A DNA stretch of 64,000 nucleotides, taken from positions 21,762,001 to 21,826,000 of the forward strand of contig JBNRSN020000017.1 of assembly GCA_051313645.2 (NCBI GenBank), given 5' to 3'. The stretch is from Centroscyllium fabricii. Lineage: Eukaryota. The notes beneath the pieces were generated by a model. The model searched no databases. It was given only the letters and a program-made list of their open reading frames with translations, and was not told the origin of the DNA. The position numbers were made by a program, and so were the translations under genes. This document shows positions 1 through 64,000 of the stretch, one piece after another; position 1 is the first letter of the stretch, and each line of letters begins with the position of its first letter.

Positions 1-370
1 AAGAACATGAAAAGATGGAGAATGAGAAAACATAGGTTGGTTAAGCTCATTTTTCTGCATGGTGTTTCTGATACTAAATATTTCCAGCTGCACTCTTGAT
101 ATTCAGAGTCACTTATCATCAGAAGTATGACATAGGATCTAGAGCCGAGAACACAATTTGTTTAATTTTCCTTTCTGACAAATGTAAATGTCAAAAGTCT
201 AGAAAGAGAGAATCTGCAACTATTATTTTCACTTTTAACCCGCTAAGCAAGTAGGAACTCTGATTTACAGAGTTAAGCAATCCATTAACGATTAAACTTA
301 ATCTGGAAAGACTTTTGTGAAGACATTTATTTCCGGAAATGTTAAAACAAAATATGAACAGGAACCATAC

Positions 371-613
371 CACCATATCAGCAGGTTGGAGTGCCAGATT
401 TTGCAGTGGAATCAGGATGTTATTGTTTCCACAGAAGAATACAGCTGTTGCATGAACGATTATCTCGATTATTGTCCGCTTCAGGCTACTTTGCTGAGAA
501 CTGATCTGAAGTTGAAGAATGTCATTGTTGACTAAACCAATGACAAAGTTCTTAAATGTGGCAGAACCAAACTGCATTTCATTCTTTATGTACTTTTCAA
601 TAGCGTCACGTTG
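371..613 (-). CDS. RNF213: RNF213 exon 24 of 24 (QRDAIEKYI...IIVHATAVFFCG...PLQNLALQPADMV); the gene continues beyond the window
   Basis: cag/gtatgg, 243 nt; lies within ORF 191..640. Confidence 0.9.
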
Positions 614-1391
614 CTGGAAAACATAAACAATGACATTCACCAGGGCAACTGGGAAAGGGAATGTGATAACATGTTAGTGAAAGAAGCAAAGTTCTAAAGC
701 CTGTGGCCTGCAGTGACATTTCCCCATCTCAAGGAAACAGGAGTTGGTCATCTGAAACAGAGGTGTGCTTGCATACTCTGCTTCGGAGTTCAGTGTTAAC
801 ATCAATGTCAAAATTTAGGATGAGAGAAATAGGCAGCTGCACAATAATAACGTTATAATTAGATGGCATGTGAAATAAAACCTTGTTTCCCCCTCCACAC
901 TCCTTGATAGAGAGCAGGCAAACTACTTGTTCCCATCGTCTGGTAATGCCACTCTTTACTAGGAGCTCTGCAACAACCAATCAGGTCAAGACCTGCAAAG
1001 GCTCCAGATTTAAAATGCATCTTTATCTACATTTAGACATGCTGTATTACAGTGATTAACAACTGCTGGTTATGCAGTAGAGCTCACTGTCCTTCCACTC
1101 CAAATGTGGGTATTGTATCTCTGAATGTGTCAGTATAGAATGTAAAAAAAGGTGTTGAAACACACACCTTTATTATTATCCAGTATAATTGTAGATGCAA
1201 TGCCCTTCCCTAAATTTACTTTTGTCTCCTTTGTTGATGGTATGGGACACTTCATTCTCCCCAAGTATAGTCCATGTTGCTCTCTGGTAGATCTGGTATG
1301 TGCACTTGAACAATATAGGAACTGCCGTTCTCTCACCAGAGGTGAATGCGCCAAGAAATTGCAAATTTACCATGTAGGTGAAACCCAAGTA

Positions 1392-2194
1392 CAGGTTGAA
1401 CACCGTTATACCGGCACGGGTGGGACTGGGCCTGCGCCGGTATACCGGAAAAAACCTGAAGAATGAAGCTGGTCAGTGCGCATCATTCAAAATGGCCACA
1501 CGCATGTGCATAACATTGGAAATGGCCGCCGTGAAGTTTTGAAGAATTCGAAACTCATGTACTTTTTAAAATTAAAAATGAGGCACGCCACTTTTTAATC
1601 AAATGTCCGCTTCCTTTCTCTCTCCCCAACTCAGAGGAGATTTCTAACCGAGCGCGGCCGAAGCCCATGGAATCGGTGCAAAGCACAGACCCGGGACAGA
1701 GAGCCGGCACAAAGTACAGCAGCAAACTGGCCGCCGCCGCCGAGGGGTGGCGGGGCGGCGCCCAGTTAGCCGGCCGGCAGTGAAGAGCTTGCGGCGGGTT
1801 TGCAGGGACCCAGGACATTTGAAGCCAGGCAGCGCCGCACGATCCCTTTAAGAGAGAAGCCGGGTTCAAGGGCGCGCCCGAGCAGCCCAGGCCACCAGTC
1901 CAGCGGCTCCGTCTCCTCATTCTTCAAACTCTCCGCCCGGCTTTAACACAACGGCCGCCTTTACCTTTCCGTGCTCTTCTCGGAGCCACGCATGCGCAGA
2001 TCATTCAAAACCTCCGGCAGCCGTGTTGAATGATCTGCGCATGCGCTCGCTGTTCGGCGACACATGCGCAGATCATTCGCCGAAGCATAAATCGTGGCGG
2101 CCATTTTGCGCATGCGCAGGGCAGTCGGGGCAATTTATGCCAGACGACTGAAGATGCCGGCTTTCCGGTTAACGGATTACCGGTGCTCAACCTG
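1392..2194. mobile_element. pogo/Tigger-like (Tc1-mariner group) non-autonomous MITE
   Basis: Ends CAGGTTGAACACCG / CGGTGCTCAACCTG, TA on both sides, GC/CpG-rich interior. Confidence 0.8.
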
Positions 2195-2705
2195 TATAAA
2201 TGTCAGTTGGCATTAGGATTTGAAGTCAGCTCACATAGATAAGAATTTATCACTCTAGAATCAGAGCTTCAAATTTTAATCGTGGATTGTGATGAATCAA
2301 AAAAATGCTCACATTCCTTCTGAAGACGTCTCTGTTCTCTATCATTTCAAATAAATTAAATATTAGAATTTTTCTTTATATAGCATGCACTACATTAAAG
2401 TAACTTGTGTGTTAGAACACTGTCTTTCATCTCAGGGACCTGTGATCGAATCCATCCCAAAACTGACAGAATTTCTCCAAGGGCTGCAAGTCTGCTCAGA
2501 AATAAATTTGACCCGTGTGAACCAGATTTCTAGTAGGAGAAATTCTGAAGAACCAAACAACAAATAACTCATTAGCCGCCTCAGAGAGGGTGCAAGGATG
2601 GCTAGTGTGGGAACATTATAGATTCATACAATGGCACACATTAAAATTGCTCGAGGATTACTCTGTCTAGCATGCTATCCTTGATCTGGGGCTGTTCAAC
2701 ACTCA

Positions 2706-3673
2706 GGGCGCGAAATTGTTCAGCGCACGGATTGGGCGCTAAAACGGGTGCTGCGCTAAAATTTAGCGAAGGCGCAAAGTTAGCGCCGAGGCTCCCGATA
2801 TTGGTTTCAGAGGCCGTCCTCGAGATTGCGGCGGTAAATCCGGCGTTGCACGCGAGCAAGACGGCCAATATAGCACCGCTACTGGCTAGCGCTAACGCTG
2901 CGCTCCCTGACTAACTGCTTGCTTCCCCTTCGCCTCTGCAGCCGATGAGGCATTAAAGGGGGAGCAGCAGCTGCTCTCCGTGCTCCCTGATCAGTGCCGT
3001 CTTGAAGAGCACGGGCTGCTGTCTGATTACTGGCGTGTCGGAGAGCGGGGGAGGGACCGTCTCTCTGATCAGTGCCGTGTTGAAGATCGCGGGCTGGTCT
3101 CCGATGTGTGCCATGTTGAAGATCGAGGGGGGAGGGGCCGCAGCTCTCTGATCTGTGCCGTGTTGAAGATCGCGGGCTGGTCTCCGCGACCCACCAGGAC
3201 GCAAATGATCAGAGAGCTGCTCCCCCTCCCCCCGACACGCCAGTGATCGGAGACCAGCCCGCGATCTTCAACACGGCACAGATCAGAGAGCTGCAGCCCC
3301 TCCCCCCGCTCTCTTCAAGACGCCAGCAATTGCCCGCTGAGCCCGACTCCCCACATCAGCTGGCCGCGCTCGGGCCGAAGAGGGAGGGTGGCCCTTTTAC
3401 TAGCGCTGCAGCGGCCACTCAAAGCCGCTGCCGCGCTTGCAAAAGCTGTCACTGACAGCACCGGTGGCGCTGCGATGTTTGAGGCCAATATCGGGCGCAG
3501 GACGTTGCACACGTGTTGCCACGACGATTGTTGATCGTCAGGCGGCGCAGCGCTAGCCTTTAGCGCCGGCGCTAACCACGACCAATTTCGCACCCGGCGC
3601 TAATTCAGGCGCTAAGTCAGCGCTGGGCCATTAGGCGCTAACTGGCCAGCGCTAAGTAGCCAATTTCGCGGCC
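2706..3673. mobile_element. Harbinger-like non-autonomous element with internal hairpin
   Basis: TIRs GGGCGCGAAATTG / CAATTTCGCGGCC, 3-bp TSD TCA on both sides. Superfamily inferred from the 3-bp TSD and GG-leading TIR. Confidence 0.7.
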
Positions 3674-3825
3674 TCAAAGTACAAAACATGAGGTGTTCCA
3701 TTCCTTACCACTAACGCCCTTTAAGCACAAATATTTACTAGAAGAATAGAATAGCAACCTGTCCCAGATACAGTACTAAATAATTTTTCAGAATAAAAGA
3801 CTTCGTACTTATTATCCAGACTTAC

Positions 3826-3936
3826 AGCTTGGTTTGGATGGACACTGGGGTTGCTTGATGCATACAAAGTAGTGATCTCCCGGAATATTGCGAGGGTCAT
3901 GTGAACTCCTTGCTCATTTAAAGAACATTTGCAATC
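3826..3936 (-). CDS. RNF213: RNF213 exon 23 of 24 (DCKCSLNEQGVHMTLAIFREITTLY...HP)
   Basis: tag/gtaagt, 111 nt; L..FRE...LY motif. Confidence 0.9.
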
Positions 3937-4094
3937 CTAAAGAAAAATAATTCTGGTTAAGATTACCTTAAAGCAGAATAATAAATAACATAGATCTATA
4001 AGAAACGGCTAATAAATGTTTTATAGTTGGGCTGAGTCTATTGAGAAGAAATTTTGTTCATACTATGAAAGCCCATATTAGCAGCCAACGACAA

Positions 4095-4935
4095 GGCCCC
4101 GGAATTTATTGGTGTTACTACGGCGTAAGAGCAGCATTGCACCAATTCTTCCAAGGAAATTTGCAAGTAAATGATTTACAGCTCTTTTACACGCCAATTC
4201 CTTTGATCATTCTGAGATACTTCAGCCAAAACCCTTTGACACTCATTTACATCACTCTACTGCCCCCATGCAAAAGACCAGCACAGAGTTTCCTGCATTT
4301 ACTCCAGTAACCTGGGGTAGATTTTTGGCCAAAACTTTCAGCACAGCATGCTCGAAGTCACCCGATAATCGGCGTAACTGAAGACTATACAGCTGGAATG
4401 GCCTTCCCAATGAGCAAAACTCTTCTGCATAATAATGGTAGAGGAGGAGCAGCAGAGGCAGGAGGCGGAGATTGAGGTTCCATGACAGCCGACAGCAGCC
4501 CATTCGCAATTACCTCCCACAGTCCAAAGATGTGTGGGTTAGGTTGATTGGCCATGATAAATTGACCCTTAGTGTTAGGGGGATTGAATATGTGGGGTTA
4601 CGGGGATAGGGTGTGATATGTGTCGGTGCAGGCTCGATAGGGATCGAGGGATATGGGGAGAGGGCAGGGACAGGGTTTGGATGATCAGCCATGATCTCAT
4701 TGAATGGCGGGGCAGGCTCGAAGGGCCGAATGGCCTACTCCTGCTCCTATCTTCTATGTTTCTATTGGTGGTGCTGCATTTGCGCTTGTTTTACGCCAGT
4801 TTTTACATTCAAACGTAGCTGAATGAGCTGTGCAGGAAACCTTGGTGTAAGTTTCTGTCGGCAAGATCGGCACAGAAATTGGCGTAAATTTCAGCATCAT
4901 TTCTGTGTAAGTGTGATCCAGGAAATTCCAGGGTC
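4095..4935. mobile_element. probable TIR element interrupted by a SINE
   Basis: Ends GGCCCCGGAATTT / AAATTCCAGGGTC; TSD not clear. Confidence 0.45.
4512..4764 (+). mobile_element. HE1/V-SINE, 5'-truncated, double-tail type
   Basis: Near-identical to the 3' half of the copies at 24969 and 53940. Confidence 0.85.
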
Positions 4936-6033
4936 AAGGTCTTCAACTTCTTCCAGATAAAATGTGAAACATGGTTATGTATATAGAACAGAGTGTATTT
5001 AACAATAACTAATGATAATGGCACAAGTCAGCAAGTGCAACAACAACCTTCTGTCTGTCTCTCCAAAGGATCTTCTGGACTTTGACATATAAACCCATTC
5101 CGTTCTTCCTCAGGGTGGGCAGAGCCAAACCCAATCCCCACTTTATCAGGGTGGGAAGAGCCAGAATACTATTTTCTCATAGCTCAGTCCCCTCAAGATT
5201 ATTACAACATGCATGTTTACATTTGATAATGTTAACAGACATACATAATCCATCTGATTTTTCAAGCAACTGACTAAAGCTAAGAGAAAACGGTGTATTG
5301 CATATGTACACATGAAATATCTGGTTTTCAATACAAACCATAACAGTAGACACCACTGAAGTACCAACATAAACGTTATACTGGCAACCAGCCATCACTC
5401 CAGCAAAAGATACCACGCAAGTTCTACGCAATACCATTAAAACAGTGGTAAATCTATTAAAACAAATTGCTTTATATTTCACACTTTCCCCATTCATCCT
5501 ACTCCTTCTGGTGGTTACAGCTCAAACATGATCACAGCTCCATGGGTGCTGGCACTGCCCAGCATTTTAGCAATTCCTCATGCGTGGACTTTGACAATAG
5601 GGCTATAAATTTTATGGGCTGCACAAAGCCTAAAGTTCACTGAATTCTAAAAGGGACCTCATGAAATTCGATGTGAAACACTAAATCTTATATACGCATT
5701 TCACAGATCCCCCTTTGACATCATGAGCTCCCCTTAACCCAAGAAAATGTAGAGCCTAACGTGAAGGTCATCATAGCTAACCACAATCTTCTCAGCTGAT
5801 GTCTACCTGCTGGGTTTTCCTTCCTATGGCAGGGAGGTTTCAACCAACTACAGCGTCCCACCAGTTTCCCAGCTAGAGGTCGTAAGCTAACTCAGCAAAA
5901 ACCAGGAACTGTAAGCCAGTCATGTAAAAGCTGCCTTGCTCCAGTGATTCCATGCCCGTCAGTTGATCAGTTTCAGGAACCTAAACTAGCAATTCCGTCT
6001 TGTAAAATAACGCAGATAATTACAAAAGACAAC

Positions 6034-6715
6034 GGCCCAGAAATTCGGCTCTGAAAGCGTGATTACGCACGGGGTTCTCACGCGTGGGCCCATCGGAAGT
6101 GCCGGTTTCGTGCATGCGCGGGAAACCGGCACTTCTGTTCCCCAGAACTAAGGGGGTTACGAGGTGAAACGCACGCGCAGCAACGGAAGCACGTGCGCAT
6201 TGCACTTAACGCTTTTTTAATTTTTTTATTATACAGGATTTTCATTCTGGGCAAGTCTGAAAAAGTTAGCCTTGGAAAAAGCAGCCGTGAGGCCTGCATT
6301 AATTCAAATTAAAACATATTTCCACAAGTTTATTATTTTTTAATTTAAATACTTTTACGGTAAGTTTATTTTTAACCCCGTTAGAAAATATAATTAATTT
6401 TTTCAAAAATTTAAATTGTTTCAAATAGCTATTTCATGCAATTTATAGTTATTTTAAAAATGTGATTTAAAAAAAATTATTTGAAGTTTGTGATTTTGGG
6501 GGCTTGTAGTTTTCATAGTTTTGACAGCTCTTCCTTATGAATGGAGCATTCTCTGCTTCGATTGGCTCTCCATGGCCCATGTGATCACAGGGGACGCATT
6601 GCACTAACTGCGCCGCTGGGACATGCAAGCACTGCACGCCGGCAGTTGGAGGCGGCCCAGGAACGGAATTCCACGTGGGCCAGCAGCTTAACGGCCAGCA
6701 CGCAAGGTATTGACA
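6034..6715. mobile_element. degenerate TIR element, same family as 45934..46680
   Basis: Starts GGCCCAGAAATTCGGC and is colinear with 45934..46680; right end eroded. Confidence 0.6.
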
Positions 6716-6837
6716 GGTAGCCTTCTGTAATGTTAAACTGCTAACTTTGGGTGCTATTAGTTACTTCATTCAATTAAAGGCAAATATTGCCTCTGGCTTC
6801 AGAGTGTTGTCTTGTTTTCAGATGTTCTGACTCATAC

Positions 6838-6960
6838 CCTTTGAGCTTCAGCCATACTTGCAGTCTTGCATTTAATAGCAGCCCTGGCTACTGCATTGCG
6901 AATAAGCTTATAATTTTCGCCACACACAAGGTAACGATCAATTTGTCCAGGACGATCTCT
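6838..6960 (-). CDS. RNF213: RNF213 exon 22 of 24 (RDRPGQIDRYLVCGENYKLIRNAVARA...)
   Basis: cag/gtatga, 123 nt; PGQ.DRYLV.G..YK motif. Confidence 0.92.
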
Positions 6961-7618
6961 CTGAAAACAAGAACAGAACAAAGTGATTTTTTGCCAATGA
7001 TGCTATATTTCATCATCTTGTTCTTGTTAATGTCAATTTATTTTTTCAATGTTATCCCCTTCTCTCAAAGGCATTGAATGCTGCTGGATAAGTTTCCATC
7101 AGAATTGGCAGTCCTCTCGAACCTCATCCAGGTGGCTATTTGTTATGTGCGAGCATAGCTGTTGGCAGGATATTTGATCATTAGCAATACCATTGCCAAG
7201 CCCAATCCTGCCCTTGCTGGACACCCACAGACAGGCACTTTCCAGCAGGAGCAGATGATGATTATTTTCTCACAACTGATGTCTCTGTGCCATTGCAACA
7301 TTACACTATAGAAAAGACACTTACATCTATATCGAACCTTTGCAGCCTCAGGATATCCTGAAGCATTTCACAGCCAATGGTTGACTTTTAAAGTGCAGTT
7401 GTTGGGAACACTAGCAGGAAAGATTTTATTAAAAGAAGTTCAAGACTCCATTTTGCAGTTAAAGGAGAGTTTTTGCAGAATCTGTTGAAACAGGCAATAT
7501 CTAGAGATTGTCCCAAGGCAGCTCAAATCACAAAAGTTAAATGTGAAAGGCTGTAACTGCCATAATATAAAATAGCCTTGTTTAGTTCTAATCTTCCAAC
7601 AGATACGTGTGCCACCGT

Positions 7619-7985
7619 GGGCGGCACGGTGGCACAGTGGTTAGCACTGTTGTCTCACAGCACTAGAGACCCGAGTTCAAATCCAGCCTCGGGTACTATC
7701 TGTGTGGAGTTTGCACATTCTCCCCGTGTCTGCGTGGGTTTCCTCCGGGTGCTCCGGTTTCCTCCCAGTCCAAAGATGTGCTGGTTAGGTTGATTGGCCA
7801 GGATAAATTGACCCTTAGTGTTAGGAGGATTGAATATGTGGGGTTACGGGGATAGGGTGGGATATGTGTCGGTGTAGGCTCGATAGGGATCGAGGGATAT
7901 GGGGAGAGGGCAGGGGCAGGGTGCTGGGTTTGGATGATCAGCCATGATCTCATTGAATGGCCTACTCCTGCTCCTAGTTTCTATA
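7619..7985 (+). mobile_element. HE1/V-SINE (tRNA-derived head, CR1-derived tail)
   Basis: GGGCGGCACGGTGGCACAGTGGTTAGCAC A-box head, GAGTTCAAATCC B-box, V-domain TGTGTGGAGTTTGCACATTCTCCCCGTG. Confidence 0.9.
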
Positions 7986-8758
7986 CATCTATCTATAGGT
8001 TTACCTTTTCTGTACAAATAAGGACAGCTTTTCATATGAGACCCACTCTCTGGAATGCTGAGCTGATGTAAGTTAGCTAAACCAAGAGTCAGGTCATGGA
8101 GGAGGTATAATGTAATGGCCTTTTAGCGGAGGATAAAAAGTGAGACCTTTGTAAGGAAATTAGGGAATACCCGGGAGGCTAATCGTATTGCAACCAAACT
8201 CAGCAACAGTAACACAAAGTCTCCCGCAGCCTTCGCATTGCTGTGTGTGTTGTATGTGAGTGTAATTCCCTCTCACAAATTCTATAAACTAAGACTCTGC
8301 ATTTAGAACCCGAATCCCAGACACAGAGGCAACAGCTCCAAGCTGTTAATTACCAGTACTAAGCAACATATTCACCATTTTAATGTCTGGAAGTGTGGCA
8401 TCAATTATACACAGCGAGATCCCACAACAGCAATAAGATAAAAGATCAGAAAATCTGTTTTACTGATGTTGGTTGAGGGTTAAATGTAGGCTAGGACACC
8501 AAGAGAACTCGCTTGCTCTTCTTGTTATGGGGTCTTTTACATCCATTGGAGGAGCAGACAAGGCCTTAGTCTGTGCTGTCCTGCTCCCTCTTGGCATCCA
8601 CGGCATACTCCTACTAACAGTCCAGCCATAAGTTCATACAATTGCCAAATGAGGGAACCAAGGTAGAGAGAAAAGACAGCCTGCCACAAACTACTGAGCT
8701 GTTGATTGGCTAGTTACTGCTAAAGCCAGTGATCCCACCTATAATTTAAAAAAACTCT

Positions 8759-9755
8759 GGCCCAGATTTTACTGCCAAATAACGGTGAGTTTAAAGGCGT
8801 ACGGTGTTACAGGTCCAACACCGTTAATCCGGCACGGTCGGGACCAGGCCGGTGCCGGACTAGTGAAAAATCCGAACGATTGAAGCTTCGGTGAGCGAAT
8901 GCGCAGATCATTCAAAATGGGCACCGCGCACGCCGGCGGCCATTTTGAATGGTCTGCGCATGCGCTCGTCGAAGCATCAATCGTTTGGGGAGAGGCCCGG
9001 GCATGCGCAGCCAAGCGCGGTGGCCATTTTGCACATGCGCAGACCAGTCGGGGAGAGGCCCGGGCATGCGCGGTGGCCATTTTGCGCATGCGCAGGCCAG
9101 ATTCATTCCAGACGACTGAAATCGTTCAGTAACTTGTGGTGAGGAAGAGATTCCCGTGAATTGCGAATCTCCAAAAGGTTCTGGACGGTTTTCCGTCGTT
9201 AGGCTTGCGAAAATGGCAGCTCACCCTCAACCTCCTCGTGTGTTTCTTGAAATTTGCATATTAATTGCCAATTAAGCTCGCCAGAGAAAGATCGGGCTGG
9301 AATTTAACAGTATAACTACCCCTTTAATGACGAGATTTATGTTCCTGCAATGCCACTCAACCTCTCTGGCTCAGAAAGGGAACAATTTAGACTGTGAAGC
9401 AGCTCTCATTCCTACATTGTTATTTTTCTTACCTTTTTGTTTTGGTCTTTTTTCTCTCTCTTAATTCAATCTTTCTTTCCCTCGATTTCTCTTTCAGCCA
9501 CTAATTCACCCTACTTCCTTCTCTGGCATTCCTGTTTCTTTCCCAATCCTTAAATCTTATGGGTTAAGGAGATAGGCTATTGGTCCCATCGTTCAATAAG
9601 GTCCCAGATGGCCCGTTGCCCTCGCCGTGCATTTATTATCTCACAATTCTAGTATCGTACAGGGCAAAACATTTGAGAGGGCTGAAGAGTGAGGGAAAAA
9701 GTCTTAACTAACGGGGCACGCCGCAAGATGCCCTACTCCTGCAAACTCTGGGCCA
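8759..9755. mobile_element. TIR element containing a truncated pogo-like MITE (about 8810-9120)
   Basis: Outer ends GGCCCAGATTTT / AAACTCTGGGCC. The inner piece starts TA|CAGGTCCAACACCGTTAATCCGG and lacks its right TIR. Confidence 0.55.
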
Positions 9756-10076
9756 TTCTAATACCCATTTTCAAAAAAGGTTCCAGGTTTTGTGAGAGTT
9801 TATTCAACACTCTATTTTCTATGGTCCTACACTGAACTCAAAACATTTTATACTTTTGGTATTTTATTTGGGCGTTGATGGAAAATAAATCAGCGATATC
9901 TACATTTACAGTTTCAAGAGAGTTCCACGGCAATATTTTTGCTAGATCACTAACATTTCAGGGCATGCAGATAACTGTAAAAAAGCATTTTTAGAGAGAA
10001 ACAAAAATGACAATTATAACTGATCTTGACCAAACCACCAATGACTCAACAAATGAACAGATTACTGGTTTTGTAC

Positions 10077-10273
10077 CTGGTTAATAGTTTCCTCTGGAAA
10101 CAGCCATCCAAACTGATCATCCATCAAAAGCTGCTGGACAAACTCCATTCCGCTTAGACTGCATAGCTTTCGCACAAGGTAAATCCGGAACCAACCATTT
10201 TGGCGAAAACTAATCACACGTTTTATCCACTCCAGAAAATTAGCTTTTGCATGAACATATTCTGAATTCTTGG
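10077..10273 (-). CDS. RNF213: RNF213 exon 21 of 24 (...NGWFRIYLVRKLCSLSGMEFVQ...WLFPEE)
   Basis: cag/gtacaa, 197 nt; YLVRKL.S..GMEFVQ motif. Confidence 0.92.
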
Positions 10274-10554
10274 CTGGAAATATGAATTAGCAGACACCAA
10301 ATTTCAACATGGGCCAATACACGAAAGTATTTACATTTGCCAATCACTTTCAGTCTTATGTCATACACTGATTAAGAAGCAACAGTACAGAACACAACCA
10401 AGTCATTCTTCACACATAAGACCAGACAGAGCATCAGCGGGCTATTCATCATGAGGGCATCAGAGTTAAAACTAATCCTGTTCTTAGAGCAATGAGGAGC
10501 AGCTATCATGACAGATATATCCTCTTTCTAGCCCAGGCACACTAAAGCCAACTA

Positions 10555-10857
10555 CAGGAAACTCTCGTTTAAACGGCACCTAAGTATCCGAAATTCTCTA
10601 TTAACCGGCAAAGTTCAGGAGTAGATTCAGGTAAATTTTACTTCATATTCGTAGCAGTTCCTGGATCTGTGGCCATGTAATCGGGTTCCTGCACATGTTG
10701 CTAAGCAACAGGAAAGCCTGCATTTCATTGCCATCTTTGTTACACAACAGGGAAGCCTGGAATTCTAGCCTCTCGTACCTTTTAACAATACCTCTCTGCA
10801 ATCCGGACATTTTGATAAACCGGCACCACGCCGGTCCCGGATAAAAAAAGTTTCCTG
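10555..10857. mobile_element. short TA-flanked MITE
   Basis: TIR CAGGAAACT / AGTTTCCTG with TA on both sides. Confidence 0.7.
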
Positions 10858-11115
10858 TATAACCTCCTCATTGCCATTGCTTACCCAGCTGATAACATGA
10901 CTCGCAGACCAGAGATGAAAACCTTACTGGTCTGTACATCACAGCATCACGTCACGTAGGTCTTTACTGAGTGACCACTTTGGGGAGCCCAGACCCATTT
11001 GATTATTTTGCCCTATTGACTAGTCCAGTGGGATAACAAAGTACACGGTGAAGCGAGGCAGAAGGATAAAAGATATATTATACAAACATTATTTAAATTA
11101 TAAAACCAGCATTAC

Positions 11116-11314
11116 CATGTGTATCTCCTGATTCACACAGAAGCTGAGAAGCCATGTCAAAACAAAGTCGGATTCTAGCAATTATCTGTAAGGTTTCTAT
11201 TGAAGGCTGATTGCGCTTATATTTAATAAACATCTGAAGGAAATCTCTCTCTTGGGCCAGATAAGCATTTTTTTCATGCACCGTGAAGAACTGGCATTTT
11301 TCATATATAGAATC
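11116..11314 (-). CDS. RNF213: RNF213 exon 20 of 24 (DSIYEK...LQIIARIRLCFDMA...)
   Basis: cag/gtaatg, 199 nt; ARIRLC.D.A motif. Confidence 0.9.
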
Positions 11315-11492
11315 CTGGAAAGAGGGAAAAATAAAAACTGGTTAATAAGAATGGTTTCTGAAACTTAGATTTTTTTGATTAATCATTTTATACTGACTTA
11401 ATCAAAGGGCTTCAACACTAGTGGCATTTCTCTAAACTGTGTCCCCTTTAATTATTTTGTTTTACTGAAAAAGAACTGAAGAACAAAAGAAA

Positions 11493-12275
11493 GACTTACA
11501 TTTATATATCGCCTTTCATGACCTCAGAACATTCCAAAGTGCTTTACAGGCAATTAAGTACTTTTGAAGTGGTCGTCACTGTTGTAATGTAGGGAACGCG
11601 GCAGATAATTTGCGCACAGCAGGATCCCATAAATAGCAATGTGATAATGACCAAATAATCTGTTTTACTCTTGTTGGATTGTTCAGAGATAAATATTGGC
11701 CAGGACACCAAGGAGAACTCTCATGTTCTTCTTCGAAATAGTGCTACAGAACCTCCTCTGACAGTGCAGCATTCCCTCAGTACAGGTTGTGCACCATTAA
11801 TCCGGCACGGGCGGGACCAGGCCCATGCCGGGAAAGTGAAAAAACCGGGAGAATGAAGTTGGACAATGCGCATGCACGCACCATTCAAAATGGCCGCGCG
11901 CATGCGCACAACATTGGGAATGGCTGGCGAGCGCATGCGTAGATCATCCAGTAATGGCCGCCGCAAAGTTTTTTTATAGGACTCAGGCATCTGTGGCGTT
12001 CCGTTTGGCTTTTAGGGCTGTCGGGCAGCAGTGAAAGGCCGGTCTTGCAGGGGGGGGGGGGGGGGGGGGGAAGGAGGGTTGTGCGGGCGCGGGTCGGGCC
12101 CAGTAGGTCCGCCTTCGCTCTCCATCGCCTTTGGGGTTGCTGCTGCCGCCGAGCCGGACTCGGGCTGACAGCTGCTGCCTGGTGACTGTCCGCCTCAGTC
12201 AAGAGGCTCAGCTGTCGATTGTGGCTTGAACTCACAACCTTCTGGCACAAAGGCAACAGTCCTACTATTGAGCTA
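11493..12275 (-). mobile_element. Deu-type SINE (SacSINE1/AmnSINE1-like) interrupted at 11783 by a truncated pogo-like MITE
   Basis: Similar to 58963..59310. The MITE starts TA|CAGGTTGTGCACCATTAATCCGG and matches the left half of 23513..24307. Confidence 0.6.
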
Positions 12276-12488
12276 ACTTAATACAGTAAATAATCTTTCC
12301 ATTCCATAGGCACCAACCTTGGATCACAGCACCATACAAGACTGCAACTGTCACCATTATATGAGAAGTTAAAGAACTAGGAGCTCATTTTGGAAGGTGT
12401 ACAGAATATTTAGGCTATGAAAGATCTGACTTGTGATATAAGCTGCTTACAGCTTTAACTTAATACCAATGGGTTTAAACAAACATAC

Positions 12489-12603
12489 CTCCAAACAGCT
12501 CAAAAATAGTGCGTAGAGTTCAGCCTGATCATCCCGATCAAGAATGCTTGTTTTTTGAACTTCAGAAAGATACTTTTGTAAGTAATCCTTAATGTCATCA
12601 AAA
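12489..12603 (-). CDS. RNF213: RNF213 exon 19 of 24 (FDDIKDYLQKYL...ELYALFLSCLE)
   Basis: cag/gtatgt, 115 nt. Confidence 0.92.
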
Positions 12604-13612
12604 CTGGAAGGAAAACATTTACTTCAGTTAATTTAAACACTAAAAAAGGTAGAAGCTATCGAGTTAAAATGCAGAGGAAATTTAAATCATTACCCTAGTG
12701 GGTGAGGTTGAAAATTATGACGCTAATATTGAAAATAAAATGTCAGAAGAAGCCATTGCTGAACTCTGTGGGAGTGACCATATCTTGATAAAAACCCACA
12801 CAATGACATGCCTACACGTCCGATCTGATACAACTCAAATTAAAAATTCGCAAAAATTTAAATAAAATAAAAGTTAGCTAGCCATCTAGGATGCTACCAT
12901 TGAAATAAATACATTCAAGTTATGATGATTCTAAAAACAAAACAAAAAAGATCAACAATCACATCCAAGTTATCTTAGATTTTCCCTGGAATGACAAACT
13001 TGCAGGAAATCTGTTCGAGGGAGTAAGCAAGGCCATGAAATTTGGTACACGTCCATGAAACTGTGACATAGAAATGAAACTGTCAAAGGACAAGAGAGAG
13101 ATGGACAATAACTGAACAAGCTCGCTGACCCTTCCACTCTACTTTTGATAAACTAAAGATCATGCATTGATGTTTTCTGTGTTAAGAAAACCTTATTTAA
13201 ATGGAAAAGATTTACCAGCTCTGATGTAGAATGCTCAAAGCAGAATCTCTACATTCATTAATCGGATGCTGACTACTACAAGAATTAAAAGTTTGCAACG
13301 ATACCAATCAAGTCATGACATTAGAGTTGTGTTGAGGGATATTTTAATCCATCCACTAATACCTACCATACCCATTTAAAACTGTTCACTAAAGAATGTG
13401 ATGGGGCAATTTCTTAAAGCCTCTATTCACTGCCCACAGTTCTCACACAAACTCCACTTGGCATCATTTGGGACTAGGAGCTGCAGTGAGAATAATGGCA
13501 GTGCTGAATTAATGTGCAATGCGATTCCTCTTTCATAATTGTTTCTAGTTTTTACAACACAAAACAAATAAGCAAAATGCTACAAGCTCATTAGCCTATC
13601 AATAGATTGTAC

Positions 13613-13712
13613 CTGTACTTTAACAGCAGTTTAAGTACTATGGAACGCACAACAGGATTTCGATCAACTGAGTCATCAAATGGTGAAAGGGTTCTGGTAT
13701 GATACAGACGAT
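13613..13712 (-). CDS. RNF213: RNF213 exon 18 of 24 (DRLYHTRTLSPFDDSVDRNPVVRSIVLKLLLKY)
   Basis: cag/gtacaa, 100 nt; LSPF.D.VD..PV.RS..LKLLLKY motif. Confidence 0.93.
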
Positions 13713-13769
13713 CTGAAGAAAAACAAAAGAAAAATAACTGATGTAAAAAGAAAAGAAAGTTACCAGTGG

Positions 13770-15540
13770 AATAGACAATAGACATTTACGGCACTTGAAC
13801 AGGCCAGCCGGCCTACAAGTCGTGCCGCCCGATCCCTCCAGCTTCCCTTCTAATACCCTTCTCTCCCCATGTGGATATCCAGTTTCCTCTTGAACGCCTC
13901 CAGGCTGCCTGCCTCTACAATCCGTGCCGGCAGCCTATTCCAATCTCCCACAACCCTCTGCGTGAAGAACCCCCCTCTTCCATCCCTTCTGAACTTTCCT
14001 CCCTGTATTTTATACTTGTGACCTCTCGTACCTATCTCCCCCATCCTTGGAAACAGTCTTTGTATGTCCACCTGGTCAATGCCCTTCATCATTTTGAATA
14101 CCTCTATCAGGTCTCCCCTTGCCCTTCTTCTCTCCAGAGTGAACAGCCCCAGTTGCCCCAGCCTCTCCTCGTACGTCTTCCCTCCCATCCCCGGCAGCAT
14201 CCTTGTGAATCTCCTCTGCACCCTCTCCAGAGTCTCCACGTCCTTCTTGTACCTCGGTGCCCAGAACTGAACGCAGTACTCCAAGTGCGGTCGTACCAGC
14301 GTTGTATACAGCCTCATCAACACCTCTCTGTCCCTAAACTCCAGGCCCCTATTGATGAATGCCAGTATCCCATAGGCCTTCTTTGCTGCCCTGTCCACCT
14401 GTGCGGCCGCCTTCAGTGACCTATGCACATACACCCCCAGATCTCTCTGCTCCTCCGTTTCCTTTAACACTTTTCCGTTTAGTCTGTATTCCCTCCTTCC
14501 GTTCTTGCTGCCAAAATGCATCACCTCACATTTCCCAGCATTGAACTCCATCTGCCATCTCTCAGCCCATCCCTGCATTCTTTCTATATCCCTCTGCAGT
14601 CTCTCCCCTCCTTCTTCCTCATCCACTTCCCCTCCAATTTTAGTATCGTCCGCAAACTTACTGACCCACCCCTCTGTTCCTTCCTCCAAGTCATTTATGA
14701 AGATAGCGAACAGTAGTGGACCCAGCACTGATCCCTGCGGGACCCCGCTGGTGACCGGTCTCCAACTGGAGTAACATCCATCCACTACCACTCTCTGTCT
14801 CCTTTGCGCCAGCCAGTTCTCTATCCAGTTAGCTATTCCCTCATTTACCCCACATCCCCTTACTTTCCTCATCAGTCTTCCATGTGGAACTTTATCAAAG
14901 GCCTTGCTGAAATCCATATAGATTACATCAACCGCCTTCCCTTCATCCACACTCCTGGTCACTTCCTCAAAGAACTCTATCAGATTTGTCAGGCACGATT
15001 TGCCCTTCACAAATCCGTGCTGACTGCTCCTAATGAATTTAACCTCTTCTAAGTGCCTATACACCCTATCCCTCAGTACCCTCTCCATTACTTTTCCCAC
15101 CACTGAGGTCAGGCTGACCGGTCTGTAGTTTCCCGGTTCCTCCCTGGACCCTTTCTTAAATAGTGGAACTACATTCGCCTCCCTCCAATCACCCGGCACT
15201 ATCCCTGATGCTAGTGAGGCCTCAAAGATCGAGGCCAGGGGCGCCGCTATTTCTTCCCTTGCCTCCCATAGTATCCTCGGATACACCCCGTCTGGCCCCG
15301 GTGATTTATCTACCTTTAACCGTTCCAGTATTCCCAACACCTCCTCCCTCGATATCCTCCCCTCCCCCATTCCCCTCCCCTGTTCTACTTCTGTCCCCCC
15401 TCCTTCCTGGTCCCTTTCCTTGGTAAATACTGACGCAAAGTATTCATTCAAGGTTTCCGCCATTTCTTCCTGCTCCACACACATCTGTCCCTCCCCGTTC
15501 TTTAATGGTCCCACGCTTTCCCTTTTCATTCTCTTGCTTG
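13770..15540 (-). mobile_element. CR1 LINE, 5'-truncated, uninterrupted RT domain
   Basis: 568-aa ORF with KSPGPDG, NYRPVSLTSV, QHGF, DFSKAFDKVPH, GVPQGSVLGP, FADD and RPHLEYCVQFW motifs; short 3' UTR and (TGTCTAT)-like tail. Confidence 0.95.
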
Positions 15541-16099
15541 ATTGAGACAGATACAAAACTTATACGTTTTACAAGGGAAGATGGTACAGTTGGAGCATTT
15601 GTTTCCCAGCAAGCCGACTTTTGGTTGGAGTTGAAAGTTGCAGGAGAAAGCAGTTTTAGCAGCTTGCCATGAGGCCAGGTGAAGCACCTAAACCAAACTG
15701 ACTGCTTTACTGCAGGAAGAAGGAAGCAACCTACAATGAAAATGGTTCCACAGCCAACATGACAGCATCTCTTAAAGGGTGACTTCAAACAGCCAAATGC
15801 CCAACAGACACATGTGCCATACCAACTCCATGGAAATGTTAGAAAATATTACAAAAAAAGTACCATTTGAAAATAGAACAATTTTGCATTTCTCAATACG
15901 TACATTGCATATAAATAACACAGCCAATCATTCTTGTGACTGTTTTGAAATTGACCAACAGAGTAACTTATTCATCTTTGTCCCAGTTGTTACAAAGGGT
16001 CTTCCCAACTCTGAACCAACTCGCCCCCTTTTGCCTAGTTAGCCATATCCCCCCACCACCTATTATTGTAAATTTTGAGCTATTCAAGGTGCATGCTGT

Positions 16100-18886
16100 C
16101 ACTGCTGGGACCTGAGAGGCGGCAGCACGGAGGAGGCAGCAGATAAAAGCAGTGGGAGACCAAGGCAGCGTGGACCCGAGAGGTGGCAGCACGGAGAAGG
16201 CAGCAGATAAAAGCAGTGGGAGATCAAGGCAGTGTGGACCTAGTTAAACTAATTAATAGAACTATAAATAGTTGTTGAATAAAGACTTTAACTAATTAAA
16301 TAAATAAAATATGGCACAGCAGGTTGTGTGTCCAGACTGCAATATGTGGGAGTTTGTGGACCGCGAGACTGTCCCGAGCGAACACAGAGCAGGTTGTGTG
16401 TCTGGACTGCAGTATGTGCGAGTTTGTGGACAGCGAGACTGAACTAACACATCTGCAGGAGATGTCTCTGTCTCAAATCTCTCTGGCTCAGTGTCATTGA
16501 GCTGGAGTGCGAGTTGGAGACACTCTTGACACATAAGGGAGAGGGAGGAGTATCCCTCATAGAGGTGCAGAATCAGAATGGGGTTGGTAAGAAAGGGAAC
16601 AAGGATCCACAGAAACTGATCCTATCCAACATACTTGCTACCTGCGAGGAGAAGGATAAAGACCGATGGCAGGCCAGCCAGAATGCAGGAGGAGAGGAAG
16701 TGTAATGTGGTAGTTGTCGGGGATTCTATAATCCGGGGGACAGATAGCATCCTTTGTAGGCAAGATTGAAAGTCCCACATGGTATGTTGCCTACCTGGTG
16801 CCAGGGCGAAGGGCATCTCAAACCAGCTTGAAAGGATATTGGAGAAGGAGGGGGAGGATCCAGTCATTGTGGTCCATGTTGGGACCAACAACATAGGGAA
16901 GAGTAGACAAGAGGTCCTGTTTGGGGAGTACCGGGAACTAGGAGCTGAATTAAACAACAAGACCTCAAGGATTATAATCTCTGGATTATTATTGAGCCAC
17001 ATGCAAATTGGAGTAGGGATAAGCTGTTCGGGAAGTAAACACGTGGCTACAGGAGTGGTGTGGGAAAGAGGGGTTCCATTTCATGGGTCACTGGCACCAG
17101 TCTTGGGACAAGAAGGAACTGTACCGTTGGGACAGGCTTCGTCTGAACCGGTCTGGAATCAGGGTCTTGAGAAAAGGATAAATAGGGCGGTCACAAGGGC
17201 TTTAATCGAGTAAATGGGGGAGGGGGGGGATGGCTCAAGGGGAAACTGCAGTACAAATAGTAGTTCAAAAGCAAACAAAATGGGAGAGAGTAGAGTAGCA
17301 GTCAGAAATTGTGCTTTAGGCACTACAGGTAAAGGAAAACTAAAAGATATAAAGTGATTAAACAAGGAGAGAGAAATAAGAAACATGTGAGTAAAACATT
17401 AGAGCTGAAGGAGAGGCTAGGGTGTGTGGCCCAAATAAGTGTTCGTCATACAAACGCACAGAGTATAAGGAATAAATTGAATGAACTGCAGGCACAAATT
17501 CAAATTGGAGAATATGACATGGTAGCCATTACAGAGACATGGCTGCAAGACAGTCAGGACTGGGAACTAAATATACCAAGTTATAAGGTCTACAAGACAG
17601 CAAGGGAAAATGGCAGAGGGGGAGGAGTACCTGAGTGATCAAGGATGAAATTACTTCAATGATAAAAGAGGATTTAAAGAGGTAAGCAGCCAGTGGGTTG
17701 AATTAAGAAATAGGAAAGGATCCAAGACTGTCCTGGGAGTTGTGTATAAGCCCCCTGGTAGCAGCTCTGAAGTGCTAGATTGTATAAATGTCGAGATTAG
17801 ACAAGCATGCAGTAAAGGCAGCGTGGTTTTAATGGGGGATTTTAACTTTCATATAGATTGGGAAAAGCAGACTCGCACCGGCCAGAAAGGTAGCGAATGT
17901 GTTGTGTGTGTCTGGGCTAGTTTTCTACAACAATATGGCCCAGAGGCAACAAGAGAGCAAGCCATATTAGATTTAATAATGAGTAACGAGACAGATTTAT
18001 TAACAATCTTAACCGTGCGTGAACATTTATCCAATAGCGATCATAACCTGATCGAGTTTAACGTAGCGTTTGAAAGAGAAATGCAAAACAGCTACTAAGG
18101 GGGCGAGTTTCCCAGCCCCGAGGATGCGGGTATGCCGGAAAACTGGCAGAATCTGGGAGCGGGTACCCATCCCACCCCCAAGCCATCTTCCCAGGAGGCG
18201 GGTATCCGACCTGCACCGGGTCCCATCTCCTCGAGGCGGGAAGGAAATTAGTGCCAATTAACAGGTAGTGAACAGGCAGTTTTTTGGCTAATCCCTATTT
18301 TGAGCCCTAAAGTGTGAGCTTCCCGACGGCTCCAAACCTCGCCAGGGTCAGCGAAGCGAGCCGTGGGTCTGCGGGGCCAAAATATCCAATGTGCAGGTGA
18401 GTGATGAGTGCAAGTGTGGAGAAGTGAGTGTGTGAAATGAGTCTAAAGTGTTTTAATAAGATTACTGAACTTTGCTTCTTCCTCCAGGCTTCATCCCTTT
18501 AGGCGGCGGAGTTGCCTCATCTCACCGGCAGAGAAAGCAGAATGGCCGCCGCATTCTTAAATGCAGCAGGCTTCTGCTTTCTGTTCAGGAAAGCTTTCTA
18601 AGTGAGCCTGTGTCCAAGGTCTCAACTTAGACGACAGATTGTCAGTGTTTGACAGCTTCACAGAGCTGTCAAACGATGACAATTCATCTGTCAAAAAATC
18701 TTCGCCTGGCAGGCTTAACAAGGGAAAATAGTGTGGGTTGGCCAGACGTCGATGGAGGTGGGACTAAAACCCCACAAGCAGCTTTCCCGCCTCCATCATG
18801 TCCCCATTGATAAAATCACCCCCTAAGATTCTAGATTTAGGTAAGGCCGACTTCAACGGGATGAGGCAGAGACTGTCCACAGTAAA
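16100..18886 (+). mobile_element. degenerate CR1 5' portion: ORF1 (Zn finger + SGNH esterase) and APE endonuclease of ORF2, interrupted by a TIR element
   Basis: CPDCNMWE; VVGDSIIRG..VCCLPGA..VHVGTNN; TNAQSIRNK..ITETWL..MGDFNF..SDHNLI. Contains stops and frameshifts. Confidence 0.88.
18099..18823. mobile_element. Harbinger-like non-autonomous element inserted in CR1
   Basis: TIRs GGGGGCGAGTTT / AAAATCACCCCC, TSD TAA on both sides. The CR1 sequence resumes after it. Homologous to 39140..39961 in opposite orientation. Confidence 0.8.
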
Positions 18887-19554
18887 CAGTCCACACTATT
18901 ACCACAACTTCCCACTTCTCAACCCAGTCATCTTATTGATTCTCTAACTGAGATGATAAATTCAGCACCAAATTAAGGGCAATTTTCTGCTGTGTTCCCA
19001 TGACCAGTGGAAATCGTACCGAGACTGTCCAAACACATTTCATACAGGATCTTTCACCTAAATCAGTATCCTTCATCAAAAGCACACCTCCGGTTACCAT
19101 GAAGCAATGGTGACGATGATTATGAAATGAGAAGGGGAGGCCTGCCCTGATGGTTCAGTGAGTATGAACTAGACAGATCAGGAAGATCTGAAGTCTCAGC
19201 CAGGGTAACAGTAGGGGGGTGGGGCAGGATCCCGGTGGTGGGGAGGGGAAAACTGACCTGGGCTCACATCCCGAGCACTGCTCAGTGACCACTGCGGCAA
19301 ATTGTGTGTGTGGGTGCAGAGCAAGGACAGGATCAGATTTGCCTGCGATCCACTCCATAGTGAATAGCCTGTTAACACATTGTTGAGATTCAGTCAACAG
19401 TAAAACTGATTGAATGAGGTACTAGAGGGAACCTGTAGATAACAGGGGAGAAAGATGGAATGGGGGGGTGGGGGGAAAGAGACCAGAAACACTGCACCCC
19501 CACCTCACCAAAAAAAATAGGGAAAATATGACTTTTTCCATAAAGTATTCTGAC

Positions 19555-19727
19555 CTGTGCCTGAGATTTTGGAACACATCTGTTTTTGAATAACCAGTAG
19601 CGACAGAAGTTCAACAACCACTTCTTTTGTTGGTGGCGAATTATCTTTGAAGCAGACCATGGAAACCAGAGCTATGAAAAATGCATCGCACCTCTTGCGA
19701 AACATGGCATTTTTTCCAACACCTACT
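19555..19727 (-). CDS. RNF213: RNF213 exon 17 of 24 (FRKRCDAFFIALVSMVCFKDNSPP...LLSLL)
   Basis: cag/gtcaga, 173 nt; CFKDN.PP motif. Confidence 0.9.
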
Positions 19728-20561
19728 CTGTAATTGAAATGAACACACATTAATGAAAATTCAAGGGGTCATAAATGTGCAGCTGCAAATGTAAGCAGCC
19801 ACATAGAACGGTCCCCATTTTATCATTTCCCCTGCAGCAGTACCTATTGCACAAGGAGCCCAGAAAATGGTATTTTCTTTCAGATTGCATGTGAATTATA
19901 ATGTGCTTTGTAGCAAGAGGTGTAGAAGTGAACATAACTGCTGCCTTAATTGGTACATTAAGGAGGCACTGCTTTGTATTGCAGATCTTAAAATTAATGT
20001 AACTTATTGGAGAATCATCAAAATATTGAGTTTGAATGATACAGCTTTGGGCTCTGATAAGTCATTTTCCTTCATATAAAAAAATATTTGTGTGGCTACT
20101 GGGATGGGGAAATCAAACAAATAAACTTGGCACATTAAACAGTAATAACTGACTCTTAATTTAAAAACAGAATTTGTTGTTTTCGGTTAGTAATGTTTCA
20201 CATGAACGAGGTACTTGAACCTTAAGTTAGGATGTGAAGCTTGATCTACACTCCGGAGGATGAAGTGTATGCAAGGATTCACAAAGCAACACTAATGCAG
20301 CTGTAAGGGTTCCTTAAAAAGAAAGCAACTGGTTGGCGACATGGTCAACTATATGCTGCATTAGGTTTGTGATCTGGCTCTGATTTATCACTCCAAACTA
20401 GCAACTGCAAAATTGTAATGACAACCAGAATATCATGAAATTCCTGATCCACATACTAGTATGTTTATACTAGGGTCTAGATGGCTGATCTCTAATTGTT
20501 AATTGTTCCAAATAACAAAAATATTGAAATCATACTTTTTTCTCAAACCTCTTTCGCATAC

Positions 20562-20744
20562 CTTATTTCTTCAGATACCTTCACTACATAATTGTCCTCA
20601 AGAGCAGTTAAGCAGACTGGGCAGAGCATCTGTCCTGGAAGGAGCCACTTCTTTATACAGTCTAAACAGTAAATGTGATTGCATGGAAGCAAGACGGGAT
20701 TGTTGAGCTCTCCTAAGCAAATTGGACATGCATTCAAGCCATAT
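20562..20744 (-). CDS. RNF213: RNF213 RING finger exon 16 of 24
   Basis: CPICLGELNNPVLLPCNHIYCLDCIKKWLLPGQMLCPVC is a complete C3HC4 RING; cag/gtatgc, 183 nt. Confidence 0.96.
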
Positions 20745-22497
20745 CTGTAACGAAGTAGAAAGACAACATTAAAATTAAATTAAATGCAGACCTGCAGAGA
20801 GCTGTGAAGAGGATAACTGAGTCCACGCCAACAGCTCTGTTGGTTATTATTTGTAATATAAGCGCTGACATTTAGGTTTCTGTCCTTGGTCTGGATGCTG
20901 TCTGAAGTAGGGCAACTGGAAAAAGATTAGCAGAAGCACAACTCTATCTCCAGGTCAGATAGGGAATGCTGCACTAGTAAGGAATGCTCAAAAGAATGCC
21001 TCAAAAAGGATGCGCTGGCCAGGCAAATATCACAATTCTACCTGATCTTTGGGTTCACCACTTCCAAACCAAGTAAAACCCAATCTGCTGACCAAACTGC
21101 CCGAGAGATGACAACTAGAGAGGCCATTTGGAATTTTTATTTCTTCATTTATTTGTTTTATCCCACAACATCCTAACTGGTTGGGAATACCAAAACCCTG
21201 ACTCAGAAGCCTTTCGATGATTTATTTTTTGGAAGGAGAAATCCAGTGCTACAGACTTAATTTTTTTCACTGATTTAATATAAGTGTAATACCCACTGGA
21301 AATGTTATGTTATAAATCTTTAACGTAGACACTGTATTATCATTGTTATAAATCCCTGGGTTAAAGTTGCCAATGTTAAATGTTGAAGTACAGCACGAAC
21401 TTTTAAGAACACAATGTTGCAAACAGTGAGGCTGCGCAATCTCCAGCAGCAACCCTAGGACAGCTGACCTGTTTTCGGCGGGGAAAACAAGCCCCATGTG
21501 ACCCTCGGGGTTACATTTTGGGGGCGGAGAGACAACAGCCAGAGCTGGAGACAGAGAGAGAGCAGGAGCTCTGAAAAGAGGGCTCAGGAGGCAAATGGCT
21601 GCCGCATCCTGTCCCGGGCTTCCAAACTCAGCGGCCGCCCTTCTTATTAGGTACACTGCATCCTGAACTGGCCGGCTGCAAGTCACCAGTACCGGGGGAT
21701 CGTCATCTGAACCCAGATCTGCAAGGCAGAGGTCTGGGGAGAGCGGCTTGCATCGTGCTGATGGGAATCTACTTGCAAAAGCTGCAGAGAGAGAGAGAGC
21801 GAGAGAGTCACTGTGCTCTGCATCCAGAACTCAAAGTGGGATTCAGTGGTAGTGAAGATAATTCAACGAAGGGGTTCGGAGTCGGAAGTCTTGCAGACAT
21901 TATACATACCATGAGCTCCAACTTAAGCGCACCAACGAAAGAGGCCTGATACAGGTTGTGTTAATTGAACAAATTCTAAAGTGCACTCAAATTTGGACAC
22001 AGGGACAGATTCTCCTTTGAATCCATGTAAATGGGGAATGTATGTTTATTATGTCTAGATTCATTCAAATGTATACAAATGTCTAATTTAGTTCATTGAC
22101 CTGTAATCTTCTTATACTGTTTGATGTTAAAACTATAAAGTAAGATAATTAGAATTAAGCCTTGTAGTAGTGACCTCCTTACTGGACTAGAGAATACTGC
22201 ATATAACAGAGACCACATCTCACATATATCTAAAGAACCGTGAAGGGGTTACATAAGGAATACCGGACTTAAATCTAACGGATTTAAAGTGAGGAATACC
22301 TGACTATACCCAGGAAGCAATCTTCTAGAATTGTGGGGAGATTCTCTAAGATGGAAATATAGCCCCTTTGGATCACCTCACTGATCCATGAGCTTGAGGT
22401 GACCCAACACCAATGGTAGATGTGGGAAACACATCAATCTATAGTCACTTGCAGCTTTAATATACATACCTCATAATTATTGTACAAAATCTCTTAC

Positions 22498-22598
22498 CTA
22501 CAATACACTTGTCCTGCATTATCTTTACAATCCCGTAGAACCTTAATCACAGCCTGAAAAGGACCTTGCGATCTTACATCGGCGTTGCTCTGCAGACA
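22498..22598 (-). CDS. RNF213: RNF213 exon 15 of 24 (CLQSNADVRSQGPFQAVIKVLRDCKD...)
   Basis: tag/gtaaga, 101 nt, phase consistent. Confidence 0.9.
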
Positions 22599-23053
22599 CT
22601 ATAAAAGTAAAAAGAGGAATCGAATAGAGGTCATAAATAAAGGTGACCTATTTCTACTGACTTGCATAAGCTGAAATTTTTCGAATAACTGATCAAGTTG
22701 TGTAAACTTCAGTACTGATAGGTAAGCTATTTATTATAAAATCCTACACAAAGATAGGAGATACACATGCATAAATAGCATATCAGATTAATGTCCAGAC
22801 ATGCATAAATATTGTGCTCGTCACTGGGGTCATCCTTTGCCTTGGTGAATTGGTATAAAACAATACTTTTAGGTCACGAGCTTCTCAATGTAAAGGGTAC
22901 TGTGCAGCTTTGAATTTAACCATGCTGTACAATCTTCATAGCTTAACAAAGGGAAACTGCAGATACATTTACTTCCACAAACACACCCAAGTTACTCCTG
23001 TAATCAGATACATGAAACACAATTGGATTGATACATAAAACATAGCAAGATAC

Positions 23054-23174
23054 CTTTCCAAGGAAACCAGCATATGTTGTAACCAGGTTCTGCAGCCTCT
23101 TGTCTATTTCCTCAACTCCCAGCACTACGTGCTCCACAAAAAGTGACAATGAAAATATTCGACTCCATCCCGCT
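23054..23174 (-). CDS. RNF213: RNF213 exon 14 of 24 (AGWSRIFSLSLFVEHVVLG...FLGK)
   Basis: cag/gtatct, 121 nt; WSRIFS..LFVEHV.LG motif. Confidence 0.92.
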
Positions 23175-23512
23175 CTGAAATAGAAGTACAAACACTTGAA
23201 TGGGTAAAGATACAAGATTTTCCAAATAAATGCAGTACGTATCTATTAAAGTTTAGTGAGGAGACTGATAGCATCCTCAATCCTCAAACAATACAAGTTA
23301 ATTATTTGTAAATATTATTCTTGCTTATGAGTTTGCCTCAAAATGGCTCTTTACAGGAACTTTGTTTCTAAATGCTTCAAATTCAAAAGAGTAGTTCTTC
23401 TATTTGGAGAAAATAATAAAGTCTTGATGTCAGACTGGATAAAGAAATCTTAATGAAATAGTAGCACTTAGACAGTATTCTCATTTAACAGACAGGAAAT
23501 AATTTGCTATTA

Positions 23513-24307
23513 CAGGTTGAGCACCGTTAATCCGGCACGGGCGGGACCAGGCCCGTGCCGGGAAATGGAAAAAACCGGGAGAATGAGTTTGGACACTGCG
23601 CATGCGCACCAGGCAAAATGGCCGCGCGCATGCGCAGATCGTCCAATATTGGCCGCCGCGAAGTTTTTTGATGGGCTCAGGCTTTTGTGGCGTTCCGTTT
23701 AGGTTTTAGGGCTGTCGGGCAGCAGTGAAAGGCCGGTCTTGCGGGGGGAGGCAGGAGGGTGGCGCGGGTCGGGGGGGGGGAGAAAAGGAGGGTGGCGCGG
23801 GGGCAATTTATCCAATCCCGTTTTGCTTTCAATTGTAAGAGGTCACACAGCGCCAGGCTGTGGTCCAACGGTTTTAGTTGGGGTCACGGGCTTTCGGAGC
23901 GCCACTTCCCCGTCAGGTGATGGGGGAGCGGCGCTCCGAAGGCCCGTGATTTCGAGTGGGACTTTTGGACTACAGCCTGGTGCTGTGTGGCTTCTTACAA
24001 TTGTCCATCCCAGTCCAACACCAGCACCTCCACATCATGGCTTCAATTAGTTATCGATAAAATAACCGGCGGCCGTATTGAATTATCTGCGCATGCGCTA
24101 ACCTTCCGGCGACGCATGCGCAGATCATTCAAAACACCCGCAGCTGTTTTGAATGATCTGCGCATGCGCTCGGCGCATGCGCAGATCATTCGTTGAAGCC
24201 ACGATGGCGGCTGCCATTTTGCGCATGCGCAGTGCAGTCTGGACAATTTGTGCCGGCAGACTGAAGCTGCCGGCTATTCGGTTACCGGATTAACGGTGCT
24301 CAACCTG
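23513..24307. mobile_element. pogo/Tigger-like MITE
   Basis: 23-bp TIR CAGGTTGAGCACCGTTAATCCGG at both ends, TA flanks. Confidence 0.88.
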
Positions 24308-24427
24308 TACCTGTACTGTATAATTTCGTGATTTCTCAGGGTTGTCCTCCACTTAACTTTGTGATAGTAAGAGGCAACTGCAATTGCCAGTTGAATATAG
24401 CACTGTTTAAACAGGCATTTTTATCCC

Positions 24428-24653
24428 TGTGGTAAACCACTGTTGTATATAGTTGCCTTTTGCCTGTGTGTATACATGCCCGGGCATGCCTGAAGCTGGC
24501 TCCGCCCCTAGCCTACCTGATAAAGGCCAAGCTCCGGGAGCCTGGCCCAGTACAAGGAGTTGCCGGTCTGTCTAAGGATGTCCAAGGTTCTTAGTGAATA
24601 AAAGCCTCAGTTGTATTCTCAACCTCGCCTCGAGTACAATTGATCGCGCATCA
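24428..24653 (+). mobile_element. solo LTR
   Basis: TG...CA ends, AATAAA at about 24597, perfect 5-bp TSD ATCCC. Confidence 0.8.
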
Positions 24654-24968
24654 ATCCCCCCAAGTAGTACTACACAGCTGTTTGGTATTTCAGCCTGAAA
24701 ACTTACCCATTTGAGTATGTAATGCAGTTTGGCGATATTTAAGGATATTAAAATTACTTGGTGCACTAGTATTCTGCTGGTGAATTATACTGGAAATACT
24801 ACCAAAGTAAATAACTCTGAAAGGTTTGGCATTGAAATGCAGTTAATCTCTCGAGGTGGCTGCTGGGCTGGCAGCTCTGTAATGGAGCCCTTCTCTTATG
24901 GAGCTTTATCTTTCGCCATCCAATGCCATCTTTACTCTTTCACCCTCAAGTTAATCTCTTCCACTGCT

Positions 24969-25370
24969 TAGAAACATAGAAGATTGGAGCAGGAGTAGGC
25001 CATTCGGCCCTTCGAGCCTGCTCCGCCATTCAATGAGATCATGGCTGATCATCCAAACCCAGTACCCTGTCCCTGCCTTGTCCCCACATCCCTCGATCCC
25101 TATCGAGCCTGCACCAACACATATCCCACCCTATCCCCGTAACCCCACATATTCAATCACCCTAACACTAAGGGTCAATTTATCATGGCCAATCAACCTA
25201 ACCCGCACATCTTTGGACTGTGGGAGGAAACCGGAGCACCCGGAGGAAACCCACGCAGACACGGGGAGAATGTGCAAACTCCACACAGATAGTCACCCGA
25301 GGCCGGATTTGAACCCGGGTCTCTAGTGCTGTGAGGCAACAGTGCTAACCACTATGCCACCGTGCCGCCC
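24969..25370 (-). mobile_element. HE1/V-SINE, full length, double-tail type
   Basis: Reverse complement of the 7619 family. Confidence 0.9.
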
Positions 25371-25371
25371 C

Positions 25372-25772
25372 ACTCGAAGGAAGTGCCGTGCTCAGAGAGC
25401 AGAGGCAGCACACCACGGGGGTAGGGGGCAGCAGAGGGGGAAGGTGCTGGCAGTCGGCCAGCAACAAAAATGGCCGCCAGGCAGCCTGCCCTTTAAGCAG
25501 AGCTCCACCGCTGCAAGTACCGCAGGCTGAAGCGGTCACGGGCAGCACCCGCCGGAAACTCAGCGGGTGCGACTTAATTTCGCTCCCCCAGGCGCGAGAG
25601 GGTCGCTGTGCGCTATGATGACGTGATCCCCGGCGGCGAACAGCTGCGGGGCGCTACCGGCTACATCAGCGCCCCACTCAATATGGTGGGAGGCTCCACG
25701 CCAGGCTTGCGCCCAATTAGCAGCCCTCTTAGGGCGCTAACGGCAGGCGCAAGCCACCGAATTTCTCCTCCT
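25372..25772. mobile_element. GC-rich TIR-element fragment
   Basis: GCGCTA-rich like 2706..3673; ends in CGAATTTCTCC. Confidence 0.4.
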
Positions 25773-26228
25773 TAGGCTCTAATAGAGGGTGCATTTTCGC
25801 TCAAAGTTCAAGTTCCAAGTTTAAAGCCACTTCTGCAGAGCCCCTTGTCCACCCCAGACCTTGCTTGTTCTTTATTTCACTGCACTTATTAACCATTAAC
25901 CACTGGAACTCAACTCAAATTTAATTCTGGGAACTCCTACAATCATCTGCCATCAGGATTAGGCTGCCGACTGGATTACACAGTAAGACACAGCTGTTGT
26001 GACTATGTTCTGATATGCAGTGGTTTCACGTTTTAAGGTAACTTTTCCTAGCTGACAGCCCATCCTCCAGTTGCTGCTGTTACCTGCTGAGCAACTTACT
26101 GTACTGCTGGCATCTCAACTGTATTTTAGTGCTGAATGGGCCCTGGACAGAAATCCACTTTTCCCTGGGCTGAAGTCCATTTCTCCGCTGTTTCTGGACC
26201 TCAAAGGTGACCGCCAACATCACCAGAT

Positions 26229-27260
26229 GCCGGGCGATGTTCCGGAGGTGGAAATAGGCGGTCTTAGTGATGGCGTGGATATGTGGTCGGAAGCTCATCT
26301 CGGGGTCAAATATGACACCAAGGTTGCAAACAGTCTGGTTCAGCCTCCGACAATTGCCAGGGAGAAGTCGGTAGCTAGGGAACGGAGTTTGTGGCAGGGA
26401 CCAAAAGGAGCTCGTGACATTCTTGGTCACAAAAATTCAGATCATTAATACAGCTGCCTCCGTCACATCCCTCACTTCCTCTTGCCCACCAAGCCAAACT
26501 TCCTCCAAGGATCCCCCTGCCATGAATCTGCATCCATTTGTATTTTCTCTTCCATCTGCCCTCATGCCTAATTCAAGCTCATCTTGTCCATGAGTCCCAT
26601 TTCCTGCTCTATCGACCCTATTGGCACTAAACTGCTGACTATCCAACCTCCCTTCCTGGCTCCTATTCTAGCTGGCATGGTAAACGTTACTCTCTCCTCA
26701 GATACTATCCTCCTCACTCACCCTCCTCCAACTCCTCTTTTCCGTTGTCCAGCTGAATGGGACTGCCTTCGCCTGGCTCCACTCTCATCTAGCCAGTTAT
26801 AGGCAGAAAACCTCCTGCAATGGCTTCTCCAGCTGTCCCAACACTTTTAACTATGAAGTCTCCAAAGATCTATATCCTTGGCCTCTCCTATTTCTTGCTG
26901 CATGCTGCCCCTCGGCAACACCATCCACATGTACACGGACGACACTCCGCTCCACCTCACCACCACCTCTCTTGACCCCCTCCACTGTCTCTACTAGGTC
27001 AGCCTGCTTGTTCGACATCAAGTCCTCGATTAGCTGCAATTTCCTCCAATTAAGCATTGGGAAGACTAACAGCATTGTCTTCATCCCTGCCACAATCTCC
27101 GTTCCCTCACCACTGATTCCTTCCTACTTTCTGGCCACTGTCTCAGGCTGAACCAGATGGCTCGCAACCGCGGCGTCCTATTGGACCGAGCTGAGTCATC
27201 TCTTTCCACATCCATATCATTCATCCATCTCCGCCCTGTCTCAACTCACCTGCTGTTTTT
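26229..27260. mobile_element. degenerate L2-type LINE fragments (26229-26406 minus; about 26440-27260 plus, continuing at about 29100-29360)
   Basis: NLGVIFDPEMSFRPHIHAITKTAYFHLRNIAR and HMYTDDT remnants; similar to 48950..50990 and 62720..63510. Confidence 0.7.
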
Positions 27261-27403
27261 AAAAAAAAAATGTTTATGGGATGTGGGCTTCACTGGCAAA
27301 GCCAGCATTTATTGCCCATCCCTAATTGCCCTCGAGTGGTGGTGAGCCACCTTCTTGAACCACTGCAGTCCATGTGGTGAAATTACTGAAAGGTATGATT
27401 CTA

Positions 27404-27886
27404 TGCACAGAGCATTCAAAATGGCCGCTGCAAAATTTTTAATGCTCTGCGCATGGAAGGTAATTTTCGGCCCTAGGGTCGGGTGGAACTCACAGGACGC
27501 ACTCGATTCTGCTGCTCCGGGTGGATCAGGGAGCGGCCTGCACGGCTCCAGCGGGCCTGAGGTACAATGCGCGGCTCAAGCCCGGCTCACGTGACGCCAC
27601 CGCACGCCAGCTTCGGAACGCGGTGACGTCAGCACCCTCCGGCAGCGATGGGGAGCCGGGCGCCGAGTTTTGGCTGTACCGCGTCCTTGCGAAGGCAGCA
27701 ACAGCTCATTTTCTGGGCCTGGAAATCACCATCGGCATCGGGGTGGTCACTAAGCCGGGGTCCAGTGAGTATCTGTTCGGTGAAAGGGAAGCCCAGCCCC
27801 GACGGTGGCCATTTTGAATTGTCTGCGCATGCACCGGGCAGTCGGGAAAATCTGTGCCGAATGACTGAAGCTGCCGGTTTTTCGGG
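27404..27886. repeat. inverted copy of 30444..30933
   Basis: Near-identical reverse complement with a 7-nt indel and a few substitutions. Confidence 0.95.
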
Positions 27887-28602
27887 CGGGGCTGAAACCC
27901 AGAAGTCCCGTCTCCAGCATGTCTCCATTGAGAAAATCCAGCCCACTGAGAGAATCCACAATAACATGGAAATCAAAAAACTGCTGCAAGACTTTGTGCA
28001 TTATTGCAGACATTTGTCTCACCCACTCATGAAGTGCAGAGGGGAGTATGTGTGGCCCAGTTCCAAATACGTTTGAAATTGGGCTGCGCAGTGCATTCTG
28101 GGGCACCAGTTTGTGGTTCTTTTGGAGTAGTGAGATGCAGGTTCAATTCCTTTACTGATCTGCATCGCTAATGAAGACACTAAGCAAAAATCAGGCACCT
28201 GCTAATGAGGAGAGGGAAAGCTACAGAGTTATCTCTAGGACCGTTCACACTAAGATTTGGATCCCATACAGATTACCCAAAGGGTCTTGGGAGTTGTAAG
28301 GCTTTTTATTAGAGAGCTACAGTTCAAGCATAATCAGATGCTGCATTCGATTGAACTAGATATAGTAGACATACAACCCGTGACAGATGAGAACAATCTA
28401 CGGCCCTGCGATGGAATGAACAGAACGAGATGACCGGACAGATGTCGGATGGACGGACGTCGATGAATGTTGACGGATGTCTCTGTCTGCAACAACGGTC
28501 ACTTCTGCTGGGTCTCTACTTGACCTGCCTGAGGTGTCGGCTGCCAGCCGACACCTCGGGTAGAGCCTGATAAACCTAGCATTTCATCCACTCCGCGGAA
28601 GC
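27884..28602. repeat. inverted copy of 38478..39200
   Basis: Near-identical reverse complement with one GGAC unit indel and a few substitutions. Confidence 0.95.
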
Positions 28603-29484
28603 TTGACTAGTCTGTGGGACAGTTCTCCGAATTTTGGCACAAGTCCCCAGATGTTGGTGAGGAGCACTTTGCAGGGTCGACTGGACTGGGTGTGCCTGTA
28701 GCCGGTGCCGAGGTCAATGACGGGTGGTCTGTTCGGTTTCATTCTTATTATGTTTCATAGCAGTTAGTTACAACTGAGTGTTTTGCTAGGCCATTTCAGA
28801 GGGCAGTTAAGAGTCAACTACATTGCTGTGAGTCTGGAGTCACATATAGGCCAGACCGGGTAAGGACGGCAGGTTTCCTTCCCTAAAAAGAACATTAGTG
28901 AACCAGATGGGTTTTTATGACAATCCGATAGTTTCATGGTCACCATTACTGATACTAGCTTTTTATTCCAGATTTATTTTTTGAACTGAATTTAAATTCA
29001 CCAGCTGCCATGGTGGGATTTCAATCTCTGGATCATTAGTCCAGGCCTCTGGATTACTAGTCCAGTGACATTACCACTAAGCTACCATTCCCTCATCCAT
29101 GCTTTTTTTGGCTCCTGACGTGATTATTCCAATGCTTTCCTGTCCGTACTCTGATTTTCCACACAACATAAACTTCAGCTTATCCAAAACTGCTGCCCAT
29201 ATGTTAACTTGCAACAAGTCTCGCTCATCCATCGTCTGTGCTCGATGACCTACATTGGCTCCCAGCCCACCGGCGCCTCAAATGTGAAGTTCTCATCCTC
29301 ATGTTCAAATCCCTCCATGGCTTCACCTCTCCGCATTTCTAACCTCCCGACTTACAACCCTTCGACATGTGGTGATCACAAAGCTTAAAACTACTTTGCG
29401 ATATTTCCTACTTGTTTTAAATAACTATGCATCCTTCTCTATAAATCTTCAAACCGCACTTTAATTTAAAAAAGGAATTCTTAC

Positions 29485-29663
29485 TGGACATGATTTACAA
29501 TAGCAGATTTGATTCCTTGGCACTGCAGAAATTCTTCGGTGCAGATCAGCTCAATGGGCATTTGCAGACTGTTCACCTTCTGCAGCCAGATCTGACTTGA
29601 TACTTCAGTGTGTGCAGATTCCAACATTTCAACACAGGCAGCCGCTGCATAAACATCGATGAC
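29485..29663 (-). CDS. RNF213: RNF213 exon 13 of 24 (VIDVYAAAACVEML...WLQKV..LQMPIELIC...)
   Basis: cag/gtaaga, 179 nt. Confidence 0.92.
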
Positions 29664-29909
29664 CTGCATTAAAATAACAAAGGTTAACTGACCAAAAGGT
29701 TTTAAATCAGTGAAAATGTCCCATAGAAGCAGTCCTGCACAAATGTTTGGGAAACCATTAAGCATTCCACTTCTGCACTGAATTAATTAAAATCAATAAT
29801 TTGGAGAAGTACGAGATTACTTGAAAAATAAATTACATCGGATACAACACATTATTTTTCCATTCTAATGTCCTCACTTTACAAAGTGCACGACAGATAT
29901 TCAGATAGC

Positions 29910-30197
29910 AAGCTTAAAGATAAGGGGTAGGCCATTTAGGACAGAGATAAGGAGGAATTTCTTCACCCAGAGTGTGGTGAACCTGTGGAATTCTCTACCA
30001 CAGAAGGCAGTAGGGGCCAATTCATTAAATATATTCAAGAAGGAGTTAGATATATTTCTGAAGGCTAAAGGGATCAAGGAATATGGGAAGAGGGCAGGGA
30101 CAGGGTACTGGGTTTGGATGACCAGCCATGATCTCATTGAATGGCGGAGCAGGCTCGAGGGGCCGAATGGCCTACTCCTGCTCCTATCTTCTATGTT
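29910..30197 (+). mobile_element. CR1 3'-end fragment
   Basis: RRNFFTQSVVNLWNSLPQKAV..FKKELDIFL..KGIKEYG followed by the 3' UTR. Confidence 0.88.
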
Positions 30198-30418
30198 TAA
30201 AGGCAATCTGGTAGATTGTTTTACACTGACAAATCGCTGATATACATTCATTAATAATATTGGAAATTTTATTACATGAACCCATGCACCATTTCAAATG
30301 AGGATGAAACATTTGGGATTTACAACCTGCATCTTTTCAGATTTTTTATTTAAAGGGTGATACACAAGTATATGTTGCTTTTACATTATCTATGGTTATA
30401 GCACTCACTAGAATGGTA

Positions 30419-31022
30419 CAGGTTGAAGTTCGTTAATCCAGCACCCGAAAAACCGGCAGCTTCAGTCATTCGGCACAGATTTTCCCGACTGCCCGGCGCA
30501 TGCGCAGACAATTCAAAATGGCCACCGTCGGGGCTGGGCTTCCCTTTCACCGAACAGATACTCACTGGATCCCGGCTTAGTGACCACCCCGATGCCGATG
30601 GTGATTTCCAGGCCCAGAAAATGAGCTGTTGCTGCCTTCGCAAGGATGCGGTACAGCCAAAACTCGGCGCCCGGCTCCCCATCGCTGCCGGAGGCTGCTG
30701 CGTGCTGACGTCACCGCGTTCCGAAGCTGGCGTGCGGTGGCGTCACGTGAGCCGGGCTTGAGCCGCGCATTGGACCTCAGGCCCGCTGGAGCAGTGCAGG
30801 CCGCTCCCTGATCCACCCGGAGCAGCAGAATCGAGTGCGTCCTGTGAGTTCCACCCGACCCTAGGGCCGCAAATTACCTTCCATGCGCAGAGCATTAAAA
30901 ATTTTGCAGCGGCCATTTTGAATGCTCTGTGCACGTGCCGCCGAAGCTTCAATCATTCGGCGTTTTCAATAATTCGGCAGGGTGCTGGTCCCAACCCTGC
31001 CGGATTAACGAACTTCAACCTG
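30419..31022. mobile_element. pogo/Tigger-like MITE
   Basis: TIR CAGGTTGAAGTTCGTTAATCC at both ends, TA flanks. Confidence 0.88.
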
Positions 31023-31245
31023 TATTTAATAAAGAATACTATTTCCTTCTGCCTACGATAAGTTTAAGGGTTAGTGACTACAGAACAGTGATTGCAGTTC
31101 AAAAATAATGTGGTTTGGGATGTCCTGAAGATAATGATAAGGTGCATATTATATAAATGTAAGATTTTTTCTTCCTTATGGTTATAAAAAAAAATGCTGA
31201 AAAATCATTCTGCAATTGAACGGAAATATTCTTGAGTACTCGCAC

Positions 31246-31458
31246 CATCTCTCTGTTTTCAACTTTCTGAATTTCATCTCTCTTCCCCTGTAGTAGCCTC
31301 AGAACTGAAGGATGCACTGCAACAATTCGTGAAAAATTCTGCAGACGATTTTTGAAGTGTTGATATGCAAAGTGCACCCAAAGCAAAGACACATCATCTC
31401 CGATGCTATGTTTTATTTTCAGCTCATTTACACAGGACATCAGTCCTCCTCGAAGGAA
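31246..31458 (-). CDS. RNF213: RNF213 exon 12 of 24 (FLRGGLMSC...WVHFAYQHFKNRLQNFSRI...EM)
   Basis: tag/gtgcga, 213 nt; WVH.AY..F..RLQNFSRI motif. Confidence 0.92.
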
Positions 31459-31574
31459 CTAAATAAAACATGTAAAAAATAAGCACAAGTTAGCAAATAA
31501 CACAACATATTTAATAAATGTTTCCTCAAACACCTCAGGCTTAGCTGTACAGAACATGAATTAATTCGCTGCTA

Positions 31575-31850
31575 AACCTGTGACCTCTACCACCTAGAAG
31601 AACAAGGGCAGCAGGCGCAAAGGAACACCGCCACCTCCAAATTACACACCATCCTGATGTGGAAATATATCGCCGTTCCTTTATCACTACTGGGTCAAAA
31701 TCCTGGAACTCCCTCCCTAATAGCACTGCGGGAGTGCCTTCACCACACGGACTGCAGCAGTTCAAGAAGGTAGCTCACCACCACCTTCTCAAGGGCAACT
31801 CGGGATGGGCAATAAATGCTGGCCTTACCAGCGACGCCCGCATCCTGTAA
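31575..31850 (+). mobile_element. LINE 3'-end fragment
   Basis: GSKSWNSLPNSTAGVPSPHGLQQFKKVAHHHLLKGN then GGGCAATAAATGCTGGCC; reverse copy at 50215-50510. Confidence 0.75.
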
Positions 31851-32430
31851 ATGAACTTAAAAAAATACTGGGGTGAATTTGAACCTCGTTGCCTCGGTTT
31901 TATAATGAGGGCCAATTTTGGGGACTAACTTCCTATGCCCAAAGTGCAACTGAAAGACATTTAACTCGATACTGGTGTCTGGTGATTTTTCAGACACCCC
32001 GACGGCTGCCTAAAACAGGAGTTAGGCCATTTACATATGTAAAATGGGGCCAAACACCGGTTTTCAGCCTGCTCTGGGAAACTGGACTGCGATGAGCAGA
32101 GCAGAAGCTGGGCCTACCTAAGCAGCAGCCGCCAACAAAAGCTTAAGGCAAGCAGCCGGATAGTCATCGTCTAAAAATGGGCAAGCTGCCTGTGGAGACG
32201 TGACAAGCCCCAGCAGCTTGCTCAAATAATATTAATGAGGCCCAAGGCCCAGTTTTGGGTTGGCCTAGGACCTCCCAGTTGGGGTGTGCGTTCTGTGCGC
32301 GGTGCCCATTTCAAGCCTGCAAATGGGTCTAAAGGAAATGTGCTTATTTTTTAAATATTAACTACAATGTCCTACATTTTATTACGATACATTATGCAGC
32401 TGTAATATATTTTATCTGAATGGTTGGGGT

Positions 32431-32505
32431 AGACTTTCACTTTACTGCCTGTGCAGACTTTCACTTTACTGCCTGTGCAGACTTTCACTTTACTGCCTGT
32501 GCAGA
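32431..32505. repeat. 3 x 24-bp tandem repeat (AGACTTTCACTTTACTGCCTGTGC) at the end of a short TIR-like element
   Basis: Three exact units; flanking ends GGGGTAGACTTT / AAGATCTACCTC. Confidence 0.85.
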
Positions 32506-32684
32506 GTACAAAGAAGAAATTTGAGCGGGCTCCATTATGAGGGGGGGGGGGGGGGATTCTTCCTGCTCGATTTTCTTCTGTGTCTGCCCAGGTGATAAAG
32601 ATCTACCTCATTATGAATAGTTTATGTGAAACTACTTTCCCCTGTGAAGAGCTCGAGGCCATCACCTGCACTGGAATACTTTAC

Positions 32685-32842
32685 CTCAAATTCAGACTCG
32701 GATGAAATGCTCATGGTCATCAACAGGAAGTCATTCAAGTACCTAAAGAAAAATTGCTGTCTCCATTCTTCACTCACAGTTGAAAGGTACTTTCCAAATC
32801 CAGTTTTATTAAATATTTCATTCAACTTTTTCTCAGTTTGTC
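32685..32842 (-). CDS. RNF213: RNF213 exon 11 of 24 (QTEKKLNEIFNKTGFG...YLNDFLLMTM...EFE)
   Basis: cag/gtaaag, 158 nt, phase consistent. Confidence 0.9.
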
Positions 32843-33049
32843 CTGTTTATGCGTTTGGGAAATAGAACAAGTAATAATTAATCCAATGGAATTATCTCAA
32901 GACTCCCACCTATTCAGTTCGGCTGTCTGATAAAATTTACTATTCACAATAGCTGCACTATACTGTGGCCAGAGAGAACAGTACTAAACTGAAAGAGCAG
33001 ATGACTGGTGGGTACGGTATCTTGGGGGGGACTTTGCCGGAAGGGCGGG

Positions 33050-33450
33050 AACCTGAAGGCCCTGCAGCGGGTAGTCAAAACTGCCAACGAATTACCGGCA
33101 CCCGGCTACCGTCAATGGAAAGCATATACCTCAAACGCTGCCTACGGAGGTCTCTGAACATTATTAAAGACCCCACACACCCCAGCCACAGTCTGTTCGC
33201 CCCCCTGCCCTCCGGTGTACGAGACAGATCAATTCGCACCCGCACAACTAGATTCAAGAACATCTTCTTCCCCAGAGCTGTCAGCCTCCTGAACTCTAAC
33301 AAAAAACTCCAGTACCTGAACACCTGAAAATGTACTTTACTGTATGCAATTGTATGTAAATTATTTGCACTACTCTCGGGAGCGGTGAGTCTTCCGTCTT
33401 GTTGTATTGTACTGGTACTCTGCAATGACAACAAAACTTGAATTGAATTG
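33050..33450 (+). mobile_element. Rex1/Babar-like LINE 3' fragment
   Basis: IIKDPTHPSHSLFAPLPSG..RSIRTRTTRFKNIFFPRAVSLLN and a (TTGAA)n tail. Confidence 0.8.
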
Positions 33451-34275
33451 GTCTGGGCGGCTTCCTGTCCTGCTCGCCCGCCCAAACAGCTGGGAAGGCC
33501 ACACAATTTAAATTTAATTGGGTTGTTAAATCCCCACCGGCGGCAGCGGGTGGTAATTGAGTCAATCAAGTCGGGCTGCATCGGGGCTGTGAGGAGTTTG
33601 ATTGACAGTTCCAGCACTGGTTGTTGACAGTTCCCATGGAAACACTCCACTGTGACATCACAGTCGAGTGGAACCAATGGAAAAGGTCAAGTGCTGGTGA
33701 CGGACAGGTGGGCTCAGAATCCTTGACCGCTCGCACCGGCTGTCAGGAAATGTGCAGAGCTGAGATTTCTCAGTTTCTGCTCACAGCTGCTGCAGCCAGC
33801 ACGGAGTTACTTACTCCTCTAAGGTGCTGGAGGCATGCCAAGCATTTGGCAGCATGTCCTTCACACCTTGAAGGAGAAAGTAATAACCAGCACTGTGCTC
33901 CCGCTGGGTTTCACCCAGCAGGGTTTCACCCAGCGGGGTTAGGGTGGGAAACAGGGCAAAATGGCTGAGGGCCCTTAAAATGGAATTAAAGATGCCAATT
34001 AAGGGCCCTTAACGAGGTGACAACGCATCCCCGCCGGCGGGAAGGTCTCGGGGCGGGGGGAAATGAGAAAGCTGCGGGGATGTCGGGACCTGCCGGTTCC
34101 GCTATTTTTCCGGCCAGGCCGCCGAAAACCCCGCCTCACGGGGACATGAAATTTCCCCCCCATGGTTTCCAATGGCCCATTCCATTAGCTCAGCCCTGAT
34201 GACATTTTGTACTGAACAAAAATAGCTTACACCCCTATTTCCAATGTAACACCGTGCTGTTGCACTGTGCAAGTA

Positions 34276-35643
34276 CAGGTTGAAGTTCGTTAATCCGGCT
34301 CCCGAAAAACCGGCAATAATTTCCCCGACTGCCCTGCGCAAAATGGCTACCGCGATCGATGCTTCGATGAATGATCTGCACATGCGCCGCCGAACGCATG
34401 CGCAGATCATTCACAATGGCCGAGCCGATCCCGAGCCGAGCCTGGCCGCTGCGAGCTTCCCATGAGCCTGGCCGCTGCGAGCTTCCCATGAGCCTGGCCG
34501 CTGCGAGCTTCCCATGAGCCTGGCCGCTGCGAGCTTCCCATCAGCCTGGCCGCTGCGAGCTTCCCATCAGCCTGGCCGCTGCGAGCTTCCCATCAGCCTG
34601 GCCGCTGCGAGCTTCCCATCAGCCTGGCCGCTGCGAGCTTCCCATCAGCCTGGCCGCTGCGAGCTTCCCATCAGCCTGGCCGCTGCGAGCTTCCCATCAG
34701 CCTGGCCGCTGCGAGCTTCCCATCAGCCTGGCCGCTGCGAGCTTCCCATCAGCCTGGCCGCTGCGAGCTTCCCATCAGCCTGGCCGCTGCGAGCTTCCCA
34801 TCAGCCTGGCCGCTGCGAGCTTCCCATGAGCCTGGCCGCTGCGAGCTTCCCATGAGCCTGGCCGCTGCGAGCTTCCCATGAGCCTGGCCGCTGCGAGCTT
34901 CCCATGAGCCTGGCCGCTGCGAGCTTCCCATGAGCCTGGCCGCTGCGAGCTTCCCATGAGCCTGGCCGCTGCGAGCTTCCCATGAGCCTGGCCGCTGCGA
35001 GCTTCCCATGAGCCTGGCCGCTGCGAGCTTCCCATGAGCCTGGCCGCTGCGAGCTTCCCATGAGCCTGGCCGCTGCGAGCTTCCCATGAGCCTGGCCGCT
35101 GCGAGCTTCCCCGAGCCTGGCCGCTGCGAGCTTCCCCGAGCCTGGCCGCTGCGAGCTTCCCCGAGCCTGGCCGCTGCGAGCTTCCCCGAGCCTGGCCGCT
35201 GCGAGCTTCCCCGAGCCTGGCCGCTGCGAGCTTCCCCGAGCCTGGCCGCTGCAAGCTTCCCCGAGCCTGGCCGCTGCGAGCTTCCCCGAGCCTGGCCGCT
35301 GCGAGCTTCCCCGAGCCTGGCCGCTGCGAGCCTCCATGAGCCTGGCCGCTGCGAGCTTCCCCGAGCCTGGCCGCTGCGAGCTTCCCCGAGTCTGGCCGCT
35401 GCGAGCTTCCCCGAGCCTGGCCGCTGCGAGCTTCCCCGAGCCTGGCCGCTGCGAGCCTCCCCGAGCCGGCTCTCCCTGAATGATCAGCGCATGCGCAGAC
35501 CACTCAAAATGGCCACCGGCCTTTCGCGGCGGCCATTTTAAATGGTCTGCGCATGCACTCGCCGAAACTGCAATCATTCGGGATTTTCACTTGTCCGGTA
35601 CGGGCCTGGTCCCGCCCGTGCCGGATTAACGAACTTCAACCTG
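34276..35643. mobile_element. pogo/Tigger-like MITE carrying a minisatellite
   Basis: Perfect 23-bp TIR CAGGTTGAAGTTCGTTAATCCGG, TA flanks. Confidence 0.9.
34438..35462. repeat. GC-rich minisatellite, 40 units of 25-26 bp
   Basis: Unit (G/C)AGCCTGGCCGCTGCGAGCTTCCC(AT/C) in blocks of 4+11+10+15. Confidence 0.97.
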
Positions 35644-36679
35644 TATTTATGAAAACTGCAATACAAGGGGCACAAAGTTGAATTTTAAATGACTGCAAAC
35701 TCCTACTTTACGGTCACACTTCTATCAAGCATCACCATACTGAGCAGCAATTTGTTTGAGTGCCATTCTCACAAACATACGGTAAAATATCTCCACCTGC
35801 TTTTTAAAAACCAAGCACTTTTATGGACTCTTGCAATGGCTCGGTGAGTTTATTCAGCAAGTAGCTGAGCTTTACGAGCTACATGGGCCCCGCCCCGTGT
35901 TTGAGCACACATCTCAACTGCTCTCAGGGCACTACAATTTGCCTCATTGAACCTAGGTTATGGAGAGCAGAATCAGCTACATTTCCCACTTTGATTGTTA
36001 TCCAGTGACCTCTTGAGTGTGAGGATATTAAGGGCATCACCACACTGAAATCTGATCAGGTTCAGACTGTGCAGTTATCATGTAAAATCCACAGAAGTGT
36101 GATATGCACCTGAATAGCACAGTGTAACTAAAATTAACAGAGTACATTTATCAATATTAAGGCTTGAGTTAGGAAATAAATATGACTAAAGTAGTTTGTT
36201 GTTTGGTTGCTTTTTACCGCTGCGATTCCAAAGCACTGCCCCCTGAAGTGGTCGGAGGATGTGTGTTTCAGCATCTTGTTTCTGATGTTGTTCTCAAACT
36301 GTGACAACTTTGGGAAAATGGAAGAGTCCACAGGGAGGATGGAGAAATCATTGTTAATAAAGACCGGCTAACCTCATGCTCTGCCTGCAAACTGGTTATA
36401 CAGTGCCACTGGTGCAGGTCTGGGACTAAGTCCCTGCTCTTTCCTGGCAGTTGAAGAAGGAAGTATGTAGAAAGGGGAGATTTAAACAATGTTTTCATAT
36501 AAAATCCAGATTCTCCTGTTATCATGTGATACTTCATTCACATTTCCAGTCATAAGATCTGCAGTACTTTTTCCTGAGACCCCTACCAATTGCGTATATT
36601 TAGTGATATCACAGCATTGGTGTAGATAATTAATTTTGGTTGACTCTCCACATGAATGCAGAGAATGGTTATCAAATAC

Positions 36680-36810
36680 CTTCCATGTACTGGGCCTGAA
36701 TCCACAACTCATCTAGATAGTCTTTTATTCTCCAACTGAAAGGCAGCACATTGCCAATTTCCAGTATGTCCATTTTCATGTAGTTGTGGACAACAATTTC
36801 AGATTGTAAA
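36680..36810 (-). CDS. RNF213: RNF213 exon 10 of 24 (LQSEIVVHNYM...PFSWRIKDYLDELWIQAQYME)
   Basis: cag/gtattt, 131 nt; PFSW.IKDYL.ELW.QAQY motif. Confidence 0.92.
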
Positions 36811-37077
36811 CTGTCAAAAGAAAAGCAAATGTTTACCTCAGAGATTATACAGAAAATGCAGACAATGTTAATGCATGGTTTAACTATTCACATGGCAGGT
36901 AAAAAGATAGGTCAGGGAAGTTTTGGGGGGGGGGGGGGAGGCACAGACGGAAGCGGTCCAAAAAAAGCATGGTTTTAAACGAGGAAGCGGTCCAAAAAAA
37001 AGCGTTATAATAACGAGGCACAGACCCTTCCACGGCCCGGTAAAAATGTCCCGCGGCCCGGTACCGGTCCGCTGCAA

Positions 37078-37473
37078 TAAGATTATGGCTGATCTTCAAC
37101 CTCAACTCCACTTTCCCACTCGATCTCCATATCCCTCGATTCCCCTAGAGACCAAAAATCTATCTGTCTCAGCCTTGAATATACTCAATGACTCAGCAAC
37201 CACAGCCTTTTGGGGGTAGAGAATTCGAAAGATTCACAACCCTGAGTGAAGAAGTTTCGTCCCATCTCGGTCTTAAATGGCCGACTCCTTGTCCTGAGAC
37301 TATGCCACCTAGTTCTAGCCTCTCCAGCCAGGGGAAACAACCTCTCAGCATCTACCCTGTCAATCCCCCACAGAATCTTATATGTTTCAATAAGATCACC
37401 TCTGAACTAGAGAGTGTATAGGCCCAATTTACTCAATCTCTCCTCATAGGACAACCCTCTCACCCCAGGAATC
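37078..37473 (-). mobile_element. CR1 3'-end fragment
   Basis: Reverse complement resembles the ORF2 C-terminus and 3' UTR of the other CR1 copies. Confidence 0.8.
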
Positions 37474-37883
37474 ATGTTACGTCTTATACCTTCTATGGTA
37501 CATGGTGTTCTCCTGTTAGATACAGCTGAAATCACTGGGCAAGAGAGAAAATATATTTTTCAAAACATACTGAAGGATAGAATTCTAGTTGTTCCCCATT
37601 CACCATCTCTCTGGCACAGGCTCAGAAACAGGCCAACACCCGTGGCCAAGAACGGGGGGGGGGGCAATCTGCCCCCAAGTCTCAGCCAAATCAAATCTGT
37701 GCCAGGCACCAGATGGTGTTGTAAAAAGCATGCAAGAAACAAGTTGCAAGTTATAAGGCGCGTAATGATTCTGCAGGAAATAGATCTGCTAACCCACTGA
37801 CCTGTTACCCAGAAAGAATTCCAATCACATCAGATAAGAACAGAGAGAGGCCTTAGGTCAACACAAGCTCAAGCAGGCCTCCC

Positions 37884-38212
37884 AAACATAGAACTGGTTG
37901 ATCAGCCAAACCCAGTACTCCGCCCCTGCCCTCTCCCCATATCCCTCGATCCCTATCGAGCCTGCATCGACACATATCCCACCCTATCCCCGTAACCCCA
38001 CATATTCAATCCTCCGAACACTAAGGGTCAATTTATCCTGGCCAATCAACCTAACCCGCACATCTTTGGACTGTGGGAGGAAACCGGAGCACCCGGTGGA
38101 AACCCACGCAGACACGGGGAGAATGTGCAAACTCCACAGATAGTACCCGAGGCTGGATTTGAACCCGGGTCTCCAGTGCTGTGAGACAACAGTGCTAACC
38201 ACTGTGCCGCCC
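37884..38212 (-). mobile_element. HE1/V-SINE, double-tail type with tail deletion
   Basis: Matches the 53940 copy. Confidence 0.88.
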
Positions 38213-39139
38213 ACACAGACATAGCAAGTCTGATTAGGGAGACGAGGAACCAGTCAGTCGAATAAGCAAAACACTCAATCATAATAAACATTTAACACAA
38301 AAAAGGTAAGAAATAACTGAATTCTAGCTCAGTGAATAAGATGGTCAGGAAATACCTTTGCCCTGGTAATAATATTCATGAAGTGAATGAAAAATGAAAC
38401 ATCTGTGATCCCAACCCACCAAAATGAGATATACAAATAGGCCAGAGAGAGGGGGAAGCTAGCGGTTAAGAGGAAGGGCTTCCGCGGAGTGGATGAAATG
38501 CTAGGTTTATCAGGCTCTACCCGAGGTGTTGGCTGGCAGCCGACACCTCAGGCAGGTCAAGTAGAGACCCAGCAGAAGTGACCGTTGTTGCAGACGGAGA
38601 CATCCGTCAACATTCACCGACGTCCGTCCGTCCATCCGACATCTGTCCGGTCATCTCGTTCTGTTCATTCCATCGCAGGGCCGTAGATTGTTCTCATCTG
38701 TCACGGGTTGTATGTCTACTATATCTAGTTCAATCGAATGCAGCATCTGATTATGCTTGAACTGTAGCTCTCTAATAAAAAGCCTTACAACTCCCAAGAC
38801 CCTTTGGGTAATCTGTATGGGATCCAAATCTTAGTGTGAACGGTCCTAGAGATAACTCTGTAGCTTTCCCTCTCCTCATTAGCAGGTGCCTGATTTTTGC
38901 TTAGTGTCTTCATTAGCGATGCAGATCAGTAAAGGAATTGAACCTGCATCTCACTACTCCAAAAGAACCACAAACTGGTGCCCCAGAATGCACTGCGCAG
39001 CCCAATTTCAAACGTATTTGGAACTGGGCCACACATACTCCCCTCTGCACTTCATGAGTAGGTGAGACAAACGTCTGCAATAATGCACAAAGTCTTGCAG
39101 CAGTTTTTTGATTTCCATGTTATTGTGGATTCTCTCAGT

Positions 39140-39961
39140 GGGCTGGATTTTCTCAATGGAGACATGCGGGAGACGGGACTTCTGGGTTTCAGCCCCGCCC
39201 CCAGCGAGGTCTGACCAACCCACACTCTTTTCCCTCGAATGGTCTCGTTAAGCTCGACCTGCTGGCTTACTAGCCAATTAAGGGAAAGCCGGTAACAGAT
39301 AATGTCAGTGTATGACACTTCATCTGTTGAAAGAATTTTGACAGATGAATCGTCAGCGTTTGACAGCTTTGCGATGCCGGCAAACACTGAATCTCTGTTC
39401 TAAGGTGAGCCCTTGCACACAGGCTCACCAAGTCCTCTCTCCTCTGCAGAAAGCAGATGGCTGCTGCATCTGAGAATGAGCAGCCATTCTGTCATCTCTG
39501 CTGTTGAGATGAGGCACCTCCAGATCCTCAAAGTTTGAAGTCTGCAGGAAGAAGCAAAGGTAAGGAAGCTTTTTCAAACACTTTACACTCACCTCTCATA
39601 CTTACCTGTCCACACTTGCACCCATCACTCACCTCTACAGCTGACATTTCGACCTCTCACCCCCGCAGACCCACTGCTCGCCTCGCAGACCCCGGTGAGG
39701 TTCGCAGCCGTCGGGAAGCCCACAATTGCAGGCGTAAAATGGGGAAAAGCCTCAAAACTGCCTGTTACCTACCTGTTATCAGGCAGTTGATTGGCTCGAA
39801 TCCCCTTCCCGCCTCAAGGAGACGGGTCCCTGCGCAATTCAGGGATCTGCTTACTGGGAAGATGGCACGGAGGCGAGTTGGGAGCGGGGTTGGTGCCCCA
39901 CTCCCAGTTTCTGCCATTTTCCCGGCAGTTCCGCCTCCCCAGGGCTGGGAAAAGTCCCCCC
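39140..39961. mobile_element. Harbinger-like non-autonomous element
   Basis: Ends GGGCTGGATTTT / AAAAGTCCCCCC, AGT on both sides; homologous to 18099..18823. Confidence 0.7.
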
Positions 39962-40300
39962 AGTAGGTCTGCCTGCGATAAAAAAAACTATAGATCAACT
40001 AACAGATTAGGCAGTGAACTTGCTCCCAGGCCTCCACCAATGTAGCTTTGTAACGCTTTGGTAGATACTGTTAAGTGGCCTAGGATTAACTTCTCCTCCC
40101 ACTTAAAAGAACCTAGGCTCTGCTCAGCACTCTCTCCTGTTGGCCTGGCTGAGTTTGGAAATTCGCTGTGTGATTAGCTGCAGTGACAAACCCCATGGCA
40201 CCCAGCTGATCTGAAATTTCGTAGTTACCACCAGGAACGGAACACTAGGAAGATAATGAGCCATTCTGGTACTACACAGCAGTGGGAAATCCAGTACATT

Positions 40301-40616
40301 CATAGAATCATAGAATCCCTACAGTGCAGAGAGAGGCCATTTCGGCCCATCGAGCCTGCACCGACACATATCCCACCCTATCCCCGTAACCCCACATATT
40401 TAATCCCCCTAACACTAAGGGTCAATTTATCATGGCCAATCAACCTAATCCGCACATCGTTGGACTGTGGGAGGAAACCGGAGCACCCGGAGGAAACCCA
40501 CGCAGACACGGGGAGATGTGCAAACTCCACACAGATAGTCAGCCGAGGCCGGATTTGAACCTGGGCCCCTGGCGCTGTGAGGCAACAGTGCTAACCACTC
40601 TGCCACCGTGCTGCCC
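40301..40616 (-). mobile_element. HE1/V-SINE, single-tail type
   Basis: Same head and body, but ends GCTCGATGGGCCGAAATGGCCTCTCTCTGCACTGTAGGGATTCTATGATTCTATG. Confidence 0.9.
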
Positions 40617-40760
40617 AGTGATACATTAATTTGATATAGGCAAAAGATGCTACACTGATGCAGTACTGGGGAGGAGGGAGCAGTAAGCATTACAGCACAA
40701 GCAATGGTCAATGAGGAATCTTTATAAAGAAGACCTACTGTACTTGAGAAAAATACGCAC

Positions 40761-40949
40761 CTGAAGGTATCTCTGTTGTAAGGAACATCCAGCAGATTTG
40801 GATCTCTAAAAATGTTCATCCACAATTCCCGCACAAATATAGGAGTATCATCAATTAACAGGTTTAGGTTACAGTCCCGGTCTATAACAGAAATAATCTG
40901 TGCCAGGAAAGGTGTTACTACTGTTTGAACTCGTTTCCAAAGTGTGTGC
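40761..40949 (-). CDS. RNF213: RNF213 exon 9 of 24 (HTLWKRVQTVVTPFLAQIISVIDRDCNL...)
   Basis: cag/gtgcgt, 189 nt; HTLWKRVQ motif. Confidence 0.92.
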
Positions 40950-42139
40950 CTGTGAAACAGAAAATATATATTTTTTAACGGAGACGCCTAGATGAAGAGC
41001 CAAGCCCCACAGTGCAAGGCAGTAGTTGTTAGATGAAACTAATCTTGTAGCTTATTGGAGGAAGGGAGGATGAACCGTGACATTACCACTGCTATTTGCG
41101 TCAATGCCAATGCAAAGTGGCCCATTGACCCAAAATCATTCGTGCAAGCAGGAAATTAAAGCCTTATCTGACTCCCAAGCCAGGAAGCAAGAAACTGCTC
41201 CGAAGAGATTGCCTCATACTGTTTGGACTCTGCAGCATGTGCAGTATAACTCCATGCAAGTATAAAGCCATGCTTTGGAAACATCCACTGACCCTCCTGG
41301 CACATTTCTAATCCGAGAATGGATTTAAAAAAAAATTTAATGAGAGGAACACAGCTCCTGTCCATTTTCTCAACACTGAAAATCAGCAACCTACCGCGCG
41401 TGCACAGAACTCTTTTCTTGTTGACCTTAATGTGAAGCACAGCAAGGTAGATCAATGTGCTGGTAAGGAGAAGTGAAGAGGGATGAAACAGCGATGGGAA
41501 TAGGGCAAGGATGATACTCTGGTAAGATGCAAGAAAGACTAAGTGAAGTGATGCAAAGTTAAACCGTGGGAAAGCTTCCCAAAATTGCATGCGATGCAAA
41601 GGGTAAATTCACTGATCATGTACTCTCAGAGGGAAGTCATGTTCGAAGAGAGATACGACAACGCTGGTTAAAGAATTGGCATGGCAACACAGTGGTACTG
41701 ATTCACCAACCTACGTCCTCCGAGTGCAGCACTACGCTGGGAGCAACTGATTGATGAATTTACCTTGCATAATTGAGATTAATTTACTAGTACGGACCTC
41801 CATCGCATTGTGTCCTTTGGTGTGAATTCAGTTAGGTGTCCTATAATTAAAGTTAGCACCTGTGTACTTTAACTTTATACATAAAATAAACAATACTAGC
41901 ATGAAACAAAGTGGGTTTTTTGAGCCAATCACAGTGAATCATTTTGTTCCTTTGGCAGATGCCTGGAACACAAATATAAGTTGTTCACAATTGTTTAAAG
42001 CGCAATACCTGACTAGCACTAAATTTTCAATGTCCTTGAAAAGATATTTTGCCAAGTGAGTCTTCAACTATTTATTTTTCATTTAAAAAAAAAAACGATC
42101 TCTGGGCCTTCTTAGAACAAGGGGCAGATTTGGCTGTAC

Positions 42140-42275
42140 CTGAAGGTGCCACCTTCCTGAAGTGCTTCAAGGTTCGAGGCTTCCCGCACCATCCACTCAG
42201 TTGCATCGATGGACTCCTCGTCTCGCTTCAGCAGAAGAGAATGTAGCCTTTGTTTCATCACTTCCAGGAATAAAG
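42140..42275 (-). CDS. RNF213: RNF213 exon 8 of 24 (ALFLEVMKQRL...EALQEGGTFR)
   Basis: tag/gtacag, 136 nt, phase consistent. Confidence 0.92.
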
Positions 42276-42763
42276 CTAAACGAGAAAACAAAAATATGAA
42301 AATTGAAGCCACTGAGATGCTGCACCTTTCTCCTGTACACTACAAACATCTTCCAATCGTTTGCAACATCATTGCTCATGCTGTTCATTCTTGCAATAAA
42401 AGATACAGTAAATGTGTTAATTATTTGAGAATCCGTTTGAAGGATTTTCAAGATATCCAAAATACTGAAATGAGAGCAGGCACAACCATTATAAATTAAG
42501 TGCTTTAATCTATGCATTCTATATTTAAACTGGTTATTTAAGCAACTCTAGTTATTGAAAAAGCCTGAAACCCAAAAGCTGTTTCTGGTGAGTTTACAAT
42601 TTCTAATCATATCCCATGATCACTATTAGCCGGTGCACGAAAGTCTCAATTGCTGCGGTATACTTCGCTATACTCTGAAGCCTGACAGATATGATGTTGT
42701 TAATTTTCAAATTGCTACTTTTAGACATAAAACTTTGATAATGTAAAACAGTTAACAACAAAC

Positions 42764-42905
42764 CTTTGAACTCCACATCTTCTGTTAACAGTGAAAGCAG
42801 GATTTCTACTCGTGTCGTGCTGCGACTCAAACCCTGGTGCAGGTCCCTCAGCATGCTAACAGCAGACTGTACACAGCTCCTTATGAGGGAGGTCGTATCC
42901 AGCAC
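42764..42905 (-). CDS. RNF213: RNF213 exon 7 of 24 (VLDTTSLIRSCVQSAVSMLRD...EDVEFK)
   Basis: LDTT.L.RSCVQSAV.MLRD motif; donor gtttg. Acceptor is ambiguous (42905 or in-frame 42917). Confidence 0.88.
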
Positions 42906-43356
42906 CTGTTCTTTATCCTTTTTTTTAAAAAAAGTGAAATTTGCAACCCAGTTTGTAAATTAGCAAGGTATATATAAAAAACTAACTACAAAAGACACAC
43001 TACAACAATGCAGCACAAGTTAAAATTGTTCATTGCCATCAATCTTACAAATGCAGGAACAACTTCTACACTTTAATTAATGTGCAAAACAAAACTACAA
43101 ATTTCCTAATCTGTTTAAGCTATTTTTCCCCAATATGTTTAAGCTATTTTTGCTGCTACATTACTCTAGGTTTATTTTTGTTCTCTGAAATTTTGAACTG
43201 CCAACTTGAACCTGCTAACGTCTGCTTATTCTTTGTTAATGGAAAAAAAGCTTAATTTCAGGATTTTCAGAGACACTGCACAACATACCATACTGCAGGC
43301 ACTGTCAATAGGAGATTCAGAGAGACAATGGATTTCAAATTAATTAAAACGCTTAC

Positions 43357-43412
43357 AAAAGCTAGTTCCGATAAAGGTTCTTCAATCATCTCCTCCTGGT
43401 CTACAATCATGG
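43357..43412 (-). CDS. RNF213: RNF213 small linker exon 6 of 24 (SMIVDQEEMIEEPLSELAF)
   Basis: tttcag/gtaagc, 56 nt. It bridges the phase-1 donor of the previous exon to the phase-0 acceptor of the next and encodes an acidic linker-like peptide; sequence conservation is weak. Confidence 0.7.
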
Positions 43413-44101
43413 CTGAAATACAAACAGAGATCTGTTAAGTACACCAATTTTAATTTCCATCTTTAGTGAACTATCACCAGCTCATTGATCAATTAAACAA
43501 CTACCAACAGAACAGTTGGTAGGTAATTGATTTAATAACAATCCAATACTAAAGTATAGGCTATGGCTTTATTATACCAATTAAGGGATAATTGTCAAAA
43601 AATAATAATTATTGATCCAGACACATATCAAACAGACCCTTATATTCTGAGTGCAGGAAAGAGGAAAGCTAATCATTAACTCAATCAATATTTGATTATC
43701 AAAATCATTTAAAAAATGTATATATACTTTGAGATCAATATTTTGAAATTGATACTTTTATATTGGTTGAAATTCAATATTGAAGCAAATATTTGAGGGT
43801 ACCGGTAGGTGGATCATTTCAGCTATCAGAACAGTTGCGCTGCAGCAGCAAAGTTAATAAAGAGGATCTTGGATGGTATAGCCAGGGAAAGAGCACAGAT
43901 CACAGGGAAGTGTTCAGAGTTCGCAGAGAGCACTGGTCCGGCCTCACCTGCAGTACTATATCCAATTCTGGTCATATATTACGAGAAAGGCATCTTTACA
44001 TTGGAAGGTATGCTGCAAAGGGCAACTATATTGATGGCTGGGTTAGGCATCAGAGTTATAAAAAAAAAATGCAGAAACTAGGAATGTTTACACTGGATAA
44101 A

Positions 44102-44470
44102 CACACAGAAACACAGAAGATAGGAGCGGGAGTAGGCAATTCGGTCCTTCGAGCCTGCTCCGCCATTTTGTTTGATGAGATCATGGCTGATCATCCAAAC
44201 CCAGCACCCCCCCCGCCCCTCCTACCCTCTCCCCAACACCAAGAACTATGTCTCACACACATACTCATGGGCAATTTTTAGTATCTCCAATTCACCTAAG
44301 CTGCATGTCTTTGGGTGGTGGGAGGAAACCGGCGTACCCGGAGGAAACCCACACGAACACGGGGAGAACATGCAAACTCCACACAGAGGGGACCCGGGTC
44401 AAGCAGGATTCGAACCCAGGAGCTCCTTATTGCGAGGCAGCAGTGCTAACCACTGCGCCACCGTGTCGTC
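44102..44470 (-). mobile_element. divergent V-SINE with CR1-tail piece, inside a degraded CR1 fragment (about 43780-44510)
   Basis: V-domain and tRNA-like head are present; the body differs from the other copies. Confidence 0.7.
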
Positions 44471-44515
44471 CAGCTTAGGGTGATGTCATGGGGTACAGAC
44501 AAGATAAATGTCAGT

Positions 44516-44960
44516 ATTCAATTCAACTTTATTGTCATTGCACAGTCTACAAGCAGAGTGCAACGAAAAGTGAACTCGCAAGCTCCCAGGACATGACGTA
44601 ACAGACATTAAGTTATAAAGTATACCAAGTACGATATATATATATATATATAAAAAAATATATATATATATATATATAAATAAATATAAATATATATATA
44701 AATATATAAATCTATCTATCTATCTATTAATTATAAGTATGTTTAACATAGTCAGTTACAGGCCGGTATCATGGGATTTGGAGTGCTTAAACACTAGGAC
44801 TGGCCAGATAGATGGCAGTGGGATTTTTCCATTCCGATATATTGCTATGTTCCTTTGTGTGTCAAGCATTCTGTACCACAGGGCAGAAACATTGCTCACA
44901 TCTGCAATTCCCTTTAAGACGATGGAGAATGAAGAAGAAAAATCCCTGTGATTTGTGCTC
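44516..44960 (-). mobile_element. degenerate Rex1-like 3' fragment containing a (TA)n/(TCTA)n microsatellite at about 44635-44727
   Basis: TTCAATTCAACTTTATTGTCATTGCA is the reverse of the tail at 33420-33450. Confidence 0.55.
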
Positions 44961-45296
44961 TCCTTCCCTGGCTATACCGTCCAAGATCCACAGGCAGAGA
45001 AGGAAGGTCGGAAGGTCAGAACAACATATAGGGGTGCAGGTCATCTGCTCGCCCTTGTGGTTTAGGAATAGAACATGGCACAGGGACCTAAAAGTAGAAA
45101 AAATACATGATAAAGATGGTACTGTATAATTCACTAAATGTAGTAAACTAGAAGACCGTTCCAACTTTAGGATGCTTATAATTTATCTGGAAGTTAGATA
45201 AACCATTAAAATTATTGCAAAAAATGTTCATGGGAGTCATGTTGAAGGGATCGAGATAGTGTCCAGAAAAGAATATGAAAAATATAAAATACATAC

Positions 45297-45419
45297 ATTC
45301 AGGCTCCCCTGGATCTTTGCCAAACAGCTGGCTAATAGTAATGCTTTTGAAAGCAGTCACATTTGCAATCATGTCTTTCGACTTCCTGAGGTCATCAATA
45401 TGAACTGACTGCCATGGGT
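45297..45419 (-). CDS. RNF213: RNF213 exon 5 of 24 (PWQSVHIDDLRKS...ISQLFGKDPGEPE)
   Basis: tag/gtatgt, 123 nt; WQSVHIDDLR motif. Confidence 0.92.
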
Positions 45420-45933
45420 CTAAAAAAAGATAGAAATTTATTAACATATAGAGCCACAATTCACTGAAATGTACTTTTAAGTACTGATGCATAAACTGGA
45501 CTACATATTTATTAAGCATTACAAAGGTTTAATACAGAGTTGACACAAACCACGAATCGTATATTCCATAATTTATAATTTCCATAGTAACCATGCCGAT
45601 GTTGCAATAGTTTCTTGGACATTATTCAGTGGCTCAAGGAAAACTGGAATTATTAACTTTTAAATATACTTGCTCATCTGCATAAATTTGATGTCCCAAT
45701 GTCAGCCCTATTGATCATTTGACCATCTGCGATTGTTGAACAAACCCCCTTTGCTTGTACTATGTCATTCTGTCACAGCAAAAATACTTAGTAACCATGT
45801 GATTTAAAAAAACATTTTTTTTTAAGGGTTTTATAAATAGATTGGAAACACTCTTCTCCCATCCCCCAAATATTTCCCTTTCAGAAAAGCAAGCAGCAGC
45901 TTACCATACGGTGGCTAGTTTTCTGGTCATATT

Positions 45934-46680
45934 GGGCCAGAAATTCGGCCCGCAACGCACGAGTATGGACGTGGGCCCTTCGGAATCAGCATGCACCGCA
46001 CATGCGCGCGAAACCAGCAATTCCGATCCCCTGAAAGAAGGGGTCAGAATGCGTCTGAGTGCGCGGCAGCGGGTGCGCAATGCACTTGCGATTTTTTTGT
46101 TTTTATATACAGGTTTTTATCAGTGCAAGTGTTTGAAAAAGTTACGGCCTGATATTTTCATGCGCAAAGAGTGGATTTCAGCAGGTAAGTCTTTATTTAA
46201 TTCAATTTAAATATTTTTTTCCCCCACAGGTTTTTCCATTTTTAAATACTTTAAAGAAAGGTAAGTTGATTTTTAGCCCCGTTACAGACTACAATTAATT
46301 TTTTCAAAATTTTTATTTTTTGTTTCAAATAGCTAATTTATGTCTGATAGTAATTTAAAAAAATGTGATTTTTAAAAGAATTTATTTTAAGATTTACTGA
46401 GATTTTGGGGTTGTTCTATTCATAAGTTTAACAGCTCTTCCTGTCAAAACTTATGAATGGAGCATTCTGTGCTCCGATTGGCTCCCCGCAGACCACGTGA
46501 TCCTGCGGGAAGCTTCGCACTAACTGCGACGCTCAGATGCAGCAGCACAGCGCGTCGGCATCGCAGGAGGGCCCCGCATCGGAATTCCATGCGGGTGGAA
46601 TGGAGAACGGCCGGCGCGCTCCGTACATGTGGGTTGGAGGCTTGTACTCGCGGGAAGCCTCCAACCCGAATTTCTGGCCC
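45934..46680. mobile_element. Harbinger-like non-autonomous element
   Basis: Perfect 15-bp TIR GGGCCAGAAATTCGG; flanks ATT/AGT. Confidence 0.75.
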
Positions 46681-46902
46681 AGTGTCATTTTTCGAGTGTG
46701 CCCCAGCCCTCGGAATGTAGTGTTTCTTTGCTTGGCCTGAACTCTGTACACTCCCACTGAAATCAATTAACTGGGGCAGGGGGGGCGGTGGGAGGCTGAA
46801 GCAACTGGTGAACATTACATGACTTGCTGGTTAAGTGGAGCAATTTCTCCATGAATATGATCAGGTCATTGTACATACATATTCTGAATGATTCCTTTCA
46901 AT

Positions 46903-47176
46903 CAGTGGTCTCCAACCGCCGGTCCGCGACCCGGTGCCGCTCCGCGGGACATTCTTACCGGGCCGCGGAAGGGTTTGTGCCTCGGCGCATGCGCAGATCA
47001 TTCGCCGACGGAAGACGTTGAACGAGGCACAGACGGAAGACACCCCGGCCAGTGGAAAAAACTCCGCCAGCACCCCCCCATCCCTGTCAAAAAATCTCCG
47101 CCAGCACACGCCCCCCCCGCGAAAAAATTGACAAGTCCAAAATGGGCCGCGGTCCAAAAAAGGTTGGGGACCCCTG
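46903..47176. mobile_element. hAT (Charlie-like) MITE
   Basis: CAGTGGTCTCCAACC / GGTTGGGGACCCCTG, 8-bp TSD CTTTCAAT/CTTTAAAT; related fragment at about 36920-37075. Confidence 0.8.
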
Positions 47177-47536
47177 CTTTAAATTAAAGAGACCAGTAGC
47201 AAATGCCTTATAGGGAGATTCATGATAATTCAATTAAGAGCCTGCTGGATTTAAGAATCCAGCCAAGCCCCTATTTTAAAACTTGCTAAAATAATTTACC
47301 TCCTATAAAATGTCCCAAATAAAATAGATCAATAATAATTGACAATAGTTGCAGTATAATATTGCATCAAAGTATTGGATGGCACATATGCCAGTATACA
47401 AATTAAATACATGCTCCAACAGTAAGGGCACCTTGAGCCCAGGAGTTGCAAGCTTTAGTTTTTCTTCAAATGTAAATCTGAAGCATGGAGGAGAAGAAAA
47501 AAAAAATCACACTGCTGTAAAGTATTAACTTTTTAC

Positions 47537-47652
47537 CTCCATGAAATCCGACGTATGTTGATCCGCCTTCCATTCTTGGCAATTTAGTGATGAAATACAC
47601 ATAGACTGTTCCATCACTTTTGCTTTTGTTGATTTCATTTATAGTCGAATAC
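47537..47652 (-). CDS. RNF213: RNF213 exon 4 of 24 (YSTINEINK...VYFITKLPRMEGGSTYVGFHG)
   Basis: tag/gtaaaa, 116 nt, phase consistent; lies within ORF 47466..47699. Confidence 0.93.
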
Positions 47653-48218
47653 CTACCCAAAGAACAGGACGCTGTATTATAACATGTACGAACTAACAAA
47701 CATTTCAGTTAATTGAATAATCTTCCATATATGTTAAAATTTCTTGTGTGTCCAAGCTGTGATTGTTACGTCTATGTGCCAATTTTCTCTTCCTCATTGT
47801 TTAAGTGATTTTTCTTACTCGTCAGTTAGATGTCGGTTTCTATCCTCTCTAATTCGTACTTTTGGTTATTTTCTGCATTATTCATCAGTCAGTCTGGCAA
47901 TTTACAGGAAACCATCTTTACAAATGTTCATATGAAATGCATTTATTGTGAATCAAGCAAAAGAAAATCATAACACAATGAGTCAAGTTAAATAAAATAA
48001 TTTTCTACCAAACACAAGGATCTAGGAACAAAATGACAAAGCGTCAAAGAGATCATTCTTTTGTTTTAAAGGTTTGGGAATGAAAAATGAGATTAATCTA
48101 TCTTGTCTAATTTACATTTATTTTTATTGTAAAGCAAAAACAGCATAAAAACAATTCTTATTGGTGAAAATATTCATCACATGTAGGAAATATTACATGT
48201 AGAAAATATTCATTACAT

Positions 48219-48444
48219 GGTTGATTGGCCATGATAAATTGACCCTTAGTGTTAGGGGGGATTGAATATGTGGGGTTACGGGGATAGGGTGGGATATGTG
48301 TTGATGGAGGCTCGATAGGGATCGAGGGATATGGGGAGAGGGCAGGGGCGGGGTACTGGGTTTGGATGATCAGCCATGATCTCATTGAATGGCGGAGCAG
48401 GCTCGAAGGGCCGAATGGCCTACTCCTGCTCCTAGTTTCTATGT
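48219..48444 (+). mobile_element. HE1/V-SINE, 5'-truncated, double-tail type
   Basis: Matches the 3' half of the family. Confidence 0.85.
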
Positions 48445-48949
48445 ATAGCAGTAAATTGCAGTTGTCCAGGCATGCAGTGGGTGCAATCAGAAATTTACTT
48501 ATCGCTGAACTCCCACCAATATGTATTCCTGCTATTCAGTGCCAGGAGAGCACAGGATTTTAGTACATGATGCATATTTAGGAAGAACCTCTTAAGTCCC
48601 CTCACTAAATCCATGTTTATAAAGAAGAATTCTCTGAAAGGACCAATTTAAGCTAATTATGAGGATGTTTGAATGCACAATAAATCTGTGGGCTGTGTCA
48701 TAGATTGGGAGACCCAGTTTATCACTGCTGACATCTTGATCATTTCTCAGTGAGAGTGTTGCTAGCCTCGGCCAAGCCACAAGGTGGAGCGCCAAACTCG
48801 CTACTGACCAAAAAAGCGGGTAGAGATCAGCACACTCTCCACCTTTGGTTGCACTTGCTCCCTTTTACTGCCTCTCTACAATAAGACACAGGTGCCTTGC
48901 TCTAGTTTCTCTCATATTTCCCCTCATGCATTCTCTGAGCATGTCCATG

Positions 48950-50995
48950 AGACCCACCTCCTACTCCCTTCACCCCATTCCCTACAAAACTGCTGATTAA
49001 CCAACATCCATTCATGACCCTCGTGCTAGCAGACATTGTAAATGGTTCTCACTTCTCCCTTTCAAAAAAATAGCCATTATCAGAAAACCTACCTACAACT
49101 GCTCTGTCTTTGCAAACTACCAGCTAATCTCCAAACTCACATTCCTCTCCAAAATCCTTGAACGTGTGGTCACTTCCCAAATCAGTGTTCATCTTTCCCA
49201 ACAAACTCCATGTTTGAATCTCTCCAATTATGTTTCTGTCCCCACAATGGCATCCTCAGTGATTGTGCTTCATTATCCCTCCTCTTCCTCCTGGACCCTT
49301 TGATATGGTCGACTACATCAGCCTCCTCCAATGCCTCTCTGTCATCCAGATCAGTGGTACTGCCTTCACTTGGATCCACTCTTACCCATCCGATCATAGT
49401 CAGAGCATCTCCATCAATGGCATCTCTTCCTGCCCCGTTAATCCCAAGAATCCAAGCTTAACCCCCTCCACTTCCTCAACTACACACCTTTGGTGCCATC
49501 ACCCACAAACATGTATGCTGATAACACTTTTTTTTGGAGAGGGTAGAGAAGAGATTTACTAGAATGGTTCCAGGGATGAGGGATTGCAGTTATGTGTATA
49601 GACTGGAGAAGCTGGGACTGTTCCCCTTCGAGCAGCGAAAGCCAAGAGGAGATTTGAGAGATGTGTTTAAAATCATGGGAGGTTTTAGCTGGAGTAAATA
49701 AAGCAAATCAGTTTCCAATAGCTGAACAAAAGAACCAGAGGTGACATTTATAATGGCCATCTTCTGTGCTGTACTATTCTATGATTCTGTATAACACCCA
49801 GCTTGACCGCTCCACCACCTCCCTCGACCTCTCCACCACCTCCCTCGACCTCTCCACCACCTCCCTCGACCTCTCCACCACCTCCCTCGACCTCTCCACT
49901 GCCTTTATGCTGTCACCCTGCTTGTCTGACCTCTGGCCTTGAATGAGCCACATTTTCCTCCAGTTAAACAACATTGGAAAGACTGAAGCCATTGTCGGCG
50001 TTCTCCGCTGCAAACAGCGTCCTCAGCATTGATTCCATCATCCTCTGCAGCCAGTGTCTCAGGCTGATCCAGTCATTTTGCAACCTCAGGATCCTATTTG
50101 AATCTGGCTGAGCTTCCAACCTCATAGCCCTTTGATCACAAAGACTGTCCACTTACATTTTTGTAATATCACCCGTATCCACCCCATTGCAGCCCAACTG
50201 CTGCTTTTTTTGTTATTTGTTCATGGGATGTGGGCGTCGCTGGCACGGCCGGCGTTTATTGCCCATCCCAAATTGCCCTTGAAAAGGTGGTGGCGAGCCA
50301 CCTTCTTGAACCGCTGCAGTCCGCGTGTTGAAGGTACTCTCAGTGCTATTAGGGAGGGAATTCCAGGATTTTGACCCAGCAACGATGAAGGAACATCAAT
50401 ATACTTCCAAGTCAGGATGGTGTGTGACTTGGAGGGGGACTTGGAGGTGGTGGTGTTCCCATGCGCCTGCTGCCCTTGTCCCTCTAGGTGGTAGAAGTCG
50501 CAGGTTTGGGAGAAACCCTTATATGTTCCTTTGGCATTTGCACTTGACTATTTTAATGCTCTCCTGGCTGGCCTCCCATCCTCCACCCTCTAATATTCAG
50601 CTCATCCAAAACTCTGCAACCTGTATCCAATTCAGCACCAAGTCCCTCTCATCCATCACTTCTCGGCGACCTACACTGGCTCCCGGTCCCTCAATGCCTC
50701 CAATTTAAATTTCTCATCCTCCTGTTTTAAGTCTCTTTACGGTCTCGGCTCTCCGCATCTCTGTAAGCTCCTCCAGCCCCACAACTGGCCCCGAACTCTC
50801 CGTTCCTCCAACTCTGGTCTTTTTTTTTTACAAGGCTGGGGACAAAGTCACAAGCCCTCATGCCTCCAACTCTGGCTTTGCGCATTCTCATTCCCTTTAC
50901 CCCATCATTGTCTCCTAGGACTTATTCTTTGGCATTCCCAAACTTAAGACCGTCTTCTTCTCCGCCTCTCTTTCCTCCTTTAAGATCCTCCTTAG
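48950..50995 (+). mobile_element. degenerate L2 LINE with nested CR1 (about 49530-49790) and LINE 3' (50215-50510) fragments and a 21-bp x4 tandem repeat (about 49810-49900)
   Basis: RT remnants (NY..ISKL.FLSKILERVV, QLIQNSA) and the repeat CTCCACCACCTCCCTCGACCT. Confidence 0.7.
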
Positions 50996-51027
50996 GTTCA
51001 TCTGTGCAGTTATCTGTTATTACATAT

Positions 51028-51283
51028 TGTGGTAACCCTTATTTGGTTACCATTGCCTTATATGGCTACCTTTGTATAAGTGCCATTGTACTGCTGGGAG
51101 CCAGGTCAGCCACACCCCCAACTCCTCCCCCAGGTGTAAGGTGATATAAGGTGTGGCCAGACCCAGCTCCTCCATTCTTGTATGTGAACTTGTAAGGAGA
51201 CTAGCTCCATCTTTTATCAATTAAAAGCCTTGTATTTCGGTACTTACGAGTCGCCTTTTAATTGAGTTAGCGACTACGCTACA
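51028..51283 (+). mobile_element. solo LTR
   Basis: TGT...ACA ends, TATA-like GATATAAG, ATTAAA, perfect 5-bp TSD CATAT. Confidence 0.8.
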
Positions 51284-51304
51284 CATATGCTGTCTTTAAA
51301 TGAA

Positions 51305-51440
51305 CTTCTCTTTCACCTGAGGAAAGAGCAATGCTCCGAAAGCTTGTGATTTCAAATAAAACTGTTGGGACTATAACCCGGTGTTGTGTGACTTCTTGCA
51401 TTTGTCCACCCCAGTCCAACACCGGCATCTCCACATCATC
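51305..51440 (+). mobile_element. Penelope-like terminal-repeat fragment with a minimal hammerhead motif (51313-51349)
   Basis: tcac-CTGAGGA-aaGAGCAaTGCTCc-GAAAGCTT-gtga followed by AATAAA; partial second copy at about 23965-24040. Confidence 0.6.
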
Positions 51441-51678
51441 TGTTACCACTGAATGGCGATTTTGTCTAATTAAAACTGAGGCACTTTTCACTCAGTATCA
51501 TTCATTCTTTAAAGTGAACAAGGTATAATGGGTCTACAAGAAGGGAAGTCATATTGCTTTGCAACTGTAGTAACTATGCTACAGGACAGCAGTAGGTCCA
51601 CATTGTTTTAATATATACCAACAACTACCAAAAAAAAGAAAAAAAAGAAAATAATTGCAGCAAAGACACAGTACTCAC

Positions 51679-51774
51679 TTTGCAGAAGCAATCAAATTTG
51701 CACTTTGCGAACTGTTTTCAAAGTCTGTTTGTATGAGCAAGATTTTGTTTCCTTGGCTGGAATCAACAAAGTGC
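51679..51774 (-). CDS. RNF213: RNF213 exon 3 of 24 (HFVDSSQGNKILLIQTDFE...LIASAK)
   Basis: cag/gtgagt, 96 nt, phase 2/2; QTDFE and LIASAK motifs. Confidence 0.92.
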
Positions 51775-52689
51775 CTGTTGACAAAGAAAATATTTGAGGA
51801 CATTTAACTCGATCATGCTGGCATATTGAACTCGGTGAAAGAGCGTTTCACTTTGCAACAGCCAGTGTCCAAGATTTAAGTCGGGCCTTGGGATGTTTAT
51901 AGTATTGCCATACTGTAAGCATCCCATCACATCCCATTGCAATCTTCGCAAGATGATGTTGAAGTACAAGCTGGTTGAAGGACAGTATATTGAATGTAAA
52001 CTACCGAATGTTGATGTACGAGAAATGAAAACTTGTGTGCATCAGCTGAAGGATGGTGATTTTGACCGGAGACTACCAAATAAGGCCAGGTCACTTCCAG
52101 TTTGTTAAAGAAAATAGTGTATAAAGACAGACATTTTGTGTTAAGTTGAGAGAAAAAGAAACTTTTCTTCAGTGCATGCCTACAACTGTTGATGAAACTC
52201 CGCTTGTAAACTGCGTTATACTCTCAGAAAACAATCTAAAAGTGGAGTATAACTTCTATGTTAAAGTAGGAAAAATAAAGTGATTCTTTACTACTCAACG
52301 GAACAGAAGACTGTTTAAATACAACAGGTCAACATTTTGTTTACATTTGAACAGTGGGGAAAGCAAGGATTAAAGAGGAAATATTGACCAGTACATCATT
52401 ACCCGGTGACCCTCACTATTTGTGTTGTAGGATCTTTATTATAAATAAGACAGGAACACTTTGATTACAATTCATCTAAACAGCTGCCTTTCCAGTCGGG
52501 TCCCCCCCATAACATGCAACAGTTATTGCAAAGTACATTCATTTATTACCAACTACTTTTTAGGAAATATTTCTATTACAATTATATTGCTTGCATATTC
52601 ATCAGCAATATGATGTTTTAAAGAAAAAATGTTTTGCATTTTTATTCTGATTATTCATTACACTAGTTCCCCAACCGTTTCACTTTCCG

Positions 52690-52930
52690 TCTGGCCGGCC
52701 CATGTGATCCCAGGGACGCTCGCAATGCGCGGGCCTCTCTCCGACTGGTCTGCGCATGCACAGCAGCCATTTTGAATGGTTTGCCCATGCACGGCGGCCA
52801 TTTTGAATGGTTTGCCCATACGCGGTGGCCATTTTGAATGCTTTGCGCATGCGCTCGCCGAAACTTCCGTCGTTCGGACTTTTCACTAGTCCGGCACCGG
52901 CCTGGTCCCGGATTAACGGGGTACAACCTG
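52690..52930. mobile_element. truncated pogo-like MITE (one TIR only)
   Basis: Ends CCGGATTAACGGGGTACAACCTG|TA; reverse homolog of about 8810-9120. Confidence 0.7.
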
Positions 52931-53585
52931 TAGTTGTTAACTACTGACCTGAAGGGATATATGTAGAAATTCCAATGACAGTGAAAGGGAAGCTATTGTA
53001 ATGCTTCAAAGCAAAGACAGATAGTCATAAGGGGCATCTTAAAATTTAAACCAATCAGGTTAAAAGAAAATTCAGAATGAAAAGGGCTATGAGAACACGG
53101 AATCCATTCCATATTATGGCATAAATACGACACTAATTGAGATGTTTCAAAGGGAAATAAATACTTACTTGGGAAGTAAGGGTATTAAGGGGTTTGGAAA
53201 AAGGGCAGTGAACTGTGGTAGGCAATTGTGATTAAAAAGTTAGATTTGCTATGACTAAATAAAATGGTACAACAGGCTTGATTTGACAAATGGCCTACTC
53301 CTATTTGCCTGTGGGACATTTTGACACTCTCAAGACCATTTCCAAATCTAGACGGAAATAATTATTATTGTAGCTAAAAATAAAATTAATTACTTGGACT
53401 AAATTTAAAAACTCAAAATGTCTTCATCCACTTTGTGCAGAATACAACTTGTGCTTTGTGACAGTAGCAAAAAATGGCCTTTTTGTTGCACACTACCGCT
53501 GTCAATCATTGAAGGCAACTGCCAATTAGCAGGTAACGGTGAAACTGAATATCAAATTGAATTCGAGTAGCAGCCGAAAACCAAC

Positions 53586-53722
53586 CTGATCATCTTCAGA
53601 AACGAATGTTCTGTCTCAAACTGCTGCAGTGAGAGAAAGGAGACAGTCTGAACACTGTCGCTTACTTCCCTTTGCAAAAAGTCAATATCAGAAGCTGTTA
53701 GAAGCCGTGAATAAGTTGTAAC
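53586..53722 (-). CDS. RNF213: RNF213 exon 2 of 24 (VTTYSRLLTASDIDF...QQFETEHSFLKMIR)
   Basis: cag/gt boundaries, 137 nt, in frame; resembles ITTFSRLL..QQFDTEYSFLK of mammalian RNF213 as I recall it. Confidence 0.92.
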
Positions 53723-53939
53723 CTGAAACAAAGAATAGGCAGTTCATTAAATTGCAGCGAACATAAAGATCCTCATGTTCTGTCCCAATAAAACCCACAA
53801 TTACCTCGGTGTAGATTTGTCCACTTTTTACACCAGCCATGGTCTTACTAAGCAAGGCTGAAATTGCCAATTTAACACCAAATTGTGAACATAACTGAAG
53901 TTAAATGAACAGAAATCTGGGTCAGTTAAATTATTATAT

Positions 53940-54337
53940 AAACATAGAAACAAGGAGCAGGAGTAGGCCATTCGGCCCTTCGAGCCTGCTCCGCCATTCA
54001 ATGAGATCATGGCTGATCATCCAAACCCAGTACCCTGTCCCTGCCTTGTCCCCATATCCCTCGATCCCTAGCGAGCCTGCACCGACACATATCCCACCCT
54101 ATCCCCGTAACCCCACATATTCAATCCCCCGAACACTAAGGGTCAATTTATCCTGGCCAATCAACCTAACCCGCACATCTTTGGACTGTGGGAGGAAACC
54201 GGAGCACCCGGAGGAAAGCCACGCAGACACGGGGAGAATGTGCAAACTCCACACAGATAGTACCCGAGGCTGGATTTGAACCCGGGTCTCCAGTGCTGTG
54301 AGACAACAGTGCTAACCACTATGCCACCGTGCCACCC
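53940..54337 (-). mobile_element. HE1/V-SINE, full length, double-tail type
   Basis: Near-identical to the 24969 copy. Confidence 0.9.
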
Positions 54338-54561
54338 ATGTGATGAACTCACCTGTAGACAAAGATCAAACTTCAATCATTAAAAGGATTCCATCTTTTA
54401 AGCCTACCTGAGGAAACAACCTACAGTCGATCTCAAAAGTGATTATAATGGGATTTCTCTATAAATCTGTATTATAGCTAGACTAGGAAACTGTAACCCA
54501 ATAACTGAAGTATAAGCTACTGTTACAGCATAGAAAATTACATTTATTAAAAGTAGATTAC

Positions 54562-57500
54562 CTCAGTGAAAACTGCCCAATATTGAACTTCGGATTTGGT
54601 GTGAGAATGGATGAAATCCGCAAGGGAATCATGATGCTGGTCTGCAAAGTATTTCTGCATTATCGCGTCAGCGGAACATGCAGGAAATTGAGAACTAGTT
54701 AAACGGACCACAGAATCTGGGGTGGCACAATTCAACAGGACCCATTGTGCTTCTTTGAGAATTTCCTCCCAAGAACCGAGAGTCTGCTTCAACCTTTGTG
54801 TTATTTGTAAAACAACGGATGCACAAGTGTCAGAGTGATAGCCAACAAACACATCAGATGGATTGTATCTCTGCTGCCTTCCATATTTGTGTCCAACTGC
54901 TGTGAAAGTCTGCACCCACCGCTTCAAATCTTCGACAATATCCCTTTGACCTCTATCAAGGACTGTGTTAATATCGAGATAATGCTTCTCAAGCCTATTG
55001 ATAAGTGGAATGGGAAACTCTTTGTAGACCACCTCCTTCTCCTCTATAACTATCAGCCTGAAATTTGGATGGACTCTGCATTTCACTCTATGAGTCCCCA
55101 AACCTAAATCCACATACTTCTGTCCTCCAAGGTACACGTAGTATTGATTCAACGCATCATACAGGCTTTCGTAAAGATTCTGCAGATTTAAGAGAACCAC
55201 CATTTGTCCAGTTTCCATGCAAATCTTCACACGGTTGATGTTTCTGCAAATCTGAGTATATTCTTGATCTTTGGGAAAACTGGACCCAAAGATTATCTCA
55301 GGCTGATGATTGGAGAAAAAGATCTGCTGAAGTATTTGAAGAGCTGCGTAGTTTTTGGTTAGAATGAGAAGGTACCGGCATTCGCTGTCATGAGAATCAG
55401 CATATATGTTGTGCTTGATCAGTTCCAATGTGTCGATGTTATCATGGGGGGCATTCTGAAGCACAGACTTGAAAACGTCCATAACATCAACATCATCACT
55501 TCCACTGAAGTTACGCAACACAACTTGCACCAACTGCTCTGGGGTTGGTTCTTTTTTGGAGACTTTTGAAAGTGAAAAGACCATTTTTATTAAACTGTAA
55601 TAATCGCGCAGCCCGAAAAACTCTCTATTTTGCTTTTTGCAAATCTCTAGATAAGCTTCTGCAATGCTCACAAACAAACCGAGCACTTTTTTCTGTATCA
55701 CAGGATCAGATGAACAGATCCCTTTGGCACTTTCAATCAGTTCTTTTTTGTCAGGATCCCCTCGTGACACAAAAATTCCTCTATTCATTTTGGCAGGATC
55801 AAGAGCCCAGTTGGATATTCCAATGAAACCAACTTTTTTGTGTTTAAGGGGGACATCATCAATACATCCATCTTCCAAGAGTGGATGAAGAGTTTTCAGT
55901 GGCATTTTCGGAGAATCTTCAGCGAGGCCAATTTCATCCAAGACAACGACTGAAACATACTCATCAAGGTTCTTCCCTTCTTGGAAGCGGGCACACTGCT
56001 TAAATGTATTAATGATTCCTTCAGGTGTGGAATGAGGACTGCACTGAAATGACACTAAATGGATCTGTTTCAGGTCTTTATACAGTTCAGAATGAGCTGC
56101 TTGTCCCTGCATGGCATCTGCTACAATCGTTTTTGCAAGTGATTTTGAACTACCAGGCTTTCCAACCAAGAACAGTGGGATTTTAAGCTCAATGCAAATG
56201 ACCATCATGAAAACGTTTTCTTTCAACGCGGAATTCCTTGCAATTGTTTCTCGCAGCGGTACACCACTCAATAAAAGATCTTGGAGGAGCACGAGTTGCT
56301 CCAAGAATTTGTGCGGATTATTGTATGGTGCAGGGAGATAACGGCAGATGACTTTCCGATATGCACTCTTCTTTTCTAAACATGCATGATAACACACTCC
56401 AAGTGCCAACACAAAGGCCCAGATGACGTCATTGATCAATGCACTGAGTGCATTCTTATTGACACCACCTCGTAAGGATTGTTTCAATTTGTTTAACAGC
56501 ATCTGGCGACGGCTGTAAAACCAAACAAACACCTTCATGCACCTCTCCACATCTCGAAGACTGACAAAACTGCACTCATCTTGCTGATGTCTCATGAAAT
56601 GCTGTGAAGCTGACAAAATATCCACTATGCATGTAATATTGGTAGAGGGATCCGAAATGGACTGAGTCAGCCTTTGGACAATTTGCTGGATGTACATCTT
56701 CTCAGTGATGTCATTAAGTTGCCCAAAATCCCACACTAGTGGTATCATGCTTGGAGGTAGAGCTTGTACACGATAAACGAGTTGCCTCAAAGGAATAGAT
56801 CCCAGTTTATCTTCTGTTTCATCTGCTCGGACTCGGTAGCCGAGCCCAGCTGACTCTAAACGCTTGATCATCTCATCTGTATGTTTTCTGTAAGGATTGC
56901 AGGCTGCTATTATCTGCAAACCTGTATTGGAGGTTAAAGGCCCCCCTTCAATCATTTGGTCGCAAAGAACTTCCTTAATGCAGCTAACAGCTTCGGTTGT
57001 ATTGGCTTCATCGAAAAAGAGAATGGTGTCAAAATCGAAAGTCTGCTTGTTGTGCATTGCAAGAGCTTCAGCATGTTTAATTTTGGAATAGATCATGTCT
57101 GCAGTTGTTCCTCCGTGAACTTTCACTAGTTTCATGTTCTCTGTGTCAGTGCCAGCCTTCCGCAGCTCACACAAGAACTTGATCAGCCTGGTCTTGCCAC
57201 AGCCAGTCTCCCCCATGATGATCACAGGAATGCCACACCTAAAACGCATGTGAATCGCAAGAATCTTTAAAATATTATCCGTGGTGAGCTCGTAAGTTTC
57301 ATCGGGGTCCATTGGCCACTGAATGCCCAATACTGTGCAAAGCCGCTCAATCTTTTCACTCCGTGGAAGCTGGTCAAAATTGGTGTTGAATGGGACTCTC
57401 TGCAACAGTAAGCCTTGGTACAACTGACGGGTCATTATATTTGGTTTAATAATCTGGCCATTTGTTGGGTTTACAGCATCAATCCCGCCATGATCATTTT

Positions 57501-58140
57501 CTCGGAGGTGGAAACCAATGAAGGTCATAGATATATGATCATCATTAAAGAAAATGTAAGGATGTGGTTCAGATTCCCACCTTTTTCTTATAAGAAATGG
57601 TGCAAGATCTTCTTCAGTAACACCGTCTAAGTTTGTAGTTTGCCTTCCCGGGCTCTGGTCTGAGATACTCAGAGAAGGGGTTGCAAAATCTCTCGCCATC
57701 AAAATCATGAAATTAACAACGAAATTTTTGAATCCTTGCAGAGTATCTTTAATCATTTCAAAGTCACAAAATACTGAGGTTTCACAGTCCTTCAACTGCA
57801 GGTTAAGAAACCAGGCAAAATTCCGCAGCTCCGACCAAGAAGGGTCCATCACCCCACAATAGATCAGAAACAGCTGCAGGCACTCGACATGGCTGCCTTC
57901 AACAGTTCCCGCCAGGTAACTAAAGGTGTCCAGGTTCTCTTGGTTTTTGAATCTTCTGAGATACTGATATGGTCTTTGAAATGCTTCATTCTGAAATTCT
58001 TCATTATCCACGAGAGGATCAATGTCATTCCAGGAAAGATTCTCAGATTTTCTTACTTCCTGCTCCAGTACCTCTTTTGGTGGTCTGCAGTATACTTTTG
58101 GGAAAACATCCAGAAAGCTGTGCTTTGGCATTTGGGCAAC
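54562..58140 (-). CDS. RNF213: RNF213 giant AAA+ exon (window exon 1 of 24; 3579 nt, 1193 codons)
   Basis: 1194-aa ORF with Walker A/B pairs GETGCGKT..LFFDEANT and GKPGSSKS..VVLDEIG plus RNF213-typical motifs (PYQYLRRF, GISNWALDPAKMNRG, LYDALNQYY). Acceptor cag at 58143-58141, donor gtaa after FTE; phase 0/0. Confidence 0.97.
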
Positions 58141-58419
58141 CTGAAATTTAAAAACAAATAACTAAATCAGAACATTATTTTGAATAGTGTAAATACTCCA
58201 CTATCCATTCCATCTGCTCATTTCTTTGGCTAACACAATTTCCAACTTTTTACAGAAAGATGCCCAAGAATAAGCAATATTATACAATTATATTTTCATG
58301 AGGAGATAAATTTGGATATATACTTACAAGAACCTATTTTCAAAGCAGGTATTCAAACATCTCTTTTTTTAATTAAAACAACGTTCTATACTATGGACAT
58401 CACCAAGATTAAAGAATAA

Positions 58420-58952
58420 GGGTAGAATGAGGCAGGCAGCACAGGAATCCTCCGGAAGTATGGCATTCTCAAACCGGGATTCAGCATTTAATACAGGTGA
58501 GGGTGGCAACGCCTCGAAGGAGCGTAGTCCCAAGCCTGTAGGAGGCAAAGGACTGCACGGGCGGGGGGGGGGGGGGGGGGGGGGGCAGCTTCAGCATAGT
58601 TCAGGAACGCAGTAGTAACTGGGGATTCGATCGTCAAGGAGACAGACAGGCAGTTATGCCAACGTCAATGTGAGACCCATATGGTATGTTGCCTCCCTGG
58701 TGCCAAAGTAAGGGACATCACGGAGAGGGTGTAGAATATTCTGTTGGGAGAGGGGAAGAGCCAGAAGTCATGGTCCATGTCGGAACCAACGGAATAGGGA
58801 GGAAGAGGGTTGAGGTCCTGCTGTCAGAATTTAAGGAGCTAGGAAAGAATTAAAAAGCTGGACCTAAAAAGGTAGTCATCTTTGGATTACTCCTAGTGCC
58901 ACGTGCTAGTGAGAATAGAAATAAGAGGATATGGCAGGTTAATACGCGGTTA
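58420..58952 (+). mobile_element. CR1 ORF1 (esterase) fragment
   Basis: AVVTGDSIVKETDR..MVCCLPGAKVRDITERV..VHVGTN, frameshifted. Confidence 0.8.
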
Positions 58953-58962
58953 AAAATAAAAA

Positions 58963-59310
58963 GACTTGCATTTTATAGCGCCGTTCACCACCTCAGAACA
59001 TCCGAAAGCGCTCAACAGCCAATGAAGTACTTTTGAAGTGCAGTCACTATTGTAATGTAGGAAACTCGGCAGCCAAATAAGCACAGCAAGCTCCCACAAA
59101 CAGCACTGCGATAATGACCAGATAATGTTTTTGTTATGCTGATTGTGAGATAAATATTGGCCAGGACACCGGAGATAACTCCCCTGCTCTTCTTCGAAAT
59201 AGTGCCACGGGATCTTTTACGCCCACCCGAGAGAGCAGTTTAACATCTCATCCAAAAGACAGCACTCCCGCAGCACCGGAATGCCAGCCTAGAATTCTGT
59301 GCTCACGTTC
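58963..59310 (-). mobile_element. Deu-type SINE (SacSINE1/AmnSINE1-like)
   Basis: GGGATCTTTTACGCCCACC..GAGAG core and GACTTGCATTTTATAGCGCC L2-type tail; related pieces at about 7314, 8412 and 11493. Confidence 0.65.
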
Positions 59311-59344
59311 TCTGGAGCGGGAGACATGGTGCAGGAGGGAGAGC

Positions 59345-60352
59345 TTCAGAATCCTGGGATATTGGGACCAGTTCTGTGGCCTAGGCAGTTGAAGGTATGG
59401 CTGCCAATGGTGGGCGAAGGGAGTGAGGGATGCACAAAAAGTTGGAGTAAGTGCTTGGAGGTTATAGGGCTGGAGGAGATTACAGAGATAGGGACGGGTA
59501 AGGCCATGGAGGGATTTAAACACAAGGATGAAAGCTTTAAATTGAAGGTGTCGACGGACTGAGAGCCAATGTCGGTCCGCAACCACAATGGTGATGGGTG
59601 AGTGGGACTTGGTGCGGGTTAGGATACGGGCAACAGAGTCTTGGACGAGCTCAAGTTTAGAGGATGGACGAAGGGAGGCCAGCCAAATACGTCCAAGTCA
59701 GCCTCCCTGGTACTTAAAGGAGCGAAGGTGGGCCGTACTAGTGGAGCGACTAGGGTGGGAGGGAACGAGGTTTCTACTGGGGACAAGGACAAAAACAGAG
59801 GTGAGGGAGTGACTGAGCAGATTGACAGGTGTAGAAGTTTCGTAGCGAATTGACGACCAAAGGCTAAACAGTTGGGAGCTTAAAGTGCTGTTGTAAGTGA
59901 ATAATGAGGCCACATGAGATGGTACGGTCGAGGGCGTGGTCATGAATATGGGGAGTAGAACATGGAGGTAGAGGTTAAGGGAGGACAGGATGGCAGTGAA
60001 CTCAGAGGAGAGAGGAGAGAGGAGAGAGGATAAAGTGAGTTGAGATGGAGGTTGAAGTCAGAGGATGAGGAGTCATTCAGTGCAGAGGCGGAGGGAAGAA
60101 AGGAGTGGGGATACTTTGGTGAGAATCTCAGGGTGGGGCTTAGTGGCCGGCAGAAAACAAAGATTTTCAGGGCGAAGCGAGAGGAGTGCAGCAAGGGGAG
60201 GTGCTCAAAGCAGCAGGTGGTGCCAGGAGTAGGGGGAGAGACCAGAGTAAGATTTGGTGATGAGGGCCTCACAGCCACCACACAGGCGGGGCAGGTGGTG
60301 GACGGTATAGCCAGGCGTGGAGGCTTTAGGAAAGGGCAAGGTGACATCACCG
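59345..60352 (-). mobile_element. degenerate L2 LINE fragments
   Basis: HWLSV..LQFKAFILVFKSLHGL.RPYLCNLLQPY and endonuclease-like DFNLHLN remnants. Confidence 0.7.
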
Positions 60353-60454
60353 GTGAACTAAGTTTCCATCAAAGCCATGTTTATGCAATCATCCACAATA
60401 AAGGCATGGATGGCAAGAGCCTTGTTCGCAAGTGAACAGACATTCTGGAGGGAG

Positions 60455-62480
60455 ATGTGCTAAAGTAAATGTTGGTCCTTTAGAGGATGAGACCAGGAAA
60501 TTAATGGTAGGGGACATGGAGATGGCAAAAGCGCTGAACAAATATTTTGTATCAGTCTTTACAGTAGAGGACACTCAAAATATCCCAACATTGGATAAAC
60601 AGGTGGCTCTAGGGCTGGGGGGGGGGGGGGGGGGGGGGGAGGAGCTAATTACGATTAAAGTCACTAAGGAGGTGGTACTCGGGAAAATTATGGGACTTAA
60701 GGAGGATAAATCCCCTGGACCTGATGGCTTACATCCTAGGGTCTTGAGGGAAGTCGCAGTAGGGATTGTGGATGCGTTGGTAATAATTTTTCAAAACTCT
60801 CTGGACTCGGCAAAGGTTCCGGCAGATTGGAAAACTGCTAACGTAACGCCTTTATTTAAAAAGGGTAATAGACAGAAGGCTGGAAATTATAGACCAGTTA
60901 GCCTAACATCTGTGGTTGGCAAAATGTTAGAATCCATTATTAAGGAAACAGTAACAGGGCATTTGGATAAACATCATTTAATAGGACAAAGTCAGCATGG
61001 TTTTACAAAGGGGAAGTCATGTTTGACAAATTTGCTAGAGTTCTTTGAGGACATAACATACAGGGTGGATAAAGGGGAACCAGTGGATGTGGTGTATTTG
61101 GACTTCCAAAAGGCATTTAACAAGGTGCCCCACAGAAGATTATTACTCAAGATAAAAAATCACAGGGTTGGGGGAAATATTCTGGCATGGGTGGAGGATT
61201 GGCTTTCTAACAGAAAACAGAGTTGGGATAAATGGTTTGTTCTCAGACTGGCAGTCAGGCACTAGTGGTGTTCCGCAAGGGTCGGTGCTGGGACCCCAAC
61301 TCTTTACAATTTATATTAATGATTTGGAAGAAGGGACCAAGTGCAACATATCAAAGTTTGCGGATGACACAAAGATGGGAGGGAGAGTGATGAATGAGGA
61401 CGACATTAAAAACCTGCAAAAGGACATAGATAGGCGAAGTGAGTGGGCAGAGATTTGGCAGATGGAGTATAATACTGGAAAGTGTGAAGTTATGCACTTT
61501 AGCAGGAAAAATAATAGAGCAAGTTATTATCTAAATGGAAAGAAACTGGAAAGTACTTCAGTGCAAAGGGATCTGGGGGTCCTGGTGCAGGAAACACAAA
61601 AAGTTAATATGCAGGTGCAGCACGTGGTCAGGAAGGCCAACGGAATGTTGGCTTTTATTGCTAAGGGGATCGAGTATAAAAGCAAGGAGGTCTTGCTGAA
61701 GTTGTACAGGGTATTGGTGAGACCACACCTGGAATATTGCGTGCAGTTCTGGTATCCATATTTAAGAAAGGACATACTTGCTCTCGAGGCAGTGCAGAGA
61801 AGGTTCACTAGGTTAATTCCGGGGATGAGGGGGCTAACATATGACGAGAGGCTGAGTAGATTGGGCCTCTACTCATTGGAGTTCAGAAGAATGAGAGGCG
61901 ATCTTATTGAAACATATAAGATTGTGAGAGGGCTTGATCGGGTGGATGCGGTGAGGATGATCCCAATGGTGGGTGAAACTAGGACTAGGGGGCATAATCT
62001 TAAAATAAGGGGCTGCCATTTCAAAACTGAGATGAGGAGAAACTTCTTTACTCAGAGGGTGGTGGGGCTGTGGAATTTGTTGCCCCAGAGAGCTGTGGAA
62101 GCTACTACATTGAATAAATGTAAAACAGAGATAGACAGTTTCCTGGAAGTGAAGGGAATTAGGGGTTATGGTGAGCGGGCAGGTAAGTGGACGTGAGGCG
62201 AGGTTCAGATCGGCCATGTGATCTCCTGGACCAGTTTTCGATCGCCTAGATGGGTCGGAGAGGAATTTCCCAGATTTTTTCTCCCAAATTGGCCACTGGG
62301 TTTTTTCATCTGGTTTTTCGCCTCTCCCGGGTGATCACATGGGTTTGGGCGGGATGGAGAGTGAACGTAGATTTGAGGTTAGGATCAGATCAGCCATGAT
62401 CGTGTTGAATGGCGGAGCAGGCTCGAGGGGCCGATTGGCCTACTCCTGCTCCTATTTCTTATGTTCTTGTGTTCTTATGT
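60455..62480 (+). mobile_element. CR1 LINE, 5'-truncated ORF2 RT with one frameshift (about 61220) and an extended 3' UTR
   Basis: ORFs 60432..61265 and 61168..62196 together give the KSPGPDG, NYRPVSLTS, DFQKAF, GVPQGSVLGP and FADD motifs; (TTCTTATG)-like tail. Confidence 0.95.
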
Positions 62481-62719
62481 GAAGAGGGGCACTGATTGTT
62501 GATCTGCTAGCAGAGTCCATGATACTATCAATTCTCTACCAAGTCACTGAATGTAATTAAAAAGGAGATGGATAGATTTCTAGACACAAAAAGCATCAAG
62601 GGGTATGGGGAGAGAGCAGGAATATGGTATTGAGATAGAGGATCAGCCATGATCTTATTGAATGGCGGGGCAGGCTCCTATTTTTCTGTTTCTAATTAGA
62701 TATATATCTCTACTACTAC

Positions 62720-63510
62720 AACTTGCATTTATACAGCACCTTTAATGTAGTGAAATACCCCACGGCGCTTTACAAGTGTTATCAAACAAAATTGGACACC
62801 AAGCCACATAGCGAGATATTAGGAGAGATGAGCAAAAGCTTGGTTAAAGAGGTAGGTTTTATGGGGAATCTTAAAGGAGGAGAGAGTGGTAGCGAGGCAG
62901 AGAGGTTTCGGGAGGGAATTCCAGAGCTTAGGGCCGAGGGAGCTGAAGGCACGACCGCCAAAGGGTGGAGTGAGTAAAATTGGGGTTGCTAAAGAGGTCA
63001 GAATTGGACAAGTGCAGAGATTGCGAAGACTTGTCGGGCCGGAGGAGGCTACAGAGACAGGATGGGGCGAGGCCATGGAGGGATTTAAAAACAAGGATGA
63101 GAATTTTAAAATTGGAGGTGCTGCGGGATCGGGGCCAATGTAGGTCAACAAGCACAGGGTGACGTGTAAACGGGACTTGGTGCGAGTTAGGAAACGGGTG
63201 GCAGAGTTTTGGATGAGCACAAGTTTATGTAGGGTGGAAGATGGGAGGCTGGCCAAGAGCATTGGAATAGGCTAGTCTAGAAGTAACAACGGCATGGATG
63301 AGGGTTTCAGCAGCGAATGAGTTGAGGCAAGGGCGAAGTCGGGTGATGTTACGGAGGCGGAAGTAGGCAGTGTTGGTGATGACGCAGATATGTGGTCAGA
63401 AGTTCATCTCGGAGTCAAATATAACACCAAAGTTATGAACAGTGTGGTTCAGCCTCAGAGGGAGAGGGATGGAGGCAGTGATTGGGGAAGGGAGTATGTG
63501 GCGCGGACCA
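62720..63510 (-). mobile_element. L2 LINE 3' portion
   Basis: LVLIQNSATRFLTRTKSR..FGGRAFSSLGPKLWNSLPKPL..SSFK; tail ATAAATGCAAGTTGT. Confidence 0.8.
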
Positions 63511-63641
63511 CCCAGTTGGCCTTGAAAGTTGCAGTGGATCATCTGTCTCTTCGGAACTTGCGAAAATCTCAAACTTGCAGCCAATTTCAAAGGCGGTATG
63601 ACGGTGTATGCAAATTCACGGCCATCTTTAGTATACTTTAC

Positions 63642-64000
63642 TCAGCAAAGTGATGGAAGGTGTTGTCGACAGTGCTATCAAGCGGCACTTACTCAGCAAT
63701 AACCTGCTAACTGACGCCCAGTTTGGATTCCGCCAGGGCCACTTGGCTCCTGACCTCATCACAGCCTTGGTCCAAACATGGACAAAAGAGCTGAACTAAG
63801 AGGTGAGGTGAGAGTGACTGCCCTTGACATCAAGGCAGCATTTGATCAAGTGTGGCATCAAGGAGCCCTGGCAAAGCCGAAGTCAATGGGAATCAAGGTG
63901 AAAACTCTCCATTGGTTGGAATCATACCGAGCACAAAGGAAGTTGGCTGTGGTTGTTGGAGGTCATTCATCTCAACCACAGGACATCACTGCAGGAGTTC
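63642..64000 (+). mobile_element. LINE RT fragment running off the window
   Basis: SKVMEGVVDSAIKRHLLSNNLLTDAQFGFRQGH..ALDIKAAFDQVWHQGAL. Confidence 0.8.

What the first reader, a model, noticed from the sequence alone, without database searches (positions are those of the whole stretch)
27381..28602. 1.2-kb composite insertion stitched from inverted copies of two nearby loci
Seen: 27404-27886 is the reverse complement of 30444-30933, and 27884-28602 is the reverse complement of 38478-39200. The pieces join through a shared GGG (27884-86), and about 23 nt of unassigned filler precedes them. Donor 1 is the interior of a MITE that still has both TIRs. Donor 2 runs from flanking DNA into only the first ~60 bp of an intact TIR element. 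The composite has no TIRs, TSD or poly-A of its own, so it is the derived copy. It sits at a junction inside a LINE remnant. Inference: this is a fossil of serial microhomology template switching (FoSTeS/MMBIR or Pol-theta-type repair) using templates about 3 kb and 11 kb away, not a transposition.
Basis: partly seen in the sequence, partly recalled or inferred. Interest (0 to 1): 0.7.

Follow-up and report, generated by a model that had tools for sequence, protein, structure and literature searches.

The report
Two-donor repair patch in RNF213 intron
A 1.2-kb stretch in an intron of the immune gene RNF213 consists of back-to-front copies of two nearby pieces of the same gene and is missing from a neighbouring duplicate of that gene; it is most likely an ordinary DNA-repair scar of a known kind, with no effect shown.

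Summary
Real, and a known kind of event. Both inverted copies are there (97.3% and 98.6%), and the middle junction occurs once in the 7.2-Gb genome. The window lies in a 346-kb tandem duplication of RNF213 whose second unit keeps the empty site. That shows: insert 27406-28600 (1,195 nt), 16 target bases lost, no target-site duplication, and 2-3 nt microhomology at all three junctions (TG, GGG, GC; chance about 0.3-0.4%). Piece 1 shares six derived characters with the local MITE copy only, so the template was local. One short-read contig matches the right junction exactly, one base short of the tool's bridging rule; the other two junctions were not seen. This is a chimeric repair-mediated duplication (Pace 2009), longer than that paper's 619-bp maximum for proximal cases. 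Serial switching versus two-ended copying, and the polymerase, cannot be told. The copies form inverted repeats around one exon (frameshifting skip) or four exons (in-frame skip); no RNA could be tested. The scan noted such scars before in other genomes, sharks included.

The parts
27406..28600 (+). Inserted composite, 1,195 nt, replacing 16 nt of target
   Evidence: Empty site in second unit, G000:C678:22141513/22141530
27404..27886 (+). Piece 1: inverted copy of donor 1 (MITE interior)
   Evidence: six derived characters shared with the local MITE only
27884..28602 (+). Piece 2: inverted copy of donor 2
27404..27405 (+). Left junction, 2-nt microhomology TG (target / donor 1)
27884..27886 (+). 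Middle junction, 3-nt microhomology GGG (donor 1 / donor 2); unique in the genome
28601..28602 (+). Right junction, 2-nt microhomology GC (donor 2 / target)
   Evidence: contig 28573-28639 in run X1
27381..27405 (-).
   Evidence: endonuclease and RT Pfam hits beside family copies L117 and L113
28601..29092 (-). Right flank: rest of the interrupted LINE fragment
30419..31022 (.). Donor-1 MITE, 25-nt TIRs, TA on both sides; copied part 30444-30933 ends at the inner edge of the left TIR
38478..39200 (.). Donor 2: starts inside a dispersed repeat (about 38230-38833), crosses low-copy DNA, ends 61 nt inside the element at 39140-39961
29485..29663 (-). RNF213 exon (179 nt) bracketed by piece 1 and donor 1
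31246..36810 (-). Three further RNF213 exons (36810-36680, 32842-32685, 31458-31246) bracketed, with the 179-nt exon, by piece 2 and donor 2
54550..58161 (-). Large RNF213 exon (human residues 2157-3360) that names the host gene

Best explanation
The 1,195-nt insert is two inverted copies of nearby intron DNA joined to each other and to the target by 2-3 nt microhomologies, replacing 16 target bases, and it was likely written in one germline break-repair event in which a broken 3' end copied local templates. Shown: insert limits, target loss, three microhomologies, no target-site duplication, intact donors, and the local origin of piece 1. Inferred path (about 55:45 over two-ended copying): the left end primed on TG in the MITE about 2.3 kb away and copied back towards the break. 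It stopped at the inner edge of the 25-nt TIR, possibly because the TIRs pair on a single-stranded template, switched on GGG to the site 10.6 kb away, copied 719 nt, and rejoined the right end on GC. It happened in one unit of a 346-kb RNF213 tandem duplication, likely after the two units diverged (1.0% to the donors against 2.0% between units). It is predicted to be neutral.
For: Empty site in the second unit, and the lost 16 nt match the LINE family at 14-16 of 16 in 6 of 7 loci (11 of 16 in the seventh), so the empty state is ancestral. All three junctions have at least 2 nt microhomology: 0.41% of 200,000 random triples did, 0.29% with a sum of 7 or more. All four donor ends fall inside repeats that continue in other copies. 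The junction 30-mer occurs once in 7.2 Gb. Piece 1 shares a 16-nt deletion, substitutions at 27516, 27519, 27537 and 27563, and a 1-nt shift at 27688 with the local MITE, against the second-unit copy and 8 family copies; one family copy has its own overlapping deletion at the first site. Run X1 has a 67-nt contig identical to 28573-28639, and X1 and X2 have contigs with the composite's 4-nt gap and 28463A. The class, chimeric cases included, is described in PMC2671141.
Against: Left and middle junctions are not among the listed contig pieces (32 of 334 listed). The right-junction contig has 30 nt on the donor side where the tool asks for 31, depth 6, in 1 of 4 runs; all four runs show contigs going from 28602 into donor flank, and the runs may include the assembled animal. 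Piece 2 does not group with the local donor: both donors share 28463G (family A in 11 of 11) and 28550A against the composite. That needs later conversion between the units or a template on another chromatid. The TIR-edge stop has about 2.9% chance but was noticed after the fact, and other predicted stems in the MITE would have had to be read through.
Confidence: 0.85

Rival explanations
1. Same repair class, two-ended: the left end copied donor 1, the right end copied donor 2 moving away from the break, and the two new strands annealed on GGG (the SDSA model of Pace 2009). This is a variant within the best explanation and is counted inside its confidence.
For: Predicts the same three microhomologies; it is the model given for 20 chimeric cases among 1,136. 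The different genealogies of the two pieces would fit two ends using different chromatids.
Against: Nothing in the sequence excludes it. Both ends must invade the same side in inverted orientation and anneal on 3 nt.
Confidence: 0.38
2. Two separate insertions at the same site, one landing at the edge of the other.
For: Piece 1 groups with the local donor, while piece 2 keeps ancestral states against both donors.
Against: A clean 3-nt donor-to-donor microhomology with no target remnant. Piece 2 has no substitution shown to be its own, so it does not look older. Only 1 of 112 examined gaps in the duplication is such a local copy, so two at one base is unlikely.
Confidence: 0.05
3. Assembly chimera, or the 'second copy' is the other haplotype placed in tandem.
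For: No raw long reads were available. Contigs of X1-X4 carry second-unit alleles at several flank sites in all four runs, so copy numbers per haplotype are not settled.
Against: The composite differs from its donors by 12 substitutions and 2 gaps, which a misjoin would not create. X1 matches the right junction. The tandem junction at C678:22,039,767 is a sharp 1-nt-microhomology join of unrelated sequence, with no N in 903 kb. A haplotype reading of the second unit would only make the insert a polymorphism.
Confidence: 0.04
4. RNA-templated patch (class 2 TSIP type): RNF213 pre-mRNA served as template, primed from the right end.
For: Both donors lie in the RNF213 transcript, and priming from the right end would copy the transcript's strand. 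Class 2 TSIPs show microdeletion and microhomology without target-site duplication.
Against: The pieces are joined against transcript order and not at splice sites; no poly(A). TSIP donors are described as distant, whereas these lie within 11 kb.
Confidence: 0.04
5. A mobile element or transduction in its own right.
For: Most of the insert is repeat-derived.
Against: Junction found once; full length found once among 40 scored of 6,925 candidates; target deletion instead of duplication; no ends of its own.
Confidence: 0.01

Closest known systems
Repair-mediated duplications (RDs), chimeric type; Pace, Sen, Batzer, Feschotte 2009, PMC2671141 (parts 1-5 of 8 of the text read; supplement searched for two words only)
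   Same: Insert interrupts a transposable element; donors intact; at least one donor within 5 kb; microhomology 2-9 nt plus target deletion; no poly(A); two donors joined by 3 nt in their figured example.
   Different: 1,195 nt in all and a 719-nt piece, above their 619-bp maximum for proximal cases. The second donor lies 7.5 kb from the first, where theirs lay within 3.5 kb (5 cases) or on another chromosome (15). Deletion 16 nt against 1-15. No cartilaginous fish among their ten listed species.
MMBIR templated insertions (MMB-TI); Osia et al. 2021, PMC8421209 (passages seen)
   Same: Multi-part germline inserts with microhomology at each switch and return to the original template.
   Different: Human data; the yeast templates cited lie within 100 bp, here 2 and 10 kb. 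Pathway genetics cannot be tested here.
SD-MMEJ / Pol theta-mediated end joining; review PMC7407515 (passages seen)
   Same: 1-4 nt pairing primes synthesis; deletions with microhomology in germlines.
   Different: Described there as limited synthesis from repeats near the break and small inserts; here 0.5 and 0.7 kb copied from kilobases away.
Class 2 templated sequence insertion polymorphisms; PMC5110952 (passages seen)
   Same: No target-site duplication, no poly(A), microdeletion and microhomology.
   Different: Donors distant and thought to pass through RNA; here local and in non-transcript order.

Membership tests
Repair-mediated duplication (Pace 2009) | Insert of 50 bp or more interrupting a TE, with an empty pre-insertion site | tested here: met
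Repair-mediated duplication (Pace 2009) | Identifiable intact donor, at least one within 5 kb, not tandem | tested here: met
   donor 1 at 1.9-2.3 kb; six shared derived characters
Repair-mediated duplication (Pace 2009) | Microhomology, deletion or filler at breakpoints; no poly(A) tail | tested here: met
   TG, GGG, GC; 16-nt loss; no filler
Repair-mediated duplication (Pace 2009) | Insert found at only one other place (their pipeline filter, which also left out segmental duplications) | tested here: inconclusive
   Junction unique, but donors have a second-unit copy and piece 1 is a high-copy MITE; the local donor is resolved for piece 1, not for piece 2
Repair-mediated duplication (Pace 2009) | Present in the germline, not an assembly product | tested here: inconclusive
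   Right junction in a contig of 1 of 4 runs, 30 nt on the short side; other junctions not among listed pieces
MMBIR / FoSTeS | Two or more template switches at microhomology with return to the original template | tested here: met
MMBIR / FoSTeS | One nascent strand, replication-coupled, Rad51-independent (recalled definition) | not testable with these tools
   Sequence alone does not separate it from two-ended SDSA
Pol theta end joining (TMEJ / SD-MMEJ) | Short templated insert copied from right beside the break | tested here: not met
   483 and 719 nt from about 2 and 10 kb; description
Pol theta end joining (TMEJ / SD-MMEJ) | Dependence on POLQ | not testable with these tools
   Needs genetics
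Transposon or retroposed copy | Own TIRs or poly(A), target-site duplication, several copies | tested here: not met

The most novel reading that the evidence does not exclude
The repair scar is a splicing switch that tells two tandem RNF213 copies apart. In unit 1 only, it creates 483-nt and 719-nt near-perfect, mutually crossing inverted repeats in the pre-mRNA. One loops out a 179-nt exon (frameshift if skipped), the other four exons of 681 nt (in frame, 227 residues), so unit 1 would make skipped or circular RNF213 RNA that unit 2 does not.
Probability: 0.08. Interest if true: 0.65.

Novelty: new member of a known kind. Interest (0 to 1): 0.3.

Why it matters
As it stands it is an unusually complete specimen of a known mutational process: empty site, both donors and all three junctions are readable in one assembly, and it is larger than the proximal cases in the defining paper. 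It adds no new mechanism. It would matter more if the new inverted repeats change splicing of this RNF213 copy, because the tandem twin without the insert is a built-in control. It would also matter if breakpoints of such inserts proved to cluster at MITE TIR edges genome-wide.

Tried and rejected
Filler search: no match of 11 nt or more for 27381-27403 elsewhere in the window; then shown to be flank. Second-unit donor as template for piece 1: rejected. For piece 2 undecided: 5 substitutions to the second-unit donor, 6 to the local one. Precise loss of the insert from the second unit: rejected, the 16 nt are family sequence. No RNA holder listed, so no evidence on splicing either way. The first read-laying over 26600-29400 was swamped by repeat contigs (32 of 186,693 pieces listed). 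Contig depth was inconsistent between runs of one sample and was not used for copy number. The sliding divergence was contaminated by off-register SINE hits and dropped; block values were used. My note of a 45-nt unexplained stretch at the unit junction was wrong: one search shows a clean join. Folds at the donor-2 ends and at the target showed no convincing stem boundary. No Pfam hit for frames over the composite (97 of 155 frames of 85 aa or more given). Literature: 'repair-mediated duplication' + 'shark' 0 papers; 'templated insertion' + 'shark' + 'genome' 4 listings, none on shark genomes by title; 'RNF213' + 'duplication' + 'cartilaginous fish' 3 listings, none on this by title; TIR or stem-loop breakpoints with MMBIR 2 listings, not read. 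The library lacks most subscription papers. Table S1 of PMC2671141 was not read row by row and may hold longer chimeric cases among distant duplications.

Full report
Observation. Self-BLAST of the window gives 27404-27886 as the reverse complement of 30444-30933 (97.3%) and 27884-28602 as that of 38478-39200 (98.6%). Pairwise alignment lists 6 substitutions and a 7-nt gap for piece 1, and 6 substitutions and a 4-nt gap for piece 2. In the own genome (7.2 Gb, window at C678:21,762,001-21,826,000) the full composite was found once among 40 scored of 6,925 candidates. The 30-mer over the middle junction occurs exactly once. The genome looks shark-like; that label is from recalled SINE sequence and from earlier notes of the scan, not from a test.

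The empty site. One search also showed a third copy of piece 2 about 353 kb away. It belongs to a second copy of the whole region. Fetching 903 kb showed a head-to-tail duplication, units about 21,693,416-22,039,767 and 22,039,767-22,374,104, with 5,032 substitutions in 246,483 aligned bases (2.04%) and no N. The units meet at a sharp join of unrelated sequence with 1 nt of microhomology, which favours a real duplication over a stacked haplotype (inference). The second unit lacks the insert: it runs from the equivalent of 27405 through 16 nt to the equivalent of 28601. 38 of 40 scored matches to the empty site are repeat copies that run unbroken across it from about window 27386. The 16 nt match them at 14-16 of 16 in 6 of 7 loci and 11 of 16 in the seventh. 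The repeat is a LINE: an endonuclease hit and an RT hit lie downstream of the match on the same strand in 2 of 7 family loci (27 of 62 frames given); one further RT hit in L114 faces the other way.

Junctions. Left TG, middle GGG, right GC, each bounded by mismatches, and no target-site duplication. In 200,000 random triples drawn from the same sequences, 0.41% had at least 2 nt at all three and 0.29% also summed to 7 or more. All four donor ends cut through repeats. Both donor-1 ends lie inside a MITE with 25-nt TIRs and TA flanks. 38478 lies inside a dispersed repeat of about 80% identity that continues across it. 39200 lies 61 nt inside an element whose family starts at about 39139. The GGG (30444-30446) abuts the inner edge of the left TIR (30443). 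If the template was single-stranded the 25-bp stem could have stopped synthesis there; the chance is about 2.9%, noticed after the fact, and other predicted stems lie inside the copied part. I treat this as a hint only.

Which template. Piece 1 shares six derived characters with the local MITE against the second-unit copy and 8 family copies, so the template was the local copy. Piece 2 is different. The local donor has 4 private substitutions (two shown derived), the second-unit donor 3. At 28463 the composite keeps the family base (11 of 11) while both donors share another; at 28550 the family is mixed (5 G, 3 A, 2 other of 10) and both donors have A. The block holding these sites is among the least diverged between units (8 of 1,007 against 1,090 of 56,034 overall), as later gene conversion would give (inference). 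A template on another chromatid is not excluded. Composite-to-donor distance is 12 of 1,202 (1.0%), half the unit distance.

Reads. Only assembled contigs of four runs from at most two samples of one study were laid, possibly the assembled animal itself. X1 and X2 hold contigs over 28364/5-28496 identical to the composite, 4-nt gap and 28463A included. All four runs also show the donor continuation at 28602. The left and middle junctions are not among the 32 of 334 pieces listed. At several flank sites all four runs carry the second-unit allele and at 27126-27130 the window allele, so the number of haplotype copies is unsettled. Support is real but partial.

Host gene. The frame 54550-58161 is RNF213. 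tblastn with four unnamed homologues (two printed) places the gene from about residue 1 to 5172 in both units. Six exons from 40949 to 23054 have AG/GT ends and join in one frame with no stop. The insert is in the intron 23175-29484, donor 1 one exon upstream, donor 2 four exons upstream; no exon found was copied. The two new inverted pairs are the two strongest of 33 inverted pairs within 15 kb in the unit-1 gene span. In unit 2 the best upstream partner of this intron is 131 nt at 81%, though unit 2 has its own 1,088-nt pair elsewhere. Skipping the single exon (179 nt) shifts the frame; skipping all four (681 nt) keeps it. Inverted repeats across introns can drive back-splicing (PMC11263572, passages seen). 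No RNA could be laid, so this stays a hypothesis.

Base rate. Of 122 gap entries between the units, 112 were examined (50-6,000 nt, inside the duplication; 10 left out). Three were at least 80% covered by local matches of 95% or more within 25 kb: this composite, a 60-nt SINE piece and a 458-nt element with other copies nearby. So this is the one clear local templated insert in about 680 kb of the two units: uncommon locally, not extraordinary.

Comparison. Pace et al. 2009 (PMC2671141) found 824 proximal repair-mediated duplications in human, up to 619 bp, with 2-9 nt microhomology and 1-15 nt deletions. Twenty of 1,136 inserts were chimeras of two donors, five with the second donor within 3.5 kb of the first. 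This case meets the sequence features and is larger. It also fits germline multi-part MMB-TIs (PMC8421209, passages). It does not fit the short, break-adjacent inserts described for Pol theta (PMC7407515, passages), which lowers membership there without excluding that enzyme at the joins. Earlier notes of the scan report the same class in other genomes, among them a three-donor case and two exon-bracketing cases in cartilaginous fishes; I did not check them. I had reached the RD reading and the exon-bracketing idea before that look-up.

Verdict. A real, most likely single-event, two-donor repair-mediated duplication in an RNF213 intron, unusually well documented by the empty twin. New member of a known kind; interest 0.3. 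The boldest reading left open is a splicing effect on one of two tandem RNF213 copies (probability 0.08).

Noticed in passing
G000:C678:21,693,416-22,374,104 (window lies in unit 1): 346-kb head-to-tail duplication holding RNF213 twice. The large exon is open in both: 11 synonymous and 15 nonsynonymous codon changes, one 9-nt in-frame indel, pN/pS 0.37. Other exons were not checked for breaks.
   Followed up: partly
G000:C678:35,586,813-35,588,127: A third, older RNF213-like piece at 71-76% DNA identity to the large exon.
   Followed up: no
window 36938-38903, 49823-51027, 9420-13161: Blocks of low divergence between the units (0.6-1.0% against 1.95% overall), possibly gene-conversion tracts.
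   Followed up: partly
G000:C678:22,153,553-22,154,147: 595-nt element with long terminal inverted repeats and a TTA-type target duplication, inserted in the second-unit copy of donor 2 only.
   Followed up: no
G000:C678:22,145,300-22,146,120: The second-unit copy of the donor-1 MITE carries an internal duplication of about 120 nt.
   Followed up: no
window 34436-35467: GC-rich minisatellite of about 1 kb (25-26 nt unit by self-match offsets), much shorter in the second unit.
   Followed up: no
G000:C678:22,417,032-22,465,000 and beyond: Satellite array of at least 48 kb begins 43 kb after the end of unit 2.
   Followed up: no
G000:C678:22,049,611-22,061,132 and 22,225,177-22,238,591: Pairs of near-identical direct repeats (1,021 nt at 99.9%; 1,831 nt at 99.3%) 10-12 kb apart, in unit 2 only; possibly ends of young retroelements.
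   Followed up: no
G000:C678:22,204,504-22,207,325: 1,088-nt inverted pair at 92.6% within one RNF213 intron of unit 2.
   Followed up: no
window 38523-38549 and its copy 28531-28557: 27-nt near-perfect palindrome inside the dispersed repeat of donor 2.
   Followed up: no
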